Shown here: one piece after another, positions 1 to 64,000 of the stretch
Position numbering within the stretch: position 1 is the stretch's first letter
Layout of the letters: the number at the start of each line of letters is the position of its first letter
Origin: Scenedesmus sp. PABB004
Taxonomy: Eukaryota
NCBI GenBank assembly: GCA_014905635.1
Contig: CM026547.1
Span: forward strand, 124,001-188,000
Reading direction: 5' to 3'
Length of the DNA stretch: 64,000 nt
Notes under the pieces: model-generated
Told to the model about the DNA's origin: nothing
Database searches by the model: none
What the model saw: the letters and a program-made list of their open reading frames with translations, nothing else
Translations under genes and position numbers: made by a program

Positions 1-348
1 GCCGACCGTCTGAAAACCACGCCGACCGTCTGAAAATCCGTACGCTCGGACACACGCAGCGGTCACCCGCGCCCGGCGAGAGCCTCCCGCGATGTGCACA
101 GCCGGCGGTGATCGGGCGACTGGGGCGCGCGCGCTGCCGGCAGCCCCAAGCCGGCGCGCGCCGCGATGGGCAGCCTGCGAGGCGCGCGTGGTGCGTGCGT
201 CGCGGCCGCTCGGACCGCGCACTCCGCGCCGGGCGCGTTCCGGAAGATTCAAGCCGCCGCCCGCCCCGCGCGCCCCGCCCCCGCCCCGCCCCGCCCCGCC
301 CGACCCGTCAGGCGCCTCGGCTGAGGGCGTGACGGGCGCGCTGGGTGC

Positions 349-1930
349 ATGGCGCCGGAGCCGGAGCCGCCGCCGCAGCCCGCGGCCGGAGCAGCGGCGC
401 CGCGGCAGGCGCCCGCCGGCGGCGGCTTCGCGTACCAGGAGGTGGGGGCGGGCGCGCCAGGACCTGCCGGGGCACGACTGCACCCAGTGCCGCCGCCGCC
501 GGCGCGCCCGCGCCGTGCGGCGGGCGCAGCCGCAACCGCAGCCCGCCGGCGGCCGAGTGCCACACCGCGGCGGGCCGGGCCCTGGCTGCGCAGCGCCGTG
601 GATGCCAGCGAGGCGGCCATGCGTCTGCGCAAGCCCTCAGCTCCTGCAGCGGGAGGTCGCCGGCGCTGCGGTCCCTGGCGGAGCGGCTACGGCTGGCGCT
701 GGCCGCGCTGACCGCCGCCGGCGACGCGACGGTGGAGGCGACCTCGCAGCCATGGAGGCGGGAGGCGCTCGTGGTGCTGCGCCATGGCAGCCTGCGCCAT
801 GGCAGCCTGCCACGAGCGCCTCCAGCGGCACCTCGCGCGGCCGCGCGGCGCGGCGGCGGCGGCGGCGGCGCCCGACTGGCAGCCGGATGCCGTGCAGGCC
901 TGTTGGGCGACTGCGGCGCCCGACTGACGGCCGCGCGCGGCCACCTGGCGGCCGCCGCAGCGGCCGCGCAGGGTCGCGCTGCGCCAGCGCCGCCGGCCCA
1001 GCAGCAGCAACAGCAGCAGCCGCCGCCCGCGCCGCGCACGCCCGGGGAGGCGGCGGCGGCTGTCGCGGCGCTGCGTCGCGAGGCCTCGGCCGGCGGGCGC
1101 CGCGCGGTGTGCGCGACGCTCGAGGCGGCGCTGGCTGCGGCGACCGCCGCCGGCGCGGCGACCGCCGCCGGCGCCGGCGTCGCCCGGCGGCCGCAGCGGC
1201 GGCAGGCACCCGCCGCAGCGCGCCGGCGGCGTGCGGCAGCACCCCGACGTGCTCGTCGCGGTCGCGGGCGCGTGCAAGGTGCTGCGCGCCCTGCGCTCGC
1301 GGCACGCCGCGCGCGTGGTGCTGCCCAAGCGGCGCGCCTCCACGCTGGCGCCAGGTGCAGGTGCTGGATCCAGCACCTGCACCTCTGTCCGCCTCGGGCA
1401 CGCAGGCGCTGGATGCTGCGCTGCGCGCGCGCCTGGCCGGGGCGCCCGCCGCGGGCCAGCCGGCCGGCCAGCCGCCGCCGCCCAGCACCGCCCCGCCGGG
1501 CGGAGGCGCCCCGCCGCCCGCGCCGCCGTCCCAGCGGGACTATCAAAGTATGCATCCCAAACGGGGTCTATGAATCAAAGTATGTGTCCCAGACGGGGTC
1601 ATAGACCCCGCTTGGGATGCATGCTTTAATTTTGGCCGGCGCCCCGGGCGCGCGCGCGGCGTGCTGCATGCCAACTCAAAGGTCAACCGAGCCCGCAAAG
1701 CGGCTCGTTGACATTTGAGTTGGCGGCGCTGCAGGTGCGCGTGCGCGTCGAGGGCGCCACCGACCCCGCCCCGCGCCGCGGCCAGCGACTGCCGGCAGAG
1801 CACCGCAGTGGCGGCAGCGCGGCGGCTGCTCTGCGACGCGCTGGCGCCGCACAGCGTGGCCGACGAGGCGGCGCTTGACGCGCTGCCGCTCGACCCGTGC
1901 GAGCTGCGCGGCGTGGAGGGCCTGCCGCCA
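349..1930 (+). CDS. Possible spliced hypothetical gene (or gene remnant) interleaved with the hairpin cluster
   Basis: ATG at 349 (MAPEPEPPPQ...FAYQE) is followed by a GT donor. Protein-like segments occur downstream (HPDVLVAVAGACKVLRAL; LLCDALAPHSVADEAALDALPLDPCELRGVEG). No family recognised and the exon chain is not resolved. Confidence 0.25.
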
Positions 1931-2679
1931 AGTCGCGGCACAAATCATGCGCGCCCGGCCTGGGTCAGGGTGATTTGTGCCGCGACTTGGCGGCAGGGCC
2001 CGGGCTGCACGCGCGTCGCGCACCGCCGCATCGCGCAGCGGCGCTGCCCCAACGCGCCGCGCCACCGCAACGCGCGGCGGTCTTTATTCTTATCATGCGC
2101 TTCGCCGCGTAGAATAGAATAAGGACCGCCGCGCACCGCGACGTGCGCGGGATTGAGCGCCACCGCAGCTTTGGCAGCAGGGGCGGCCGGGACGGCCCGG
2201 CGGCGGCGACTGCGTGCATCATGTGCTGGGCAATGCATTCGCATGTAGTTTGCTTGCGTGCCGTGCAGAGTGTGCGTGGCGGCTGCGGAAGCACGGGCCG
2301 CTGAAGCAGCGCGCGCTGCATGACCTGGCCGTACGCAGTCAACTGGATGGCGGCATGCTGCCGCCGTACGCAGTCAACTGGATGGCAGCATGCAGCGTGC
2401 TGCGATCCAGTTGACTGCGTACGGCCAGGCCGGCATGCATGCCGCGATCCAGTTGACTGCGTACGGCCAGGTCTTTGTGCGCGGGCGCGTCCGGCCGCAC
2501 GCGCGCCTGCCCGCCGACCTGCGGTGCTCGTCCATCATCATCACCGCGGCGACGCGCCGGCGGCAAGTGATGATGGACGAGCACCGCACAAGCATCAATT
2601 GTACATGCACCGCAGCTTTTCCATGCGGGCCGCGCACATGGCGCATCACGCATTGAGAAGCTGCGGGGCATGTACGGTT
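761..2679 (+). ncRNA. Cluster of stem-loops, candidate polycistronic miRNA/small-RNA precursor
   Basis: Inverted repeats read directly at 761-823, 1353-1384, 1542-1630, 1670-1724, 1921-1997, 2072-2134, 2322-2473, 2520-2588 and 2597-2679. Function is inferred. Confidence 0.55.
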
Positions 2680-3488
2680 TGCTGCAGTGCCCCGGGTGCA
2701 CGGTCGCCGCGCCGCGCGACGACGACGCGACGCGGCGCGCAACATTCGCGCGCTCACGCTGCACGCGTTGTCTGACGCGCGCGCACGGGAGCCGCGGGGG
2801 CTGACCGCGCCGGCAGCAGGGGGCTGACCACCGCGCCGCGCGTGCTGCGCCGCAGGCAAGCGCGCGTGCCGCGCCGGCGCCGGCGCTGCGGGCGCCGCGC
2901 CCCCGCGCGGCACCTCGTCCGGCCGGGGCGCGTTCCTGGAGGAGCAGGAGGGCGAGGAGGACGTGGCGGGCGGGCCGGAGGAGAGCGCGCCAGCGCCCGC
3001 GGGCGGCGGCGCCAGCGCGGCAGGGCGGCCGGGCCCGCGGGCTGCGCGGCAGCTTCGCGGCCGGCCAGGCGCCGGCGGCGAGCCTGCTGCGGAGTAGCGG
3101 GACGGCCCCCCGCAGCTGCGCATGGAGCCTGGAGGTGACCGGCGGTCCCCTGTGCCAGGCGATGTGCGCACCTTGGCCGCGAGCTCGCGCAGCGCAGACA
3201 GCCGGCGCCCCTCCGCTCGGCAACTGCAAACTCAGCGTCGTGCGCAGACGGCCGGGCGCTGCTCTGGCTCCGGGGTTTGAGGCCCGGTTGTGCTGGGGGC
3301 CTCGCAGTCGCCTCCCGAGCCCCCGGCCGCGCCCCACGCCACTGCCTCGCCGCCCCGACACCCGGGCCGTGCCCGCACGCGCCGCCGAGCCAGCACCGAG
3401 CGAGCTCCGTGCGCGGCTAGCCGGGCGCCATCACGCGTTTGCACCGCCCCGCCCGCGCCCCCGGACCGCCCGGGAGCGGGGCGACACG

Positions 3489-4472
3489 ATGAGGGCGGGC
3501 TGCTGCTCCCACTGCCGGGCGACGTCGAGCCCCTGCTGGCGCAGGTGGGCGCCGTGCGGGGCGCGATGCTCCCCCGGCCAACAACGCGCCTCGGCGCGCG
3601 CAGGCGCTCCGCGCGCCCGTTCCCGGGCGTCCCGAGCTCTCGGGCGGCCCAGGACGGCGCGGGCGGGGCCCGGACGGCCGCGGCGGGGGCTCGCTGACCA
3701 GGCACCAGCGCCCGAGCCAGCCCGCCCCCCGAGCTCATCCGGCCTCCCCCCGACCCGCCGCAGGGGGCCGCCCGGCAAGCCCATCCTGTGCAACGCCTGC
3801 GGCGCGCACTACCTCAGCAAAAAGAGCCTCGACGGCTACATGCCCAAGCACGCAGCGGCGCGCGCCGACGCGGCCAACGCGCCGCACCTCGCGCACGCGC
3901 AGCAGGTGCTCGCCGCGCAGGCGGCGCAGCAGCAGCACAGCCACTCGTCCAGGTGCGCGCGCGGCGCGCGGCGGCACGCTGGCAGCCGCGCGCGCGCGCC
4001 GTGCGGCGCGCTGCGGCGAGGGCGGCGCGGCGCGGGGGCGCGTGCAGATCGCGCGGCCGCTGCTGCGCAGGTACAACAACGGCGACCTGTACCCCGGCTA
4101 CGCGCCGAGCAAGCGCCACTGGTCGCTCGCGCACCTGCCGACCGACAGCAGCAGCGGCGCGAGCAGCCTCTGCAAGGAGGCCGCCGTCGACGACCAGGCG
4201 ACCGAGTGCAGCAGCAAGCGGCCGCGCCTGGTGTGCTGCCGCGTGTACGAGGTGCGCGGTGTGGCTGGCGGCGGTGGCTGGCCGCGCCCCGCCTCACGCG
4301 CGCGCGCGCGCCGCCTCACGCGCGCGCGCTGCCCGCCGCGCCGCAGATCGACCCCGCCAACGCGAGCGCGCTGCGGCTGCTGAAGACGTTTGAGACGTCG
4401 GACGGCGTCGTGCTCACCGTCATCCGGCGGCCCCGCAAGCAGGCCAAGCCGCGCGCGTGCGCCGTCGCGTGA
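3489..4472 (+). CDS. GATA zinc-finger transcription factor (about 4 exons)
   Basis: Spliced CSHCRATSSPCWR|RGPPGKPILCNACGAHY gives C-x2-C-x18-C-x2-C; GPPxKPxLCNACG resembles plant GATA26/27-type fingers. TGTAA at 5165-5169. Confidence 0.85.
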   Translation: MRAGCCSHCRATSSPCWRRWAPCGARCSPGQQRASARAGAPRARSRASRALGRPRTARAGPGRPRRGLADQAPAPEPARPPSSSGLPPTRRRGPPGKPILCNACGAHYLSKKSLDGYMPKHAAARADAANAPHLAHAQQVLAAQAAQQQHSHSSRCARGARRHAGSRARAPCGALRRGRRGAGARADRAAAAAQVQQRRPVPRLRAEQAPLVARAPADRQQQRREQPLQGGRRRRPGDRVQQQAAAPGVLPRVRGARCGWRRWLAAPRLTRARAPPHARALPAAPQIDPANASALRLLKTFETSDGVVLTVIRRPRKQAKPRACAVA

Positions 4473-5642
4473 GCCGCCGGCGCGCACCCGCGGTGCACGC
4501 GCGCGCGGGCGGCGGCGGGCCCAGGGAGAGCCCATTCGTTTGACCGCAGCAGCAGGCAGTCGACCTGACCCCCTCCCTAAACCGGCGCGGCAGCTGCCGT
4601 CGCCCCCCGTGTACCAGTATTGGGCGCAGCGGCGCCCCGCGGCGGCGGCGCCCAATGCCGCGCCCGCCGCCCGGGGCGCCCTTGACCGGGGGTGGCTGAA
4701 ACATGCACCCCCGCGCACTTTTTTCGCGCGTGCGCCGCGCCGCGTCGCCCTGCGGCGCGGCGCGGCGCGCCGGCAGGATGCCGCTGCGGCGCGCGGCGGC
4801 GGGCCTGCGCCGCGCCGCCGCAGCGTGTTTGTGTGTGTGGGTGACTGGCCAGCAGCAGGGCTGGCGGTGTGTTTTCGTGCCCGCGTCGGAGCCACCTCGC
4901 TGGCGCTGCAGCAGCCTTCTGCAGCCGGCGGGTGGGCCGGGCGCGCGCGCCGCCCGCGCGGCGCCGCCGACGCGCGGGTGGTGTGGTAGGTCGTGGTGAC
5001 GGGGCGTGGCAAACGAACGCAACGCGGGCAGCGGGCGGCGTGTGCGGGGGCGTGCGCAGCTCTTCCGGCGCGGCATCTTGACCTGGGGGCGCGCGTGCGT
5101 GGTGTACCACCAACGGGGCGCATCGTGGGCCCTCCGCCTCTTCACGTGTGTGTGTGCGCGTGGCTGTAAACTAGTGGCGGGCGCGGCGGCCCCTGCATGC
5201 ATCTGGGTGCATGCGCGGGCGGCGGCTTGCCTGCCGGACCCCTGACGGCCTCGAGGGACTGTTTGACTCCTCGACCCCTTGACATCATCATGAATGTACC
5301 CTCCTAGGCTCCGCGCGCGTGCGTGCGCGCCGCCGCCCTGCAGCCAGGGCGCGCGGCGCGCACGCGCGCGCGCGCGCGCTTTTCCCGGGCAGGGCGGGCG
5401 GGGGGCGCGCTGGCGGGGTGATCGGCGGCGCCACGCGACGCGACGCACGCGGCGGAGGGGCGCATGAAGAACGGAGCGGAACGCGGGCGGCGAGGTGACC
5501 GCGCGCTAGCCCTTCCTTCCCCTCCCGCCGCAACTCTCTCTCGCTCTCTCGCCCTCTCCCGCACCCGCGCGCGGCGCCAGCATGCAGCCCGCCGCCGTGC
5601 ACCGCGCCAGCCCCGCGCCGCGGCTCGTGCTGCTCGTGCTGC

Positions 5643-6796
5643 TCAGCGTATGGTCGAGATGAACTCGTTGTACGCCGACTCGAGCTCAAACAGCAGCTGC
5701 CGCACCTCGTCGCCGCCGAGCTCGTAGCTCGCGGGCTGGCCGTAGAGGCGGCTGTACCACGCCTTGACGCTGCCCTTTGGCCCAAAGTCGGGCGGCAGCG
5801 ACTCAATCTTGCTCATGCTGCCCATCAGGTCGCTCAGGATGGGGCACACCTGCGCACCGCGGGCGGACGCGCGGGCGCGGGGTGGGGCGGGCGGCTCGGC
5901 CCTTGCAGCCCCGCCCGCCGCCATCGCCGCCGCCGCCGCCGCGTCACCGCCTCGGCTGCGCCGCCGCGGCTGCGCCACACGCGCACCTGGTCGACGGCGA
6001 CGAGGTTGAGCTTGAGCGAGTCCATGGCCGTGATGAAGTGCTGCACCGTCTCGGCGACCGCGCGCGCGCCGCCGCCGCCGCCCTCGCCCGGCCTGGCGCG
6101 CGCCGCGGGCGGGCGGTGAGGCGAGGCGCCGCGGGACGGCCGCGCGCGGGCTGCGCGGCCGTGCTGCTGCCGTGTGCGCGCCGCACCGCTTCCTGTGCTC
6201 GATCGTCGCGGGCAGGCCGACCTGGACGAGGCGCGTGTAGGCCATGGGGCACTGCATGTGGTACGACTGCATGAACGCCTCGATGCTCGGCACCTGGCGG
6301 CGGCGCCGCGGCGGCGCGGCGGGCGCGGCGGCGCGGGCCCGTGAGCGCGCGCGGCGCGGCAGCGCGAGCGCGTGGGCCGCGGGCTGGTGCGCGCGCGCGG
6401 CGCCCCCGGCGCGGCGCGCCGGCGGCCCCGCCGGCGGCGCACCGCGTCCTGCATGGCGCCCCAGAGCATCTTGAACTGCGCGATCAGCTTCTCGCACGCC
6501 GCCTCATAGTCGGCGGCCGCCACGCCGTCGCGCACGTACGCGCGCTCCAGCTTCTCCGTGCACTTGAGGATGGCAAACAGGTCTGCCATCATGCAGGGCG
6601 CGGCGCGGCGCGGCGCGGCGCGCGGGCGGTTGCTGCCGCACGCCGCACGCAGCAGCGGCGGTTGCCGCGCAAACGCGAAGCCGCCGCGCCCGCAGCGCCG
6701 CTCCTCGCGCGCCGCCGCACCCGCCAGGTTCTCGTACTTCTCCCGCTCCTTGGCGTTGGCCCACAGCCGGACCTCGCTGAGGCTGCTGGCGCTCAT
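5643..6796 (-). CDS. VPS28: ESCRT-I subunit VPS28 (about 5 exons)
   Basis: EVRLWANAKEREKYENLA|DLFAILKCTEKLERAYVRD...AETVQHFITAMDSLKLNLVAVDQ...RQLLFELESAYNEF. Confidence 0.95.
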
Positions 6797-7235
6797 CGCG
6801 GCCCCGCCCGCGCGGGCGCCGCTGCTGCTGCGCCGCCGCCGCGCCGCCGCGCCGCCGCGCGCTGCCGCCGCCTGCCGCCGCTGCTCTACCTGCAGATGCG
6901 CAGGGCCGGGGACGGAGCACGGGCGGTGCGGCTGCTGCCGCGCGGCGCTGGGAGCGGCGGCGGGCGAAAAGCAGCTGGTGCGGCCCCTTGCTGCGCGCGT
7001 GCGTGCTGCTGCAGCGTCCCTGACGTTCACAGGCGTCTTGGCTACGCGTTCGGGGCGCTGGAACCGCGCAGGGAGCCGGGCTGCAGCGCAGGCGAGCAAA
7101 ACCGGGCTGGTCCGGGGCAGAACCGCGCGGCCAGCGCCCGTTCGACGCCCTGCGCGGGCTGAGTGTCCCCGGGATCGCATCGACCACACCCGCGGCCCGC
7201 CGCGACGCAACCACACGCCGCGGCGCCCCGGCGCG

Positions 7236-7664
7236 ATGGCGGCGCGGCCGTCGTCGGCGGCGTTCGCCGCGGCCGTGTGCGGCCCGCGGCTGGCCACCAG
7301 CGCCGACTACTTTGCCCTCGTCTGCGGCGCCGACGCGCCGCCGTCGGCGCTGCTGCTGCGGCTCGCGCTGAGCGGCGGCGGAGCGGCCGGCGGAGCAGCA
7401 GCGGCAGCGGCAGCAGGGCCAGCAGCGGCAGCAGCGGCAGCAGCAGGAGCTGCACCAGCAGAAGCAGTCGCACCAGGCGCAGCAGCAGCCGCAGCAGCCA
7501 CAGCAGTCGGCGCGCGACCGCTCGCGCTGCTGGCGGGCGGCCTGCTCGAGTTCAGTCTGTGGGGCGGCGACGGCGGCGGCGGCGCGGCGGCGGGGTACGG
7601 GGCCGAGCCCGGCTGGCTGGCGGAGCTGCCGGCGCTGGTCGCGCAGGCGCGGTTGCACCTTTGA
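7236..7664 (+). CDS. Hypothetical Ala/Gly-rich protein, divergent from VPS28
   Basis: ATG-to-TGA ORF with protein-like segments (SADYFALVCG; LLEFSLWGG; WLAELPALVAQARLHL); no family recognised. Confidence 0.4.
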   Translation: MAARPSSAAFAAAVCGPRLATSADYFALVCGADAPPSALLLRLALSGGGAAGGAAAAAAAGPAAAAAAAAGAAPAEAVAPGAAAAAAATAVGARPLALLAGGLLEFSLWGGDGGGGAAAGYGAEPGWLAELPALVAQARLHL

Positions 7665-7939
7665 GTTCAACGGATGCGCAGCATGCGAGCTGTGTGGTTC
7701 AAGCAAGCAAGAGCATTCCTTTCAGGCACGATATGGCGCGCGCTGCAATGATGCGCGCGCGCGTGCGGCCCCACCCCCCGCCGTGCTGGCGACACCTCCT
7801 CCTGCGTGCGTGAGCGCGTGCGTGCGTGCTGCTGCGGCCTCCTGCGCGCCCAAGCCACCCCCCCCCCTTCTGTGCAAACACACACACACAGCCGGCTGGC
7901 CGCGCTCGCCCGCCCCGCGCCGCCGCGGCGCCGATCGAT

Positions 7940-10900
7940 CTACCTGCTGAGCCCCGGGAAGATGAAACGGCCGGGGCTCGTGACCTTGCCGGGGCTCGCC
8001 GCCAGCCCCCCGGCCTGCCGCGGCGGCTGTAGCGGCGACAGCGGCGCCGGCGCCTGCTGCTGCTGCTGCCCCTGCGCGGCGCCCGCCGGCGGGCCGCCGC
8101 CGTCGTCGTCGTCGGGGCCGTCCAGCGCGCCGTCGTGCGCCTCGTCGCACTCCAGGTCAACCTCGCCGTCGTCGCCCAGCGCCGCGGCCTGGTCGGCGGG
8201 GTGCCGCACGTCGGGCATGTCGACGTCGCCGTCGGGGCCGCCCAGCACCAGCACGCGCTGCGGCCGGCGCCGGGCCGCCGCCGCCCAGGCCGTCGCCGCC
8301 TGCGGCAGCAGCGCCGCCACGCCCGGCGCGCCGCCGCTGGCGCCCGCCTCGGCCGCCATCGCCGCGCTGGCCAGGCTGCCCAGCAGGTCGCGCGCCGCCG
8401 CCTCGCCCGCGCCGGCGCCGGCCGCGGGGGCGCCGCCGCTGCGGCCGCGGCCCCAGGAGGCGGCGCCGCCCTGCTGCTGCTGCCCCTGCTGCCCCTGTTG
8501 CTCCTGCTGCTCCTGCTGCTCCTGCTGCTCCTGCTCGGCGCCCCAGGCCTGCGCCTGGTGCCGCCGCGCCGCGCCCGGGCTGCCACCGCCGCTGCCGCCG
8601 CCGGCGCCGGCGCCGTCGCCGTCGCCATCGCCCTCGCCGCCGTCGCCGCCGCTGTCGCGGCTGTCGTCTCCGTTGCTGCCGTCGCTGCCGCTGCTGCTGG
8701 TGGGCTCGTGGGGCATGTGCGCCGCGCGGAAGGCGGCGTCCTCCGCCGCGAGCTTGCAGCGCAGCGAGCAGTAGCGCGACTCCGCGTCGCGCAGGCTGCG
8801 CCCGTCGGCGACGCACCGCCCCGCGAGCTGGCGGCGCACCTTGTTCTGCTGCGGCCGCGGGCGCAGGTAGAGCACCGCCTGGCCGTTGAGCGGGTACGCC
8901 TGCACGCCGCTCACGTCGGCGACGCCCGCAACGTCGGCCGCGCGCACAAAGTGAAAGTCGGTCGACACCTGCTGGCTCCGGCTCACGTGCAGCAGGCCCG
9001 GCAGCAGCACCGAGAGCTCGGGGCAGTAGTTGCAGTAGCCCCGCCCCGGGTGCCCGGGGTCAAAGTAGCGGATGAGCTTGTCGCGCCCCGTGCTCGACCG
9101 CCCCTTGCGCGCGCCCGTGCACTTGGGGCAGGGCTTGAGCAGGAAGTCGCACGTCACGAGCTCGTGCAGCCACGCCACGCTGCCGCCGGCGGCGGCGGCG
9201 CCGCCGGCGGCGACGGGCGGGCGCGGCGCGGCGGGCGCGGCGCCGCCGGGCGCGCCCGCGCCGCCGGCCAGGCCCAGCAGGCCGGCCGGCCACGCGGCCG
9301 CCGCGGCGGCCGCGGCGGCCGCGCCGCCGCCGTGCGCCGACAGCAGCGACTGGCGCGCCTGCAGCGCCGCGAGCTGCTGCCGCCAGCCGCTGGCCTGCAG
9401 CTGCACCTGCAGCGTGCCGCCGCCCCCGCCGCCGCCGGGGCCCGCGCCAGACGCGCTGTACGCGGTCGGCAGCAGCTCCAGCTCGGCCGGCTGGTGCGGC
9501 AGCTCGCGCGGCGCCGCGGCGGCGGCGGCCGCCGCGGCCGCCGCGCGCGCGGCGCGGCGCTGCGCCGCCGCCTCGGCCTTGGCCGCGCGCGAGCGCTCCG
9601 CGCGCCGCCGCGTGTCCTCGGCCTTGGCCGCGCGCGCCTCGGCCTTGGCCGCGCGCGCCGCCGCCTCGGCGGCCTCCGCCTCCTCGCGCGCGCGCGCCGC
9701 CGCCGCCTCCTGCGCCGCCGCGCGCAGGTGCGGCGGCGCGCCGCCGTACCTGGCATACTTGTGCGCCGACTTGCGGCCCATCGGCAGCGGCGGCGGCGCG
9801 GCACCGCCCGCAGGCGGCGACGCCAGCGCCGGCGGCGCGTGCGCGGGCGCGGGTGCCGCCTCCTGCGCCTGCTGCGCGCCGGGCGGCTGCGCCCGCGGCG
9901 CCGACTGCTGGCCCTGCTCCTCCTGCCCCTGCTGCCCCGCCGCGCCGTCGCTCGTGGTCGTGCCGCTGGTGGCGGACGCGCGCGCCGCGCCGTCCGCGCC
10001 GCCGCCGCCGCCGCCCGCGTGCGCCGCGCGCGCGGCCGCCTTGGCCGCGGCGCGCGCCGCCTTGGCGGCGGCGGCCGCCGCCTCGGCCGCGGCCGCGGCC
10101 TCCGCCTCTGCCGCGGCCTCGGCTGCCGCGGCGGCCGCCGCGGCGGCGCGGCGCGCGCGCAGCGTGGGCGCGTGGTCGGCGATGAAGCGCGCGTCCTCGC
10201 GCTCGAGCTTGCACGCGACGCTGCAGTACGCGTTGTGCGCGTCGAGCAGGCCGCGGCTGCACCCCGGCCCGGCGCAGACCGCGGGCGGCGTGCCGATCGC
10301 GGCGCCGCGGCTGGGGCGGGGATGGAGGTAGACCATGCGGCCCTTGTTGCCCGCGACGACGTAGCGCTGTATGTCGGCCACGTCCACCGCGGCGGCGAGC
10401 ACCTCCGGCTCGAGGCAGAGCAGCGCGCCGCCCTGGCGCTTGATGCGCAGCAGGCCGGGGCGGTGCGGGAGGCCGGGGCAGAAGCTGCAGAAGGCCGCCG
10501 CGGGGTTGGCGGGGTCGAAGAAGCTCAGCAGGCTGCCCCAGCCCTTGTGCGACGGCGCGCAGCGCGGGCAGGGCGTGAAGAGGTGCTCCGCCAGCAGCAG
10601 CGCGTACAGCCAGCCGCGCTCGCCGCCGACGAGCGCGGGCGGCAGCGCGCCGCCGCCGCCGGCGGCGCCGGCGCCGCCGTCGGCGTCGCCGAGCAGCAGG
10701 CTGCTGCTGCTGCCCGCACGCGAGCCGCGCGCGCCGGAGCGCCGCCCGCCGCTGCCGCTGCGCGCGCCGCTGCGCGAGGCGCTGCCGCGGCTCTTGTTCG
10801 GCCGCGCCGGCGGCAGGCCCGCGGCGCGCTTGGCGCTCGGCCAGGCGTCGAGCATCAGCGCCGCGTGCGGGTCGTCGTCGTCGTCGCCGTCGCGCAGGTT

Positions 10901-10995
10901 GAGCAGCGCCGCCGGGCGCTTGTGCCCCAGCAGCCCGCTGCCGCCGCCGAGGCCGCCGCCGCTCGCGTCGCCCGCCCAGCCCCCACCGCCGGGCG

Positions 10996-11030
<35 letters not shown>

Positions 11031-11592
11031 ACCCACGCCGCGTGCGACTGCAGCAGCGTCGCCATCTGCGCCGCGCCGCCCTGGTCGGGCCCCTGCCGCG
11101 CGTCCGGCTGCACCGCGTCGGGGCTGGGCAGGAAGCCCGCCGCCGCCGCGGCCGCTGCGGCGGCGGCCGCCGCCGCCGCCGCGCCCAGGCCGAGCCCGTT
11201 GGCGGCGTCGGCCGCCGCCGCCGCCGCGGCGACGGCGGCGTGCTGCTGCAGCGCCTGGAACATACCCAGCAGGTCGGGCGGGTCGGGCCCTGCGCCGCCG
11301 AGCTGCTCCAGCTTCAGGGGCGCCGCCGCGGGCGCTGCCGCCGCAGCTGCTGCCGCGGCGGCCGCTGCCGCCGCCGCCACGGCTGACGGGTCGCCGCCGC
11401 CCTGCGCCGCCATGGCCTGCTGCGCTGCAAGCGCGGCCAGGAGCGCGGCAGCGCCCTGCGCGCGCGGGGCGGGGGCGGCGCGGTCGTGGGCCCGGGCGCC
11501 GCGCGCCGGCGCGGCTCGTGCGCGCGCGGCCGGCGACGCCACAGCACCTCAGGATGGTCGCCGCCGGTGGCGCCGTCGCCGGCCCGGTCCAT
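7940..11592 (-). CDS. Protein with two PLATZ zinc-binding/DNA-binding domains
   Basis: Domain 1 WLYALL..FTPC..VDVADIQRYVV..VYLHPRP..C..CSRGLLD...YCSVACKL (~10205-10615). Domain 2 WLHELV..DVSGVQAYPLNGQAVLYLRPRP..RSLRD..YCSLRCKL (~8752-9173). Short first exon MDRAGDGATGGDHPE. Confidence 0.85.
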
Positions 11593-12443
11593 GGCGCTGC
11601 GCGGCGCGGCACGCCCGCCCGGCGCGCGCTACTGCGCCGCCGCCGGCCCCGCGCAGCACTGCTGACGGCGCAGCTGCCGGCCCGGGATCCTGCGACCCGA
11701 ACGGTGGGCGGTCGCGGGCGGGCGCCGGCCTGAGCGCCGCGTGCGCGCGCAGGGGGCGCGGAACAGTAGCACAGTAGCCCGGCCTGCCCGGCGCCGGGGG
11801 GCGCGTAGGAGGGCCGGCGCGCCCGGCGCACGGCGCCGATGAACACAAGACTGCGGCCCCAGGCCCTGGACAGCGCTCGGGGGGCGAGGGGTGCCCGCAG
11901 CGAGTGCACCGCCCGCGCTGCGCACCTGGCGCCTTGGTGCGCGCGCTGGCCGCGGCGCGCCCTGGTTATGCAGAGGCGCGATGCTGTTGCCTGCTGCCGG
12001 ACGTTCGGCGCGGCGCCGCTCCGGGGCAGGTAGCCGGCGTGCTCGCAGTGCGGTGGCCCGGCCCAGATGGCCAGATGGCGCCGCCCGCGCACCAAAAACT
12101 AGTGGTACAGCTGCTCCACCAGCGCAATCTGTGCCACGGCGGGGCGGCGGGGGGCTCAGCGACGCGGCGCTCCTGCACTGCGCCCCGGGTGCCAGGCTGC
12201 ACCGCCACCGCCCGAGACGCACCAGGCCGGGCGTGCAGTGCCCAACAGCTGCGCTTGCACGTGGCCCGCACCGTCGCGGGTACTTGCAGGCGCGAGCGGC
12301 GCGACGCCGGCGGCGCCGCGCCGCCGCGCCGGGACTGCGCGCCTGCGCTCGCGGCCCGCGCGCCAAACGCGCCGGCGCCGCCCCCACAAGCACGGCAGAA
12401 CGTTCTGCGCCACAGGCCGGCGCACCGCGCCGCCCGCCCACCG

Positions 12444-15400
12444 CTACGGCGGCGCCGCCCGCGGTGCGCGCTGCGTCGACGCGCGCGCCTGCGGCTGCGG
12501 CGCCTGCCCCCCGCGCACCTCCCACGCCGCCGCCGCCGCGTCCAGGTCCAGCTCGCACACAGCCACCGCCCGGCCGCCCGCCGGCGCGGCCGCGAGCAGC
12601 GTGCGGCCGGCGTTGCTGAGCGCGCCGTGCTGGTCGCTCACGCGCAGCAGCGCGAGCGACGAAAAGAAGCCGCGTGGGCAGGGCACGCCCGTGGCAATCT
12701 CGCGCACCAGCTGCCCCGTCGCCAGGCTGAACGCCCCGAGCACCCCGCAGCCCAGGTTGGCCAGCAGGTACTTGGCGCCCCAGCCCGGCAGCTGGCGCGT
12801 CAGCGCAAACGCCGGCGGCGCCGCGCCGCCCGAGGGGTCGGGCAGGTCGATGCGGGGCACCGCCGCGCGCATGCTGGACAGGCTCACCACCTGCGCCGGC
12901 GGCCGGGCACGGGGCGCGCGGCGGGGGGGGGGGGGGGGGGGCGTCGGGCGCGGCGTCGGGCGCGGCCTCTGCGGACAGCACAGCGCGGGGCGCGCGGGCC
13001 CCGGGGCCCGCGCTGCCGCGCGCCCGGGCCCGGGCTGCCGCGCGGCGCGGCTGGCGCGCACCGAGACGGCAAACGTGTGTGCCGCCTCGCCGCCCTCGTC
13101 GGCCTGGCCCGGCAGCACGAGGCTGATCACCAGCAGCTCGCGCTTGCTGGCGGTCAGCTCCGCCGCGACCACCTGCACGCGGCGGCGAGCGACGGCGGCG
13201 GCAGCGGCGGCGCAGGGTCGGTCGGCCGCACGCACCGCACACACAGCAGCTGCGCGAGCCCCGCTTCCCGCACCCGCGCCGGCGCGCGCTTGAAGGCACA
13301 GCACTGCGTCGCGCGCAGCAGCAGCTCGCCGCTCGTCGCGTCGTAGCAGCTGACCACGAGCGCGCTGGCGCCGGGCGCGCCTGCGCTGTCCAGCGGGCGG
13401 TGCAGCACCTGGCGCACAACGCGCCCGTGGGTGCCGGGACTGGCGGGGAGGTAGCGGACCTGCGGTGTGTGTGTGGAGGGGGGGGGGGGGTCAGGGCGCT
13501 GAGCCTGTCTGCGCCGCCGCACCCCTCACCCCTCTGCGAGCGCACGCGCACACACCATCCAAGGCAGCCGGCTCGCCAGCAGGCCCTCGCCCCGCGGGTC
13601 GCGCGCGAGCGCCGCCGCGTCCGCCCCGTCCGCCCCGTCCGTGGCGCGCCCGCGTCCGCCACCCGCGGCGCCGCCCGCCGCCCGGCCCGGCAGCGCCGGC
13701 CACACGGGGCGCAGGCCGCCGCGTGGCGTGCACGTGCGCGTGCTGCGCGGCAGCTGCCAGCGCCGGCGCGGTGCGAGCCAGCCAAAGCCGCTGCGCTCGT
13801 CGGCGCTGGCGTTGCCGCGCGGTGGCCGAGCGCCGCGCCTGTGCACGGCAGCGCAGAGGGTGGGCACGGCGCGGCGGCGCTCCACAGCGCGCGGCACCGC
13901 CCCCCGCGCTGCGGCAGGCCCCGCCGGCGCGCGCGTGCGCGTGCGCACTTTGCCGGCGGCCGCGCCCTGCAGCACACAGTGCGGCGCCAGCGGCTGCGTG
14001 TGGCCAAACGGCGTGCCGTGCGGCCAGCGCGCCCGCATCTCCGACAGCGCGCCCCGCAGGCCGGCAAGATAGAGCCACCCCTGCTGCCCGTCCAGCCCAG
14101 GGGCGCCGCCCGCGCGCTCGCTCAGCGCGTGGTCCGCCGCCGCCGAGTCGCAGCGCGCCAGGCCCGCCAGGGCCACCCCCTCCCGGTCACCGCCCTCGCC
14201 AGCAGCCCCCGCCGCCGCGCGCAGCGCCGCGCGCTGCGCATCGGCCGCCGCCTCGCGCTCCGCCGCCAGCTGCAGCAGCGCCGCCTCGGCCGCGACCGCG
14301 CCGGCCCGGGCCGGCGCGCGGCCGCCGCCGCCGGGGGGTGCATCGCGCCCCGCGTCCAGCGCGGCATCATCATCGTACCTGCCCTGAGCAACGGCAAACG
14401 CGACGGCGGCGACGAGCGCATGCAGCGCATACGCGTCGGCACCCGCCGCGTCGCGCGCCGCGTCCGCGGCGGCCTCGGCAAGCAGCTCCTCCACCACCTC
14501 GCTGACGACGCTGCGGCGGCCACGGCGGGGCGGCGGCAGCGGCGTCGGCGCGGCCCTCCCTCAGCCGCGCAGCGGGGGCGCGCGCCACCCGGGCTGCGCC
14601 ACAGCCACCCCCGCCCCCCGCGGGTGCTGCCGCGCCGCGCCTGTCGCACACGTGGCGGGCGATGGCCCCCAGCGCGGCCGGCCGCGCCGCGCGCCACTCG
14701 GCAACCTCCACCGCGACCGCGGCGGCACTCGGGCGCATCGCGACGCGCGCGAGCGCGGCGTCGACCAGCTCTCCCAGCAGCGACTGCGGCAGCGCGCGTG
14801 CACGGCGTCAGGCCAGGCAGCCGGCCGAGCCGGCGGCGGCCTCCCGCGCCGCGCTGCCGGCCGGCCAGCGCCGCCGCACACCTGCGCCAGGGCGCGCACG
14901 CTGCGCTGGTGCGCCGTGAGCGCCAGCTGGCCCGTGTAGCTCTGCGAGCTTGCCGCGCTGCAGCGGAGCCGGGCCGACGTTGCCGCTGCAGCACGCCTGG
15001 CCGCCGCGAGCGCGCCTCGCTCCTCCGGCAGGGCGGCCGCGAGCGCGCCCGCGACGTCGCCGAGCGCCAGCCCACTCCGCTGCCCCCGCGCGCGCGCCGC
15101 GCGCATGTGCGCCAGCATCGCCGGCAGGCGCGGCGCCAGCAGCGCGCGCCGCTGCGCCTCGGGCGCGGCGGCCGCTGCCTGCTCATCGCCGCCGGGCGCG
15201 TCGTCCGGGCCGCGCGGCAGTGGCGAGCGCGGGGCGCCGCCGGGCTGGCCATGGCGCGCCGCGCTCCTGCTGAGCAGCTGCCCACGCCTCAGCTGCTCTG
15301 CGCCCTGCGCGGCGGCAGCGCGCGGCAAGCGGCGGCGTCGGCGCGGCCTGCCAGGAACGCCGCGCCGCCCCACGCGCCGCCGCCGCGCGACCGCGGCGTC

Positions 15401-16065
15401 ACCTGCGCGCGGACCTCCTCCGCAATCTGGGTCCCGGACAGCCCCGCCAGCCGCGCGTCGTCAGCAATCGCCGCCGCCAGCGAGAGGGGCTTCCGCGCAA
15501 AGCGCCTGCGCAGGTCGCCTGCCGCGGCGGGGCGGGGTGGGGTTCGGCGGCCGGCCGTGGCACCGCCGCCACGCCGGCGCGGCAGCCAGCTCGCTGGCTG
15601 GCAGCCTTGCCCCGGGCCGGAGGGCAGGCACCGCACCCTCGTCCTTGTCCAGCGCTGCAGCGCCGGCCGACAGCGCCGCGCCGTCCGCAGCGATCGCCGC
15701 CAGCTGCGCCGCGTGCGCCGCGGCGTGGCCCAGCTGCGCGGTGGCGAGGAGCGCCCCGCGCGCGTCGGCGCCGGGGGGCTGCTGCTCCCCTGGCGTGTCG
15801 ATGAGTCGCACAGCTGCGCGGCAGCGCGCGGCGCGGCGGGCGCCGGCGTCGCAGCGGGCGCGGCAGAAGGCTGCCGCGGCGCCAGCAACAGCGGCGCGGC
15901 GCCGCGCGCACCCACGCGGTCGCGCATGCTCGCACTGCACAGCAGGTGCGAGTGCTCCGCGTGCTGGCGCAGCAGCGGGGCGGCCTCGTCGAGCGCTGCG
16001 CCGAGCGCACGGTCGTGGCGGGACCGGTCGGCGCGCAGCAGCGCGGCGTGCTCTGGGAGCGTCAT
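12444..16065 (-). CDS. Multi-exon hypothetical protein (helical N-terminal part, beta-rich C-terminal part)
   Basis: Protein-like exons flanked by GT..AG: MTLPEHAALLRADRSRHD; LRRRFARKPLSLAAAIADDARL; GWLYLAGLRGALSEMRARWP; LVVSCYDATSGELLLRATQ; YLLANLGCGVLGAFSLATGQLVREI. Confidence 0.6.
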
Positions 16066-16484
16066 GGTCCCGCGGCGCCAACCCAACAACAGTGGACTCT
16101 CTGTGCGGCCGCGGGGACGTGCTGGCAGGCGGACGGCGACCCACGCGCGTGGGAAGTGCGGCGGCGCCGTGCGCAGCGCCGGCGTGGCCTGGCGTGCACC
16201 GGGGCGCACGGCCGGGCGCAGCGGGCTGCGTGGTGCAGGAGCTGCCGGGCGCGAGCTTGCACTGCAGCGGCGGCGGCACGACACACGGAAGCGCAGCGGT
16301 CGCGCCCCGCCGGCTGCCCGCGCGCACCGCCCGCTCGCCCGCCCCGCGCCCCGCCCTGGCCACTCCCTTCAGCCTCACGCCGCCCCGCCACGAGCGCCCC
16401 GGTCCCCCAAGCCCGCCAGCACGCGCGAGCCGCGCGCGCGCGCCCCGCCGCCGCTGCCCGCCGCCGCCACAGATCGCGCGCGTG

Positions 16485-17890
16485 ATGATGGCGCGCGCCG
16501 CGCTGTGGGCGCTCGCCCTGCTGGCGGCTGCGGCGGCGCTCGCGTCGGCCGCGCCGCCCAGCGGCGGCGGCGCGCCCGCTGCCGCCGCCGGCCGGGCGCT
16601 GAAGGCTCTCGCCCCCGGCGACGCCGCGCGCCCCTGGTTCTGCCGGTGCGCGGCTTGCACCGCGCCGGCCGCCGGCCGCGCCGCATGCATGCGCCCCCCG
16701 CGCACTGCCGCGCCGCCGCGCCGCCGCGCCGCACCGGTGCCACGCGCCGCCGCCGCGCCGCAGCGGGCACCCCTGCCCGCCCTTTGAGGTGCTGGAGAGC
16801 CGCGGCAGCCTGCAGCTGCGGCGCTACAGGGCCGCCAAGTTCGCCCTCACGCGCGTCACGGGCGCGCCGAGCCTCCTCGCCGCGCAGCTCGTGGCCGCCA
16901 AGGCATGAGGCCGCGGCGCGGCCGCAGCCGGCGCGGCCCGCCGCCGCCGCACGCCGCGAGGAGCTCCCTGCGCTGCCCACCCGCCCCGTGCCGCCCACCC
17001 GCCAACGCCGCCGCCGCGCCCAGCGCCTTGCCGGGTACCTGCGCGGCGAGAACGACGACGGTGCGCGGCTGACGCCGACGGTGCCCCTGGTGAGCGTGCT
17101 CGCCACCGCCGACCGGGGCAGCGGGACGGTGCGTGGCGACGCCTTCTGGTTCGCCGCCTACCTGCCGGACGAGGCCCAGGCGCGCGCAGCAGCTGCTGCC
17201 GCGCGGGCAAAAGTGGCGGCGGCTCGTTACAGACCAGGCCGCCGCGCAGCGGGCGGGGGCTGCGCGCGCCGCGCACCCGCGCCCGCGCCCCCTGACGACG
17301 ACCCCCGCCGCCGCCCGCCCGCCTGGCCGCGGCGGCGCCGGGCGGCGCGCGCAGCGCGACGCGCCGCGCCCGACCTGCCGCGACGTGCGCGTCGTGCGGC
17401 TGGGCCGGCGCGCGGTATGGGTGGACTCCTTTGACGAGCCGCTGCTGACCGAGGGCGACGTGATCCGGCGCGGCTGGGACCTGATCGAGACGCTGCAGGC
17501 GATGGGCCGCAAGGCGCGCGCGGCCGCCGCAGCGGCCCGCAGCGTGGCGCGCGCACGCCCGCCGAGAGCCCGCCGCACACGGCCAGCGCCTCCACGCGCT
17601 GCGCTGCGCTGGCGCAGGTCGACGACCGGGGCTTTCTGTTCAGCCTCTACGACCTGCCCCTTCCGCTGCTGCCGCACCACTACGAGCTCGGTGTGCGCGC
17701 GCGCTGCCGCCGCGCGGGCGCCGACCCGCCAGCGCCCGGCACGCCCGGCGCGCCCGGCGCGCCGGGCTCCGACGACGACGACGACGACTACCCCTGGCCA
17801 GACGCCGACGGCGGCGACGCGGCCGACGACGAGTGCCCGGAGCCCGGCGGCGACCCGGAGCTCGCGGAGGCGCTGGCTGCGGTGCTGTGA
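16485..17890 (+). CDS. SOUL heme-binding family protein with signal peptide and acidic tail
   Basis: Hydrophobic leader, PWFC...CPPFEVLE..LQLRRY, RLAGYLRGEND...TPTVP, APRPT..DVRVV..AVWVDSF, all typical of SOUL/HBP. Confidence 0.8.
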
Positions 17891-18051
17891 GCTCGCACAC
17901 GGCGGGTCGGCCTGACCCTGACTCATAAGGGCGCGGGCCTCTGCGCTCGCGCCACGCCTCTCTTCATGTCGGCCCCGGCGCGGGCGGTTGCGTTTCGATC
18001 AGTTGAGGCCTTCAGGTGCTTTCAGTGCTTGCAGTGCAACACCGGTGCGCG

Positions 18052-20623
18052 TCACGCGCCGCGCCCCATGCCGCCCGCGGCCTCGCTCGCCGTGCGGCTC
18101 GCGGTCTCGCTGACCGCCCGGCTCGCGGCCTCGCTGGCCGCGCGGCTCGCGGCCTCGCTCGCGGCCTTGCTGCCGGCGCGCGAGCCGCCCCAGCCCCAGC
18201 GCGCGCTCAGCCCGCCCTCGGCGCCCGTGCTGCTGAAGAGCCGGCGCGCTTTGAGCCGCGTCAGCCCGTCCGCGACGCGGGCCACCCAGCCGTCGGCCGT
18301 GGCGCGCACGTTGGCCAGCGCGCGGAACGGCGCGCTGCCCTCGTCGCCGCCGCCGGCGTCGCTGCGGCGCAGGATGCCGCTGCGGCTGAGCGCCGCCGCG
18401 GCAGCAGCCGCCGCGGCCGCCTGCTCCGCCGCCAGCGCCGCCTCGGCCGCCGCCCACTGCGGCCCGTACGCGGCGTGCGGGCGCCAGCGCAGGTCGCCCG
18501 CCTGTGGGCGCGTCAGGGGGCGGCGGCGACGGGCTGTGCTCCCGCCCGCCGCAGCGTGTGCCGGGCCGGGCGCCGCGCCACGCCACGCCGCGCCGCGCCG
18601 CGCCGCGCCGCGCCGCGCCGCGCCGTGCCGCACCTGGCGCCGCAGCAGGGCCGCCTTCATGACCGCGTCGCGGCCGGCCACCACGTCGGCATACTCGGGC
18701 GCGACGCCGCGCTCGGCGCGGAACTGCGGGCGCGACCGGGTGAGGTGAGCCCGCGCACGCACGCAGCGCGCCCCTCGGCGCGGGCCCGCACGCGCGCTGG
18801 CCGACGCTGGCCTGGCGGCAGCGCGGGCGGCCGGCCGGCCGCCCCCTGGCCGCCCCGCCCCGCGCCGCTCACCTCGCGCTTGCGCTTGAGCTTGGCCGCG
18901 CGCATGCGCGCGCGCCACTTGCGCTGCACGCGCATGACCGTGACCGCGACGCTGAAGTTGAGCACCTCGTCCGCCTTGAGCCCCCGGAACGCGCGAAACA
19001 CGAGGCGGTCGATCTGCACACGCGCACCAGGCAGCGGCGCCCGGGCGGTGTGGGCCGGCGCGGCGCGCGGCGCGTGGCGCGGGCGCGACCGGCGGCGGGC
19101 CGGCTGGCCGCCTCGCCGGGCGCGGGGCCGGGGCCAGGGCCCGCCCGCCGCCGCGCCCCCGGGTCAGCGGCTGCCCCCGTGCCGGCCGGCCGCGGGTGCG
19201 CGCCTGGTCCTTGAGAATGCCCTCCGGGATCTCCGCGCCGCTGCAGCGCCGCACGAGCTCGTACGCGGTACGCTGGAAGGGCACACGCCCGCCCAGCAGG
19301 GGGATGTCCAGGTCAAACACAAAGCGCAGCACGTCGCTCGACGACGCGCCCGGCCCCAGGCCCAGCGGCGGCGACAGCCTGGCGCCGCGCGCGGCGGCGG
19401 GGCGGGGCTTGAGACCAGGGCAGCGCCGGCGCCGCGCGGCAGACGGGTCGGCGCGCGCGGCGGCGAAGCTGCGGGCGTCGGCGTGTCGGCCGTGCTCACC
19501 GGAGCAGCATGCCCTCAAGGTCGCGCGGGTCGATCGTACCGCTGCCGTCGTCGTACTCCGCCCAGAGCTCAACAAACTCGTCGAGGTGCTCCGGGCGCAG
19601 CTTCCAGCGCTGCGCGCCGCGGCGGCGGCGCGACGGCGGCGGCGGCGGCACCTGCGCTGAGCGCGCGCGCCCGCCGCTGGCGCCCCCTGCCGCCGCCGCC
19701 GCGCGCGCGCGCGCGCGGCAAGGGCCGCCTCACGTCCTGCTCCTGCTGCGCCTCGAAGCTCTCCAGGATGACGGCGGTGAAGAGGTTGAGCATGATGATG
19801 CTCACCAGCAGCACGAAGCTCAGGAAGTAGGGGTAGACCACCCAGCTCCCGCACTCACCCGCAGACGCGTCGCACTCGGGCGGCTGCGGCCCGCGGCGCC
19901 GCGGGGTGAAGGCGGCCGAGGGGCGGGCGGGCGCTGGCGGCGCGTGCTGCGCGCACGGAGCGGGGTGCGCGGGGCGGCACGCACGTGCACCATCGCTGCG
20001 AGCATGACGTCTGTCCAGTTGTCGTTCGTCGCGACCTTGAACAGCGTCAGCGCCGCCGTCCAGAAGCGCTCAAAGTTGGCGTGCTCGTTCAGCCCCCTGC
20101 GCCGCGGCGCGCCGCCGCACGGCTCGCCCGCCCGCTGCGCCCGCGCGCGCGCGGGGGCCGCCCCTCGCTCGCCCCGCCCCCTGCTCTCCCTCGCACCCGT
20201 TGCGGCGCACGCTGCCGAGGAGCAGCATGCCGACGTAGGCGTACATGAAGAAGAGCAGCGCGAGCAGCGCGCCGACGTTCCAAAACGCGGGCAGCGACGC
20301 GATGAGCGTGCCAAACAGGCTGCGCAGGCCCTGCGGGTCGCGGCGCAGCGTGCAGTGCGAGGCAGGGAGGGGGAGGTTGGCGGCCGTGGCGGCGGTGCGA
20401 GCACAGGCGGCCCGCGCGCCCCCAGCCTCGCCCCGCGCCCCGCCACAGCAGCCGCGCGCGCCGCTGCCAGCTGTCCGGTGTGCGCCCCGCCGGCCCCGCG
20501 CTGCGCTGCGGCGCGCCGCGTGCGGTGCCGCCGCGCCTTCATGCCGCGCATGAGCTTGACCACGCGCGCGAGGCGCAGCAGGCGCATGATCTTCTGGACC
20601 TTCAGGAAGCTCGCCTCGCTGCC

Positions 20624-20720
<97 letters not shown>

Positions 20721-23700
20721 CGCAGCGTGCCGGCAGGGACGGCGGCGTGCAGTGAAGCCGAGAAAAGGTCGGCGCGCGGTGCGCGGCGCACGCTGCGCAC
20801 GGGCGGCGCGCGCCGCCGCGCCGCACCGAGCGCGAGCGCGACGGCCATGTCGACGACGCTCACTGCCAGCAGCGCCGCGTCGAAGCGGTTCCACCCGCTC
20901 TTCCAGTAGCCCTCCCACCCCAGGCCGCCCAGCTGCGCGTGGCGGGCGAGGGTTGACTGAGCGCGAGGGGGAGGCGCGGGCGCGGTGCCGCGCCCTGCCG
21001 CCGCCCGGGGGCCAGCGTGCGCGTGGGCGGCTGTGTGGTGTGCCGCCGCCCCTGCCGCCGGCGCCGGCGCGCCTTGAGGCCGAACTCGAGCACGTAGGCG
21101 CAGGTGAAGGCGTAGTTGAGCGCCTCGACCGCGGCGACCATGGCGGGCGGCTGCCCGTGGTGCGTCGTGGCCATGAGCGCGCTGTTTGCCACAATGAGCG
21201 CCATGAGCGCCACCTCGAAGCGCTTGCTCTGGACCAGGTGGTACAGCCGCCTGGCCGCGCGGGCGCGCGGCGGGGCGCGCGAGCGGTGTGCGAGGGCGCG
21301 CGGCGGCGGCGGGCACCGGCGGGCGGCCGGCGGGCGGCGGCCAGCGCGCGGCGGCGCTCACTTGCGGAAGCGGTTGACGGGCACGGGGCTCTTCTCCGGC
21401 GGCTTGAGCCGGAACACGAGCCGGCTGAGCTCCACCCACTCGGTCTGGTCGTCGGTCAGGAACGCGCTGCCGGTCTGGCTCTGCAGCCGGATGCGGCTGA
21501 ACTGATAGAACACCACGCCTGACACACACCACACACACGCCAGCAGCCGCGGCGGCGCCCGGCGCCGCGCAGCGTCAGGCGTGAGGCTCGCCGGCGGCGG
21601 GCCGCGGGCGCGCGCGCGCGGCCGAGCGGGGCGCGGGTGCCCGCGCGTGCGCGCGTGCGCGTGAACCAACATGCGCGTGCGGCGCGGCGCGGCCGCCTCA
21701 CCGATGTAGAGGTTGAGCAGCGTGTAGGCCACGACCAGCACAAAGGCGGCAAAGAAAAAGAAGTTGGGCCAGCTGGACATCGGCCGCGGCTGCAGCCCGC
21801 GCTCCGTGGGCACCGCCATGGCCGCCGACATGATCTCTGCGCGCCGGCGTGGCGCGGCGCGGCGCGGCGCGGCGCGGCGCGGCGCGGCGCGGCGCGATGG
21901 CGTTGGTGTGAGCATTGCCCCTCGCGCGCCGGGGGGCACCGCCGCGCACTGCTCCTGCTCCTGCTGCTGCAGCTGCGGCGCACCGGTGTAGCCGTTGAGC
22001 GTGGCGGTCACAAAGAGGCTGACCATGGCCATGCCAAGGTTGTCAAAGTTGTAGGGCTGGTTGGACCAGCGCCGCGCCACCTCCTGCGCCGCGTGCGCGG
22101 CGGCGAGCGCGGCGCGGCCGCGAGTGAGCACGCGCAATGGCGCGGCAGCGCGGCAGGGCGCGGCAGGGCGTGGCGCGGTGCACCTGGCCGGCGTCGTCGA
22201 CAAAGCTGCCGACGCACTCGGCCTGCCCGGCGACGCTTGCGTCGTTGCAGCTGTAAAACATGCCGTGGAAGAGCTGCCGACGGCGCGGCGCGGCGCGGCG
22301 CGGCGCGGCGCGGCGCGGCGTGGGCCGGGCGGCTGACGCGCGCGGGCAGCCCGACGCCCGGCGAGGGCAGGCCAGGCCGGCGGGCCCGGCAGGCGGGCCG
22401 CACCTGGACGCCGAGTATGGCAAAGATGAGGAAGAAGAGCGCCACCACGATGCTCACGTTGCCCATGGCCGCCACGCTGCGCGGGGGGTGGCGGCGCGTG
22501 GGGCGGCGCGTGAGGCGACGCGTGAAGCGGCGCGCGAGGCGGCGCGCGAGGCGACGCGCGGCAGCGTGCTGCAGCACGCGGTGGCGTGAGGCGCGGGGCG
22601 CGGGGCACCACCCAGCCCGCCCGCGCCTGAGCGTGAGGCTCTTGAAGATGAGCTGCATGCCCGCCGAGCGCGTCAGCGCGCGCAGCGGCTTGACCGCGCG
22701 CAGCACGCGCAGCGCCTGCGGCCGTTGCGGCAGCGCGCGCGCGCCGTGGGCGCGCCGGCTGACGCCCGCGGCCGCCGCCCGGTCCCACGCTCGCGCGCGC
22801 GCGCGGCCGCGCCTTGACGATCTCCAGGTTGAGGCTGTCCAGGAAGATGAAGGCGAGGCTGGTGAGCACGATGACCGCGTCGACCTGGTTCTGCACGTAG
22901 CCCAGGTAGGGGCGCAGCCCAAACGCAAAGACCTTGAGCGCCGCCTCGGCAGCAAACGCGGCAGTGAACACGACGTCGCTGCGGCGGCGCGACGCGGCGC
23001 GGCTGAGCCGGCGCGGCGCGGCCCTGCCGCGGGGCGCGGCGGCCGCGTCGCCGCCTCGGCCGCGCGCGCGAGCCCACGCGCGCGCGCGTGCCTCCAGAAG
23101 AGGGTGCGGCCGTCGAGGTGCTCACGCGACATGTGGGGGTGCTCGTAGGCCATGGCGCCGCAGTTGGCGATGATGAGGGCAAACATGACGTAGTCAAAGC
23201 CCCGGCTGGTCACCAGGTCGTACACGGCGCACCTCAGCGCGTTGGTCTCGCCAAAGAGCCACAGGCTGCGCCCCGTGAGCTCGGGGAAGGTGCGGCTGCG
23301 CCGGCTGCGGCTGCCCACGCTCCACGCGCCTGTGCGCGCGGCGGCGGCACGCGCGCGTGGGCTCCCCCGGGAAGGGGCCGCGAGCGTGCGCGCCAGCCCT
23401 TATGCACGCCGCACCCGACTGCGAGCCCGTGCCGCCGCTGCCCGCGCTGAGGCCGCCGTCGCTGCCCATGGACGCGGAGCGCGACAGCCGGCGCCCCCCG
23501 GCGCCGCCGCCGCCCGACGTGGCACTGGGCGCGGAGCTTTCGACGCCGCTGGCGGCGTCAGACTGCCGCGGCAGCGCGGGCACGCGGGCAGTGCGCTGGT
23601 CAGGCGACGCGGCGTAGCGAGGCGCGCGCGCGTGCGCCGGCGCGGCGCGCGCAGCCGCACCTGGCCGCGCGAGCCGTGGCGCCCCGAGGCGGCGCCGCCC

Positions 23701-26700
23701 GGGTCCCCGACCCCGCCCGGCAGCTCGCTGCCCAGGCTGGCGGCGCCGGCGCCCTCGCCGGCCGCGAGGGCCGCAGTGGCGGCCGCGGCGGCCTCGCGGC
23801 GGCGAATGGCGCTGGTTGTGATGGACGGCTCCAGCGGCGCGCCCAGCTCCAGCGGCTCGAGTGCGGGCGCGTCAAACCCCGAGGCGGCGCGCGCGAGCGG
23901 CTCGGGCGCGGCGCTGGCGGGGCCCGCGCCCGGCCAGGCCGCGGGCGGCGGCAGGTCGATCAGGTCGTCCAGGTCGGAGGCGGCGGGCGCGCCGCCCTTG
24001 AGGCAGCCGGCCGGGTGCGCTGCCAGGGCGCCGGGGTTGTAGATGTGCCTGGGGCTGCCCGGCGGCTCGCCGGGCGCCGCGGGCACGGCGGGGCCCTCGC
24101 CGCGGTGGCGCATGCTCTCGGTCAGCAGCGTGACGCGCTTGGGCGGCCCCGCGCCGCCGCGCAGGCGCGGGCTCAAGCCGTGCAGCGCCCCGCGCGGGCT
24201 CGGCTCGGTCGCGGGTTCGCCGCCGAGCCCCGGCGCCGCGCGCACCGCGTCGGCCGCTGGCGGCTCGCGGGCCGGGCCCAGCCCCTCCAGCTCCGCGTCA
24301 AACAGCCCCGGCCAGCTGACGCCGTGAAGGGCCGGAGTCCCGCCGCTGACGACCAGACTGGGCGTCTGCGGCTCCGCCGCGCCGCCCTGGGGCGGCAGCC
24401 CCAGGCCGCGCAGCTCGCTCTCGAGTGCGGCGACACTCAGCGGCTGCTGTGCGCGCGCCGCGCGCGCCGCGGGCGCTGGCCGCGGCCCCAACGGCGGCCT
24501 GGGCACCAGGCCGGCGCCGCCGCCGCCGCCGTCGCCGCCGCCCGCGGCAGGCGCCCCGCCAGCCGCTGCCGCGGCCGCCGCGGCCGCAACGCCGAGGCCG
24601 CGCGACAGCGTCGCGGTGCCGGCCCCCTCCAGCTCCAGACTGCAGCCGGCGGCGCGCCGCAGGCCCGTGGCCGTGGGCGAGGCGAGCGCCTCCGTGGCCT
24701 CGGCGATCGGGCCCAGCGTCGCAGCCGGCGCGCCGCCGCCGCCCGCCTGCGCCGCGAGCGCCTGCTGGCGCGCGAGCCGCTGTGCGCGCACGGCGAGGGG
24801 GTGGTCGATGGCCGCGACGGTGCCGAGGAACTCCGTCCAGCTGAACGGCAGCTCCCCCCATGCCGCGGCGCCGCCGGCCCGGCCGTCCGCCTCACGGCCG
24901 CCCGTCAGCCGCAGCGCGTCCGCCAGCGCGCGGCCGTAGCCGTGCGGCGGGTCGGCGCCGCCGCGCCGCGCCGCTTCGTCCTCGCTGGACGCGGCGCTGT
25001 CGACGAGCTCCGAGAACGCGTGCTGCGGCAGCAGTGCGTCCGCCGCCGCCGCCGCGGCAAACGCGGCCGCGGCCTCCCGTTGGAGCGTGAAGCTCGAGCC
25101 GCCGCTGCTGGACGCGCTGCAGTTGCCGCTGCTGCTCCGCCGCTGCCCCAGCCAGGCCGCGCCCGGGCCCGGCCAGCCGTCCGCTTTGCCGCCGGCGGCG
25201 GCGGCGGCGCAGTCGCCGCTGAGCCGCCGCGCCTTGGCGCCGCCGGCGCCGCCGCACGCCGCCTCCAGGCCCAGGCGGTGGCGGCGCTGGCGCAGGCCCC
25301 AGCCCCAGCCGTCCCAGCCGGACAGCGGGGGCGCCTCGGGGGAGTGCACGCTCTCGCCCAGGGGCCCGCGCCCGCGGCCGCCCTGCTGCGCCGCCGGCTC
25401 ACGCCGGCCGTCGACGCTGGCGCGCCGGCCCGGCGCGCGGCGCTCGCCGGTGGTGCGCCGCCGCTCGGCGTCCGCCGTGGTGCGCCGCGACGCCGCCTCG
25501 CCAGGCGCGAGGCTGACCACCATCGTCGGGGCGTCCTCGCCGGTCGCGCGGTGCGCCGCCCGCGCGTCGCCCCCGCCGCCGCGCCCGCCGAACAGCCCGC
25601 CCAGCAGGCCGCTCCGGCCGCTCGCGCTGCCCGCGACGCTCGTGGCGGCGCCGCGGATGCGCGCGCTCGCGCGCTTGATGCGCCCAAACACCGAGCTCGC
25701 CACGCTCTGGCTGCGCACGCCGCGCTTCAGGTCGACCTGGCGCGGCACCGCGCAGCACGGCGTGGCGCCTGAGCCGGCCGCGCGCTGGGCTGCCGCCGCC
25801 GCCCGCTGCCCGCTGCCCGCGGCGGCGCGCGCCGGCCGCGCGCCGCAGCACGCAGCGCCGCGCACCGCGGCTGTCACCTCACCTCGTACTTGCGCTCGAA
25901 CGCGTCGAGCGTGACGGCGAGGAAGAGGGTGAGGAAGATGTACTTGCCCAGGATGACCCAGGCCAGCCAGTAGGCCGCGGAGCCGTAGTTGGTCGCGCGG
26001 ATGACGCTGTACATGGTCGTCTGGAAGTTCTCCAGGTTCAGCGTCTGGGTTCGGGGTTTGGGGGTGCGCACACGGATCGCGGCGGCGCGGCGCGGCGGGA
26101 GGGGCGTGGTGAGGCAGGGCGCGCGCGGCGCGGCGCGGCGCGGCGCGGCGAGCGCCCGGGCGGGGCCGCGGCGCGTGCGTGGCCGTGGGCTCGGGCGTGG
26201 GCTCACGTTGAAGTTGAGGATGAGCGAGTCGACGAGCGTGTCGGCGTTGGGCCAGGGCTCGTCGAGGTGGAGGCCGCCGAAGACGTGGAGGCCCATGATG
26301 GCAAACACGAGCCAGAAGAGCACCAGCAGCACCACAATCGACGCGAAGGAGCCCAGCGACGAGATCAGCACCTGCGCGGCGACGCGGGTCAGGGGGCCGC
26401 TGCGCCGCGCGACCGGCGCGCGGTGCGAGCAGGGGCGGCGGGGCGCTGCGTCGCCGCGTCCGTGGCGCGCCGAGTCCGTGTGCGGCCGCGTCGCCGCACC
26501 GAGGCGATCATCTTGAGGCTGTCCAGGTATTTGAACATCTTCATCACGCGCAGCACGCGGAACGAGCGGATCACGCGCAGCGACCGCACCGACCTGCGCG
26601 CGGCGCGGCGCGGCGCGGCGCGGCGTCGGGGCGGGACGGCGGGCGGGAACACGCGCCGCCGCCGTCCGCGCGCGGGCCGACAAGGCGTGCGCGCGCGCTG

Positions 26701-29700
26701 CGCGCACCGCAGCGCGGTGAGGCCGGACGCGCTGCTGGTCGCCATGAGCTCGGTGATGAGCTCCACGAGGCTGAACGCGACGACGAGCGCGTCAAAGAGG
26801 TTCCACACGTCGGTCAGGTAGGCCCACGGCCCCAGGCCGGCCATCTTGGCGACCATCTCGAATGCAAAGATGTATGTGAACGACGAGTTGGCCGTGTTCA
26901 GCGCGGCCTCAAACCTGCACGGCGCGCCGGCGGCGCCGTTGGTCGGCGTGGGCGCGCCGCGGCGGGCCGGGCGCGCGGCGCGCAGGCCCGCGGCGGCGGG
27001 CCCCGCGGCGGCGACGGCGCGCACTCGTGGGACATGCCCTCGTGCGTGAGCGCGAGCACGAGCGTGTTGAGGAGGATGGCGGCGACAAAGGTGTTGCTGA
27101 ACCACCCGCTGCACACCACGACGCGCAGGCGGTACTGCGCCCGCATCGCGGCGCGCTTTGCCCACGGCAGGCCCTGGCGCAGGCGGCGGCGGCGGCGGCG
27201 CGCGGTCAGCCCCACGGCCGCGCGGCGGCGGCCGCGCCGCGGTGGCAGCGCAACGGCAGGCGCACCGCCACGCTCTCGTCAAACTCCCCGATGCTCAGCA
27301 GGCAGGCGTGGCTGGCGCCGCTCGCGCCGCTCACGCCCGTCACGCCGGTGACGCCGGTATAGCCGCTCGTGCCGCTCATTCCGCTGCCCAGGCTCTCGCT
27401 CCTGTGCGGCGCGCGTCACGCGGCGCGGCGGCGGGGCGGTGATGGATGAAGGCGAGTCGCCGCGCCCGCGCTGCGGCCCGCCCGCGCACCTGCTGAGCTG
27501 GCGGTCCGGCGGCGGCGGCGGGCGGCCCTGCGCGGCGCCCCCGCCGCTGCTGGGCGGCGGCGCGTCGACGGCCTCTGCGCGTGCAGCGGCGGGCGGCGGG
27601 ACGCGGTGCCTCGGGCGGCGAGCGGCGGCGGCACCGGCTGCGGCCGCGCGCACTCGTGCGCTGGGTGCGGCGGCACCCTGTCTGTGTCTGCGGCCCAGGC
27701 GCACCCGTGAAGCCGGTGAGCGCCGTCCTGGTGCTGCCCAGGTCGCCCTCGCTGCCCGTCTTGCGCGACACGACGTCGCTGATGTGGCTCGCCAGGCTGT
27801 CGCGCCCCGCGCGCGCCGACACAAACGCGCTCACCCGGCCTGGCGCGGCGGCGGCACGGCGGCACGGCGCGTCGGCGCGTGGGCTGGTGCGGCGCGGCGG
27901 CGCGCGCGCTGCGGCGAGGCAGCGCGCGCACCGGAGACCCAGCCCGAGGCGCGCGCGAGCACGTTGCCGCGCTTGCGCGCCCCGCGCTCGCCCTTGAGCG
28001 CGCGGCGGTGGCGCCGCTTCTCGTCGAGCAGGCTCTTGGCCTTGGCAAACTTGGACTTGAGCACGGCGAGGAAGAGGTTGAGCTGGTGGCGGGCAGAGAG
28101 GGGAGAAGGCAGGGCGGAGGAGGCGCGAGGCGCGCGTCGACGGCTGCGCACTCGCGCGCCGCTGGCCCCGCCGAGTGCGTGGCTCGCCCGGCTGGGCGCG
28201 TGGCTGGGCGCTCGGCCGAGCCGGGCATCCGTCTCATCGTCTCACCACGAAGTATGAGCCGAAGACGATCATGACGAACCAGTAGACCACGACGCCGGGG
28301 TTGAGCGCGTCCATGGTGCGGTACATGGTGAAGCTCCAGTTGGTCAGCGTCATCGACTGGAACACGCTCAGCATCGACAGCCCGACGTTGGCAAAGCCCG
28401 CCATCTCGCGCGCCTGGCTCGTGGGGAAGGTCTGGCGGCGCAAGCGCGCGCGCGCGGTGAGCGTGCGAGGGAGGGGCCGCGCGCTGCGCCGCACGGCGCT
28501 GGGCGCCGGGGAGTCTCGGCCCGAGACTCACGAAGCACGTGGAGAAGGCGGGCGGGCAGGTGCGGTGGCCGCAGCCAAACTCGTCCGCGACGCTGGCCGC
28601 GTCCGCCTCGCGCGCGCCCGTCGCGGCGTCGACGCAGCCGCGGTGGAACGCGTCGCCGAAGAGCTCCGTCCCCGCGACTGCCGGGCGGGCGGGCGCGGGT
28701 TCGGGGCTGCTCCCACACGCACACACGCACGCACGCACGCACGCGCACACACACAATCGGCCAGGCCGGCCAGCCGTGCGCGCCTGCAAAGATGAAGAGG
28801 AAGAAGAAGAGCATTGCCACGACGCTCACCAGCAGCGGCACCGCCTCCAGGAAGCACACCACGATCGAGCGCAGCGCCGCAAACCTGCGCCGCAAACCGG
28901 CGGCCGCGCCCGGGCGGCGGGCGTCGGCGCGCGCGCGCTGCGCGGCGGGCGCGTGCGCGCTGCGCTGCGCGCGCACCGCGTGATGGTTCGCAGCGGGCGC
29001 AGCGCGCGCAGCGCGCGCAGCGCCTTGACGCCCTCCAGGCCCGCCCCCGCGGCGGGGATGAAGGTCGTGTAGCCGGCGAGGACCATGACGCAGTCAAACG
29101 CGTTCCAGGGGTGCCGCAGGTACGCGAACAGCCCGCCCATGGACAGGATGCGCAGGACCATCTCCACGGTGAACGCGACGTTCAGGCCCAGGTCTGCCGG
29201 GCGGTCGCGCGCGCGCACGCGCGGCGGCGGTGGCCGGTCGGCGGCGGCGGCGCCCGTGCGCGGGGCTGCCGGGCGGGCGGGCGGGCGCCCCGCGCGCGAC
29301 CCCATGCCGTCGTCGCGCACCGATGTGTCCGAGCAGCACGTCGCGCGCGCCGTGCGGGCGGAGCGGGTCGTACGCGGCGAGGCTGACGCAGTTGCCGGCG
29401 ATGAGCAGCAGCACAGCGAGCTCAAAGTCGGGGTGCGTGCACACCTGGCCTCGCGGCGCGGGCGCGGCGGGCGCGTCAGGCGCCGGCGGCGCTCCGGGGA
29501 GCGCCACCGTCGCGGCCCGCGCGGCGCACCTTGATCGCCGCACGCCGCACCCAGGAGTGCCCCGCGACCGCCGCCTCGAGCTGCGGCGGTGCGGCGGGCC
29601 GCGCCTGCCTGAGCGGCCGTGCCTCGCACGCGCGCACGGGCGCGCGCGCGCAAGCCCAACGTAGCCGCAGCGCGCACCTGCAGCCGCCCCGCGGTGTCCA

Positions 29701-31146
29701 TGCGCTGCAGCGCCTCCGCCTCCTCCCGCGCCTTGGCCTCGGCCGCCTTGGCTGCGACCCGGCGCTGCGCCAGCGTGATGACCTGCACGCGCGCCCGGCG
29801 GCCGGCCAAGGCATTCAGACGCTGCACACTTGCCCCACCGGCGCGCCGCGCCACCGGTGCGCTGCGGGGCGGAGCCCGGCCCCCGCTGCTGCCGCGCCCC
29901 ACCTCAACGGTGCCGTCGGCGGGCGCGTCGGCAGCGGCGACCGCTGCGCCCGGCTGGCTGCCTGGCGTGCTGCCCGCTTCGTCCGCCACCAGCAGCCCCA
30001 GCTCCGGCGCGCGCGGGCTGGGCAGCCCCACGCACGTGAACATGCGCGGCGTGGCCACGCTGCCGCCGCCGGCGCCCGCCGCGCCCCCGTTGCCGCCCGC
30101 CGCACCGTCCCCGCCGGGCGCCGGCCTGGCCGAGGCGGGCCGCGGGACGCCGGCGGCGCCGGCCGGCATGCCGGGCGCGTCCAGGGGCACCACCACGCTG
30201 CTCGCCCTGGACACCCTGCGCCCGAAGAGGCCCATCAGCTTGGCTCCCGCGCTGGGGCCCGCCCCGGCGGGCGAGACCGGCGCGCCGCCGCCAGCGGCGC
30301 TGCCCGCGCGGGGCGCCGCGCCGCCGCCCGCGCCCTCCGCCCCGCCCGCGCCAGAGGCGTCCGGCGTAACCGGCGCGGCCTTGACACGCCCTGCGCCGCC
30401 ACGCGGCGCGCACGCGTGAGCTATTCGCGCAGCCAGCTGCCCCGCGCCGTGTCCCTGCGACGCGCGCGCGGCGTGCGCGGCCGCGCAGCGTGCCGCACCC
30501 ATGCGCCGCTCGAGGCGCGCCAGCATCGCCTCCTCCTGCTTCTTGGTTATGAACTCCCGCTGGCTGGTCAGGAAGTCGCCGTCCCAGAGCAGCGGGTCGG
30601 TCAGCGGGTCGTCCGCCTGGCTGCCCCGCATCGCGCGGTAGAGCTCGTGCCGCCCCGCCAGCTCCGCCTCGCCGCCGCCGCTGGTGCCGTTGAGGGGGGC
30701 CTCGCCCGGGTCCAGGCCGTCCAGGTCCTGGCTCAGCGCGGGGCTGAGCCCGCCCGGCGGCGTGGGGCTCGGCGAGCGCCGGCGCGCCGCGGCCGCCGCG
30801 ACCGCGTCCCACGTCGTCGGCCCGGGCGGCGCGCCGCTGGGCGGCCTGGGGCAGAGGTGCGGGGGTGTGGCAGCGGCGGCTGTGGCGCCGGCTGCGGGCG
30901 CCCCGCCGTGTGCCGCAAGCGCAGCAGCAGCGGCGCCGCCGCGCGCCGCGCGACGCGGCCCCGCCGGGCCGCCAGCGAGGCGCCACACCTCTGCTGCGCG
31001 CCCATCCCGGTCCCGGCACCGCCCACGCCACCGCCGGGGCCGGACAGCCGCAGCCCCGGCAGCCTGGCGCCGTCCGGCGCCCACGCCTGCTGCCCCGGGA
31101 GCTGCGCCGCCGCATCCGGCACGCCCGGCGGCCCGCGGCGCTGCAT
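18052..31146 (-). CDS. Four-domain voltage-gated cation (Cav/Nav-like) channel alpha subunit, many exons
   Basis: Four S4 helices (KALRALRALRPLRTITR; RSLRVIRSFRVLRVMKMFK; KALRVLRAVKPLRALTR; KIMRLLRLARVVKLMR), WNxFD motifs, S6 LNLF motifs, a C-terminal EF-hand (WAEYDDGSGTIDPRDL) and an IQ-like motif (VQRKWRARMR). Start codon uncertain. Confidence 0.95.
20630..20718. repeat. (CA)n microsatellite in a channel intron
   Basis: Uninterrupted CA run of about 89 bp. Confidence 0.95.
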
Positions 31147-31534
31147 GGCGGGAGCGATGAGGCAGCTGGACCACGTGGCTGTCCTCACAGCGAGTGCGGG
31201 GCGGCCGCGGAGCGGCGCCGCGAAGCAGCGGCACGCATCGTCGTCGGTCAACGCCCGCGCGAGCAGCCGACCAGCGCCAGTCCCGCCTCGCGGCTCGGCG
31301 GATCGGCCGATGGCTGCACTGGCGCCGCGAGGAGCTGCGAACTGGCCAGCGCCGGCGGCGCAGGTCTTCTGAAGTGACGCGCACGGCGGCGAGAGCGCTC
31401 CCGCCGCCGCGGCACGTGCACACACGCCCGGCGCCGCCCCGCCCACCTCATCTTCACGGCTCGACTCCCCGCGCGCACCTCCCGCCACGCCCCGCCATCG
31501 GCAGCGGCAGCGGAGCTGCGCGTCACCGGCAGCG

Positions 31535-33761
31535 ATGGCCGTGATCGCGCCGCGGCGCGAGGTGCGCGGGTGTGAGGCCCGACGGCCCCCTCCGTGCTGG
31601 GTGCCTGACGCGCCGCCGCCGCGTGCCGCGCAGGCGCCGCCCGCGCCCGCTGCGCCGCCCGCTCGCGGCAGCGGCGAGCGGCCGAGCGCGCGCCCCGCGG
31701 CGGCCAGCCAGCGCCTGCTGGTCATCCTGCACGGCAAGCGCGCCGCGGACGAGCACGTGCGCCGCGCGATCGCGGGCCTCAAGGACGAGGGACACACGGT
31801 GCGCGCGCGGTGCGCAGCGTGCAGCGCGCCCGGCACGCGCGTGGCGGTGTGCGGTTGCCAACCGCGAGCCGCCGCCACCGCGTGGCCGCGTCAACAGCTC
31901 ACGGTGCGCGTGACGTGGGACAGCGGCGACGTGGACGCGTTTGTGCGCGAGGCGGTGGAGCTGTGGGGCAGTCAGCGCTACGACGCGCTCGTCGCGGGCG
32001 GCGGCGACGGCACGCTGAACGAGGTGGTTGCCGCAATGCTCAAGCACGGCGCGCCACGCGAGCTCGCGGTCGCACTGCTGCCACTGGGCACCGCCAACGA
32101 CTTTGCGTGTGCGGCGGGCATCTCCGTGGTGCGCGCACCACGCGCCGCGCGCGTGACGCCGGCGCTGCGGCGCCGCGCGCCCGCCGCCGCCCACGCGCCG
32201 CGCCGCCGCCCGCGCGCTCAGGACCCCGCCGAGGCGCTGCGCCTGGCGCTGGACCCCGGCACCGCGCGGCCCGTGGACGTGGCGCTGGTCAACGGCCAGG
32301 TCTTCATGAACGTGGCCGTGGCCGGCTCCGTGGCCGAGGTGTCGCCCGAGGAGCTCGCGAGCCGCTGGAAGCGCCTGCTCGGCCCGGCAGCGATCGTCTT
32401 GCACGGTGCGCTGCGCGGTGCCGCGCGCTGCGGTGCCGCCGAGGCCTCCCGCGTGCGCCGCCGGCACGCGTCTGTCGCGCGTCAGCTGCAGCTGACGCCG
32501 CCAGCTGGGCCGTGCGCTCGCTCGCAGTGCTCAAGCGCGTGCTGACGCCGGGCTCGCTGGAGCCGCACCGCGGCGCGACCATCTCCTGGTGCCGCACCCC
32601 GGGCGCGACGCCGCCGCGCGGCCTGGACCGCGGGTCAAGCGCCGGCGGCAGCGGGCGGCGGCGGCGGCGGCGGCGGCGGCGCGGACGTGCAGACCCTGCA
32701 GGCCGACCTGCTCATGCTGGCGGCGGGCAACAGCCGCCAGATGGGACGCCAGATGGTGAGCGCCCGCGCCCGCGGCTGCGCACCTGCACCCGCACCGCGG
32801 CGGCCGCTGCGCGGGCCAGGACGTCAACGCGCGCCGCCGCGTCGCGCAGAATGTCTGCCCGGACGCGCTGCTCGACGACGGCCTGCTCGACTTCACGCTG
32901 CTCACGGGCGGCAGCATGTTCGCAGAGGTTGCGGCGCTGCTGGGCGCGCTCGCGGCGCCCGGCGGGCGGCGACGTCGCGTGCGAGCGCGGTGTCGCGCAG
33001 CTGCGCGCGTCGTGGCTGCTCGTGGAGGCGGGCAGCGGCGGCGGCGGCGCGCCGATCGGCATCAACCGCGACGGAGAGCCGGAGCCCGCCAGCACGAGGT
33101 CGGCGCCCGTCCGCCGCGCGCTCGTGGGGGCGGCCTCACGCAGGGCTGCCGGCTGGCGGACAGTGGCCGCGGCGCCCAGCCCACCCGCCTGCTGCGCCCG
33201 GCGCCGCCTGCCCGCAGGCTGCTGTTTGAGGTGCTGCCGCGCGCGCTGCGCATGCACCTGCCCGACGGCCGCATGCTCTGCGCCGAGGGCGGCGCCGGCG
33301 CCACCGCGCTGGGCTCGGCGGCGTCGCTCGCGCGCGCCGGCAGCCTGCGCGGCAACGTGGCGGCAGGCGACGAGATCCGGCCGGCCGCAGCCGCGGCAGC
33401 CGGGGCGCCGGGCGGCGCGCCCGCGCCCGCGCCCGCGGGCGGCAAGCAGCCAAAGGCGAAGCCGCGCCGGCTGCGGCGGAGCACGCTGGTGCGCATGGTC
33501 GCGGGCGTGGCCGGCCCAGTCGGCGCGTCGCCGCGGCGCCGTGCGCGCCTCGCCTCCGCGGGCCGCGCGGCTGTGCGGGCGCTCGCGCTGGTCGCGCTCG
33601 GCGCCGCCCTGGGCAGGGCGGCGGGCGCGCGGCCGCGCAGCCGGCAGCCGGCGCGGCGCCACGACCACGACGTGGCCGGGCCGCCGGCAGGCGCCGTGGA
33701 CGCGGCGGCGCGCGCGGCCGGCGCGTGGAGCTTTGCGCTGCCGCGCGGCGCCGGCGCGTGA
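31535..33761 (+). CDS. YegS/diacylglycerol-kinase-family lipid kinase, copy 1
   Basis: LLVILHGKRA..VRVTWDSGD..AGGGDGTLNEVV..LPLGTANDFA..VNGQVFMN..GNSRQMG..CPDALLDDGLLD..INRDGEP. Confidence 0.9.
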
Positions 33762-34145
33762 GTCTCGCCGCCGTCACACGAGGGCGCGTTCGGTTGGCGG
33801 TTGACCAACTCCCAGGACGCCCTTGCGTTCACCGCAGTCCCGCCACCAGTCCCGCCAACAGCCAGCCCTGCGCCCGCCACGCGCTCGACCTCGCCGCGCG
33901 TTCGACCGCTGCCGCCGCTGCCGTGCCCGACCGGCGCCACCGCGGATCCGAGAGCGGCCCTTCAGCAGTCCCTGAGCTCGTGCAGAGCTTTGTGCGCCAG
34001 CGGCCGACCCCCAGCGCGCCAGCGTTGCGCGCCGCGCTGGCGCTGCAGCCAGCCATTAGCGGCGGCGCGCTGCGGGCGGGCCTGTACGCCCGGCAGTCCG
34101 TGGGCATTAGCATGACCTCGCAACCGCTGCCCTGATTCCGCCGGC

Positions 34146-36357
34146 ATGTCCAGCACGGCGCGGCGGCGGCCGGTCGCGCCGGCGGCGCCGGCAGCAGCAG
34201 AAGCGCCGAAAGCTGCCGTCCACGCCGGCGCGCCCGCGCGGCGCGGTGCCGCCGGCGCCGCCGGCGCGCCCCTGGCTCGCCTGGCGCTGCTGGGCGCGGC
34301 GCTGGCGGCCGCCGCGGCAGCGCTCGGCGGCGCGTGGCTGCTGGCGCCGGCGTTGAACGAGCAGCCCGCGCCAGCGCTGCCGCCGGTCGGCACGGCGCGT
34401 GACACCGTGGTCGGCAACGCGACCATCAAGCCCGCGCTCGGCATCTTCCCGCGCGGCTGCAAGTGGCGCGACGTGAGCGTCGCGGGCGAGCCGCGCGTGC
34501 GGTACGAGTTCTGGCACGCCGGCGGCGCAGGCGGCGCCGCCGGCAGCGGCAACGTCACCGGCGGCGGCGGCGCCTGGCGCGCGCGCGCGCCCGCGCGCGT
34601 GCACGCTCGGCGGCCTCGCCGCGCCGGCGGGCGGTCCGTGGGCCTTCCACAAGGGCAGCCCGCGCACCGAGGTCGTGCCCGCGGATCACCACGTGACCTA
34701 CAGCAACCTCTGGTACAACGCCGGCCGCTGGTACGCGCTCGTCGAGGGCGACCGCGCGGTCGCGCCGTGGCGGTTCAGCAAGAACCAGGAGGTCGCGCCG
34801 CTGCACGTCGCCGACGCGGGCGCGTGGGCGGCCAGCGTGCGCTGGCGCGCCGTGCCCGGCGACACGCTGCTGTTTGACTACATCTTTTTCGTCCACCCCA
34901 CCGCGATCGGGCACTGGTGGGAGATGATGGCGCCCCTGTACTCGGTGCTGAAGGCCTCGCGCGGCGCGGCGCGCGGGCGCGGGCGCGGCCGCGGCGGCGG
35001 CGGCGACGCGCCGTTTGCGCGGCCGGCCGACCAGGTCGTGCTGCTGCACCTGCAGCGCACGCACCTCATGGAGTGGGTGCGCGCGGTCATGGCGGTCGGG
35101 CTCGGCGTGCCGCGCGGCGGCGAGCTGCCGCCGATCCTGCTGCAGACGGCGGGCGACGCCGTGTGGCAGCAGCTCGGTGCGCGGCGCGGGCGCGCGGGCG
35201 CGGCACCACCTTGCGCGCCGCGGCGCTGCCAGTGCGGCGCGCGCGGCTGACGCGCGGCCGGCCGCCGCGCCCGCCCGCAGTGATGCCGCTGGAGGGCGTC
35301 GCGCCGGACGAGTGGGTGGTTTTTGACCGCGCCCTCATCGTGCGGTGAGCTGGGCTGCCTGCCGCTGCCGCAGCCGCATGCTCGGCGGTCTGGCGTGCAG
35401 GCGCGGCCCGCTGAGGCCGACACGTCCGCACCGCGCAGGGACCTGTTCACGGGCGGCGGCCGCAGCTTCACCAGCACCGCCGACGCGCGGGCGTTCAGGG
35501 CGGAAGTTTACCAGGCATACGGTGCGGGGCGGCGGCTCCAGCGGCGCGCCGCGGTCAGCAGCCTGCGGCAAACACGCCGCCGCCGCCGCTGCGTCCGCCG
35601 CATCCGCGTCGCCGTCGCCGCGCCCAGGCCTGCCGCCGCCGGGGCGGCGGCGGCGCGTGCCGCGGGTGATCACGTTCCAGCGCAAGGCCGCCAACCGGCG
35701 CGTCACGAACGAGGCGGGCCTGCTCGCGCTGCTCGCGCGCTACGGCCGCGTGCACGTGGTCGAGTTCAACGCGAGCACCTCGTTCGCCGACCAGCTCGCC
35801 ACGATGGCGGCGACGGGCGTGTTTGTGTCGGCGCACACCAGCAACCTCGCCAACGCGGTCTTCCTGCAGCCCGGCAGCGCCGTCGTGGAGCTCATACAGC
35901 GCCACTGGACGTGGAACCGCATCGACCAGAGCTTCCGCGACCACACCACCGCGCTCGGCGACGTGCACCACTTTGCGTGGCGCGCGAACCGCGCCAACGA
36001 GAGCACCTACCTCTCCCCCCGCGACGCCGCGCGGTGCGGCGCGCGGCGCGCGGGCGGCGCGCCCCGCCCCGCCGCGCCGCGCCGCGCCGCGCCGCGCCGC
36101 GCCGCGCCGCGCCGCGCCGCGCCGCGTCCGCCCCACCCCCTCCGCCGGCGCGGGCGCGGGCGCTGCGGGGCGGCGGCAGGTTTGCCGACTGGACGACGGC
36201 CGAGTGCGTGACGGAGGACTGCACCGAGGCCTCCACGCGCGTCGACATCACCGTGGACCTGCCCGCGCTGCAGGCGCTGCTCGACAGCCGCCTGCCGCTC
36301 GTGTTTGCCGGCGCGAGCGTCGCACGCGCGGCACTGCCGTGGCCCGACGCGCTGTGA
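34146..36357 (+). CDS. Type II membrane glycosyltransferase family 61 (DUF563)-like protein
   Basis: N-terminal TM segment; GHWWEMM; FQRKAANRRVTNE..SFADQLATMAATGVFVSAHTSNLANAVFLQPGSAVVEL is a GT61-type C-terminal motif. Apparent frameshift near 34580-34600. Confidence 0.8.
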
Positions 36358-36495
36358 CCCCCGCCGGCGCGTCTGCGTGCTCGCCCGCGCCGCACGGCCG
36401 GCGCGCGTGCTGCTGCTGCGCTCAGAGTCCGACGTTTCTCGACCGGGACGGCGGCCAGGTCGCTCTCGTTGCACGCGGTGGCCGCGCCGCCGCCG

Positions 36496-36966
36496 TCAGC
36501 GCCAGCCGCGCGCCGCGTTGAGCGGCTCATCAAAGCTGACGTGCCACCCCGCCTCGCAGCCGAGCGCCCCCTCGGCCTCCGCCCCGCAGCAGTCCCAAAA
36601 ACGCAGCAGCCCGCGCCGTCCGACCACCGCTTCTAACTGGTCCTCTGCTCGCTCGCTCGCGCGCACAAAGCCGATCGCCTTGGCGACCTCGCCGCCGCTG
36701 AAGAGCGCCGGGTGATACCGGCACGCGGTCGCGCTGTTCTCGTCCGGGGCGAACGCCGTCTTGCACCGCGCGCAGGTGATCGTGCCCGCCGCTGCCGCCG
36801 TGCCCGCCTGCGCCGCCACTGCCGCCAGCAGCTCGCCGGGCCGCCGCCGCAGCCGCGCGGGCAGCTGCTGCTGCGACGGCCACGGCTTCAGCGGCGGCGC
36901 CGGTCGCAGCAGCGGCCGCGCCGGCAGCAGCAGCGGCACCGGCAGCGGCGTGCGCAGGGTCAGCAT
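36496..36966 (-). CDS. Small Cys/His zinc-binding protein (CHORD/Btk-motif-like) with probable plastid transit peptide
   Basis: Single ORF: CARCK..N...ACRYHP...FWDCCG...GC..GWH. Confidence 0.75.
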   Translation of the reverse strand: MLTLRTPLPVPLLLPARPLLRPAPPLKPWPSQQQLPARLRRRPGELLAAVAAQAGTAAAAGTITCARCKTAFAPDENSATACRYHPALFSGGEVAKAIGFVRASERAEDQLEAVVGRRGLLRFWDCCGAEAEGALGCEAGWHVSFDEPLNAARGWR

Positions 36967-37373
36967 CACTGGTGAGCGGGCAGCAGGAGGTGGTGAGGGA
37001 CGAGTGTGGGAGCGGGGGCCAAGCGGCGGCGGGCTTGGGCGGCGCGGCGCCGCTCAGCTGTCGCGACGCTCCAAAGCCCTCGCTGCACGCGGCTGCGGCC
37101 CGCGCGCCGCCCCGCCACAGCCCGCGCTCCCCACTGCTGCCCCCGGACGCTCCGCGCAGAGAGCCAGGCGTCCGCGACCCCAGGCGCACCAGAGTGCGTC
37201 TGCATCCGCCCAGCTCCCCGCGGCCGCGCAGCGCCTGCTCTCTGGGGCCCCCGCGGCTCGCCGAGAGACCCGGCGCCACACTCACGGAGCCCGCCTCGCG
37301 CCGTCACCGCTCCGCCGCAGGCGGCGCGGGCGCCGACAGCAGCGCAGCAGCAGCGCCGCGGCGCGCAGCAGCC

Positions 37374-39743
37374 ATGACGGCGCTCCCGCTGCCCGCGCGG
37401 GAGCTCTTCATCAACGGCCGCTGGGTGCGCTGGCGCCGCGGCGGCGCCGGCCGGTGTAGGGAGCTGCCGCGCGCGGCTGGCCGCAGGGCCGACGCCGCTC
37501 CGCCCACGCCGCGCCGCCGCGCCGCAGGTCGCGCCGGCGCAGGGGCGCTACCTGGACGTGGTCAGCCCCGCGACCGAGCGTGTCATCGGGCGCGTGCCCG
37601 CGGGCAGCGCGGAGGACGTCGACGCCGCCGTCGCGGCCGCGACGGCGGCGCACCGCGCGGGCGTGTGGGGCCGCCTCACCGGCGCGCGCCGCGCCGAGGT
37701 GCTGCGCGCGATCGCGGCCAAGGTGCGGGACAGCAAGGCTGCGCTGGCCAACTACGAGACGCAGGACATGGGCAAGCCCATCGACGAGGCGGAGTGGGAC
37801 ATGGACGACGTCGCGGGCTGCTTTGACTTTTACGCCGGCCTCGCCGAGGCGCTCGACGGCCAGCAGGACGAGGCCATCGACGTGGGCATGGCCGAGTTTG
37901 CCGTGCGCGTGCGCCGCGAGCCGCTCGGCGTCGTGGGGCTCATCACGCCCTGGAACTACCCGCTGCTCATGGCCACGGTGCGGGCGCGGCCGCGGCGAGC
38001 GGCGGCACAGGCGGCGGCGGCGCGGGGCGCTCTCATCACACTGTGGCAAGGCCGGGTGCCGGGGCCGCGCACGCGGCGCGGCGCGCGGCGCGCGGCGGGC
38101 GTGGGCGAACGCGCGCGCCGGCGCCGCCGCACCGCAGTGGAAGGTCGCGCCCGCGCTGGCGGCGGGCAACTGCTGCGTGCTCAAGCCGAGCGAGCTGGCG
38201 AGCGTGACGTGCCTGGAGCTGGCTGGGCTCGCGGCCAAGGCGGGCCTGCCGCCGGGCGTGCTCAACGTGGTGACGGGGCTCGGCCCCGACGCCGGCGCGC
38301 CGCTCAGGTGCGCGCGCGAAGATCGCGTGATGGCGTGTGCGCCGGCGACGCCACCGCGTGCGCAGAAGCGGGGGGCCGCCCGCCCGAGCGGGCCCGCTCG
38401 AGCGCGCCCGCCTGAGCGCAGCCGCACCGCCGCCGCACCCGCCGCAGCGCGCACCCGGGGCTGGCCAAGGTCGCGTTTACCGGCAGCAGCGCCACGGGGC
38501 GCCGCGTCGCGGCGGCGGCGGTCGGCAACCTGCGGCCGGCGACGATGGAGCTGGGCGGCAAGAGCTGCCTCATCATCTTTGATGACGCCGGTGCGGCGGC
38601 GGCCGCCGGGACGGCTGCACCGCGTGCTCTGGCACGCCTGCCCCGCTCGGCTCACGCGCGCGCACGCTCCGCACGCGCGCCCGCGGCGGCGGCGGCGCAG
38701 AGCTGGACAAGGCGGTCGAGTGGGTGATGTTCGGCGCGTTCTGGACCAACGGCCAGATCTGCAGCGCCACCAGCCGCGTGCTCATCCACGAGAGGTGCGC
38801 GCGGCGCGCGGCGGCAGCGGCGCACACGGCCTCGTCGCGCCCGACTCGCAACTAACACCCACCCGCGCGCCGCGCAGCGTGGCGGAGCCCTTTTACGCCA
38901 AGCTCGCGTCGCGCGCGGCGTCGATCAAGATCGGCGACCCGCTCGCCCCCGGGTGCCGCATGGGGCCCATCGTCTCGGCCGCGCAGTATGAGCGCGTGCG
39001 CGGCTACGTGCAGGTGCGTGCGCACAGCACGCCCAGCACGCGCGACGCGCGCGCGGCGCAGGGGCGCCGCGCCGCCCCGGCCCACGCGCCGCGCCGCGCC
39101 GCGCACGCCGCCCCGTCGCGCAGGTCGGCCTGGACGGCGGCGCGAAGCTGCTGACGGGCGGGCGCCGCCCGCCGGCGTGCCCGTCGGGCTTCTACCTCGA
39201 GCCCACGGTCTTTGTCGGCGTCACGCCCAGCATGCGCATCTGGAAGGAGGAGATCTTCGGGCCCGTGCTGGCGGGTGCGCGGCGCCGCGAGCGCCGCACG
39301 CGCCGCACGGCAGCGCGCCTGGCGCGGCGCGGCGGGCGCGCGGGCGCCGGGCGGCGCCGGCGGCGCTCGCCGCGCGCGCTCACCACCGTGCTCGCGCGCC
39401 GCGCCCCCCGCGCCCGCGCGCAGTCGGCACGTTCCGCACCGAGGCCGAGGCGGTGTCGCTGGCCAACGACAGCGAGTATGGTCTGGCTGGCGCGGTCATC
39501 AGCGCCGACGCGGAGCGCTGCCGGCGCGTGGCCGAGGCGCTGGAGGTGGGCATCGTGTGGGTGGGCTGCAGCCAGCCCTGCTTCTGCCAGGCGCCGTGGG
39601 GCGGCAACAAGAACAGCGGCTTTGGGCGCGAGCTCGGGCGCTGGGGGCTGGACAATTTCCTGAGCGTCAAGCAGGTCACCACCTACGTCAGCGCCGACCC
39701 CTGGGACTGGTACTCGCCGCCCAAGAGCCCCTCCAAGCTCTAG
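37374..39743 (+). CDS. ALDH10: Betaine/amino-aldehyde dehydrogenase (ALDH10), peroxisomal
   Basis: [79 protein letters not shown] and C-terminal SKL (PTS1). TGTAA at 39830-39834. Confidence 0.95.
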
Positions 39744-39829
39744 AGAGCTGTGGCGGGGGAGGGCGCCCGCGCGCGCGCCGGCGGCGCGGTGGGGCGTCGT
39801 CGGCGGCCGCGCTGGCGGCCTTGTGTTTG

Positions 39830-39834
39830 TGTAA
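39830..39834 (+). promoter_or_regulatory. TGTAA chlorophyte polyadenylation signal (others: 5165, 49312, 52769, 55672 on +; 52786 and 58146 on -)
   Basis: The pentamer recurs downstream of the stop codons of correctly oriented genes (at 52769 it overlaps the stop). Confidence 0.75.
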
Positions 39835-39910
39835 CAACAGCCTCTCGACCCGGCACGCCCCCAACTGCCTCCCTGGCCCTTCACGGCCGGCGCCCGCTCC
39901 CCCGCCGCGC

Positions 39911-41887
39911 TCACTCGTCCGCCGTGCACGTGCCGCCGCCGCCGCGCCGGCTGTGCGCGGCGCCCTGCCTGCTGTACCCGAGCGCCCAGCCGAGCGCGAG
40001 CAGCCCCGCGATGCGCAGGAAGCTGCCAAGCAGGCGGCGCAGGCCCGGCAGCGCGCGCGAGAGTCGGCCCGGCGGCTGCTGCGCGCGCCAGAGGTCCAGC
40101 AGCAGCCCGGGGCGCGGCTTGGAGCCTGCGCCCCAGGGAGCAGCGCCGGCAGCGGCGGTGAGCGACGTCGAGCGCCAGTGCGGCGCTGTGCTGCGGGCTG
40201 AGCGGCCCGCGCACCAGTGTTGAGCGCGCGGCGGCGGTGCGCCTGCCACCAGTGCCGGTCGCGCGCCTTGGCCGCCGCGGCCTCGCCCTGGCCCTCCACC
40301 AGCAGCCGCGCGTCGGGCAGGTGCAGCCGGAGGCGGCGCGGGAGCACCTCGAACAGCAGCCTGCGCGCGGCCGAGCCGGGGCGGGCGGCGTGGGCGGCGG
40401 GCGCCCGGCCGCGCGCATGTGGCATTGCGGCGCCCGCAGCAACGGCTCGCGGCGCGCGCCTGCTGCTCGGCGGCGTGGGCTCGCCGTCGACGTTGCAGCG
40501 GACGTCGCACGGGGCCTCCAACAGCATCCAAGGCACGCGCAGCAGGCGCAGCCCGCTGCGCGCGGCGCCGAGGCCGCTGGCCATCACGTCCGACGCGAGC
40601 GCCGCGACCTGCGCGCCGCGCACAGGCAGGAGGGCGGCCGTCGGCGCGCGCCTGGCCGCCGGCGCTGCCGCCGCCCGCATGGCGCTGCCGCCCACGCGCG
40701 CCTGGCCGCCGGCGCTGGCGCCGAAGAGCAGCGTGACGTCGAGCAGGCCGTCGTCGAGCAGCGCGTCCGGGCAGACGTTGACCATGCGCCCCATCTGCCG
40801 CGCCGCGCCCGCGGCGAGCACGAGCAGGTCGCCGCGCAGCGTGGCCATCTCGTCCGGCGTCGCCTCGCCGGGCCGCGTGTCGAGGGACGTGGGGACGGTC
40901 AGGACGACGCCGGGGATGGGACGCAGCCCGCCGCCGACCAGCAGCTGGCGCGCGGCTGCGGGCGGCGCGGCGGCGGCGTGTCGGCGGCCTCGGCCGGCGC
41001 GCGCGGCGGCCGCCGGCGGTGCGCGGCGGCGCACCCGCGACCGCCACCGCGGCCGGGCCCAGCACGCGCTTGAGCGTCGGGCTCATGTCCTGCCACGGCC
41101 GCAGCGGCGGCGCGCGTGGCGGTCACGCGCGCGCGCTCCTCAGCAGCGGCGTGCGCGCCCGGCAGCCGCGTCCGGCCGCCGCACCTTGCTGGACACCTCG
41201 CTCACGGGGCCCGCGGTGGCGAGGTTCATGAAGACCTGGCCGTTGACCAGCGCCACGTCCACGGGCCGCGCGGTGCCGGGGTCCAGCGCCAGGCGCAGCG
41301 CCTCGGCGGGGTCCTGAGCGGGCGGGCGGCGGCGCGCGGCGCGTGGGCGGCGTGGGCGCGTGCGGCGCCGCTGCGTCGCCGCCCCCCGCGCCACGCCGTG
41401 CCCGCACCAGCGAGATGCCCGCCGCACACGCGAGGTCGTTGGCGGTGCCCAGCGGCAGCTGCGCGACCGCGAGCTCGCGTGGCGCGCCGTGCTTGAGCAT
41501 TGCGGCAACCACCTCGTTCAGCGTGCCGTCGCCGCCGCCCGCGACGAGCGCGTCGTAGCGCTGGCTGCCCCACAGCTCCACCGCCTCGCGCACAAACGCG
41601 TCCACGTCGCCGCTGTCCCACGTCACGCGCACCGTGAGCTGTTGACGCGGCCACGCGGTGGCGGCGGCTCGCGGTTGGCAACCGCACACCGCCACGCGCG
41701 TGCCGGGCGCGCTGCACGCTGCGCACCGCGCGCGCACCGTGTGGCCCTCGTCCTTGAGGCCCGCGATCGCGCGGCGCACCAGGTCGTCCTCGATCCGCTG
41801 CCCGTGCAGGATGACGAGCAGGCGGCGGCGCCCCGCGGCGGCGGCGCCGCGCGCCCCGATCTCGCCGGCCCCCGCGGCGGCGGCCAT
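39911..41887 (-). CDS. YegS/diacylglycerol-kinase-family lipid kinase, copy 2 (inverted paralog)
   Basis: LLVILHGQRI..GGGDGTLNEVV..PLGTANDLA..GAARQMG..CPDALLDDGLLD..NVDGEP, with a C-terminal hydrophobic segment. Confidence 0.9.
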
Positions 41888-42382
41888 GGCCGGCGGCGCC
41901 GCTTCGGCGCGCGAAGCTGCGAGCGCGGCGACGTCGTGAAGGTGCGAGCCGCCCGCAAGGATCCGAGCCGCGGTGGTGCTCGCGGTGTGGCGCGGGGGAT
42001 GCCAGGAGACGCAGCCGCCGGGCGGGCTTGCAGCACTGCGGCGGCGGCGCGCGGGCGGTCGCGAGGTTTCGCCGTGACGCAGGGCTGCTGCAGCGCCGCA
42101 GCGCCCGGTCGCCCCGCTGCAAACGCCTGCAATCCTGTGTTCAGCTCTCTGCCCGCTGCAGCAGGGCTGCTCCTCGCAGGCAGCTGCGCCGCTCGCAAAG
42201 CGGCGCCCTCTCTGCTCTCGCACTGCGGCGTGGGGGCGCCTCCGCCGCCAATCGCGGACGGCAGCTTCCCGCTCGGTTTGCCGCGCCCCCGCGCAGCGCC
42301 AGCGCCAGCAGGCACCGGCACGGCACCGGCAGCAGCGCCGGCGCGCGGCAGCAGTACCCAACGCGCGGCACCGGCAGCAGCG

Positions 42383-45300
42383 ATGGCGGCGGCGAGCTCG
42401 GGCGGTCGCGACGACACCTGGTTCACCCAGGAGGTCTCGGTGCCGGAGCCGCTCAAGCTGGGCCCGCTGTCGGCGACGTCGAGCGCCAGCTCCGCGAGCA
42501 GCCTGGGTGCGGCGCCTGCGCCCGCGCCGCCGCGCCCGCGCCTGCGCCGGCGCCGGCGCCGGCGCCGGCGCCGGCGCCCACACCGCCGCCACCGGCGCGC
42601 AGAACTGGAGGTGTCCCGCCTCGCGCAGGCGCTGCGGCGCATCAGCGCGCCCGTGTCCATCACCGCGGTCGACTACTCGTGCACGCGGGCGCGCTTCTAC
42701 TCCGGTGCGCCGCGCCGCGCCGCCCGGCCGCCTGCGTGCCGCGGTGCGCCGCTGGCCGCGAGCCCGCGCGCGCGGCGCCGCCGCGGCCGCAGACCTGGAC
42801 GGAACCAACCTCGGCGCCTTTCTGTCGTCGCCGCGGCCCGCGTGGTCGGCGGTGCGCTGGCTGGTCGTCGACGGCGTGGACGGCGGCGTGCTGCAGGCGC
42901 GGCGCGGCGGCGGGGCCGCACGACGACGCGGCCGCGCGGGGCAGGCCGCACGGCGTGCGCACGGCGCGCGCACGCCGCGCGCATGCCGACGCGTCGCCGC
43001 CGCCGCCGCCGCCGCGTCTCGCAGCTGCTGGCCGAGGCGTACGACCTTCACCCGCTGGCGATCGAGGACGTGCTGACGTTCCAGCGCATCAAGAGCGTCA
43101 CGTAAGGGTTGAAGGAGTTAGGGAGTTTTAGGGTTTAGGGTAAGGGTGACGGGCGGCCTCAAGAGCGCCACGCACGCCCCGCCGCGTCAGGTACGGCGGG
43201 CACACCCACGTCGCGGCGCACCTGTGGTCGCTCAAAAAGTACAAGGCGCAGCACGACGGCGCCCTCGCCTGCCCGCTGCGCCCGGGCGCGGGGCCGGGCG
43301 CCGCCGGCGCGGCGGCGTGCCCGCTGCCGCCGGCGGTCGCGCGCGCGCGCGGCGCGGCACCGGTGCCGCTGTGGGAGAGCCGGCACGGCGGCGCCGAGTT
43401 TGGCGGCCGCGCGACGCCGAGCGGCGCCAGCGACGGCGGCGCGGCGAAGCAGCAGCAGTCCGAGTGGCGCGTCGACCTGGGCGGCGCCGGCGGCGGCGGC
43501 GCCGGCGGCGGCGGCGCCGGCGCCGCCCGGGCGCCGCCGGCGGGCCGCCCTGGCACCGCCGCGCGGCGCGCGGCCGAAAAGGCGGCGGAGCGGCTTGCCG
43601 CGGAGCTGCTTGACGTGAGTGAGAGCGAGCTGAGCCTGAGCAGCATCGACAGCGGCCTCGCCGACGACCACGGACCGGCCTCGGAGGCCGAGGGCTCGGG
43701 CGACACGCCGGTGAGCGGGGCGCCGCCGCGGGCCGCCGCCATGCGCGCGCGGCGCGCCGCCAAGCGCACCGGCCTGTTACGCAGGCCGAGGCGGGCGCGC
43801 GCGACCGCATCGGCGGCTGCGCATACGGGCGGCGGCACGATGCCAGCGTCACCGATTACAACGGCTGCCCGGAGCGGGAGAAGGCGCGGGAGCAGGCGCG
43901 CGCCGAGGCGCTGGCGCGGGCGCAGGCGGAGACGCAGGGCGGCCCGGCGGCGGAGGCGCCGGCGGCGCAGGCGTCCGAGCCTCAAGCGGGGGCGCCGCCG
44001 CACCGGCCGCCGCACCGGCACCACGGCAGCGGCAGCGGGCACCACCGCCACGGCCCCGCGCTCAGCCGGGAGCTGCTGGCGGCGCACGAGGCGGCGCAGA
44101 GCCCCGCCGACCGCACCGCTGAGGCGCTGGCGCGCGCCGGCGTGCTGCCGCCGCCAGCCCAGACGCCGCCGGGGCCGCCCGCGGAGCCGGCCGAGGCGCC
44201 CCGGCTGCCCACGCTGCTCGACGCGCCGCCGCCGGGCTCCGACTCGCACCACGGCAGCCTGGAGCTGGCGGACAACAGCCCCGCGGGCAGCCCGACGTCC
44301 CCCGACGCCGGCGGCCTCGCCGGCGCCCGCGGCGCCGCGGCCGAGGCGCGGCCGCCGCCGCCGGCGCCGGCGCCGCGGCGCGCGAGCCGCGCCGCCGGCG
44401 ACGTGAGCGTCGGCGGCTACGCGGGCCGCGGCGCATCTGGGGGCGGCGGCGTGAAGCTCGTGCTGCCGCTGCACTCGAGCGCGTTCAACTACCGCCCCAC
44501 CTCGACCTGCCTCAAGCGCCGCCGGCTGATGATGCAGCAGGTCTCGATCTTCCTGCACCACAGCGGCACGCTCATCTCCATCTTCCCAGGCCAGGCCGCC
44601 GGCGGCGGCTCCGCGGCGGCCAAGGCGCGGCGCGCCGCACGCGCCGGCCCCGCCCCGCGGCGCGCGCGCGCGCGCGCCGCGGTGGCGGCCCACGCGCGTG
44701 CCGCGGCGCCTGCGCCGCCGCAGGTTGCGGGGCCGCTGCTGCGCGCGATCCGTGGCATGTCGAGCCTCGTGCTGGAGAGCGAGGACGCAAGCTTCCTCAT
44801 GCAGGCGCGGGCGGGCGCGCGGGCGCGCGTTGGGGCGCGTGTCGTTGGGGCACGTGTTGTTGGCCGGCCGCGTGCGGGAGGGCGTGCAGCGTGGGGGCAG
44901 GGCCTGCGGCGCTCGGGGGCCTGCGCTGCGGCCGACGGCGCCCGCGGCCGCGCCCACTGCACCCCCCGCCAGGCGCTGCTGCGGAGCTGCATGAGCTACA
45001 GTCTCCCTGTCTTCAGCCGCATCGCCGACCTGGTGCGCCGACGCACCGACAGCGCCGGGGCGCGCGCGCGGCGGCGGGCTCGGGCCGCGGGGCTCGAGCG
45101 TGCCCACGCGCGGCGCCGCAGGGCCGCACCCCGCGGGGTCGCACGCCGCCGCGCCGCGCCGCCGCCGCGCGCCGCGCAGGTGGGGCGCCTGGACGCGCGC
45201 GTGCTGGAGGGCCGCGCCGCGATGAAGCTCACGCGCCGCCTGCACGTGCTCTACATCGACCTCGCCATCCTCGCGCGCAGGTGGCGGGCGGGGCCGCGGG

Positions 45301-45550
45301 GTTTAGGGCTGCGCGCCAGGGGGCAGTTTAGGGCTCACAGGGCGCAGTGGCTGCGGCTGGGGGCTTGGGCGCGTCGGGGGTGAGCGGGGCTGCGGGCCGG
45401 GGCGCCGACGCCGCCGCCGACGCCGCCGCGCGACCCCCGCAGCTTCCAGCCGATGCAGACGCTGCTCGCGGCGCTGGCGCACAGCAGCAGCAGCGTGTCG
45501 TTCTGGACCAACGGCAGCCCCCGCATGATCATGCCCCAGCACGGCAGCGG

Positions 45551-45581
<31 letters not shown>

Positions 45582-47172
45582 GGCACCGCCGGCGGCACCG
45601 CCGGCGGCTCGAGCAGCATTGAAGGCAGCAGCGGTGGCGGTGCGGCCGCCCGGCGCCGCGAGCGGCGGCGCGGCAGCGCGGTGCGGCAGGCGCCGCGCGG
45701 CAGCGAGGGCGCCGCGCCCGGCGCGGGCGGCGCCGCGCCCGGCACGGGCGCCACCACGGGCGGCAGCAGCCCCGGCGGCGGCGGCGGCAGCAGCGGCAGC
45801 AGCAGCAGCGGCAGCAGCGACGCGCCCGTGATCATCAGCCGCCTCGCCAAGCTCTACCTGGAAGACCTGATGGACCAGGTGGGCGCTGGGTTTAGGGCAT
45901 TGCTGGGTTTTAGGGCAGTGAAGGCCCCGCTCTCATGAGAACAGCCCTGCCTAGAGCTCTCGGCTCGTACGCGGCGGAGCGAGGGTGCGGGGCGGACTAC
46001 GACCCGCGACGCGCGCCCCCGCCGACCGCCGACCACCGCCGCCGCCGCGTCCCCAGGCCGACGCCGTCGCGGCCGACCTTAGCGCGCTCACGGAGCACAT
46101 CGCGCGCCTGGTGCGCCGCTGGCGGCCTGGCGCCCGCGCCGCGGCCCCTCCCTCCCTTTCCTTTTCACACCCGCCGCCGCCGCCGGTGCTGCAGAACGAG
46201 CTGGTCGTGTCGTCGGTGTCCCACGGCAACGAGAACGCCAACATGACCCTCGCCCTCATCGGCACGGTGCGCGGCGCGGCCTGCAGCGGCCGCGACACGG
46301 CCGTCGCGGCAGCGGCGGGCCCCCGCGCTGGGCTGCCCCGCGGCCGCCGCGCCCACGCGCCGCCCACGCGCGCGGCCGCTGCCGCCTGTCGCCACCGCCT
46401 GGCGCCGCAGGTCTTCCTGCCGCTCACGTGGATCGCGGGTGCGGCGGGGGCGCTGCTATGCTCGCCGGGGCGCTGCGCGCGCGCTTGCGGCGCACCCTCG
46501 CGCCCCGCCCGCGCGCCGCCACGCTTTCAAACCCGCCGTTCAAACCCCCCGTTCAAATGCCCCTCAGGCATCTACGGCATGAACTTCGAAGTCATCCCTG
46601 AGCTCCACTGGGTGCGTGCGCCGCCGGCGGCGCGGCGCCGCCCGCGGCCAGGCCGCAGCGCCGCCTCCGCCCACACGCCCCGCCCTGCCTCGCCCCTCGC
46701 CCATCACCCCGCCTCGCCCCTTTGCCCCCGCCCCACTCCCTGCGCCCGCCCCGCCCTCAGTCGTGGGGGTACGAATACTTTTGGATGCTCTGCGTCGGTG
46801 CGGCTCCGCATGGGGGCGCACGCCCAGACCGGCGCACCCCGACCGCCGCGCCCTGACTGCCGCGCCGCGCCGCCGCCGCCGCACCGCAGTCGTGACGTGC
46901 GCCGCGCTGGTGCTGATGTGGCGCATGCGGCTGATCAAGGTGCGCCGGGCGGTCAGGGCGCGCGCCGGACGGCCGCGGCGGGGGGCCGCGCGCGTCGCGC
47001 CGGGGGTCGCTGGCTCACGCGCGCCGCGTGCCCGCCCGCCCCGCAGTTCAAGCCGCCGCCAGCGCTGCGCCGCGCGAAGCGCTGGTTCAAGCGCACCGCG
47101 CTGCGCCTGCTGATCGGCGTGGCGCGGCCGCGGCGCGGCGCGGTGCGGCAGGCGCGCGCCAAGACCGCGTGA
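42383..47172 (+). CDS. CorA-family Mg2+/divalent cation transporter, multi-exon
   Basis: VRWLVVDG, YDLHPLAIEDVL, QQVSIFL, LYLEDLMDQ, NMTLALIGT|VFLPLTWIA|GIYGMNFEVIPELHW (GMN signature) followed by a second TM helix. Confidence 0.9.
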
Positions 47173-47361
47173 CCGGCGAGGGGCCTGCGACGCGTTTCTG
47201 CGCAGGGCCCAGGGCGCAGCGCGGCCGGCGGGGCCCCGCCCCGCCGCGGCGCAGCGCACCGGTGACCACACCCGCCGTCCAGTCGCGCCGACGAGCCCCG
47301 CCGCAGCAGCCGCAGCCGCCGCCCGCCGCCCGCTGCTGCGTGGCGCGGCGCCGCCGGGGGC

Positions 47362-49226
47362 ATGCGAGCGGCCCTCGGCCGGATGCTCTGTCGGCTGCGC
47401 GTCAAGCCAGCAGCTCGCGACCCGGCAGGCCGGCCCCAGCCCGCGCCGCTGCGCCCGCGGCGGGCCGCGACGACCATGGCGGCGCCTGCCGACGCGCCCG
47501 GCGGCTGGGGCGAGCTGGGGCAGCCCCTCCTCAGCGTGGCGCCCATGTGAGGCCCGCGGCGGCGCGCGCCGGGCAGCGCATGCGGCATGCGGCGCCGGCA
47601 GCAGCGGCGGCAGCGGCGGGCGGCGGCGGCTCACGGCTCGAGGCCCGCGGCGCGCCCGCCCCGTCACGCCGCATCGCGTCCCCGTCCCTCCTCTCCCGCG
47701 CGCGCGCCAGGATGGACTGGACGGACGTGCACTACCGCACGCTCGCGCGCCTGCTCTCGCGGCGCACGTGGCTGTGGACCGAGATGGTGGTCGACAAGAC
47801 GGTCATCCACTCGCCCCTGCTGGACAAGCACCTCTGGTTCCCGCCCGAGCAGCGCCCGCTGGTGCTGCAGCTCGGCGGCAGCGACCCGGCGACGCTGCGC
47901 GCCGCGGCGGCGCGCGCCGCGGCGTACGGGTACGACGAAATCAACCTCAACTGCGGCTGCCCGAGCGACCGCGTCGCGGGCGCGGGCTGCTTCGGCGCGT
48001 CGCTGATGCTGACGCCCGAGCTCGTCGCCGACTGCGTCGCCGCGATCGCCGACGGCGCGGGGCCGGGCGTGCCCGTGAGCGTCAAGCTCCGCCTCGGCGT
48101 CGACGACACCGACGACTACGCCTCGCTCGCGCGCTTTGTGGGCGTCGTGTCGGCGCGGGGCGGCGTGTCGCGCTTCGTCGTGCACGCGCGCAAGTGCCTC
48201 CTCGCGGGTCTCTCGCCCGCGCAGAACCGCAGCGTGCCGCCGCTGCGCCACGACTGGGTGTGGGCGCTCAAGCGCGACTTCCCTCACCTCAGCTTCCAGC
48301 TCAACGGCGGCCTCACGACCGCGGCGGCGGCGGCGCAGGCGCTCGCGCTGGACGCGCGGGGGCTCGACCCCAGCCTCGCGCCGCGCGCGCTCGACGGCGT
48401 CATGGTCGGCCGCGCCGCGTACAACGACCCCTGGGGGCTGCTCGGCGACGCCGACGTGGCCGTCTTTGGCGACGCGGCAAACCCCGCGGCCAGCCGGCGC
48501 GCCGTCGTCGCGCAGTATTGCACCTACGCCGACGCCATGCTCGGGCGGTGCGCCCCGCGGCGCACGCAGCGCCCCGCGGCCGTGGCAGCGGCGGCTGGCA
48601 GCGGCAGGCGCGGCAGCAGGAACGACGGTGTCGCGCCGCCGCGCCGCCGCCCGCGCACGCCCGCGCTCGACACCCGCCGCGCGGCGCCCCGCAGGTGGCA
48701 GGTCAAGGTGGACGGGCACCGCGACCCCAACGTGCGCGTGCTGGTGCGGCCGCTGCTCAACCTCTTTCACGGCGACCGCGGCGGCAAGCGTTGGAAGGCG
48801 GCGGTGGACGCGGTGCTCAAGGCGGGCGGCGTGGAGAGCGTGAGCGCCCTCATGGCCGCGACGCTGCACGCGCTGCCTGACGAGGTGCTCGACGCGCCGC
48901 CGCGCAGCGCGGCCGACGCTGCGGCGGCGGCGAACAACGGCGTGCCGCCGCCGCACTACGCGCTCGCTGTGGCCGCGCTCGCGGTGCCGGGCGACCGCGC
49001 GCGCGGCGAGAACGAGCGGCGGCGCGGCGCCAAGCGGCAGGCGGGCGCGCAGCCGCAGCAGCCGGAGCAGGCGGAGCCGGCGTGCGGCTGCGCCGGCGAG
49101 GCGGGCCCGGGCGAGCAGCAGCAGGACGCGGCGCAGCTGCAGACGCAGCCGCAAGCCGGGGAGCAGCAGCCGCTGGAGCAGCCAGGGGAGCAGCAGGCCG
49201 GCGCCGTCGCGGCGGTCGGCGCGTGA
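47362..49226 (+). CDS. dusA: tRNA-dihydrouridine synthase, DusA-type (alternative ATG at 47476)
   Basis: LSVAPM|MDWTD.HYR, LWTEM, LQLGGSDP, EINLNCGCPSDRV, VHARK..L.GLSPAQNR.VPPL, NGG, VMVGRAAY. TGTAA at 49312-49316. Confidence 0.92.
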
Positions 49227-49621
49227 GCGGGCAGGGCTGTGCAGCAGCGTGCGGGCACTGTGGGAGGGAGCCGGCCCGGGGCGCCACGCATGTGGCCGGC
49301 GGCGGCTGAGCTGTAAGAGCGCTCGGCCGAGAGTCGCCTCGTGCGGGGGTCGCAGCCGGTCACACAGAGCTCTCAGCCAAGCCGCAGCGGTGTGCACCCG
49401 CGCCGGCGGCGATCAGGGCCTGACCAAGAACATGCAATGCAAGCAGTTCAGCGCGCGGTGGCGGCGGGTTGGGAGGTCGATCACGCGCGCGGCCAGATGG
49501 GCCGCGGCGGGGCGCGCAGCATGCAAGTGTGTGCGCGTGTGTGCAGGGACGACGGATCAGGCGGTCCCCCCAGATGCCTACAGAGCCATTGCCTCGCCCA
49601 GCCCAGGTCGTTCCCAGCAGC

Positions 49622-49748
49622 TCACGCGAAGAAGCGCCGGCCGCGGCGCCCGGCCGCCGCGGCGGCGGCGCGCTCGATCCTGGTGCGCCGGGCCGCCGCC
49701 TCCTTCTGCTGGCGCTGCGGCAGCGCCAGGCCCTCGCTCGGCGGCACC

Positions 49749-49782
<34 letters not shown>

Positions 49783-51361
49783 GCGCGGTGCCGTTGACCG
49801 TTGCCGGTGCGTCGGCCGGTGCGGGCGGGGCAAACTGCGCGGTCGTCTCGACGTCGCCCATGATGCCGGGGGCCGCGATGGCCCGCCGGATGGCCACCTG
49901 CGCCGCGGCGCGCGCGCGGCTCGGCAGGGGCTTGGCCAGCCGCGCCGTGGCGGCGGGCCGCGCCCGCGCGCGGCGCTGCGCGGCGCGCGCCTGCTGGCCC
50001 GCTGCGTTGGTGAGGCGCATGTCGAGGGGCGGCTCAAAGCCGCTGAGCTCCCAGCTCGCGCCGCCGGTGTTGTTGAGGGGCGCCCAGGGCGAGGTCGGGT
50101 CGGCGGCGCGCGCCTGCCGCAGGCGCGGCGGTGTCGGCGGGCTGCAGCCCAGCTGGGCGCGCGCGCGGGGGCGGGCGCGGGCGGTGGCGGCCAGCGGAGC
50201 CGCGGCGCGCGGGCGCGCACCAGGCGCGTCGCGTTGGCGCCGGCGGACGCGGCCTCGACCGCGACGAGCGCGCCGTCCACGCCGCCGACGTTGGTGAAGG
50301 CGACGCGCAGCCAGCCGCCCTCGGTGGTGCGGTGACCGCTGATGTGGATGGTGATGGGGTCGGCAGGCTCGCACGCCACCAGCCTGCGGCGGCGGCGGCG
50401 GCCTTGCAGGACGGGCGCCGCGCGAGGCAGGACTTGCGCCCGGCAGCGCGGCGCGCGTGCACCTGAAGCGGATGCCGACGCGGCCCAGGCGCACGGGCGC
50501 GAGCTGCTCGAAGCTGAGCACGTGCATCTGCGGCGCAGAGGCGGGTGGGAGGGGCGGCGGCGGCGGGGGTGGTGGAGGATGGCGCGTGCCGGCGCGCGCG
50601 GGCGGCGCGCAGGGCTTGCAGGACGGGGCGCACGCGCGCGCGCCGCACGTTGACGTTGGTCGCGTTGCAGTCGCTCGCGGCGCACTTGTCCGTCACGACC
50701 GCGCGCACGCGGCCGCCGACGCACGCGCCGCCGCGCTCGTCGCGGCACTCGATCTCGAGGCACGACCCGCACGCGTCCTGCGGGCGGCCCCGCACGAGCG
50801 GGTTGTCCGGGGAGAGGCCGACCACGTCGTAGAAAGGGTACAGCCGGGGGTCCAGGTCGCCGTAGCCTGGGAGGCGGCGGCGGACGCGGCGGCCGTGCGC
50901 CCGCACGCGGAGCACGCGGCGGCGGCGCATGTCGGGAGGGCAAGCAAACCGGCGCGCGCGCAGTGGCGCGCGCCGCGCTTTGCTTGCGCCCGGGGCCCCC
51001 CTGCGCGGCGCGCGCGCCGCACCGCAGGAGCCGCTCTCCAGCGACAGCTGGTAGCCGCCGCGGGCCGCGCCACCGGGGGCGCGCTCGTCCTGCGCGTGCG
51101 GGGTGCGCGTCGCGTGCGGCGGTTGGCGCGCGGCGCCAACCGCCCCGCCGCCCCGCCGCCCCGCCGCCCCGCCGCCCCGCCGCCCCGCCGCCCCGCCGCC
51201 CCGCCGCCCCGCCGGCGCCGCTGCCGTCACCTGGGGCCCCCGAAGAAGGAGGCGCTGCCCTGCGTCCACGCGCCCGGCGCCTGCGGCGGCGGCGCGGCGC
51301 GCGCGGCGGGCGGCGGCAGCGCGGCGGCCGCGAGCAGCAGGAGCGCGAGCAGGGGCGCCAT
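49622..51361 (-). CDS. Secreted expansin-like protein (DPBB plus CBM63-like domain, Pro/Ala tail)
   Basis: Signal peptide, WTQGSASFFGG, GSCG|YG, ACGSCLEIEC, VVTDKC, NVGG..G...V, WAPLNNTGGASWE, PLDMRLT. Confidence 0.85.
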
Positions 51362-51629
51362 GGCGGATCTGGCAGTTGAGGGGAGCTCGGCGGAAGGGTG
51401 GGCGGGGGCTGGGCGGGTGTGGCGGGCGCGAGCGGCGCGGCGGGTTTTGAAGCGCGCGCGCGCGGCGGAAGTGCAACAGGTTGTGACGCGCCCCCCTCAC
51501 GGGCGCTGAGGCGTGCCAGAAAATCCCGCCGCGTCGGCTGGCGGCCCGCCCAGGCCGCCCCAGCCCCCGCGCCGCCGCCGCCGCGGCCGCCGCTGCGCTA
51601 CGTCCGCCGCTGCGGCGCGCGGCGCCTAC

Positions 51630-52773
51630 ATGGCTCCTCGAGACGTGTCGGCTCCGCTGGCCGCGCTGCTTCCCCGTGGCGCGGCGCCGGCCGACGTGAC
51701 GGAGCTGGCGCTGGGCGGCGGCGTCGGCGGCCACGGGCTCGCCGCGCTCGTTGAGCCGTGTGTCAACCTCGAGGTCCTGTGGGCCCAGGGCAACAACCTC
51801 ACGTCGCTCAGCGGCCTGGCCGCGCCGCGCCAGAAGCAGCTCTACGCCCACGTGCGCGCGCGCGGCGCGGCCAGCTGGTCGCTCAGCAGCAGCGCCCACC
51901 ACCTCACCACGCGCCGCCAACTGCAGGACAACGCCATCGCGACGCTCAAGGGCGTGGCGGGGCTGCGCCACCTGGAGGTGCTGGACCTCGGCGGCAATCG
52001 CCTGCGCGGCCTGGACCGGGTGCTGCGCGTGCTGGCACGCCTGCGCTGCCTGCGCGAGCTCACCCTGGCCGGCAACCCCTGCGCCGAGGAGGCGGGGTAT
52101 CGGCTGCAGGTCGTCGCCGCACTGCCGGCCCTGGAGCTGCTGGACCACCACCAGGTCACGCCCGCCGAGCGCCGCCAGGCCGCAGCGGAGCGCGGCGGCC
52201 GCGCGGCGCTGGCCGCCGCCGTGGCGTTCGGCGTGCGCGCGCCGCCCGCGCGCGCGCCGGCGGTTCGCCAGGAGCGCTCGGTGCTGGAGCAGGAGCTGGG
52301 AGAGGTGCGGTGCGCGCCCTGGGCAACGCTGCGGCCCCGCCGGGTCCCTCCCGCCGTGCCGGCGCTGACGGGCGCTCGGCCCGTGCGCCCCCCCCCCCCC
52401 CCACACACACACACAGACGGCTGCCCGCGTGCGCTCCCAGCGCGCGGCTGAGGCGGAGGCGGCGCTGGGCGCCGCCGCGGACGACGCAGCGTTCTGGGAG
52501 CGCCGCGCCCGCCTGCCGCCGCCGCCGGGCGTGGCGCGCGCGCGCGAAGCGCCCTGTCCCGGGGCTGGACCCGAGCGGCCGCCGAGCCCCTCAGCAGCCG
52601 CCTACAAGCCACGCGACGTCCTGCTGCTGCACAGCCTCCGCTCCCGCAGCGACGGCGGCGCGGGGCCGGGCGCCGGCGGCGCCGGCGACGCGCCGCGCTT
52701 CCAGCAGGGCACGCACAGCCACCACCTCGCCGCGCGGCGCTGGGAGGCGCAGCTGACCGCGCTCAGCCTGTAA
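51630..52773 (+). CDS. Leucine-rich-repeat protein (SDS22/LRRC72-like, with LRR cap)
   Basis: NLEVLWAQGNNLTSL, HLEVLDLGGNRL, LRELTLAGNPCAEEAGYRLQVVAALPALELLD. Confidence 0.8.
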
Positions 52774-52907
52774 AGACAGGCTGGGTTACAATGGGTCGGT
52801 TCGCCCCCCAGCACGCTGCCCCGGCCGCTCCCGCGCCCGCGGTCGGCCGGCCCCCGCTGCCGCCTGCAGCGGGCTGCCGCCGTCCGCCGCCCGCGCCGCC
52901 GTCCGCG

Positions 52908-53890
52908 TCAGTTGGCGTCGGAGCGCTCCGCCGCCGCTGCCACGCCCGCCTCGGCCGCCTTGGCGCCCGTGCCGTTGCTGCCGGGCGTGCCGAGCTGCGC
53001 CGCCGCCGCCGCGTCCGCCGCGTCTGCGGCCGCCGCGTTCTTTGCCTCCGCCTCGCGGATCGCCTGCCGCAGGCCCAGCACTGCGCGGTGGCGGCGGCGG
53101 CATCGGTCGGCGGCGGCCGCGGCGACCGGCGCGCCTCAGGCGCGCGCGGCGCGGCGCCCGCGCCCGCGCGCCAGCCCCGCGCACCGACGAGCAGGTTTGT
53201 GATGGTCAGCAGCGACTCGGCGCTGCCGTGCAGCCAGTCCACGTTGGCGAGGCTCGTGCCGTAGTGCGTCTTGGCTGCGCGGCACGGCGAGGCGCGGCGC
53301 GGGGCGGTTGCGGCCCGCGCCGCCGCCGCGCCGCGTCCGCGGCCCTGCGCCGCCGCGCACCGTAGATGCCGGCAGGGATGGTCGCGCCGACAAAGGCGAG
53401 CAGGAAGTAAAAGCCCACGAGCGTCAGCCGCGGCGCCTTGCCCGAGCGCGTGAGGTAGAAGAGGAACGCCAGGTAGGGGAAGAGGCTCGCCGCAAACAGC
53501 TGGCTCGCGAGGCTCTGCGCGCGGCGCGCGGCGCCCGGCGCGTGCGCGGTGCGCAGGGCTGCGGGCGCGGCGCGGCATCGCGCGGCGCGGCGCAGGGCCG
53601 CGAGGCGCGGCGCGGCGCCCGCGCGGGCGGCGTGCGCGGCGGCGCGCCTGGCCGTCGATCTGCGTGCCCCAGGCCTGGTCGAAGGGCGTGATGCGCGCAA
53701 CGTGCGAGGCGCGCCGCGCCGGCTGCTGCTCCTGCAGCGGCCGCAGCGGCCGCAGCGGCTGCCGCGGCGCGACCGCCGGGCCGCGCCGCGCCGCGCTCGC
53801 GCCGCCGGGGCGCGCCGCGGGCCCGGGACCGCTGCGGCCGGTGCGACGGCCCAATGACGGCCCGGCGCGGGCGCGCAGCTGCAGGTCCAT
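52908..53890 (-). CDS. DUF3593 family membrane protein, probably plastid-targeted
   Basis: LFAASLFPYLAFLFYL..K.PRLTLVGFYFLLAFVGATIPAGIY|AK.HYGTSLANVDWLHGSAESLLTITNL. Confidence 0.88.
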
Positions 53891-54136
53891 GCCGCGGCGG
53901 CGGCAGCAGCGCAGCAGCGGCGGCGCAGCGGCGGCGTGCGGCTCGCTCGTGGCAGCGTGCGCGGCCGTTGGCGAGGTTCCAGGGCGCGTGGCGAGCGATG
54001 GGGCGGGGGAGGGGCTGCAGCGAGGCCCGTGGACGGGGCGGGCAGGCCCATTTCAGTCACGCGGGTTCTCCTTGCACGCGCTCCAAGCGCGGCCCAGCGC
54101 GCTCCCGGCGCGCACTCTCCGCCAGCTGGACCCACC

Positions 54137-55614
54137 ATGCTGGCGCGCGCGGCCGCCCTGGCCTGGGCCAGCGCCCGGGCCGCGCCCCTGGTGCGGGGCG
54201 GGCGCGGAGGCGCGCTGCGCGCTGCTTTCACGCACCAGGGCGCCGCCTGAGCGCCGCCCGCGCCGCCGCAGGGGGCGCGCGAGTTCGCGGCGGCCGCGTC
54301 GCAGGCAGCGATCAAGCTGGTGCGGCCAGCGCCTGATCCCTGGCCGGGGCGGGGGCGGGGCGGCGCTCCACCGCGTACCGGTGGCGTGCCGGCCCGACAC
54401 GGCAGCGGCACGGGGCGCGCAGGGCCGCTGGCGCGCCGGGGCGGGCCCAGATGTGCCCACCGCCTGCTGCTGCCGCCCGCCCCGCCCGCAGCCGGACCCG
54501 CCGACCAGCCTGAGCGGCACCTCGGCATCCATCGCCACGCTGACATGGCAGGTGGCGGCCAAGGAGAACCAGCTGGAGAAGGTTCAGGACGAGCTGCACC
54601 AGGTGCGGCGCAGCAGCAGCGGCGGCGGCGGCGGCGTGCGGGGCCGCGCGGGGCGGGGGCGCGCGATCGCGGCGCCCCGCGCGCGCGGCGGGGAGGCGGG
54701 GCCGCGGCCGCAGCGGGGCGCCCCGGCGCGCGGGGAGCGGGCGCGGCGGCGCCGCAGCGCACCACGCCCGAGCGCCCGCGCGCCCGCGCGCCGCGGCCGC
54801 GGTTTGCGGCGGGCCGCGCGCGGGCGGCCCGTGGGCGCGAGCAGCGCGCCCACGCCGCGTCCCGCCTCGCCCGCGCGTCTGCACCGCTGCCGCCGCCTCA
54901 GATGGTGGAGGCGTTCCAGGAGATGCCTGAGCTCGCGCGCGTCGCGGTCGACCCGTTCCTGTCGGAGCGCAACAAGGCGGCGATCTTCAACGCCATACTC
55001 AAGGACTCGGGCGCGACCGAGATCACCAAGCGCCTCTTCGGTGCGGCGCGCGGCGCGCGGCGGGCAGCGGGCGCAGGCGGCCAGCAGCAGGGCGCAGCTG
55101 GCGGCACGCAGGGCGCAGCTGGCGGCGGCGCGCCTCGCCGCCCCGGTCCCGACCCCGCACCCCCTGGTGGGCCGCCCCGCCGCCGCCCCCGCTCGCCCTG
55201 GCGCAGCCGCGCTGGCGGAGGAGAACGCGCTGGCCGCGACGCTGCAGGTCTCGTCCGCGTACGACGAGCTGATGCTGGCGCACAAGAAGGAGGTGCACTG
55301 CAACATCATCACCGCAGAGGTGACGATGCGCACCCCGCCGCCCCCGCGCAGCCCGGCGCCCGCCGCGCGCTCACGCGCCCGCGCGCGCGCCGCCGCAGCC
55401 GCTGGACAAGCTCGAGCGCGCGGAGCTGCGCAAGCAGGCGGCCGCGTTTGTGGAGCCCGGCTTCAAGCTGGTCATGGCGGAGAAGGTCGACCGCAAGCTG
55501 CTGGGCGGCTTTGTGCTGGAGTTTGAGGACCGCCTCGTGGACATGAGCGTGAGCAAGAAGCTGGAGGAGTTCAACGCGCTCGTGTTCAAGCTCGAGGCAG
55601 ACCTCAACGCCTGA
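54137..55614 (+). CDS. ATP5: Mitochondrial ATP synthase OSCP subunit
   Basis: Presequence; IATLTWQVAAKENQLEKVQDEL; SAYDELMLAHKKEV; KVDRKLLGGFVLEFEDRLVDMS. TGTAA at 55672-55676. Confidence 0.93.
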
Positions 55615-56078
55615 GGCGCAGGGGGCGGGCGGGCGCGGCTGGGAGGGCGGGCATGCCTGGGAGGCGGCGGGTGTAAACTAGCGAGCACGCGGACACAGGC
55701 CGGGCGGCCGGCGCGGCAGCGCCGGGCCCTGCTGCGCCGCCCGGTGCGCCGCCGCCGGTGCCACGCCGCCCCCCTCGCCTCCGCGCAGCCACACCGCGTT
55801 TGCCACGCCGCTAGGGCGGGGCGCTGCGAGCCGAGCGCGCGCCTGCGCCATCGAAAAGTTTGCGCTAGCGAGCCGCACGTTCTAGAGAGAGCCGCGCCCG
55901 GCGGCTCTCCCCGTAGAAGCGCAAGACCCCGGCGCACCGCGTAGCTCGGAGCGCGGGGCCCGGACGCCGCGGAGAGCCGCTGGCGAGGCCATCCACCGCG
56001 CACTCGTTTCTCGCGGCGAGCCTGCCGGCCCTTGCGGGCCCTAGGCCAGCGCCCCAGCACCGCAGCACCGCAACAGCC

Positions 56079-57097
56079 ATGGCCGCATGCGAGGAGGAGG
56101 CCTGCTGCTGGATCTGCTTCGCCGGCGGCAGCGCGGCGGCGCCGCTCGCGCAGCCGTGCGCCTGCCCGCGCCCGGTCCACCTGCGCTGCCTGGCCCGCTG
56201 GCAGCTGCAGCAGGCGGGCAAAAGGTGCGGCGCCGCCGTCGCCGCGGCGAGCCGCTGCCGGCCTGGCGCGGGCCCCCGCCGCAGCGGGCGCCGCCGCCGA
56301 ACGCTCGCCGCCGCGGGCCTCCGGCTGCGGCGCCCGCGCCCACCCGCGTGCGCGCGCACACCCACGCGCACCCCCGCGCCGCCGCGCCGCGCGCGCAGCG
56401 AGGAGACGCACTGCCGCTTCTGCGCCGCCGGCTACGGCGACTGGCGCGCCAGCCTGGCGCCCGCGCCGCCGGGCGCCGCGCCGCCGCCGCCGCCGGCGCG
56501 CCGCCGCCGTCGCCGCCGCGGCGCCCCGCGACGCCGGTGATGGCGATCGCGTACGAGGGCGCGACGCACCGCATCACGGTCTACCCCGGCCCGCAGGGCC
56601 GCGCGCGCTTCGAGGCCGAGGTGCGCGCGCTGCTCGACCTGCCAGCGGGCGAGGAGTTTGACGTCGAGTTCCTCTGCCGCGCGCCAGACACGGGTGCGGC
56701 GCCGCCGCGCGCCCGCGCGCGCGCACGCGCCGGCGGCGCGGCCCAGGCGCCCGCGGGCGAGCAGCTGCGCCGCCTGCCGCGCTCACGCGCGCCCGCGCGC
56801 GCCTGCCGCCGTCGTCGCTGGTTCTCCCCAGGCGCGCTGCTGTCGCTGGACGGCATCGGCGCGTTTGACGCGGCGACGCACTGCGCGGCGCTCACCGCGG
56901 CGGAGCGCGTCAGCAAGGCGGCCGCAGGCGGCGCGTCGGACGCGCAGCCCCCGCCCGGCGGCGCGCGGGCGGCGGCGGCGGCGCCGCCGTCGCCGCAGCA
57001 GCGGCCCGCGGGCGCGCTGGCGGCGCTGCAGCTGCCGCCGCTGGACGGCGGCCTGGCCTGCCCCGGCGCCGCCGCGGGGCCGCGCGACGCGCCGTGA
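56079..57097 (+). CDS. RING-CH (RINGv) zinc-finger protein
   Basis: CWIC..LAQPCACPRPVHLRCLARWQLQQAGK|SEETHCRFC; C-terminal LDGIGAFDAATHCA. Apparent frameshift at ~56480-56500. Confidence 0.8.
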
Positions 57098-58234
57098 GAT
57101 TGCTGTGCGGCGCTGGGTTGCGTTTTGGCTGGCTGGGCCTCGGTCGTTTCCCTGGGGTTGGCGGGTTTGCCATCTTGTCTTTGCCACACTCTGCTCGGCG
57201 CGCGCCGCCGCTCGGCGCGCGCGCCCGCGCCACCCGCGCCAGCCGCGGCGCCGCGCCGCGCCCCGCCCGGGGCGCGGCGCGCCCGCACCGGCCGTGCGGG
57301 CGGCGGCGCCACCGATGACTGCGCCGCCGCCCGCCGCCGCCGCCGCGCGCCGCACACTGCTATTAGCTCCTCGCCTCCTCGCCTCCTCTCCGCCTCCTGT
57401 GCGCGGCATGCGCGTCGTTGCGCGTGCCCCGCACAGCCCAGCACTTGCTTTGCCTGTCCTCCTCCGCCACGCCTCTCATGTGGGTCCCGGGGGCCTCTGT
57501 GTCCGCTCGGACAGCATCCCGTCCACTCTCGTCCTCGCCGGTCGGTCGGTCGGTCGCACTGCGTGCGGCGATTGCCCGCACTCGCGCGCCAGAACTGTTG
57601 TCGTTGGTCTGCCGCGCCGCGCGCGTGCGCGTGCGGGCGTCGGGTCGGCCCGCGGCCGCAAACGCGCGCGCGCCGCGTCTGTGTATGGATGACGATGTGG
57701 AGGTGGTGACGGAGACACGGCGACGCGCGCCGCGTGAGATGGCGCGCGTCATCATCATCTGGTCTGGTCAAGGGTGCGGAGCTCTGTCGTGTGTGCCCTC
57801 TCATCCTTTCGTCTGGATAGGGTGCGGAGCTCTGTCGACACGTGCGTCCTCCCGTCCCCCACACTGCCGCTGCCATCGCGTCCGCGGGGGCCCTGCCGCC
57901 CGCGCGCATGACTGTGTGTTAGTGCGCGCTTCCTCGCCACAGGCAGCCTTGGAAGGCCACCGCCCAAACGCATGTCGCGTGACGATGCCGCTGCGCAGCT
58001 TCAGAGCCCGGGGGGGGGGGGGGGGAGAGAGAGTCGCGGGAGGGGGCCGTCGCAGGCCGAGGCGGGCGGGCCGATCGGGGCGGGTTGCTGGCGGGCGGGG
58101 ACACGAGCGGGCGCCGGCGGCGACGACACCAGCGCCAGAGAGTAATTACAGGCCTGCAGCCCCCGCCCGACGCCGCGCACGCGGCCGCCGCGCCGCTCGC
58201 TCGCTCCCCGCCGCCTCGCCCCGGCGCCGCGCCG

Positions 58235-58433
58235 TCAGTCGTCGTCCGCGCCGTCGGCGAGGTCGCCCCAGCGCACGCTGTGCTTCGCCGCGAGGTAGTG
58301 CGCGCCCAGCGGGCCGCGGCTGCCATAGGGGTAGAGCTCCGGCGCGACGCCGGCGGCCTCGAGCTCGTGCAGCACCGGCGTGTACAGCGCCCACGCCGCC
58401 TCGAGCTCGTCCGCGCTGCGCGCGGCGCGGCGC

Positions 58434-58496
<63 letters not shown>

Positions 58497-59786
58497 TGGG
58501 CGCGGCGCGGGCGCCGCGGCGCCGCGCCCACGCCGCCCAGGCGGCAGGCGGCGGCTGCCCAGCGGGCTGGCGCGCGCGGGGCCGTGCGCGTGCCCGCCCC
58601 GCGCGGCGGCGCCCCCCCCCCCCCCCCCTCTCACTCACCGGATGAAGAGGCGCTTGTCGCCGTTGACCACGTCCAGCAGCAGCCGCTCGTACGCGTCCGG
58701 CAGCTCGCCCTCGTACTGCTCCCGGTACTGCAGGTCCAGCCGCGTCTGGTCGAGGCGCAGCCCCAGCCCAGGCACCTGCGCAGCGCGGCGCGGCGCGGCG
58801 CGTGGTGTGCGGTGTGCGGTGTGCGGTCGGCGCGCAGTCGGGCCAGGCGCCGCAGGCGGCGCAGGTGCGCCGCCGCCCCGCACTCCCGCCCGCCGTGAGG
58901 CCCCCGGGCCCCGCCCCGGGCCGGCTGCCCGCCGCGCGGCGCGCGGCGGGGGGCTCTGTGTGTGTTGCGTGTCGTGCGTGTGCGACTGTGTGCCTGTGCG
59001 ACTGTTGTTGCGACTGTGTGACACCCCCCCCCCACACACACAAACACACACACACGCACACCTTGTTGTTGATCTTTAGGTAGATCGCCTCCTTGGGCTG
59101 GATGCGGATGACGAGCTCGTTGCACGCGGCGTCGGGGTCGGACCCAGCCTTGTCGCGGTACAGGTTGCCGGGGACGGCCCTGCGCGGCGCGCGCGGGGCG
59201 GCGGGCGGCGTGTGTGCATGGTGAGTGGGTGAGTGCGCGAGTGCGTGAGCGAGTGAGTGCGTGAGCGAGTGAGGGAGTGAGGGAGTGAGTGAGTGCGCGT
59301 GCGCGTGCCGCGCCGCGCCGCCGCGGGGTGGGTGCGCGCGCCTGAACTGCACGCGGATCTCGGCGCAGCGCTTGTGCAGCGCCTTGCCCGCCTTGAGCAG
59401 GAATGGCACGCCGTCCCAGCGGCCGTTGGCGATGAACATCGACACCGCCGCAAACGTGGGCGTCAGGCTGCGCGCGGGGGTGGGTTGTTTTTGTTTTTGG
59501 GTGGGCGGGTGTGTGTGTGTGGGGGGGGGGGGGGGGCAGGGGGGAGCGTGGGCGGGCGGCGGCGGCGGCAGCGGCTGTGCGTGCGGCGCGCCCGCGCGCC
59601 AGCGCCCCCGGGCCCGCGCCAGCGCGCGCGCCCGCGCCCGCGCGTCCCCCACGCGCCTGCCCTTTGGCACGGTGTCGTCGTCGAGGTAGCCCGGGCGGCG
59701 CCCGCGCGCGCGGTACTGCCCCAGCACCACGTCCTCCCGCCCCACCACCTTCATGCTGCGCAGAACCTGTGAGCCACGGGGCGCGG

Positions 59787-59817
<31 letters not shown>

Positions 59818-60320
59818 TCGTCGGGAGGGAGGGAGAGACGGGTGGCGCGGCGCGGGAGAGGGGCGGGGCGCGGGGGGCTGTGCGGCGCGGGGGCGGCGCG
59901 GCGCTCGCAGCACGCGGCGCGGCGCGCCAGCGCCGGCGCGGCGGCGGCGGGCGCAGCGGCGGCGGGCGCAGCGGGCGCCGGCTCACCTTGACCTTTTCGT
60001 TGCGAATGTCCTCCGCGTCCAGCGACACCTGGCCGCCCGCCGGCCACGCAGGGGGGAGGGCGCGTGCGTGAGCGGCAGCGTGCCGGTCCCCGCCCCTCCC
60101 CGCCGCGCCCTCCCTCGCAGCCCCCCCCCCGCCCTCGTGCCGCCGCGCCCGCGCCGCGCAACGCCGCGTGCAGGGCCGCGCGCCGCACCGGCTGCTCCAT
60201 GGCGAAGAGGGCGACGATCTGGAGCAGGTGGTTTTGTATGACGTCGCGGATGATGCCGTAGCGGTCAAAGTAGCCGCCCCGGCCCTCGGTGCCAAAGTCC
60301 TCGCTGAAGATGATCTGGGG

Positions 60321-60379
<59 letters not shown>

Positions 60380-62198
60380 TGTGTGTGTGTGTGTGTGTGT
60401 GAGCGTGTGTGTGTGTGTGTGTGTGTGTGTGGGCGTGTGTGTGAGAGTGTGTGTGTGAGGCGGGCACAGGAGGCGCGAGGCGCGGGGCGCGGCGCGGGCG
60501 CAGGGCGCGTGGCGCGGCGGTCGCGCCTGCACGTTGCGGATGTACTGCCGGCTCCAGAGCGGCTCAAAGACGCGGTTGCTGAAGCGCAGCACCGTGAGGT
60601 TCTCGATCAGCTCCTTGCCTGGCGGGAGGGAGGAAGAGGGGGGGGGGCGGTGGGGGGGGGGGGGGGTCGTGCGCGCCGCGCGCCGCGGCCGACGCCGCCC
60701 GCTCGGACTGCCCACAATGCCTCATTCACTCGCCGAGCCCCCCCACTCAAAACTAACAAACTTAACAAACTAACAAACAACAAACTAACCGAGGTAGTGG
60801 TCGATGCGGTAGATCTGGTCCTCCTCCAGGTGTGCCGCGAGGCCGCGCCCCAGCGCGGCGCTGCTCGCGGCGTCGCGCCCAAACGGCTTCTCCACGATCA
60901 CTCGCGTCCACCCAGACCTGCGGGCACGCGGGGGCGGGGTTTTGGAGGGTTTTTGGAGGGTTTGGAGGTATTTTTTGCTCAAGGTGTCTTGTTGCTTCGC
61001 AGAACGGGCCGCGGGGTGGGGGCGAGCGCCGCGCGGCACGCGCAGCACGCGCCTGCTGCGCGCGTGGTCGGCGGCGTTGCCGGTGGCGGCGAGGAAGACG
61101 TTTGGCGGGATTGAGAGGAAGAACATGCGGTTGGCGCGCGGGCGCACCGCCTCGAGCGCGTCGAGGCGGGCCGAGAGCGAGGTGAAGCCCTCGGGCGCAT
61201 CGTAGGGGCCCTGCGGCCGGCGGCGCCCGGGGCGCAAGGGGGGCGGGGGGGAGGGGCAGAGAGGGAGGGAGGGTGAGCGTGAGCGCATGAGCGCGTGCCG
61301 AGAGGGAGAGCGGGGCGCGGGCGGCCGGGCGGGCGCACCGCGTCGCCGCCCGCCCGTGCCCCCGCCCCCTCCTTCCAGTGCGCGCGGCCCGTTCCCCCCA
61401 GCAGCAGGCGGGCGCCGCACCGCCTGATAGAAGCAGCGCTCAAGGAAGCGGGCCTGCGCCTCGGCGCAGCGCTCCCTGCGCCCGGCGGCGGCGGCGGCAG
61501 AGGCGGCGGCGCGCGTCGGCGGGGCGGCGTCAGCGCCGCCGCCCTCGCACGCCACGCCCCCCGCCCCCTTGCCCACGCAGCCGTGTGTCAACAGTGAGTC
61601 GCACGCACGCACGCAGCCCCCCCCCCCCCCCGCGCACACGCACCGCGCGTTGACGCGGCAGGTGAGCGTGCCGGCAATGAGCTCCCGGAACTCCGCGTCG
61701 CTCATCTTGCTGCGCGCGTAGCCAAAGACCTGAAAGTCCTGCAAGCGCGGCGCGGCGCGGCGGCGACGCGGCGCGGCGACGCGCGGCGCGTCAGCGCGCC
61801 GGCGGCGCGCTCCCTGCCGCCCGCCGCGCCCCCCGCCCTCTGCCGCCGGCGCAGCCGCGCCGCGCCGCGCCGGCGGCAGCCCCTGCTCCCTCCTCCCTGC
61901 CGCTCCGCCCTGCCGCGCCTGGGGCAGGAGTCCCTCGTAGAAGAGGCTGAAGAGGGCTGGGAAGATCTTCTTCTTGGCGAGGTCGCCGCTCGCGCCGAGC
62001 ACGACGACGCTGAGGCTGCTCTGGCTCCAGTCGTTGCCGGCGAGGTTGTACGCGAGGCACGGGTCCGCGCCCGCCGCGCGCGCCGCGGCCTCCTGCTGCT
62101 CGTCCAGCTCCGCCGACAGGCCGCCCACGCCGACGGGCGGCACCGCCGCCGGCGGCGACGGCGCGACCGCGGCGGCGCCCGCGCCCGCGCCTGCGCGA

Positions 62199-62236
<38 letters not shown>

Positions 62237-62338
62237 TGGTGCGCGGCCGGCCGCGACGCCGACGCCGCGCATCGCCCAGCGCAGGGCCGGCGCCCCTGCG
62301 CGGCTGCCGGGGGCGCCCGGCCCTCCGATCGCGCGCAT
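58235..62338 (-). CDS. G6PD: Glucose-6-phosphate dehydrogenase, plastid type
   Basis: [23 protein letters not shown]..|ERC (redox Cys pair of plastid isoforms), [53 protein letters not shown]. Poly(A) signal (TTACA on +) at 58146-58150. Confidence 0.96.
58433..58495. repeat. (GCG)n microsatellite in a G6PDH intron
   Basis: About 20 tandem GCG units. Confidence 0.9.
60323..60457. repeat. Interrupted (TG)n microsatellite in a G6PDH intron
   Basis: TG run with GA/GC interruptions. Confidence 0.9.
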
Positions 62339-63137
62339 AGGGTTGCCCCGCAAGCAGCGCAACCGCCGCTGCTGCTGCCGCCGGCGCCGCCGGCCCCACG
62401 GACGCACCTGGCTGATCCGCCGCGCGCGCCGGCTGCCAGCGCCGCCGGGCGCATGGGTCCGCCCTGCGGCAGAGGCGCCCGCGGGTGAGCCCGCCGAGTG
62501 CCGGAAAGGCTGCCGCCGGCGCAGCCGCGCCCTGCGCTCGCTGCGCGGCGCTCCCGCACCAGGATCGCCCCCGCACGCCTCCCGGAGGCAGGCGCTGCCG
62601 CGCCTGCGCCGCGGGCGGCCGGGCCGCGCCCGGCCCTCTCGGTGCGGCGCGTGCGAGCTGCATGATCGCGCCGGGGCGTCGCGACCGGGCGTCGGGACGG
62701 CGGGAATGCGCGCTGGAGCGGCGGAACGCGCTGGAGTGCCGACCGACGCGGCGGCGGCGGCGTGGACCCCGCGCGAACGGGCGCACGGCAGTTGGGGCCA
62801 CACGCCCCCCTGGGGCCCGCGCGTGATCGGTCGTCGTCGCCCGTGAATGTCGACGCGGCAGGCACGCGAGCGTCGATCGACCGATGCTGCGCGCGCGGGC
62901 GCGCGCGGCGGGGCGCCGCCGGCGTGCTGCGGCGTTCGTTGAACCCTGCTGCCGCCCAGGGCTGCGTTCGAGATTGCATACAAGCGCTCCTCCTCCGGCC
63001 GCTTCACAGCGCTTCATCCCCCCTGGACGCCGCGGCTGCCGCTGCCGCCGCCGCGTGCGCGCAGCGCAGCAGCACCAGCTCTCAGGCAGCGCCGCCCGCG
63101 CATCGCCCTCGCGTGGCCAGGGCATCGCGTGGCCCAA

Positions 63138-64000
63138 ATGGCCGCCGCCGCGGCGCGGCCCGGCGCGCCCCGGGCGGGCGGCACCGCTGCGATCCGCGCG
63201 GGGCGCTCGCCTCGCGTCTTCTGCCGCGCCGCTGGGCCTGACGCGGTGACCAGCAGGTGGGCCACGGTGTCTAGCAGCGTGGGGGCTTGCCGCAGCGCGG
63301 CCGGGGGCCGCCAGCGCGGTGGCGTCGCGGGGCTGCTCTCGAACGCTGCTGCTGCTGCGGCCGCTCCCCTGGCACGCCGCCCGCGCGGCGCGGGGCGGAG
63401 GCCCCAGCGCCGTCCCGGGAGCAGCGGCGCCGCACGGCGCCGCGCACGGGCGGGCGGGTCGCGCCGCCGCGCCGACGGCGGCGCAGCGCGCGCAGCGGCG
63501 CTGCAGCGACCGCGCCGCGCCGCCGCCGCCGCCGCAGGCGCGACCTGCTGGTCGCGCGCGCGCGCGCGCTGTACGAGGAGGCCTGGACCGCGGGGCGCGT
63601 GCGGGTGCTGGACAGCATCATGGCGGAGGACCACGCGCAGGTGGACCGCGTGTGGCAGGCGTCCCCGGGCGTGGGCCGGCGGCGCATGAAGCGCGGCATC
63701 CTGGCCTACCGCGCCGCCTACCCAGACATACGGCGAGCGCTGCTGCTGCTCGCAGGGACAGGAACCAGGAGGGCGCGGCTCACGCCGCGCCCCGGCAGCG
63801 CGCCCGGGGCGCGCCGCTGCGACGCGTGCGGCCCACGCGCCGCCGCGGCCGCGCGCGGGGCGCAGGTTTGAGGTGCAGACCGTGGCGGCGGCGGAGGGCA
63901 GCGACCAGGTGTTTGTGTATTGGTGAGCGCGCGCAGTCGGCGGCGGCGGCGGCGTGCCGCGCAGCAGCAGCACGCGCCACCGCCCCCGCGCGCCGCGCGT
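63138..64000 (+). CDS. SnoaL/NTF2-like (ester cyclase-like) protein, truncated by the window end
   Basis: Transit-like N-terminus; ARALYEEAWTAG...LDSIMAEDH...AYRAAYPDI|RFEV...DQVFVYW. Confidence 0.7.

Follow-up and report, generated by a model that had tools for sequence, protein, structure and literature searches.

The DNA analysed here is a stretch of 64,000 nucleotides from Scenedesmus sp. PABB004 (contig CM026547.1, positions 124,001 to 188,000), referred to below as the window. Near its start it encodes a GATA zinc-finger gene on the + strand. An inverted-repeat scan identified eight lower-GC, near-perfect fold-backs adjoining this gene (H2-H9, spanning 1353-2675) and a ninth, H1, which is GC-rich and the weakest of the array (Table 1).

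Table 1. Fold-back hairpins and neighbouring gene features (positions within the window; z-scores of the folds against dinucleotide shuffles, + strand/- strand).
Feature	Position	Strand	Description	z (+/-)
H1	758-826		arms 761-774 and 810-823, perfect 14 bp	-4.7/-5.0
H2	1353-1384		perfect 32-nt palindrome, no spacer	-5.6/-5.8
H3	1542-1630		32-bp stem, 3 mismatches	-9.1/-10.2
H4	1670-1724		18 + 5 bp stem, one G.A mismatch, one bulge, 8-nt loop	-9.0/-6.6
H5	1918-2000		perfect 27-bp stem, 1921-1947 with 1971-1997	-9.5/-9.8
H6	2072-2134		19-bp stem, one T.G pair, AT-rich inner stem	-8.5/-5.4
H7	2322-2473		nested, 69 pairs in MFE fold	-21.8/-18.6
H8	2520-2588		perfect 21-bp stem, 27-nt loop at 0.81 GC	-10.5/-9.9
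H9	2601-2675		27-bp stem, 3 mismatches, 21-nt loop	-9.0/-6.0
Exon Y of public model	1197-1354	+	GGRHPPQ...STLAP; GC3 ~1.0; coding score weakly positive	
Intron of public model	1355-2855	+	predicted; 1,501 nt; CAG/GTGCAG ... CTGAC ... CCGCAG/G; H2 (partly) to H9 inside	
Exon X2 of public model	2856-3097	+	ends in in-frame TAG 3095-3097	
GATA zinc-finger gene	3489-4472	+	CX2CX18CX2C split by intron 3546-3763; stop 4470-4472	

A single identical public protein exists, a chimeric gene model in which H2-H9 fall in one GT..AG intron. A first, sequence-only reading had placed the array upstream of a GATA factor, in agreement with this model, which sets H2-H9 in a + strand intron 5' of the GATA exons. 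The predicted intron is far longer than the neighbouring GATA introns (95-218 nt), and its annotated 5' splice site (GT at 1355-1356) is overlapped by H2, whose pairing would sequester it. The public model splices around the in-frame TAG closing exon X2; as a chimera skipping a stop codon, it leaves room for the predicted intron being intergenic instead. TGTAA, the poly(A) signal of chlorophytes, occurs on the + strand at 5165, downstream of the GATA stop, and nowhere between position 1 and that site. Ahead of the window start, exon X is encoded a second time in near-identical form, with 2 of 79 residues differing in the model protein, which shows that the segment was rearranged recently. A search for a duplication reaching from 1-1400 into 2600-5300 returned short GC-rich matches only. 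The one locus matched by the GATA C-terminal exon lies on a bacterial-looking contig of 64% GC and was discarded as a chance match rather than a related locus.

The hairpins do exist, and their concentration exceeds chance by a wide margin. About nine hairpins within ~1.9 kb had been proposed, one of them with a ~70 bp stem, and this description stands, since the scan recovered near-perfect fold-backs at all nine positions and H7 forms 69 pairs. On both strands, each of H1-H9 folds better than 200 of 200 dinucleotide shuffles, with z-scores from -4.7 to -21.8, and a global fold of 1340-2870 retains all eight of H2-H9, showing that the units fold independently in a 1.5-kb context. Defining strict inverted-repeat loci by arms of at least 16, an identity of at least 0.93 and a loop of at most 80, we counted 25 in the window, seven of them in 1300-2700 and 18 across the remaining 62.6 kb, resulting in a 17-fold higher density in 1300-2700 than elsewhere in the window. 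Thirty block shuffles yielded 5.3 +/- 1.7 such loci for the whole window and 0.03 for 1300-2700, so that the local density survives the comparison with shuffled sequence. In a z-score scan of positions 1-39330, seven of the nine most negative windows fall in 1351-2610. The GC-rich inverted repeats outside 1300-2700 also exceed the shuffle expectation (18 loci against ~5.3 for the whole window). Perfect inverted repeats elsewhere in the window include 34175-34268 and 58490-58537.

The array is set apart by its composition. GC content is 0.60 in the arms, 0.71 in the loops, 0.78 in the spacers and 0.79 in the 64-kb window, and all repeats with arms of at least 16 and a hairpin GC below 0.70 are located at 1353-2675, every other one having at least 0.82 GC. 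The statement of the sequence-only reading that most hairpins are A/T-richer than their flanks agrees with this, H2-H9 being AT-richer than their surroundings and H1 being GC-rich, with arms at 0.79 GC. The lowest GC is found in H3 (0.46-0.48), and in H5 GC-rich outer pairs extend the stem, which encloses a 23-nt loop at 0.83 GC. The other low-GC islands inspected in the window are exons, UTR-like ends or simple repeats, suggesting the stems being either constrained or recent. An enrichment of CATG/GCATGC was put down to the reduced GC.

Hairpin sizes range from 32 to 160 nt across the array, and the stems of H2-H9 comprise 16-37 bp that are 89-100% paired, with an arm divergence of 0-11%. Among 247 stem positions, 236 are Watson-Crick pairs, four are G:U on the + strand, two are A:C on the + strand (G:U on the - strand) and five are of transversion type. 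Imperfect pairs had been described as mostly G:U on the + strand; this could not be upheld, G:U accounting for just 4 of the 11 imperfect positions. The + strand fold is the more stable one in six of nine hairpins, a difference that is not significant, and the strand signals, i.e. G:U counts and + strand stability, are weak. Different hairpins have nine 9-mers in common, compared to 4.7 expected and a maximum of 16 (overlapping H8/H9 flanks removed), which is at chance level and bears out the view that they are mutually unrelated. We found no second copy of any arm within the 64-kb window and no common termini among the hairpins.

We tentatively favour a reading according to which H2-H9 are evolutionarily young fold-backs, specific to this lineage, that lie in a non-coding part of the + strand and would act as Dicer substrates, resembling hairpin-siRNA or shRNA-like precursors more than canonical miRNAs. 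The stretch would be transcribed together with the + strand unit, each unit would fold on itself into a short, almost perfectly double-stranded hairpin, and a Dicer-like enzyme would cut each hairpin into one or a few siRNA- or miRNA-like duplexes. Such units would behave more like hairpin-siRNA (shRNA-like) precursors, or direct Dicer sites in a pre-mRNA, than like miRNA genes that are old and under selection; the fold-backs probably originated at the DNA level. In favour of this reading are the excess over chance, the independent folding, the low GC of the arms, the position of H2-H9 between the predicted splice sites on the + strand, the absence of TGTAA ahead of 5165, and one position at which the nested H7 copies differ (G:C versus A:T) while remaining paired. 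Judged by their sequence, the hairpins could feed a small-RNA pathway, and the host being a chlorophyte fits with an algal small-RNA reading.

The stem geometry bears on which class of precursor comes into question. With 0-3 mismatches over 19-37 bp, the stems of H3-H9 show the few duplex mismatches expected of a precursor, whereas H1 (14 bp) and H2 (14-16 bp) cannot accommodate a 21-nt duplex. Canonical plant or algal miRNA genes are recognised by miRNA/miRNA* reads of 20-24 nt with precise ends and 2-nt overhangs at the 3' end, and by their dependence on a Dicer-like enzyme. The stems of the array are too perfect for typical selected miRNA precursors, in addition to H1 and H2 being too short; young hairpin-siRNA loci typically have stems this close to perfect. 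At the gathering threshold, Rfam gave no match in the whole window, the best sub-threshold match being MIR810 (66.7 bits compared to a threshold of 170), and the sub-threshold matches occur on both strands, suggesting generic hairpin hits. Near-complementary targets of the arms within the 64 kb amounted to three GC-rich, chance-level matches, shuffled arms giving 11, 0, 0, 1 and 0. For Scenedesmaceae, a literature search yielded nothing useful about RNAi or small RNAs.

Several known systems place the fold-backs of one transcript side by side, as would be the case here, among them the Drosophila hpRNA endo-siRNA loci and the polycistronic miRNA clusters of animals and plants. Drosophila hpRNAs have far longer stems, which originate from target genes. 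In Chlamydomonas reinhardtii, introns or UTRs are the source of 61% of the high-confidence miRNAs, and DCL3 cuts hairpins embedded in mRNAs (Valli et al. 2016, PMC4817775). The array resembles these DCL3 hairpins in consisting of lineage-specific fold-backs of a green alga in an intronic or untranslated position, here a predicted one. It differs in having been identified by its sequence, whereas small-RNA reads and dcl3 mutants served to define the DCL3 hairpins, and in combining eight distinct hairpins in 1.3 kb, the word "cluster" being absent from the main text of that report (PMC4817775). An oversized intron carrying several hairpins, as predicted here, has been described for the third intron (~3 kb) of Chlamydomonas FRA2/BolA-like 2, which contains a supercluster of AGO1-bound small-RNA hairpins with products of >26 nt (Li et al. 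2023, PMC10226591). According to that report, the intron comprises five sense-strand hairpin small-RNA clusters, grew with cluster number and exceeds its orthologues, with precursors of ~60-80 nt compared to 32-160 nt for the present hairpins. The FRA2/BolA-like 2 hairpins are described there as Dicer-independent, imperfectly paired copies of one moderately repetitive element (PMC10226591); unlike these, the present hairpins are mutually unrelated and nearly perfect and are not copies of one element.

A considerable but somewhat unlikely alternative is that the array consists of functionless quasi-palindromes created by template switching during replication, or by fold-back (snap-back) repair, in a segment that was rearranged recently, any RNA hairpins being incidental. 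The low arm divergence agrees with such an origin, as do H2 being a spacer-less perfect palindrome and the tandem or nested duplications at the tips of H1, H3 and H7, which point to DNA-level turnover: the H1 loop contains a 15-nt tandem duplication, the H3 loop is a diverged direct copy of the H3 left arm, and H7 is built from one unit present four times, two direct and then two inverted, nested and with an invariant core of 21 nt. Spacer-less palindromes and tip duplications are typical of palindrome turnover at the DNA level. The recent copying of exon X next to the cluster and the excess of inverted repeats in the remaining window, some of them perfect, argue in the same direction. The polarisable changes among the H3 and H7 copies (five AT-to-GC versus two GC-to-AT) match the expectation for neutral decay in this genome. 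Template switching, however, copies neighbouring DNA, which here has 0.78-0.86 GC, yet the arms have 0.60 GC and do not follow the local composition. Neither the 17-fold density over the remaining window nor the grouping of eight unrelated low-GC segments is explained by this process.

Fold-back mini-transposons of several MITE-like families accumulated in one intronic or intergenic landing zone would be a rather improbable source of the array. Similar to MITEs, the units are compact, palindromic over their full length and AT-richer than the host DNA, and H7 has the look of a copy sitting inside the loop of a second one. A 10-bp direct repeat (CACCGCRACG, one mismatch) flanks H6 and one of 8 bp (one mismatch, P ~0.2) flanks H4, but the H6 repeat has a chance P of ~0.054 per site with nine sites tested, and seven of the nine hairpins show no flanking duplication above chance. 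The units thus differ from MITEs in having no consistent target-site duplication, no second copies in the window and no common ends. Exact scans provided no further copies: a 19-mer of the H7 core had no match in metagenome contigs, and seven 20-mers of H3-H9 had none in viral contigs, by which virus-derived arms were rejected as a candidate as well. The share of repeats in this strain, given as 1.31% in Table 1 of a comparative paper (PMC12571836), also speaks against MITEs.

It is very improbable that the hairpins interrupt a real + strand coding gene, running from ~349 into the GATA gene, as short introns or as palindromic insertions that are in frame or shift it. Several hairpins have a GT near their 5' base and an AG shortly past their 3' base, weak + strand coding-like periodicity is present between hairpins (691-750, 1201-1354, 1711-1760 and 1831-1915), and deleting one 16-nt arm of H2 fuses the upstream frame with a downstream ALDAAL... 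frame. At 79% GC, however, all frames are open by chance, and the codon score is too noisy for exon definition, having mis-scored the true frame of GATA exon 1. Among 95 ORFs of at least 50 amino acids in 1-9150, Pfam detected GATA and VPS28 only and no domain in 1-3400; no relatives were found for the ORF 1712-2119 among longer proteins or for residues 1420-1660 of the public model among shorter proteins. A precedent is provided by fungal symmetrical introns with terminal inverted repeats of 45-55 nt (PMC8469720). These internally symmetrical (stw)introns of Hypoxylaceae are described as lacking a flanking target duplication and could form double-stranded RNA, in both of which they resemble the present units, but they constitute one family of sister copies across many genes, whereas the present units are unrelated, not sister copies of one another, and lie side by side (PMC8469720). 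An assembly or sequencing artefact, conceivable in an extremely GC-rich genome that is hard to sequence, is hardly credible given eight different clean palindromes of distinct, non-adapter-like sequence that follow no known artefact pattern, spacers of ordinary local sequence and a record of 4.85 Mb carrying the public gene-model protein.

The small-RNA reading can be extended to a natural multi-shRNA operon, in which one + strand intronic or non-coding transcript would carry eight unrelated short hairpins beside the GATA regulator, kept AT-richer despite extreme GC pressure since the small RNA encoded by each stem would be directed at a distinct target gene or parasite. We consider this extension unlikely. 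If true, the locus would be without described precedent in green algae as a polycistronic array of non-homologous small-RNA hairpins, and it would show miRNA-gene birth in a living example. If the hairpins are silent DNA palindromes, the cluster would represent a fold-back mutation hotspot beside a recent exon duplication, which is of narrower interest. If small RNAs do arise here, a unicellular alga would be assembling unrelated young fold-backs into a small-RNA gene with several products, and the locus would serve as a compact model of how miRNA-like genes are born where GC pressure on the genome exposes constrained sequence.

We identified a real and striking array of nine inverted repeats (hairpins H1-H9, numbered along the window), with H2-H9 forming a lower-GC cluster at 1353-2675 and H1 being a GC-rich outlier. 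A sequence-only reading had proposed a polycistronic small-RNA cluster at 761-2679, and its hairpin coordinates were matched by an inverted-repeat scan and a second repeat search. For all nine hairpins, whichever strand is folded, the structure is more stable than every one of 200 dinucleotide shuffles (z-scores -4.7 to -21.8), and a global fold of 1340-2870 retains all eight of H2-H9. Applying strict thresholds (arm ≥16, identity ≥0.93, loop ≤80) resulted in 25 inverted-repeat loci in the window, seven within 1300-2700 and 18 across the 62.6 kb outside it, compared to 5.3 ± 1.7 in the whole window and 0.03 in 1300-2700 for 30 block-wise shuffles. The cluster is therefore ~17-fold denser than the rest and >200-fold above shuffles, and seven of the nine most negative windows of a sliding z-score scan over 1-39330 lie within 1351-2610. 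The 18 strict loci outside the cluster, against ~5.3 expected from shuffles for the whole window, suggest a general palindrome-forming tendency. The GC-rich inverted repeats at 5312-5374, 34175-34268 and 58490-58537 have arms of 18-22 bp, and two of the three are perfect.

Hairpins H1-H9 and exons of P0001, a public database protein mapped exactly onto the window
Feature	Position	Strand	Description
H1	758-826		GC-rich, 14-bp arms, weakest
H2	1353-1384		perfect 32-nt palindrome, no spacer
H3	1542-1630		32-bp stem, 3 mismatches
H4	1670-1724		stem of 18 + 5 bp
H5	1921-1997		27-bp perfect stem
H6	2072-2134		19-bp stem, 1 mismatch
H7	2322-2473		69 pairs in MFE fold
H8	2520-2588		21-bp perfect stem
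H9	2601-2675		27-bp stem, 3 mismatches
P0001 exon	1197-1354	+	
P0001 exon	2856-3094	+	
P0001 exon	3759-3953	+	
P0001 exon	4069-4251	+	
P0001 exon	4347-4469	+	

The G+C content is ~79% throughout the 64-kb window, in agreement with the 78.5% listed for strain PABB004 (39.8 Mb, 1.31% repeats; PMC12571836, Table 1). In the inverted-repeat scan all repeats below 0.70 GC fall at 1353-2675, every other repeat having at least 0.82. The arms show 0.60 GC (423 nt; window 0.79), the loops 0.71 (143 nt; H3 and H7 left out, their loops being extra arm copies) and the spacers between hairpins 0.78 (717 nt), confirming that most hairpins are A/T-richer than their flanks. The other low-GC islands inspected in the window are exons, UTR-like gene ends or simple repeats. 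The hairpin stems are therefore either under constraint or too recent to have taken on the composition of the genome. The small-RNA reading is plausible, but one of its supports, imperfect pairs being mostly G:U on the plus strand, is wrong: the 247 stem positions comprise 236 Watson-Crick pairs, only four G:U on plus, two A:C on plus, which read as G:U on minus, and five transversion-type mismatches. The plus strand is more stable in six of nine hairpins (26 kcal/mol summed), a hint that is not significant. Nowhere in the window did an Rfam family attain its gathering score, and the miRNA precursor models gave only sub-threshold matches, on both strands.

The DNA is eukaryotic, containing minus-strand VPS28 exons around 5650-6600 and, downstream of the hairpins, a plus-strand GATA zinc finger (both Pfam), the latter with the pattern CX2CX18CX2C interrupted by a GT..AG intron, a spacing we take to be plant-type. 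Plus-strand TGTAA, presumably the chlorophyte poly(A) signal, occurs in the whole window only at 5165, 22252, 39830, 49312, 52769 and 55672, and these sites likely are poly(A) signals; the decamer TGTAAACTAG is found at 5165 and 55672, each after a plus-strand gene. In the GATA 3' untranslated region, ATTGGGCGC and GCGCCCAAT form a 9-bp stem at 4619-4657 that encloses additional pairs; windows 4591 and 4681 of the sliding scan have z-scores of -3.7 and -6.0. Further features are telomere-like TTTAGGG/TTTTAGGG motifs directly after GT in apparent introns (~43100-43150 and 45900-45960) and an 85-nt tRNA-Pro(CGG) called by ARAGORN at 10055-10139 in ~82-84% GC surroundings, possibly a false positive. 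The very start of the window (1-40) carries a direct repeat of 20 nt (GCCGACCGTCTGAAAA...), and a minus-strand gene region includes a long (CA)n run (~20640-20730).

How the hairpins originated, which two DNA-level explanations address, and whether small RNAs are made from them are partly independent questions. In H7 a single unit occurs four times, twice in direct and then twice in inverted orientation, and has an invariant core of 21 nt; the outer and inner pairs have a common G.G mismatch and differ at one position (G:C versus A:T) without loss of pairing. H3 has two direct copies followed by an inverted one, and the H1 loop contains a 15-nt tandem duplication; these arrangements and the spacer-less H2 are marks of DNA-level palindrome turnover. 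Residues 1524-1602 of P0001 (1904 aa) are a near-copy of residues 1656-1734 (exon 2856-3094), with differences at 2 of 79 positions. The first copy is encoded before the window begins, and the segment beside the cluster was therefore duplicated recently. This neighbouring duplication, the near-perfect arms, the tip duplications and the generally raised number of GC-rich palindromes in the window argue for functionless inverted duplications arising by template switching or fold-back repair, an explanation which we nevertheless consider rather unlikely given the low arm GC and the clustering. Fold-back mini-transposons are improbable, as target duplications and, within the 64-kb window, second copies of any arm are missing: seven of nine hairpins have no flanking duplication above chance, and H6 is flanked by a 10-bp repeat with one mismatch (null probability ~0.054 per site, nine sites tested). 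Exact searches gave no match for one 19-mer (the H7 core) in metagenome contigs, nor for seven 20-mers in viral contigs.

Among database proteins, P0001, annotated by NCBI as hypothetical protein of Scenedesmus sp. PABB004, is the sole exact match to a GATA exon. Its first two exons in the window imply one intron at 1355-2855 (1,501 nt, versus 95-218 nt for the three GATA introns), with ends (CAG|GTGCAG and CTGAC...CCGCAG|G) similar to those found in the GATA introns. H3-H9 lie wholly inside, and H2 overlaps the 5' splice site. The H2 palindrome contains the annotated GT (1355-1356), which as RNA it would lock in a stem; a second CAGGTG is located just downstream. The public model is an unreliable chimera: it joins Peptidase_S8, SCAMP and GATA domains in one protein, avoids an in-frame TAG (3095-3097) by splicing, and misses the first two GATA-finger cysteines encoded at 3489-3545. 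The hairpin stretch may be the predicted intron or, alternatively, may lie between genes or represent a non-coding gene missing from the annotation. Hairpin introns or insertions within a real coding gene are very unlikely; no Pfam domains were found in 1-3400, and protein database searches returned no relatives. An assembly artefact is extremely improbable.

We tentatively favour a model in which fold-backs of recent, lineage-specific origin occupy a non-coding plus-strand stretch that precedes the GATA gene. If transcribed, putatively on the plus strand, each unit would fold into a short and nearly perfect double-stranded hairpin that a Dicer-like enzyme would cut; any target is putative as well, and no near-complementary target of the arms was found in the window. 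PMC4817775 describes introns or UTRs as the source of most high-confidence miRNAs in Chlamydomonas and DCL3 as cleaving hairpins in mRNAs. PMC10226591 describes a ~3 kb Chlamydomonas intron with five sense-strand hairpin small-RNA clusters, intron growth tracking their number; those hairpins are described as Dicer-independent copies of one repeat, whereas the hairpins studied here are, as the sequence-only reading had stated, unrelated in sequence, sharing no motifs above chance. They may be closer to hairpin-siRNA/shRNA precursors, or to direct Dicer cleavage sites in pre-mRNA, than to old miRNA genes.

What the first reader, a model, noticed from the sequence alone, without database searches (positions are those of the whole stretch)
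2322..2473. 152-nt hairpin with the same duplex duplicated in tandem
Seen: CCGTACGCAGTCAACTGGATGGC occurs twice on the 5' arm and GCGATCCAGTTGACTGCGTACGGCCAGG twice on the 3' arm. Together they form one ~70-bp stem with the same G.G mismatch preserved in both copies. Inference: a precursor that yields two doses of one small RNA, or phased products, arising by internal duplication of a hairpin.
Basis: partly seen in the sequence, partly recalled or inferred. Interest (0 to 1): 0.7.

Follow-up and report, generated by a model that had tools for sequence, protein, structure and literature searches.

The report
Hairpin array in dead Fanzor transposon
The flagged hairpin is one of about nine short fold-back hairpins cut into a dead copy of a transposon that encodes an RNA-guided nuclease, and the array may act as a multi-guide RNA silencer of the live copies, which vary most at the same spots.

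Summary
The hairpin is real (69 base pairs, z -20) but is not a stand-alone miRNA gene. Window 1-2770 is a decayed copy (4% private substitutions), lacking its 3' end, of an ~8.5-kb Fanzor-encoding transposon with at least 17 other copies. Nine stretches of it have become hairpins, in eight by an inverted 16-50-nt copy placed just upstream of the original; the flagged one is the doubled H5. Its 20-mer matches only itself and this transposon. In hairpin-free copies, synonymous polymorphism (11 of 64 versus 21 of 428 codons) and A/T-ending codons pile up at the hairpin sites. Argonaute- and Dicer-like genes are present. Best reading (0.5): a Mu-killer-like, multi-hairpin small-RNA silencer that live copies partly escape by recoding. 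Main rival (0.3): inert fold-back repair scars at fragile sites, since single hairpins of the same form occur in five other copies and another cluster lies elsewhere. Expression is untested: no RNA run was listed.

The parts
1..2770 (+). Decayed, internally deleted copy of the Fanzor-encoding element (begins about 35 nt before the window); keeps the 5' end, lacks the stop codon region and the ~420-nt 3' end shared by other copies
42..380 (+). 5' terminal region of the element up to its first ATG (candidate promoter, inferred)
   Evidence: 84% to the 5' end of the C24 copy
395..493 (+). Remnant of the element's SAE2/CtIP-like coding segment
   Evidence: 89% to C24 copy; PF08573 E 2.5e-11 in that copy
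761..823 (+). Hairpin Hb, 14-bp outer stem; complex origin (inversion plus duplication)
   Evidence: z -5.6; 765-795 is an exact inverted copy of element 3434-3464
1353..1384 (+). Hairpin H0, perfect but only 14-16 bp
   Evidence: z -6.2
1542..1630 (+). Hairpin H1, two successive antisense arms (1542-1565, 1573-1611) against the segment encoding PVWDAYFD
   Evidence: z -7.4
1670..1724 (+). Hairpin H2 (segment encoding AGSVTFDL); poor match to present copies
   Evidence: z -6.3; best 21-mer at least 4.5 mismatches to every copy
1921..1997 (+). Hairpin H3, 27 perfect bp, just downstream of the RuvC-I motif
   Evidence: z -8.9
2072..2134 (+). Hairpin H4; the same site carries an independent hairpin in copy L059
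   Evidence: z -7.3
2322..2473 (+). Hairpin H5 (the finding): antisense, antisense, sense, sense copies of element positions ~5095-5135 (encoding HAAIQLTAYGRV)
2322..2397 (-). H5 5' arm: two inverted copies (2322-2358, 2363-2397), candidate guide strands
   Evidence: 86-89% to copy L055 on the minus strand
2398..2473 (+). H5 3' arm: two sense copies; the last runs on, colinear with the element, to 2522
2520..2588 (+). Hairpin H6, 20-22 bp, over the catalytic DEH motif
   Evidence: z -10.6
2601..2675 (+). Hairpin H7, between the two zinc-finger halves
   Evidence: z -6.7
2775..3593 (+). Host sequence (last exon of the upstream gene, intergenic region, GATA exon 1 and splice donor; gene models read by eye) also present upstream of the element, with a further 292-nt partial copy
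   Evidence: 98% over 820 nt and 92% over 292 nt; 6 substitutions in 784 nt
3489..4472 (+). Host GATA zinc-finger gene, four exons (approximate model)
   Evidence: PF00320 E 0.0011, below cut-off, on exon 2; sequence

Best explanation
A copy of a Fanzor transposon landed between two host genes, lost its 3' end and most of its interior, and collected short local inverted duplications made by template switching or fold-back repair (structure shown; enzymes inferred). Transcription on the + strand, from the element's own 5' end, the duplicated GATA promoter or read-through from the upstream gene (inferred), would give one RNA with a string of 14-37-bp stems. A Dicer-like enzyme would cut these into small RNAs whose 5'-arm strands are antisense to the Fanzor mRNA of the live copies, and Argonaute would silence them (inferred). 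The hairpins were kept, and at H1 and H5 doubled, because they damp the element; live copies respond with synonymous or conservative changes at the targeted sites (pattern shown, cause inferred).
For: All nine hairpins are element sequence. One detector finds 7 in 2.8 kb, 0 in the other 61 kb of the window and 15 in 380 kb of 38 evenly picked stretches. Scaled by private substitutions (4 hairpins per 285 in 19 other copies, hand sum) 1-2 are expected; P(9 or more) 5e-6 to 1e-4. In 15 hairpin-free copies third-position diversity is 0.115 inside versus 0.039 outside the stems (12 of 10,000 random placements reach it); synonymous shared polymorphism 11 of 64 versus 21 of 428 codons, p 0.001; A/T-ending codons 18 of 59 versus 7.7 expected after amino-acid-matched shuffling. 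Codons that both arms share but no copy has are 5 of 5 synonymous or conservative, against 14 of 40 in spacers (p 0.0095). Antisense arms carry fewer private changes than sense arms (hand count 2-3 versus 7 in 238 positions; P 0.015 against the 4% spacer rate). Best 21-mers of H3, H4, H5, H6 and H7 pair with all 14 copies tested at 0-3 mismatches, H1 with 7 of 10 copies that cover it at 2 or fewer. Three Piwi loci and tandem RNase III domains exist.
Against: No expression or small-RNA data at all. Single hairpins of the same geometry lie in 4 of 19 other copies and in one old fragment, two of them at sites used here, so the element or genome makes them readily. Another six-hairpin cluster lies in a host-like gene (L135). 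The A/T-rich patches are older than the present hairpins, because the arms themselves carry many of the A/T codons, and some patches have no hairpin here. If the full 8.4 kb is counted, the excess falls to P 0.05. The arm asymmetry drops to P 0.10 with the displaced H1 arm included. H2 no longer matches and H0 and Hb are probably too short to be diced. Copies with only 0.05% private change exist, so the family has moved recently. Host coding stretches also show weaker clustering of A/T-ending codons (643 versus 552). The conservative/radical cut-off and the stem limits were chosen after seeing the data.
Confidence: 0.5

Rival explanations
1. Inert scars. The hairpins are by-products of fold-back or template-switch repair at break-prone sites. 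A dead copy keeps every scar, hairpins promote further local breaks, and the same fragile sites leave only synonymous changes in copies that must keep the protein.
For: Same event type and mostly the same polarity in L054, L059, L061, L070, L079 and a LINE fragment. The window copy is the oldest of those scored (4.0% private versus 0.05-2.2%) and is also riddled with deletions. Patches pre-date hairpins. Short templated inverted duplications at breaks are documented in yeast (PMC11724301) and template switching makes hairpins in one step (PMC10710096).
Against: About 5-10-fold excess over the age-scaled expectation. Hairpins crowd the conserved 3' half of the Fanzor gene (8 in 1.33 kb) and are absent from 824-1352. 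Antisense arms look better conserved than sense arms. It needs an unexplained cause for site-specific fragility.
Confidence: 0.3
2. Self-attack by the element. Fanzor loaded with a guide from a copy whose 3' flank resembles element sequence cuts other copies at fixed sites; live copies escape by recoding and the dead copy collects fold-back repair products.
For: Catalytic D, E, D and zinc-finger motifs are intact and the C-terminal 306 codons are open in 11 copies. The element carries a SAE2/CtIP-like segment, a break-processing cofactor family. It explains patches and scars with one cause.
Against: No 3' flank of the copies listed showed an obvious long match to a hairpin site (by eye only). 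No common motif beside the patches was seen by eye. About ten different guides would be needed.
Confidence: 0.1
3. An ordinary miRNA precursor that regulates a host mRNA, doubled for dose.
For: Long stable stem with few mismatches; miRNA-like hairpins occur in host DNA of this genome.
Against: The 20-mer finds 15 sites at up to 3 mismatches: 4 in the hairpin, 11 in element copies, none elsewhere; reversed control 0. Every arm derives from the element.
Confidence: 0.05
4. Assembly artefact (fold-back chimeric reads).
For: No read or contig spanning the hairpin form was found.
Against: Arms differ from each other by substitutions and indels, inner and outer duplexes differ by a compensatory pair, junctions carry deletions and new bases, and nine separate events are involved. 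The runs laid were metagenomes with shallow cover.
Confidence: 0.02

Closest known systems
Mu killer of maize (PMC3440606, abstract seen)
   Same: A rearranged, non-autonomous derivative of a DNA transposon with an inverted duplication of its coding sequence, proposed to be read through from a flanking gene and to silence the family in trans.
   Different: Mu killer is one ~4-kb hairpin from one event; here there are about nine miRNA-sized hairpins from separate events along one copy, and silencing is not shown.
Drosophila hpRNAs against selfish genes, including hp-ODox2, the hp-tHMG cluster and hp-CG4068 (PMC10317233, passages seen)
   Same: Inverted repeats born from a copy of their own target, sometimes a transposon; local arm duplications; clusters of hairpins.
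   Different: Those clusters are tandem copies of one hairpin; here each hairpin covers a different part of one target gene, in the target's own order. Those have Dicer-2-dependent siRNA data.
Stabiliser loci of Antirrhinum (10.1101/2024.06.24.600476; abstract and section 4 seen)
   Same: Rearranged transposon copies that make small RNAs and suppress their family.
   Different: Direct duplications of the 5' end or two whole copies head to head; they act on termini, not on the coding sequence.
Template-switch-born miRNA hairpins (PMC10710096, passages seen) and fold-back insertions at breaks (PMC11724301, abstract and section 15 seen)
   Same: One-step creation of short inverted duplications with microhomology at the joints; similar arm lengths.
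   Different: Described as scattered single events; the passages seen report no enrichment near transposons in humans, and no array in one element.
Fanzor1 elements CRe-1/2/3 of Chlamydomonas (PMC3627910, passages and section 8 seen)
   Same: Source element: Fanzor gene near a constant 3' end, frequent 5' truncation and internal deletion, occasional very long target duplications, no transposase of its own found.
   Different: No TTTT target at the 5' ends seen here, few short target duplications (1 clear of 9 tested), uninterrupted Fanzor C-terminal frame, and a SAE2/CtIP-like passenger.
Jordan-derived miRNAs of Volvox (PMC5093975, passages seen)
   Same: Green-algal miRNAs that come from and target a transposon.
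   Different: Those stems are the terminal inverted repeats present in every copy; here they are new inversions inside the coding sequence of one dead copy.

Membership tests
miRNA / hpRNA precursor | Stable stem-loop able to hold a 21-nt duplex with at most 4 mismatches | tested here: met
   H5 69 pairs; H1, H3, H6, H7 at least 20 bp; H2 and H4 borderline; H0 and Hb too short
miRNA / hpRNA precursor | Transcribed, with small RNAs precisely cut from the stem | not testable with these tools
   No RNA holder listed
miRNA / hpRNA precursor | Dicer and Argonaute present in the organism | tested here: met
   Piwi matches at three loci; RNase III matches at three loci, two of them tandem on C7; full gene models not built
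Known Rfam RNA families | Match above gathering score | tested here: not met
   0 matches in the window against 4227 families
Mu killer-type transposon silencer | Derived from the element it would silence, with inverted duplication of element sequence | tested here: met
Mu killer-type transposon silencer | Itself non-autonomous or immobile | tested here: met
   3' end absent, frame broken, substitutions even over codon positions 13/17/14
Mu killer-type transposon silencer | One long hairpin | tested here: not met
   Nine short separate hairpins
Mu killer-type transposon silencer | Silences active copies in trans | not testable with these tools
   Only indirect sequence signatures
Fanzor / TnpB (source gene) | Split RuvC D-E-D triad with C-terminal zinc finger | tested here: met
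   VGIDPG, DEHRTS, CxxC..CxxC, RDDNAARNI align with 7 relatives; PF07282 E 1.2e-9 above cut-off; best solved-structure hit a TnpB-like protein, E 0.0024
Fanzor / TnpB (source gene) | omegaRNA at the 3' end, RNA-guided cleavage | tested here: inconclusive
   A structured ~420-nt tail ends at a constant boundary; no model or activity test
Helitron2-type Fanzor1 element (CRe-1/2/3) | Constant 3' end with 5'-truncated copies | tested here: met
Helitron2-type Fanzor1 element (CRe-1/2/3) | Insertion after TTTT, asymmetric terminal repeats, related RepHel element | tested here: inconclusive
   No TTTT before the 5' ends shown; terminal repeats and a RepHel partner were not searched for
MITE / TIR-derived miRNA | Stem formed by the element's terminal inverted repeats | tested here: not met
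   Stems are internal coding segments absent as hairpins from most copies

The most novel reading that the evidence does not exclude
The host has built a natural multiplex hairpin array from a captured Fanzor gene: fold-back events add guides one by one along the gene, preferentially and repeatedly at the same unique, conserved segments, while the live RNA-guided-nuclease transposon escapes by synonymous recoding in guide-sized patches. The genome would hold both sides of a small-RNA versus Fanzor arms race, and the same process may convert other selfish or dispensable genes (L135) into arrays.
Probability: 0.3. Interest if true: 0.85.

Novelty: new variant of a known kind. Interest (0 to 1): 0.68.

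Why it matters
How hosts control Fanzor elements is little described: and one search listed no paper on hairpin silencing of one, and one search found no paper with all six array-related terms. If the array works, it is a natural multi-guide silencer whose guides, targets and escape variants can all be read from one genome, which makes small-RNA versus transposon coevolution directly testable. Even if inert, it shows short inverted duplications arising repeatedly, with one polarity and at the same sites, which bears on how new miRNA hairpins originate.

Tried and rejected
Rfam: 0 matches. Sequencing runs: no RNA holder listed; five metagenome runs with small shares. Four were laid: contigs of three join across H5 in the plain element form (2298 to 2436 or 2573) and none shows the hairpin form; cover is shallow, so this says nothing on the array. 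Protein search for longer homologues with the word index: none; the full HMMER search gave 36 hits. An OTU-like domain seen by eye in the element's first ORF had no Pfam support and is not claimed; no transposase family was found in the frames scanned. G-U versus A-C bias in stems was too weak to use (6 versus 2, with edge artefacts; + strand more stable in 7 of 9). A/T-codon clustering is absent from the upstream ORF (5 versus 4.2). Sharing of 3' flanks did not correlate with relatedness over 153 pairs (rho 0.06). An A/T-free hairpin scan found no copy-specific GC-rich hairpins in the Fanzor region of the 19 copies beyond one weak hit in the 3' tail of L064. The partner gene of the L095 hairpins and a multicopy source for L135 were not found. 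[quoted passage not shown] Earlier scan notes: none near, none by sequence, one unrelated dead Fanzor note by words. Supplements of the cited papers were not read; Additional file 8 of PMC3627910 could bear on the comparison with CRe-1/2/3.

Full report
Observation. Both motifs occur twice at the stated place. The 152 nt fold into one stem of 69 pairs at -143.8 kcal/mol, z -20.4, with G.G mismatches in both units. The units are 35 nt apart on the 5' arm and 42 nt on the 3' arm, and differ by one compensatory pair. No Rfam family matches the window. The genome is 40 Mb, the window is about 79% G+C and its genes have short introns; I take it for a green alga by recalled resemblance, not by a test.

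Context. The 3' arm and the DNA after it match 17 other places at 91-94%. These are copies of one element of about 8.5 kb with a constant 3' end and many 5'-truncated or internally deleted forms. Its last ORF is a Fanzor/TnpB-type nuclease: PF07282 above cut-off, D-E-D and zinc-finger motifs aligned with 7 relatives, C-terminal 306 codons open in 11 copies. The 5' part carries a SAE2/CtIP-like segment. No transposase family was found in the frames scanned. This layout resembles the CRe-1/2/3 Fanzor1 elements (PMC3627910), without proof of membership.

The window's copy. Positions 1-2770 are colinear pieces of this element: the 5' end is kept, about two thirds are deleted and the 3' end is gone. 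Outside the hairpins 52 of 1295 sites carry a base found in no other copy, spread 13/17/14 over codon positions, so it is a dead copy and the oldest of the 20 scored (others 0.05-2.2%). It sits between two copies of 820 nt of host DNA that include the first exon of a GATA gene, so up to three + strand promoters could read into it (inference).

The array. Nine segments fold as hairpins with z from -5.6 to -16.9: Hb 761-823, H0 1353-1384, H1 1542-1630, H2 1670-1724, H3 1921-1997, H4 2072-2134, H5 2322-2473, H6 2520-2588, H7 2601-2675; a tenth, of opposite polarity, lies just before the window at the element's 5' end. In H0-H7 an inverted copy of 16-50 nt of downstream sequence has been set 5' of the original, usually with loss of upstream sequence and often with a few bases of microhomology. 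This is the product expected of template switching (PMC10710096) or fold-back repair (PMC11724301). H1 has two antisense arms; H5 has two antisense and two sense units. The junctions between the H5 units are reverse complements of each other except for 7 nt missing on the 5' arm, so one side was copied from the other. The shared G.G mismatch and the inner/outer compensatory pair cannot both come from one copying step; one extra parallel change or tandem conversion is needed, which I cannot resolve.

More than chance. One detector finds 7 hairpins in the first 2.8 kb, none in the remaining 61 kb, and 15 in 380 kb of 38 evenly picked stretches, 6 of those in one cluster. Among 19 other copies 4 carry one such hairpin each, and so does one old fragment among 8 further loci; all five have the new arm 5' and two reuse sites H4 and H2 with different junctions and alleles. 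Scaling by private substitutions gives 1-2 expected in the window copy (P 5e-6 to 1e-4 for 9), or about 5 if the deleted parts are counted (P 0.05).

Targets. The best 21-mer of H5 pairs with 12 of 14 copies at 1.5 mismatches (G-U counted half); H3 pairs at 0-1, H4 at 1-2, H6 at 2-3, H7 at 1.5-2.5; H1 pairs at 0.5 with 6 of the 10 copies that cover it and at 4.5-5.5 with 3; H2 pairs poorly with all. Piwi domains at three loci and tandem RNase III domains are present.

Signature in the live family. In 15 hairpin-free copies, variation is clustered in short patches of mostly third-position changes. Third-position diversity is 0.115 in the stem footprints and 0.039 outside (12 of 10,000 placements). 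Synonymous shared polymorphism affects 11 of 64 versus 21 of 428 codons (p 0.001); non-synonymous 6 of 64 versus 22 of 428. A/T-ending codons are clustered in the Fanzor frame (32 close pairs versus 17.4 after amino-acid-matched shuffling) and enriched in the footprints (15-19 of 59-60 versus 6.7-7.8 in four copies); the upstream ORF shows no clustering and host frames a weaker one. Codons shared by both arms but absent from all copies are 5 of 5 synonymous or conservative, against 14 of 40 in spacers, which suggests that the hairpins formed early and that the family has since changed at these sites. By hand count the antisense arms hold 2-3 private changes and the sense arms 7 in 238 paired positions (P 0.015; 0.10 with the displaced H1 arm).

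Against function. There are no RNA data. The hairpin-making process is common in this element and genome, including a LINE fragment behind a tRNA and a six-hairpin cluster in a host-like gene. The A/T patches are older than today's hairpins, and all five hairpins in other copies lie in the top 5-12% of A/T-rich windows (the detector favours A/T, but an unfiltered scan added none in the Fanzor frame). Fragile sites could therefore explain both patches and hairpins. Very young copies show that the family has moved recently. Several tests are post hoc and rest on small counts.

Mechanism. Shown: origin of every arm, event geometry, death of the copy, excess of hairpins, coincidence with recoded patches, presence of RNAi genes. 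Inferred: transcription, dicing, silencing, and escape as the cause of the patches. Under the silencer reading, the older patches are explained if only the sequence-unique, less GC-rich parts of the mRNA can be targeted without hitting host RNA, so that successive hairpins return to the same sites. I give this 0.5, inert scars 0.3, Fanzor self-attack 0.1, a host-gene miRNA 0.05 and artefact 0.02.

Comparison and novelty. It works like Mu killer (PMC3440606), the Stabiliser loci (10.1101/2024.06.24.600476) and Drosophila hpRNAs (PMC10317233), and green algae are known to make transposon-derived miRNAs (PMC5093975). It differs in being many separate miRNA-sized stems laid out in order along one dead gene, aimed at a Fanzor. 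Searches listed no such array; the library lacks most subscription journals and I read only the abstracts, passages and sections named. Verdict: new variant of a known kind, interest 0.68.

Noticed in passing
L073:580-2028 (-) = G000:C24; remnant at window 395-493: The Fanzor element carries a SAE2/CtIP C-terminal domain (PF08573, E 2.5e-11). A break-processing cofactor beside an RNA-guided nuclease, with no transposase found, hints at mobility through cut-and-recombine repair. The one paper holding both words is a genome-engineering review, seen as a listing only.
   Followed up: partly
3' ends of L052/L055, L056/L063, L057/L061: Three pairs of copies share 4-7 nt of flank beyond the common end, as guide-directed target choice would give; no correlation with relatedness over all 153 pairs.
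   Followed up: partly
L135:3900-6700 = G000:C13:1,903,900-1,906,700: Second cluster of six hairpins in and behind a multi-exon gene of unknown family; several are inverted copies of its own exons or of a paralogue, new arm 5'.
   Followed up: partly
L142:749-963 = G000:C76:1,250,748-1,250,962: tRNA-Gly followed after 35 nt by a perfect ~49-bp hairpin at the 5' junction of a truncated LINE-like fragment (zf-RVT, E 2.8e-4): a possible tRNA-promoted hairpin against a retrotransposon.
   Followed up: partly
L098:1609-3126 = G000:C77:742,608-744,125: Three hairpins within 1.5 kb in gene-like sequence; one seems to have the opposite polarity; no source found.
   Followed up: partly
L054:1844-1945, L059, L061, L070 (oriented copies), L079:3986-4093: Single fold-back hairpins in other element copies; that of L054 is a perfect 51-bp palindrome joined to a 900-nt deletion; L070 has one in the 3' tail that its sister L081 lacks.
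   Followed up: yes
L051:8371-9458 and window 2775-3593: Host DNA flanks the element as an 820-nt direct duplicate only 0.8% diverged plus a 292-nt copy about 8% diverged, while the element copy is 4% diverged: either a later promoter-capturing duplication or conversion between the repeats.
   Followed up: partly
Fanzor frame of 15 copies: Patch haplotypes are shuffled among copies: 478 of 1120 distant site pairs fail the four-gamete test, pointing to frequent recombination or conversion between dispersed copies.
   Followed up: partly
L067 5' junction; L071/L072/L062 5' ends: One truncated copy begins with a 130-nt inverted piece of upstream element sequence; two 5'-end variants of the element differ by a short inversion, and the window copy's 5' end holds both orientations.
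   Followed up: no
window 10055-10139: ARAGORN calls a tRNA-Pro(CGG) in very GC-rich sequence; not checked.
   Followed up: no
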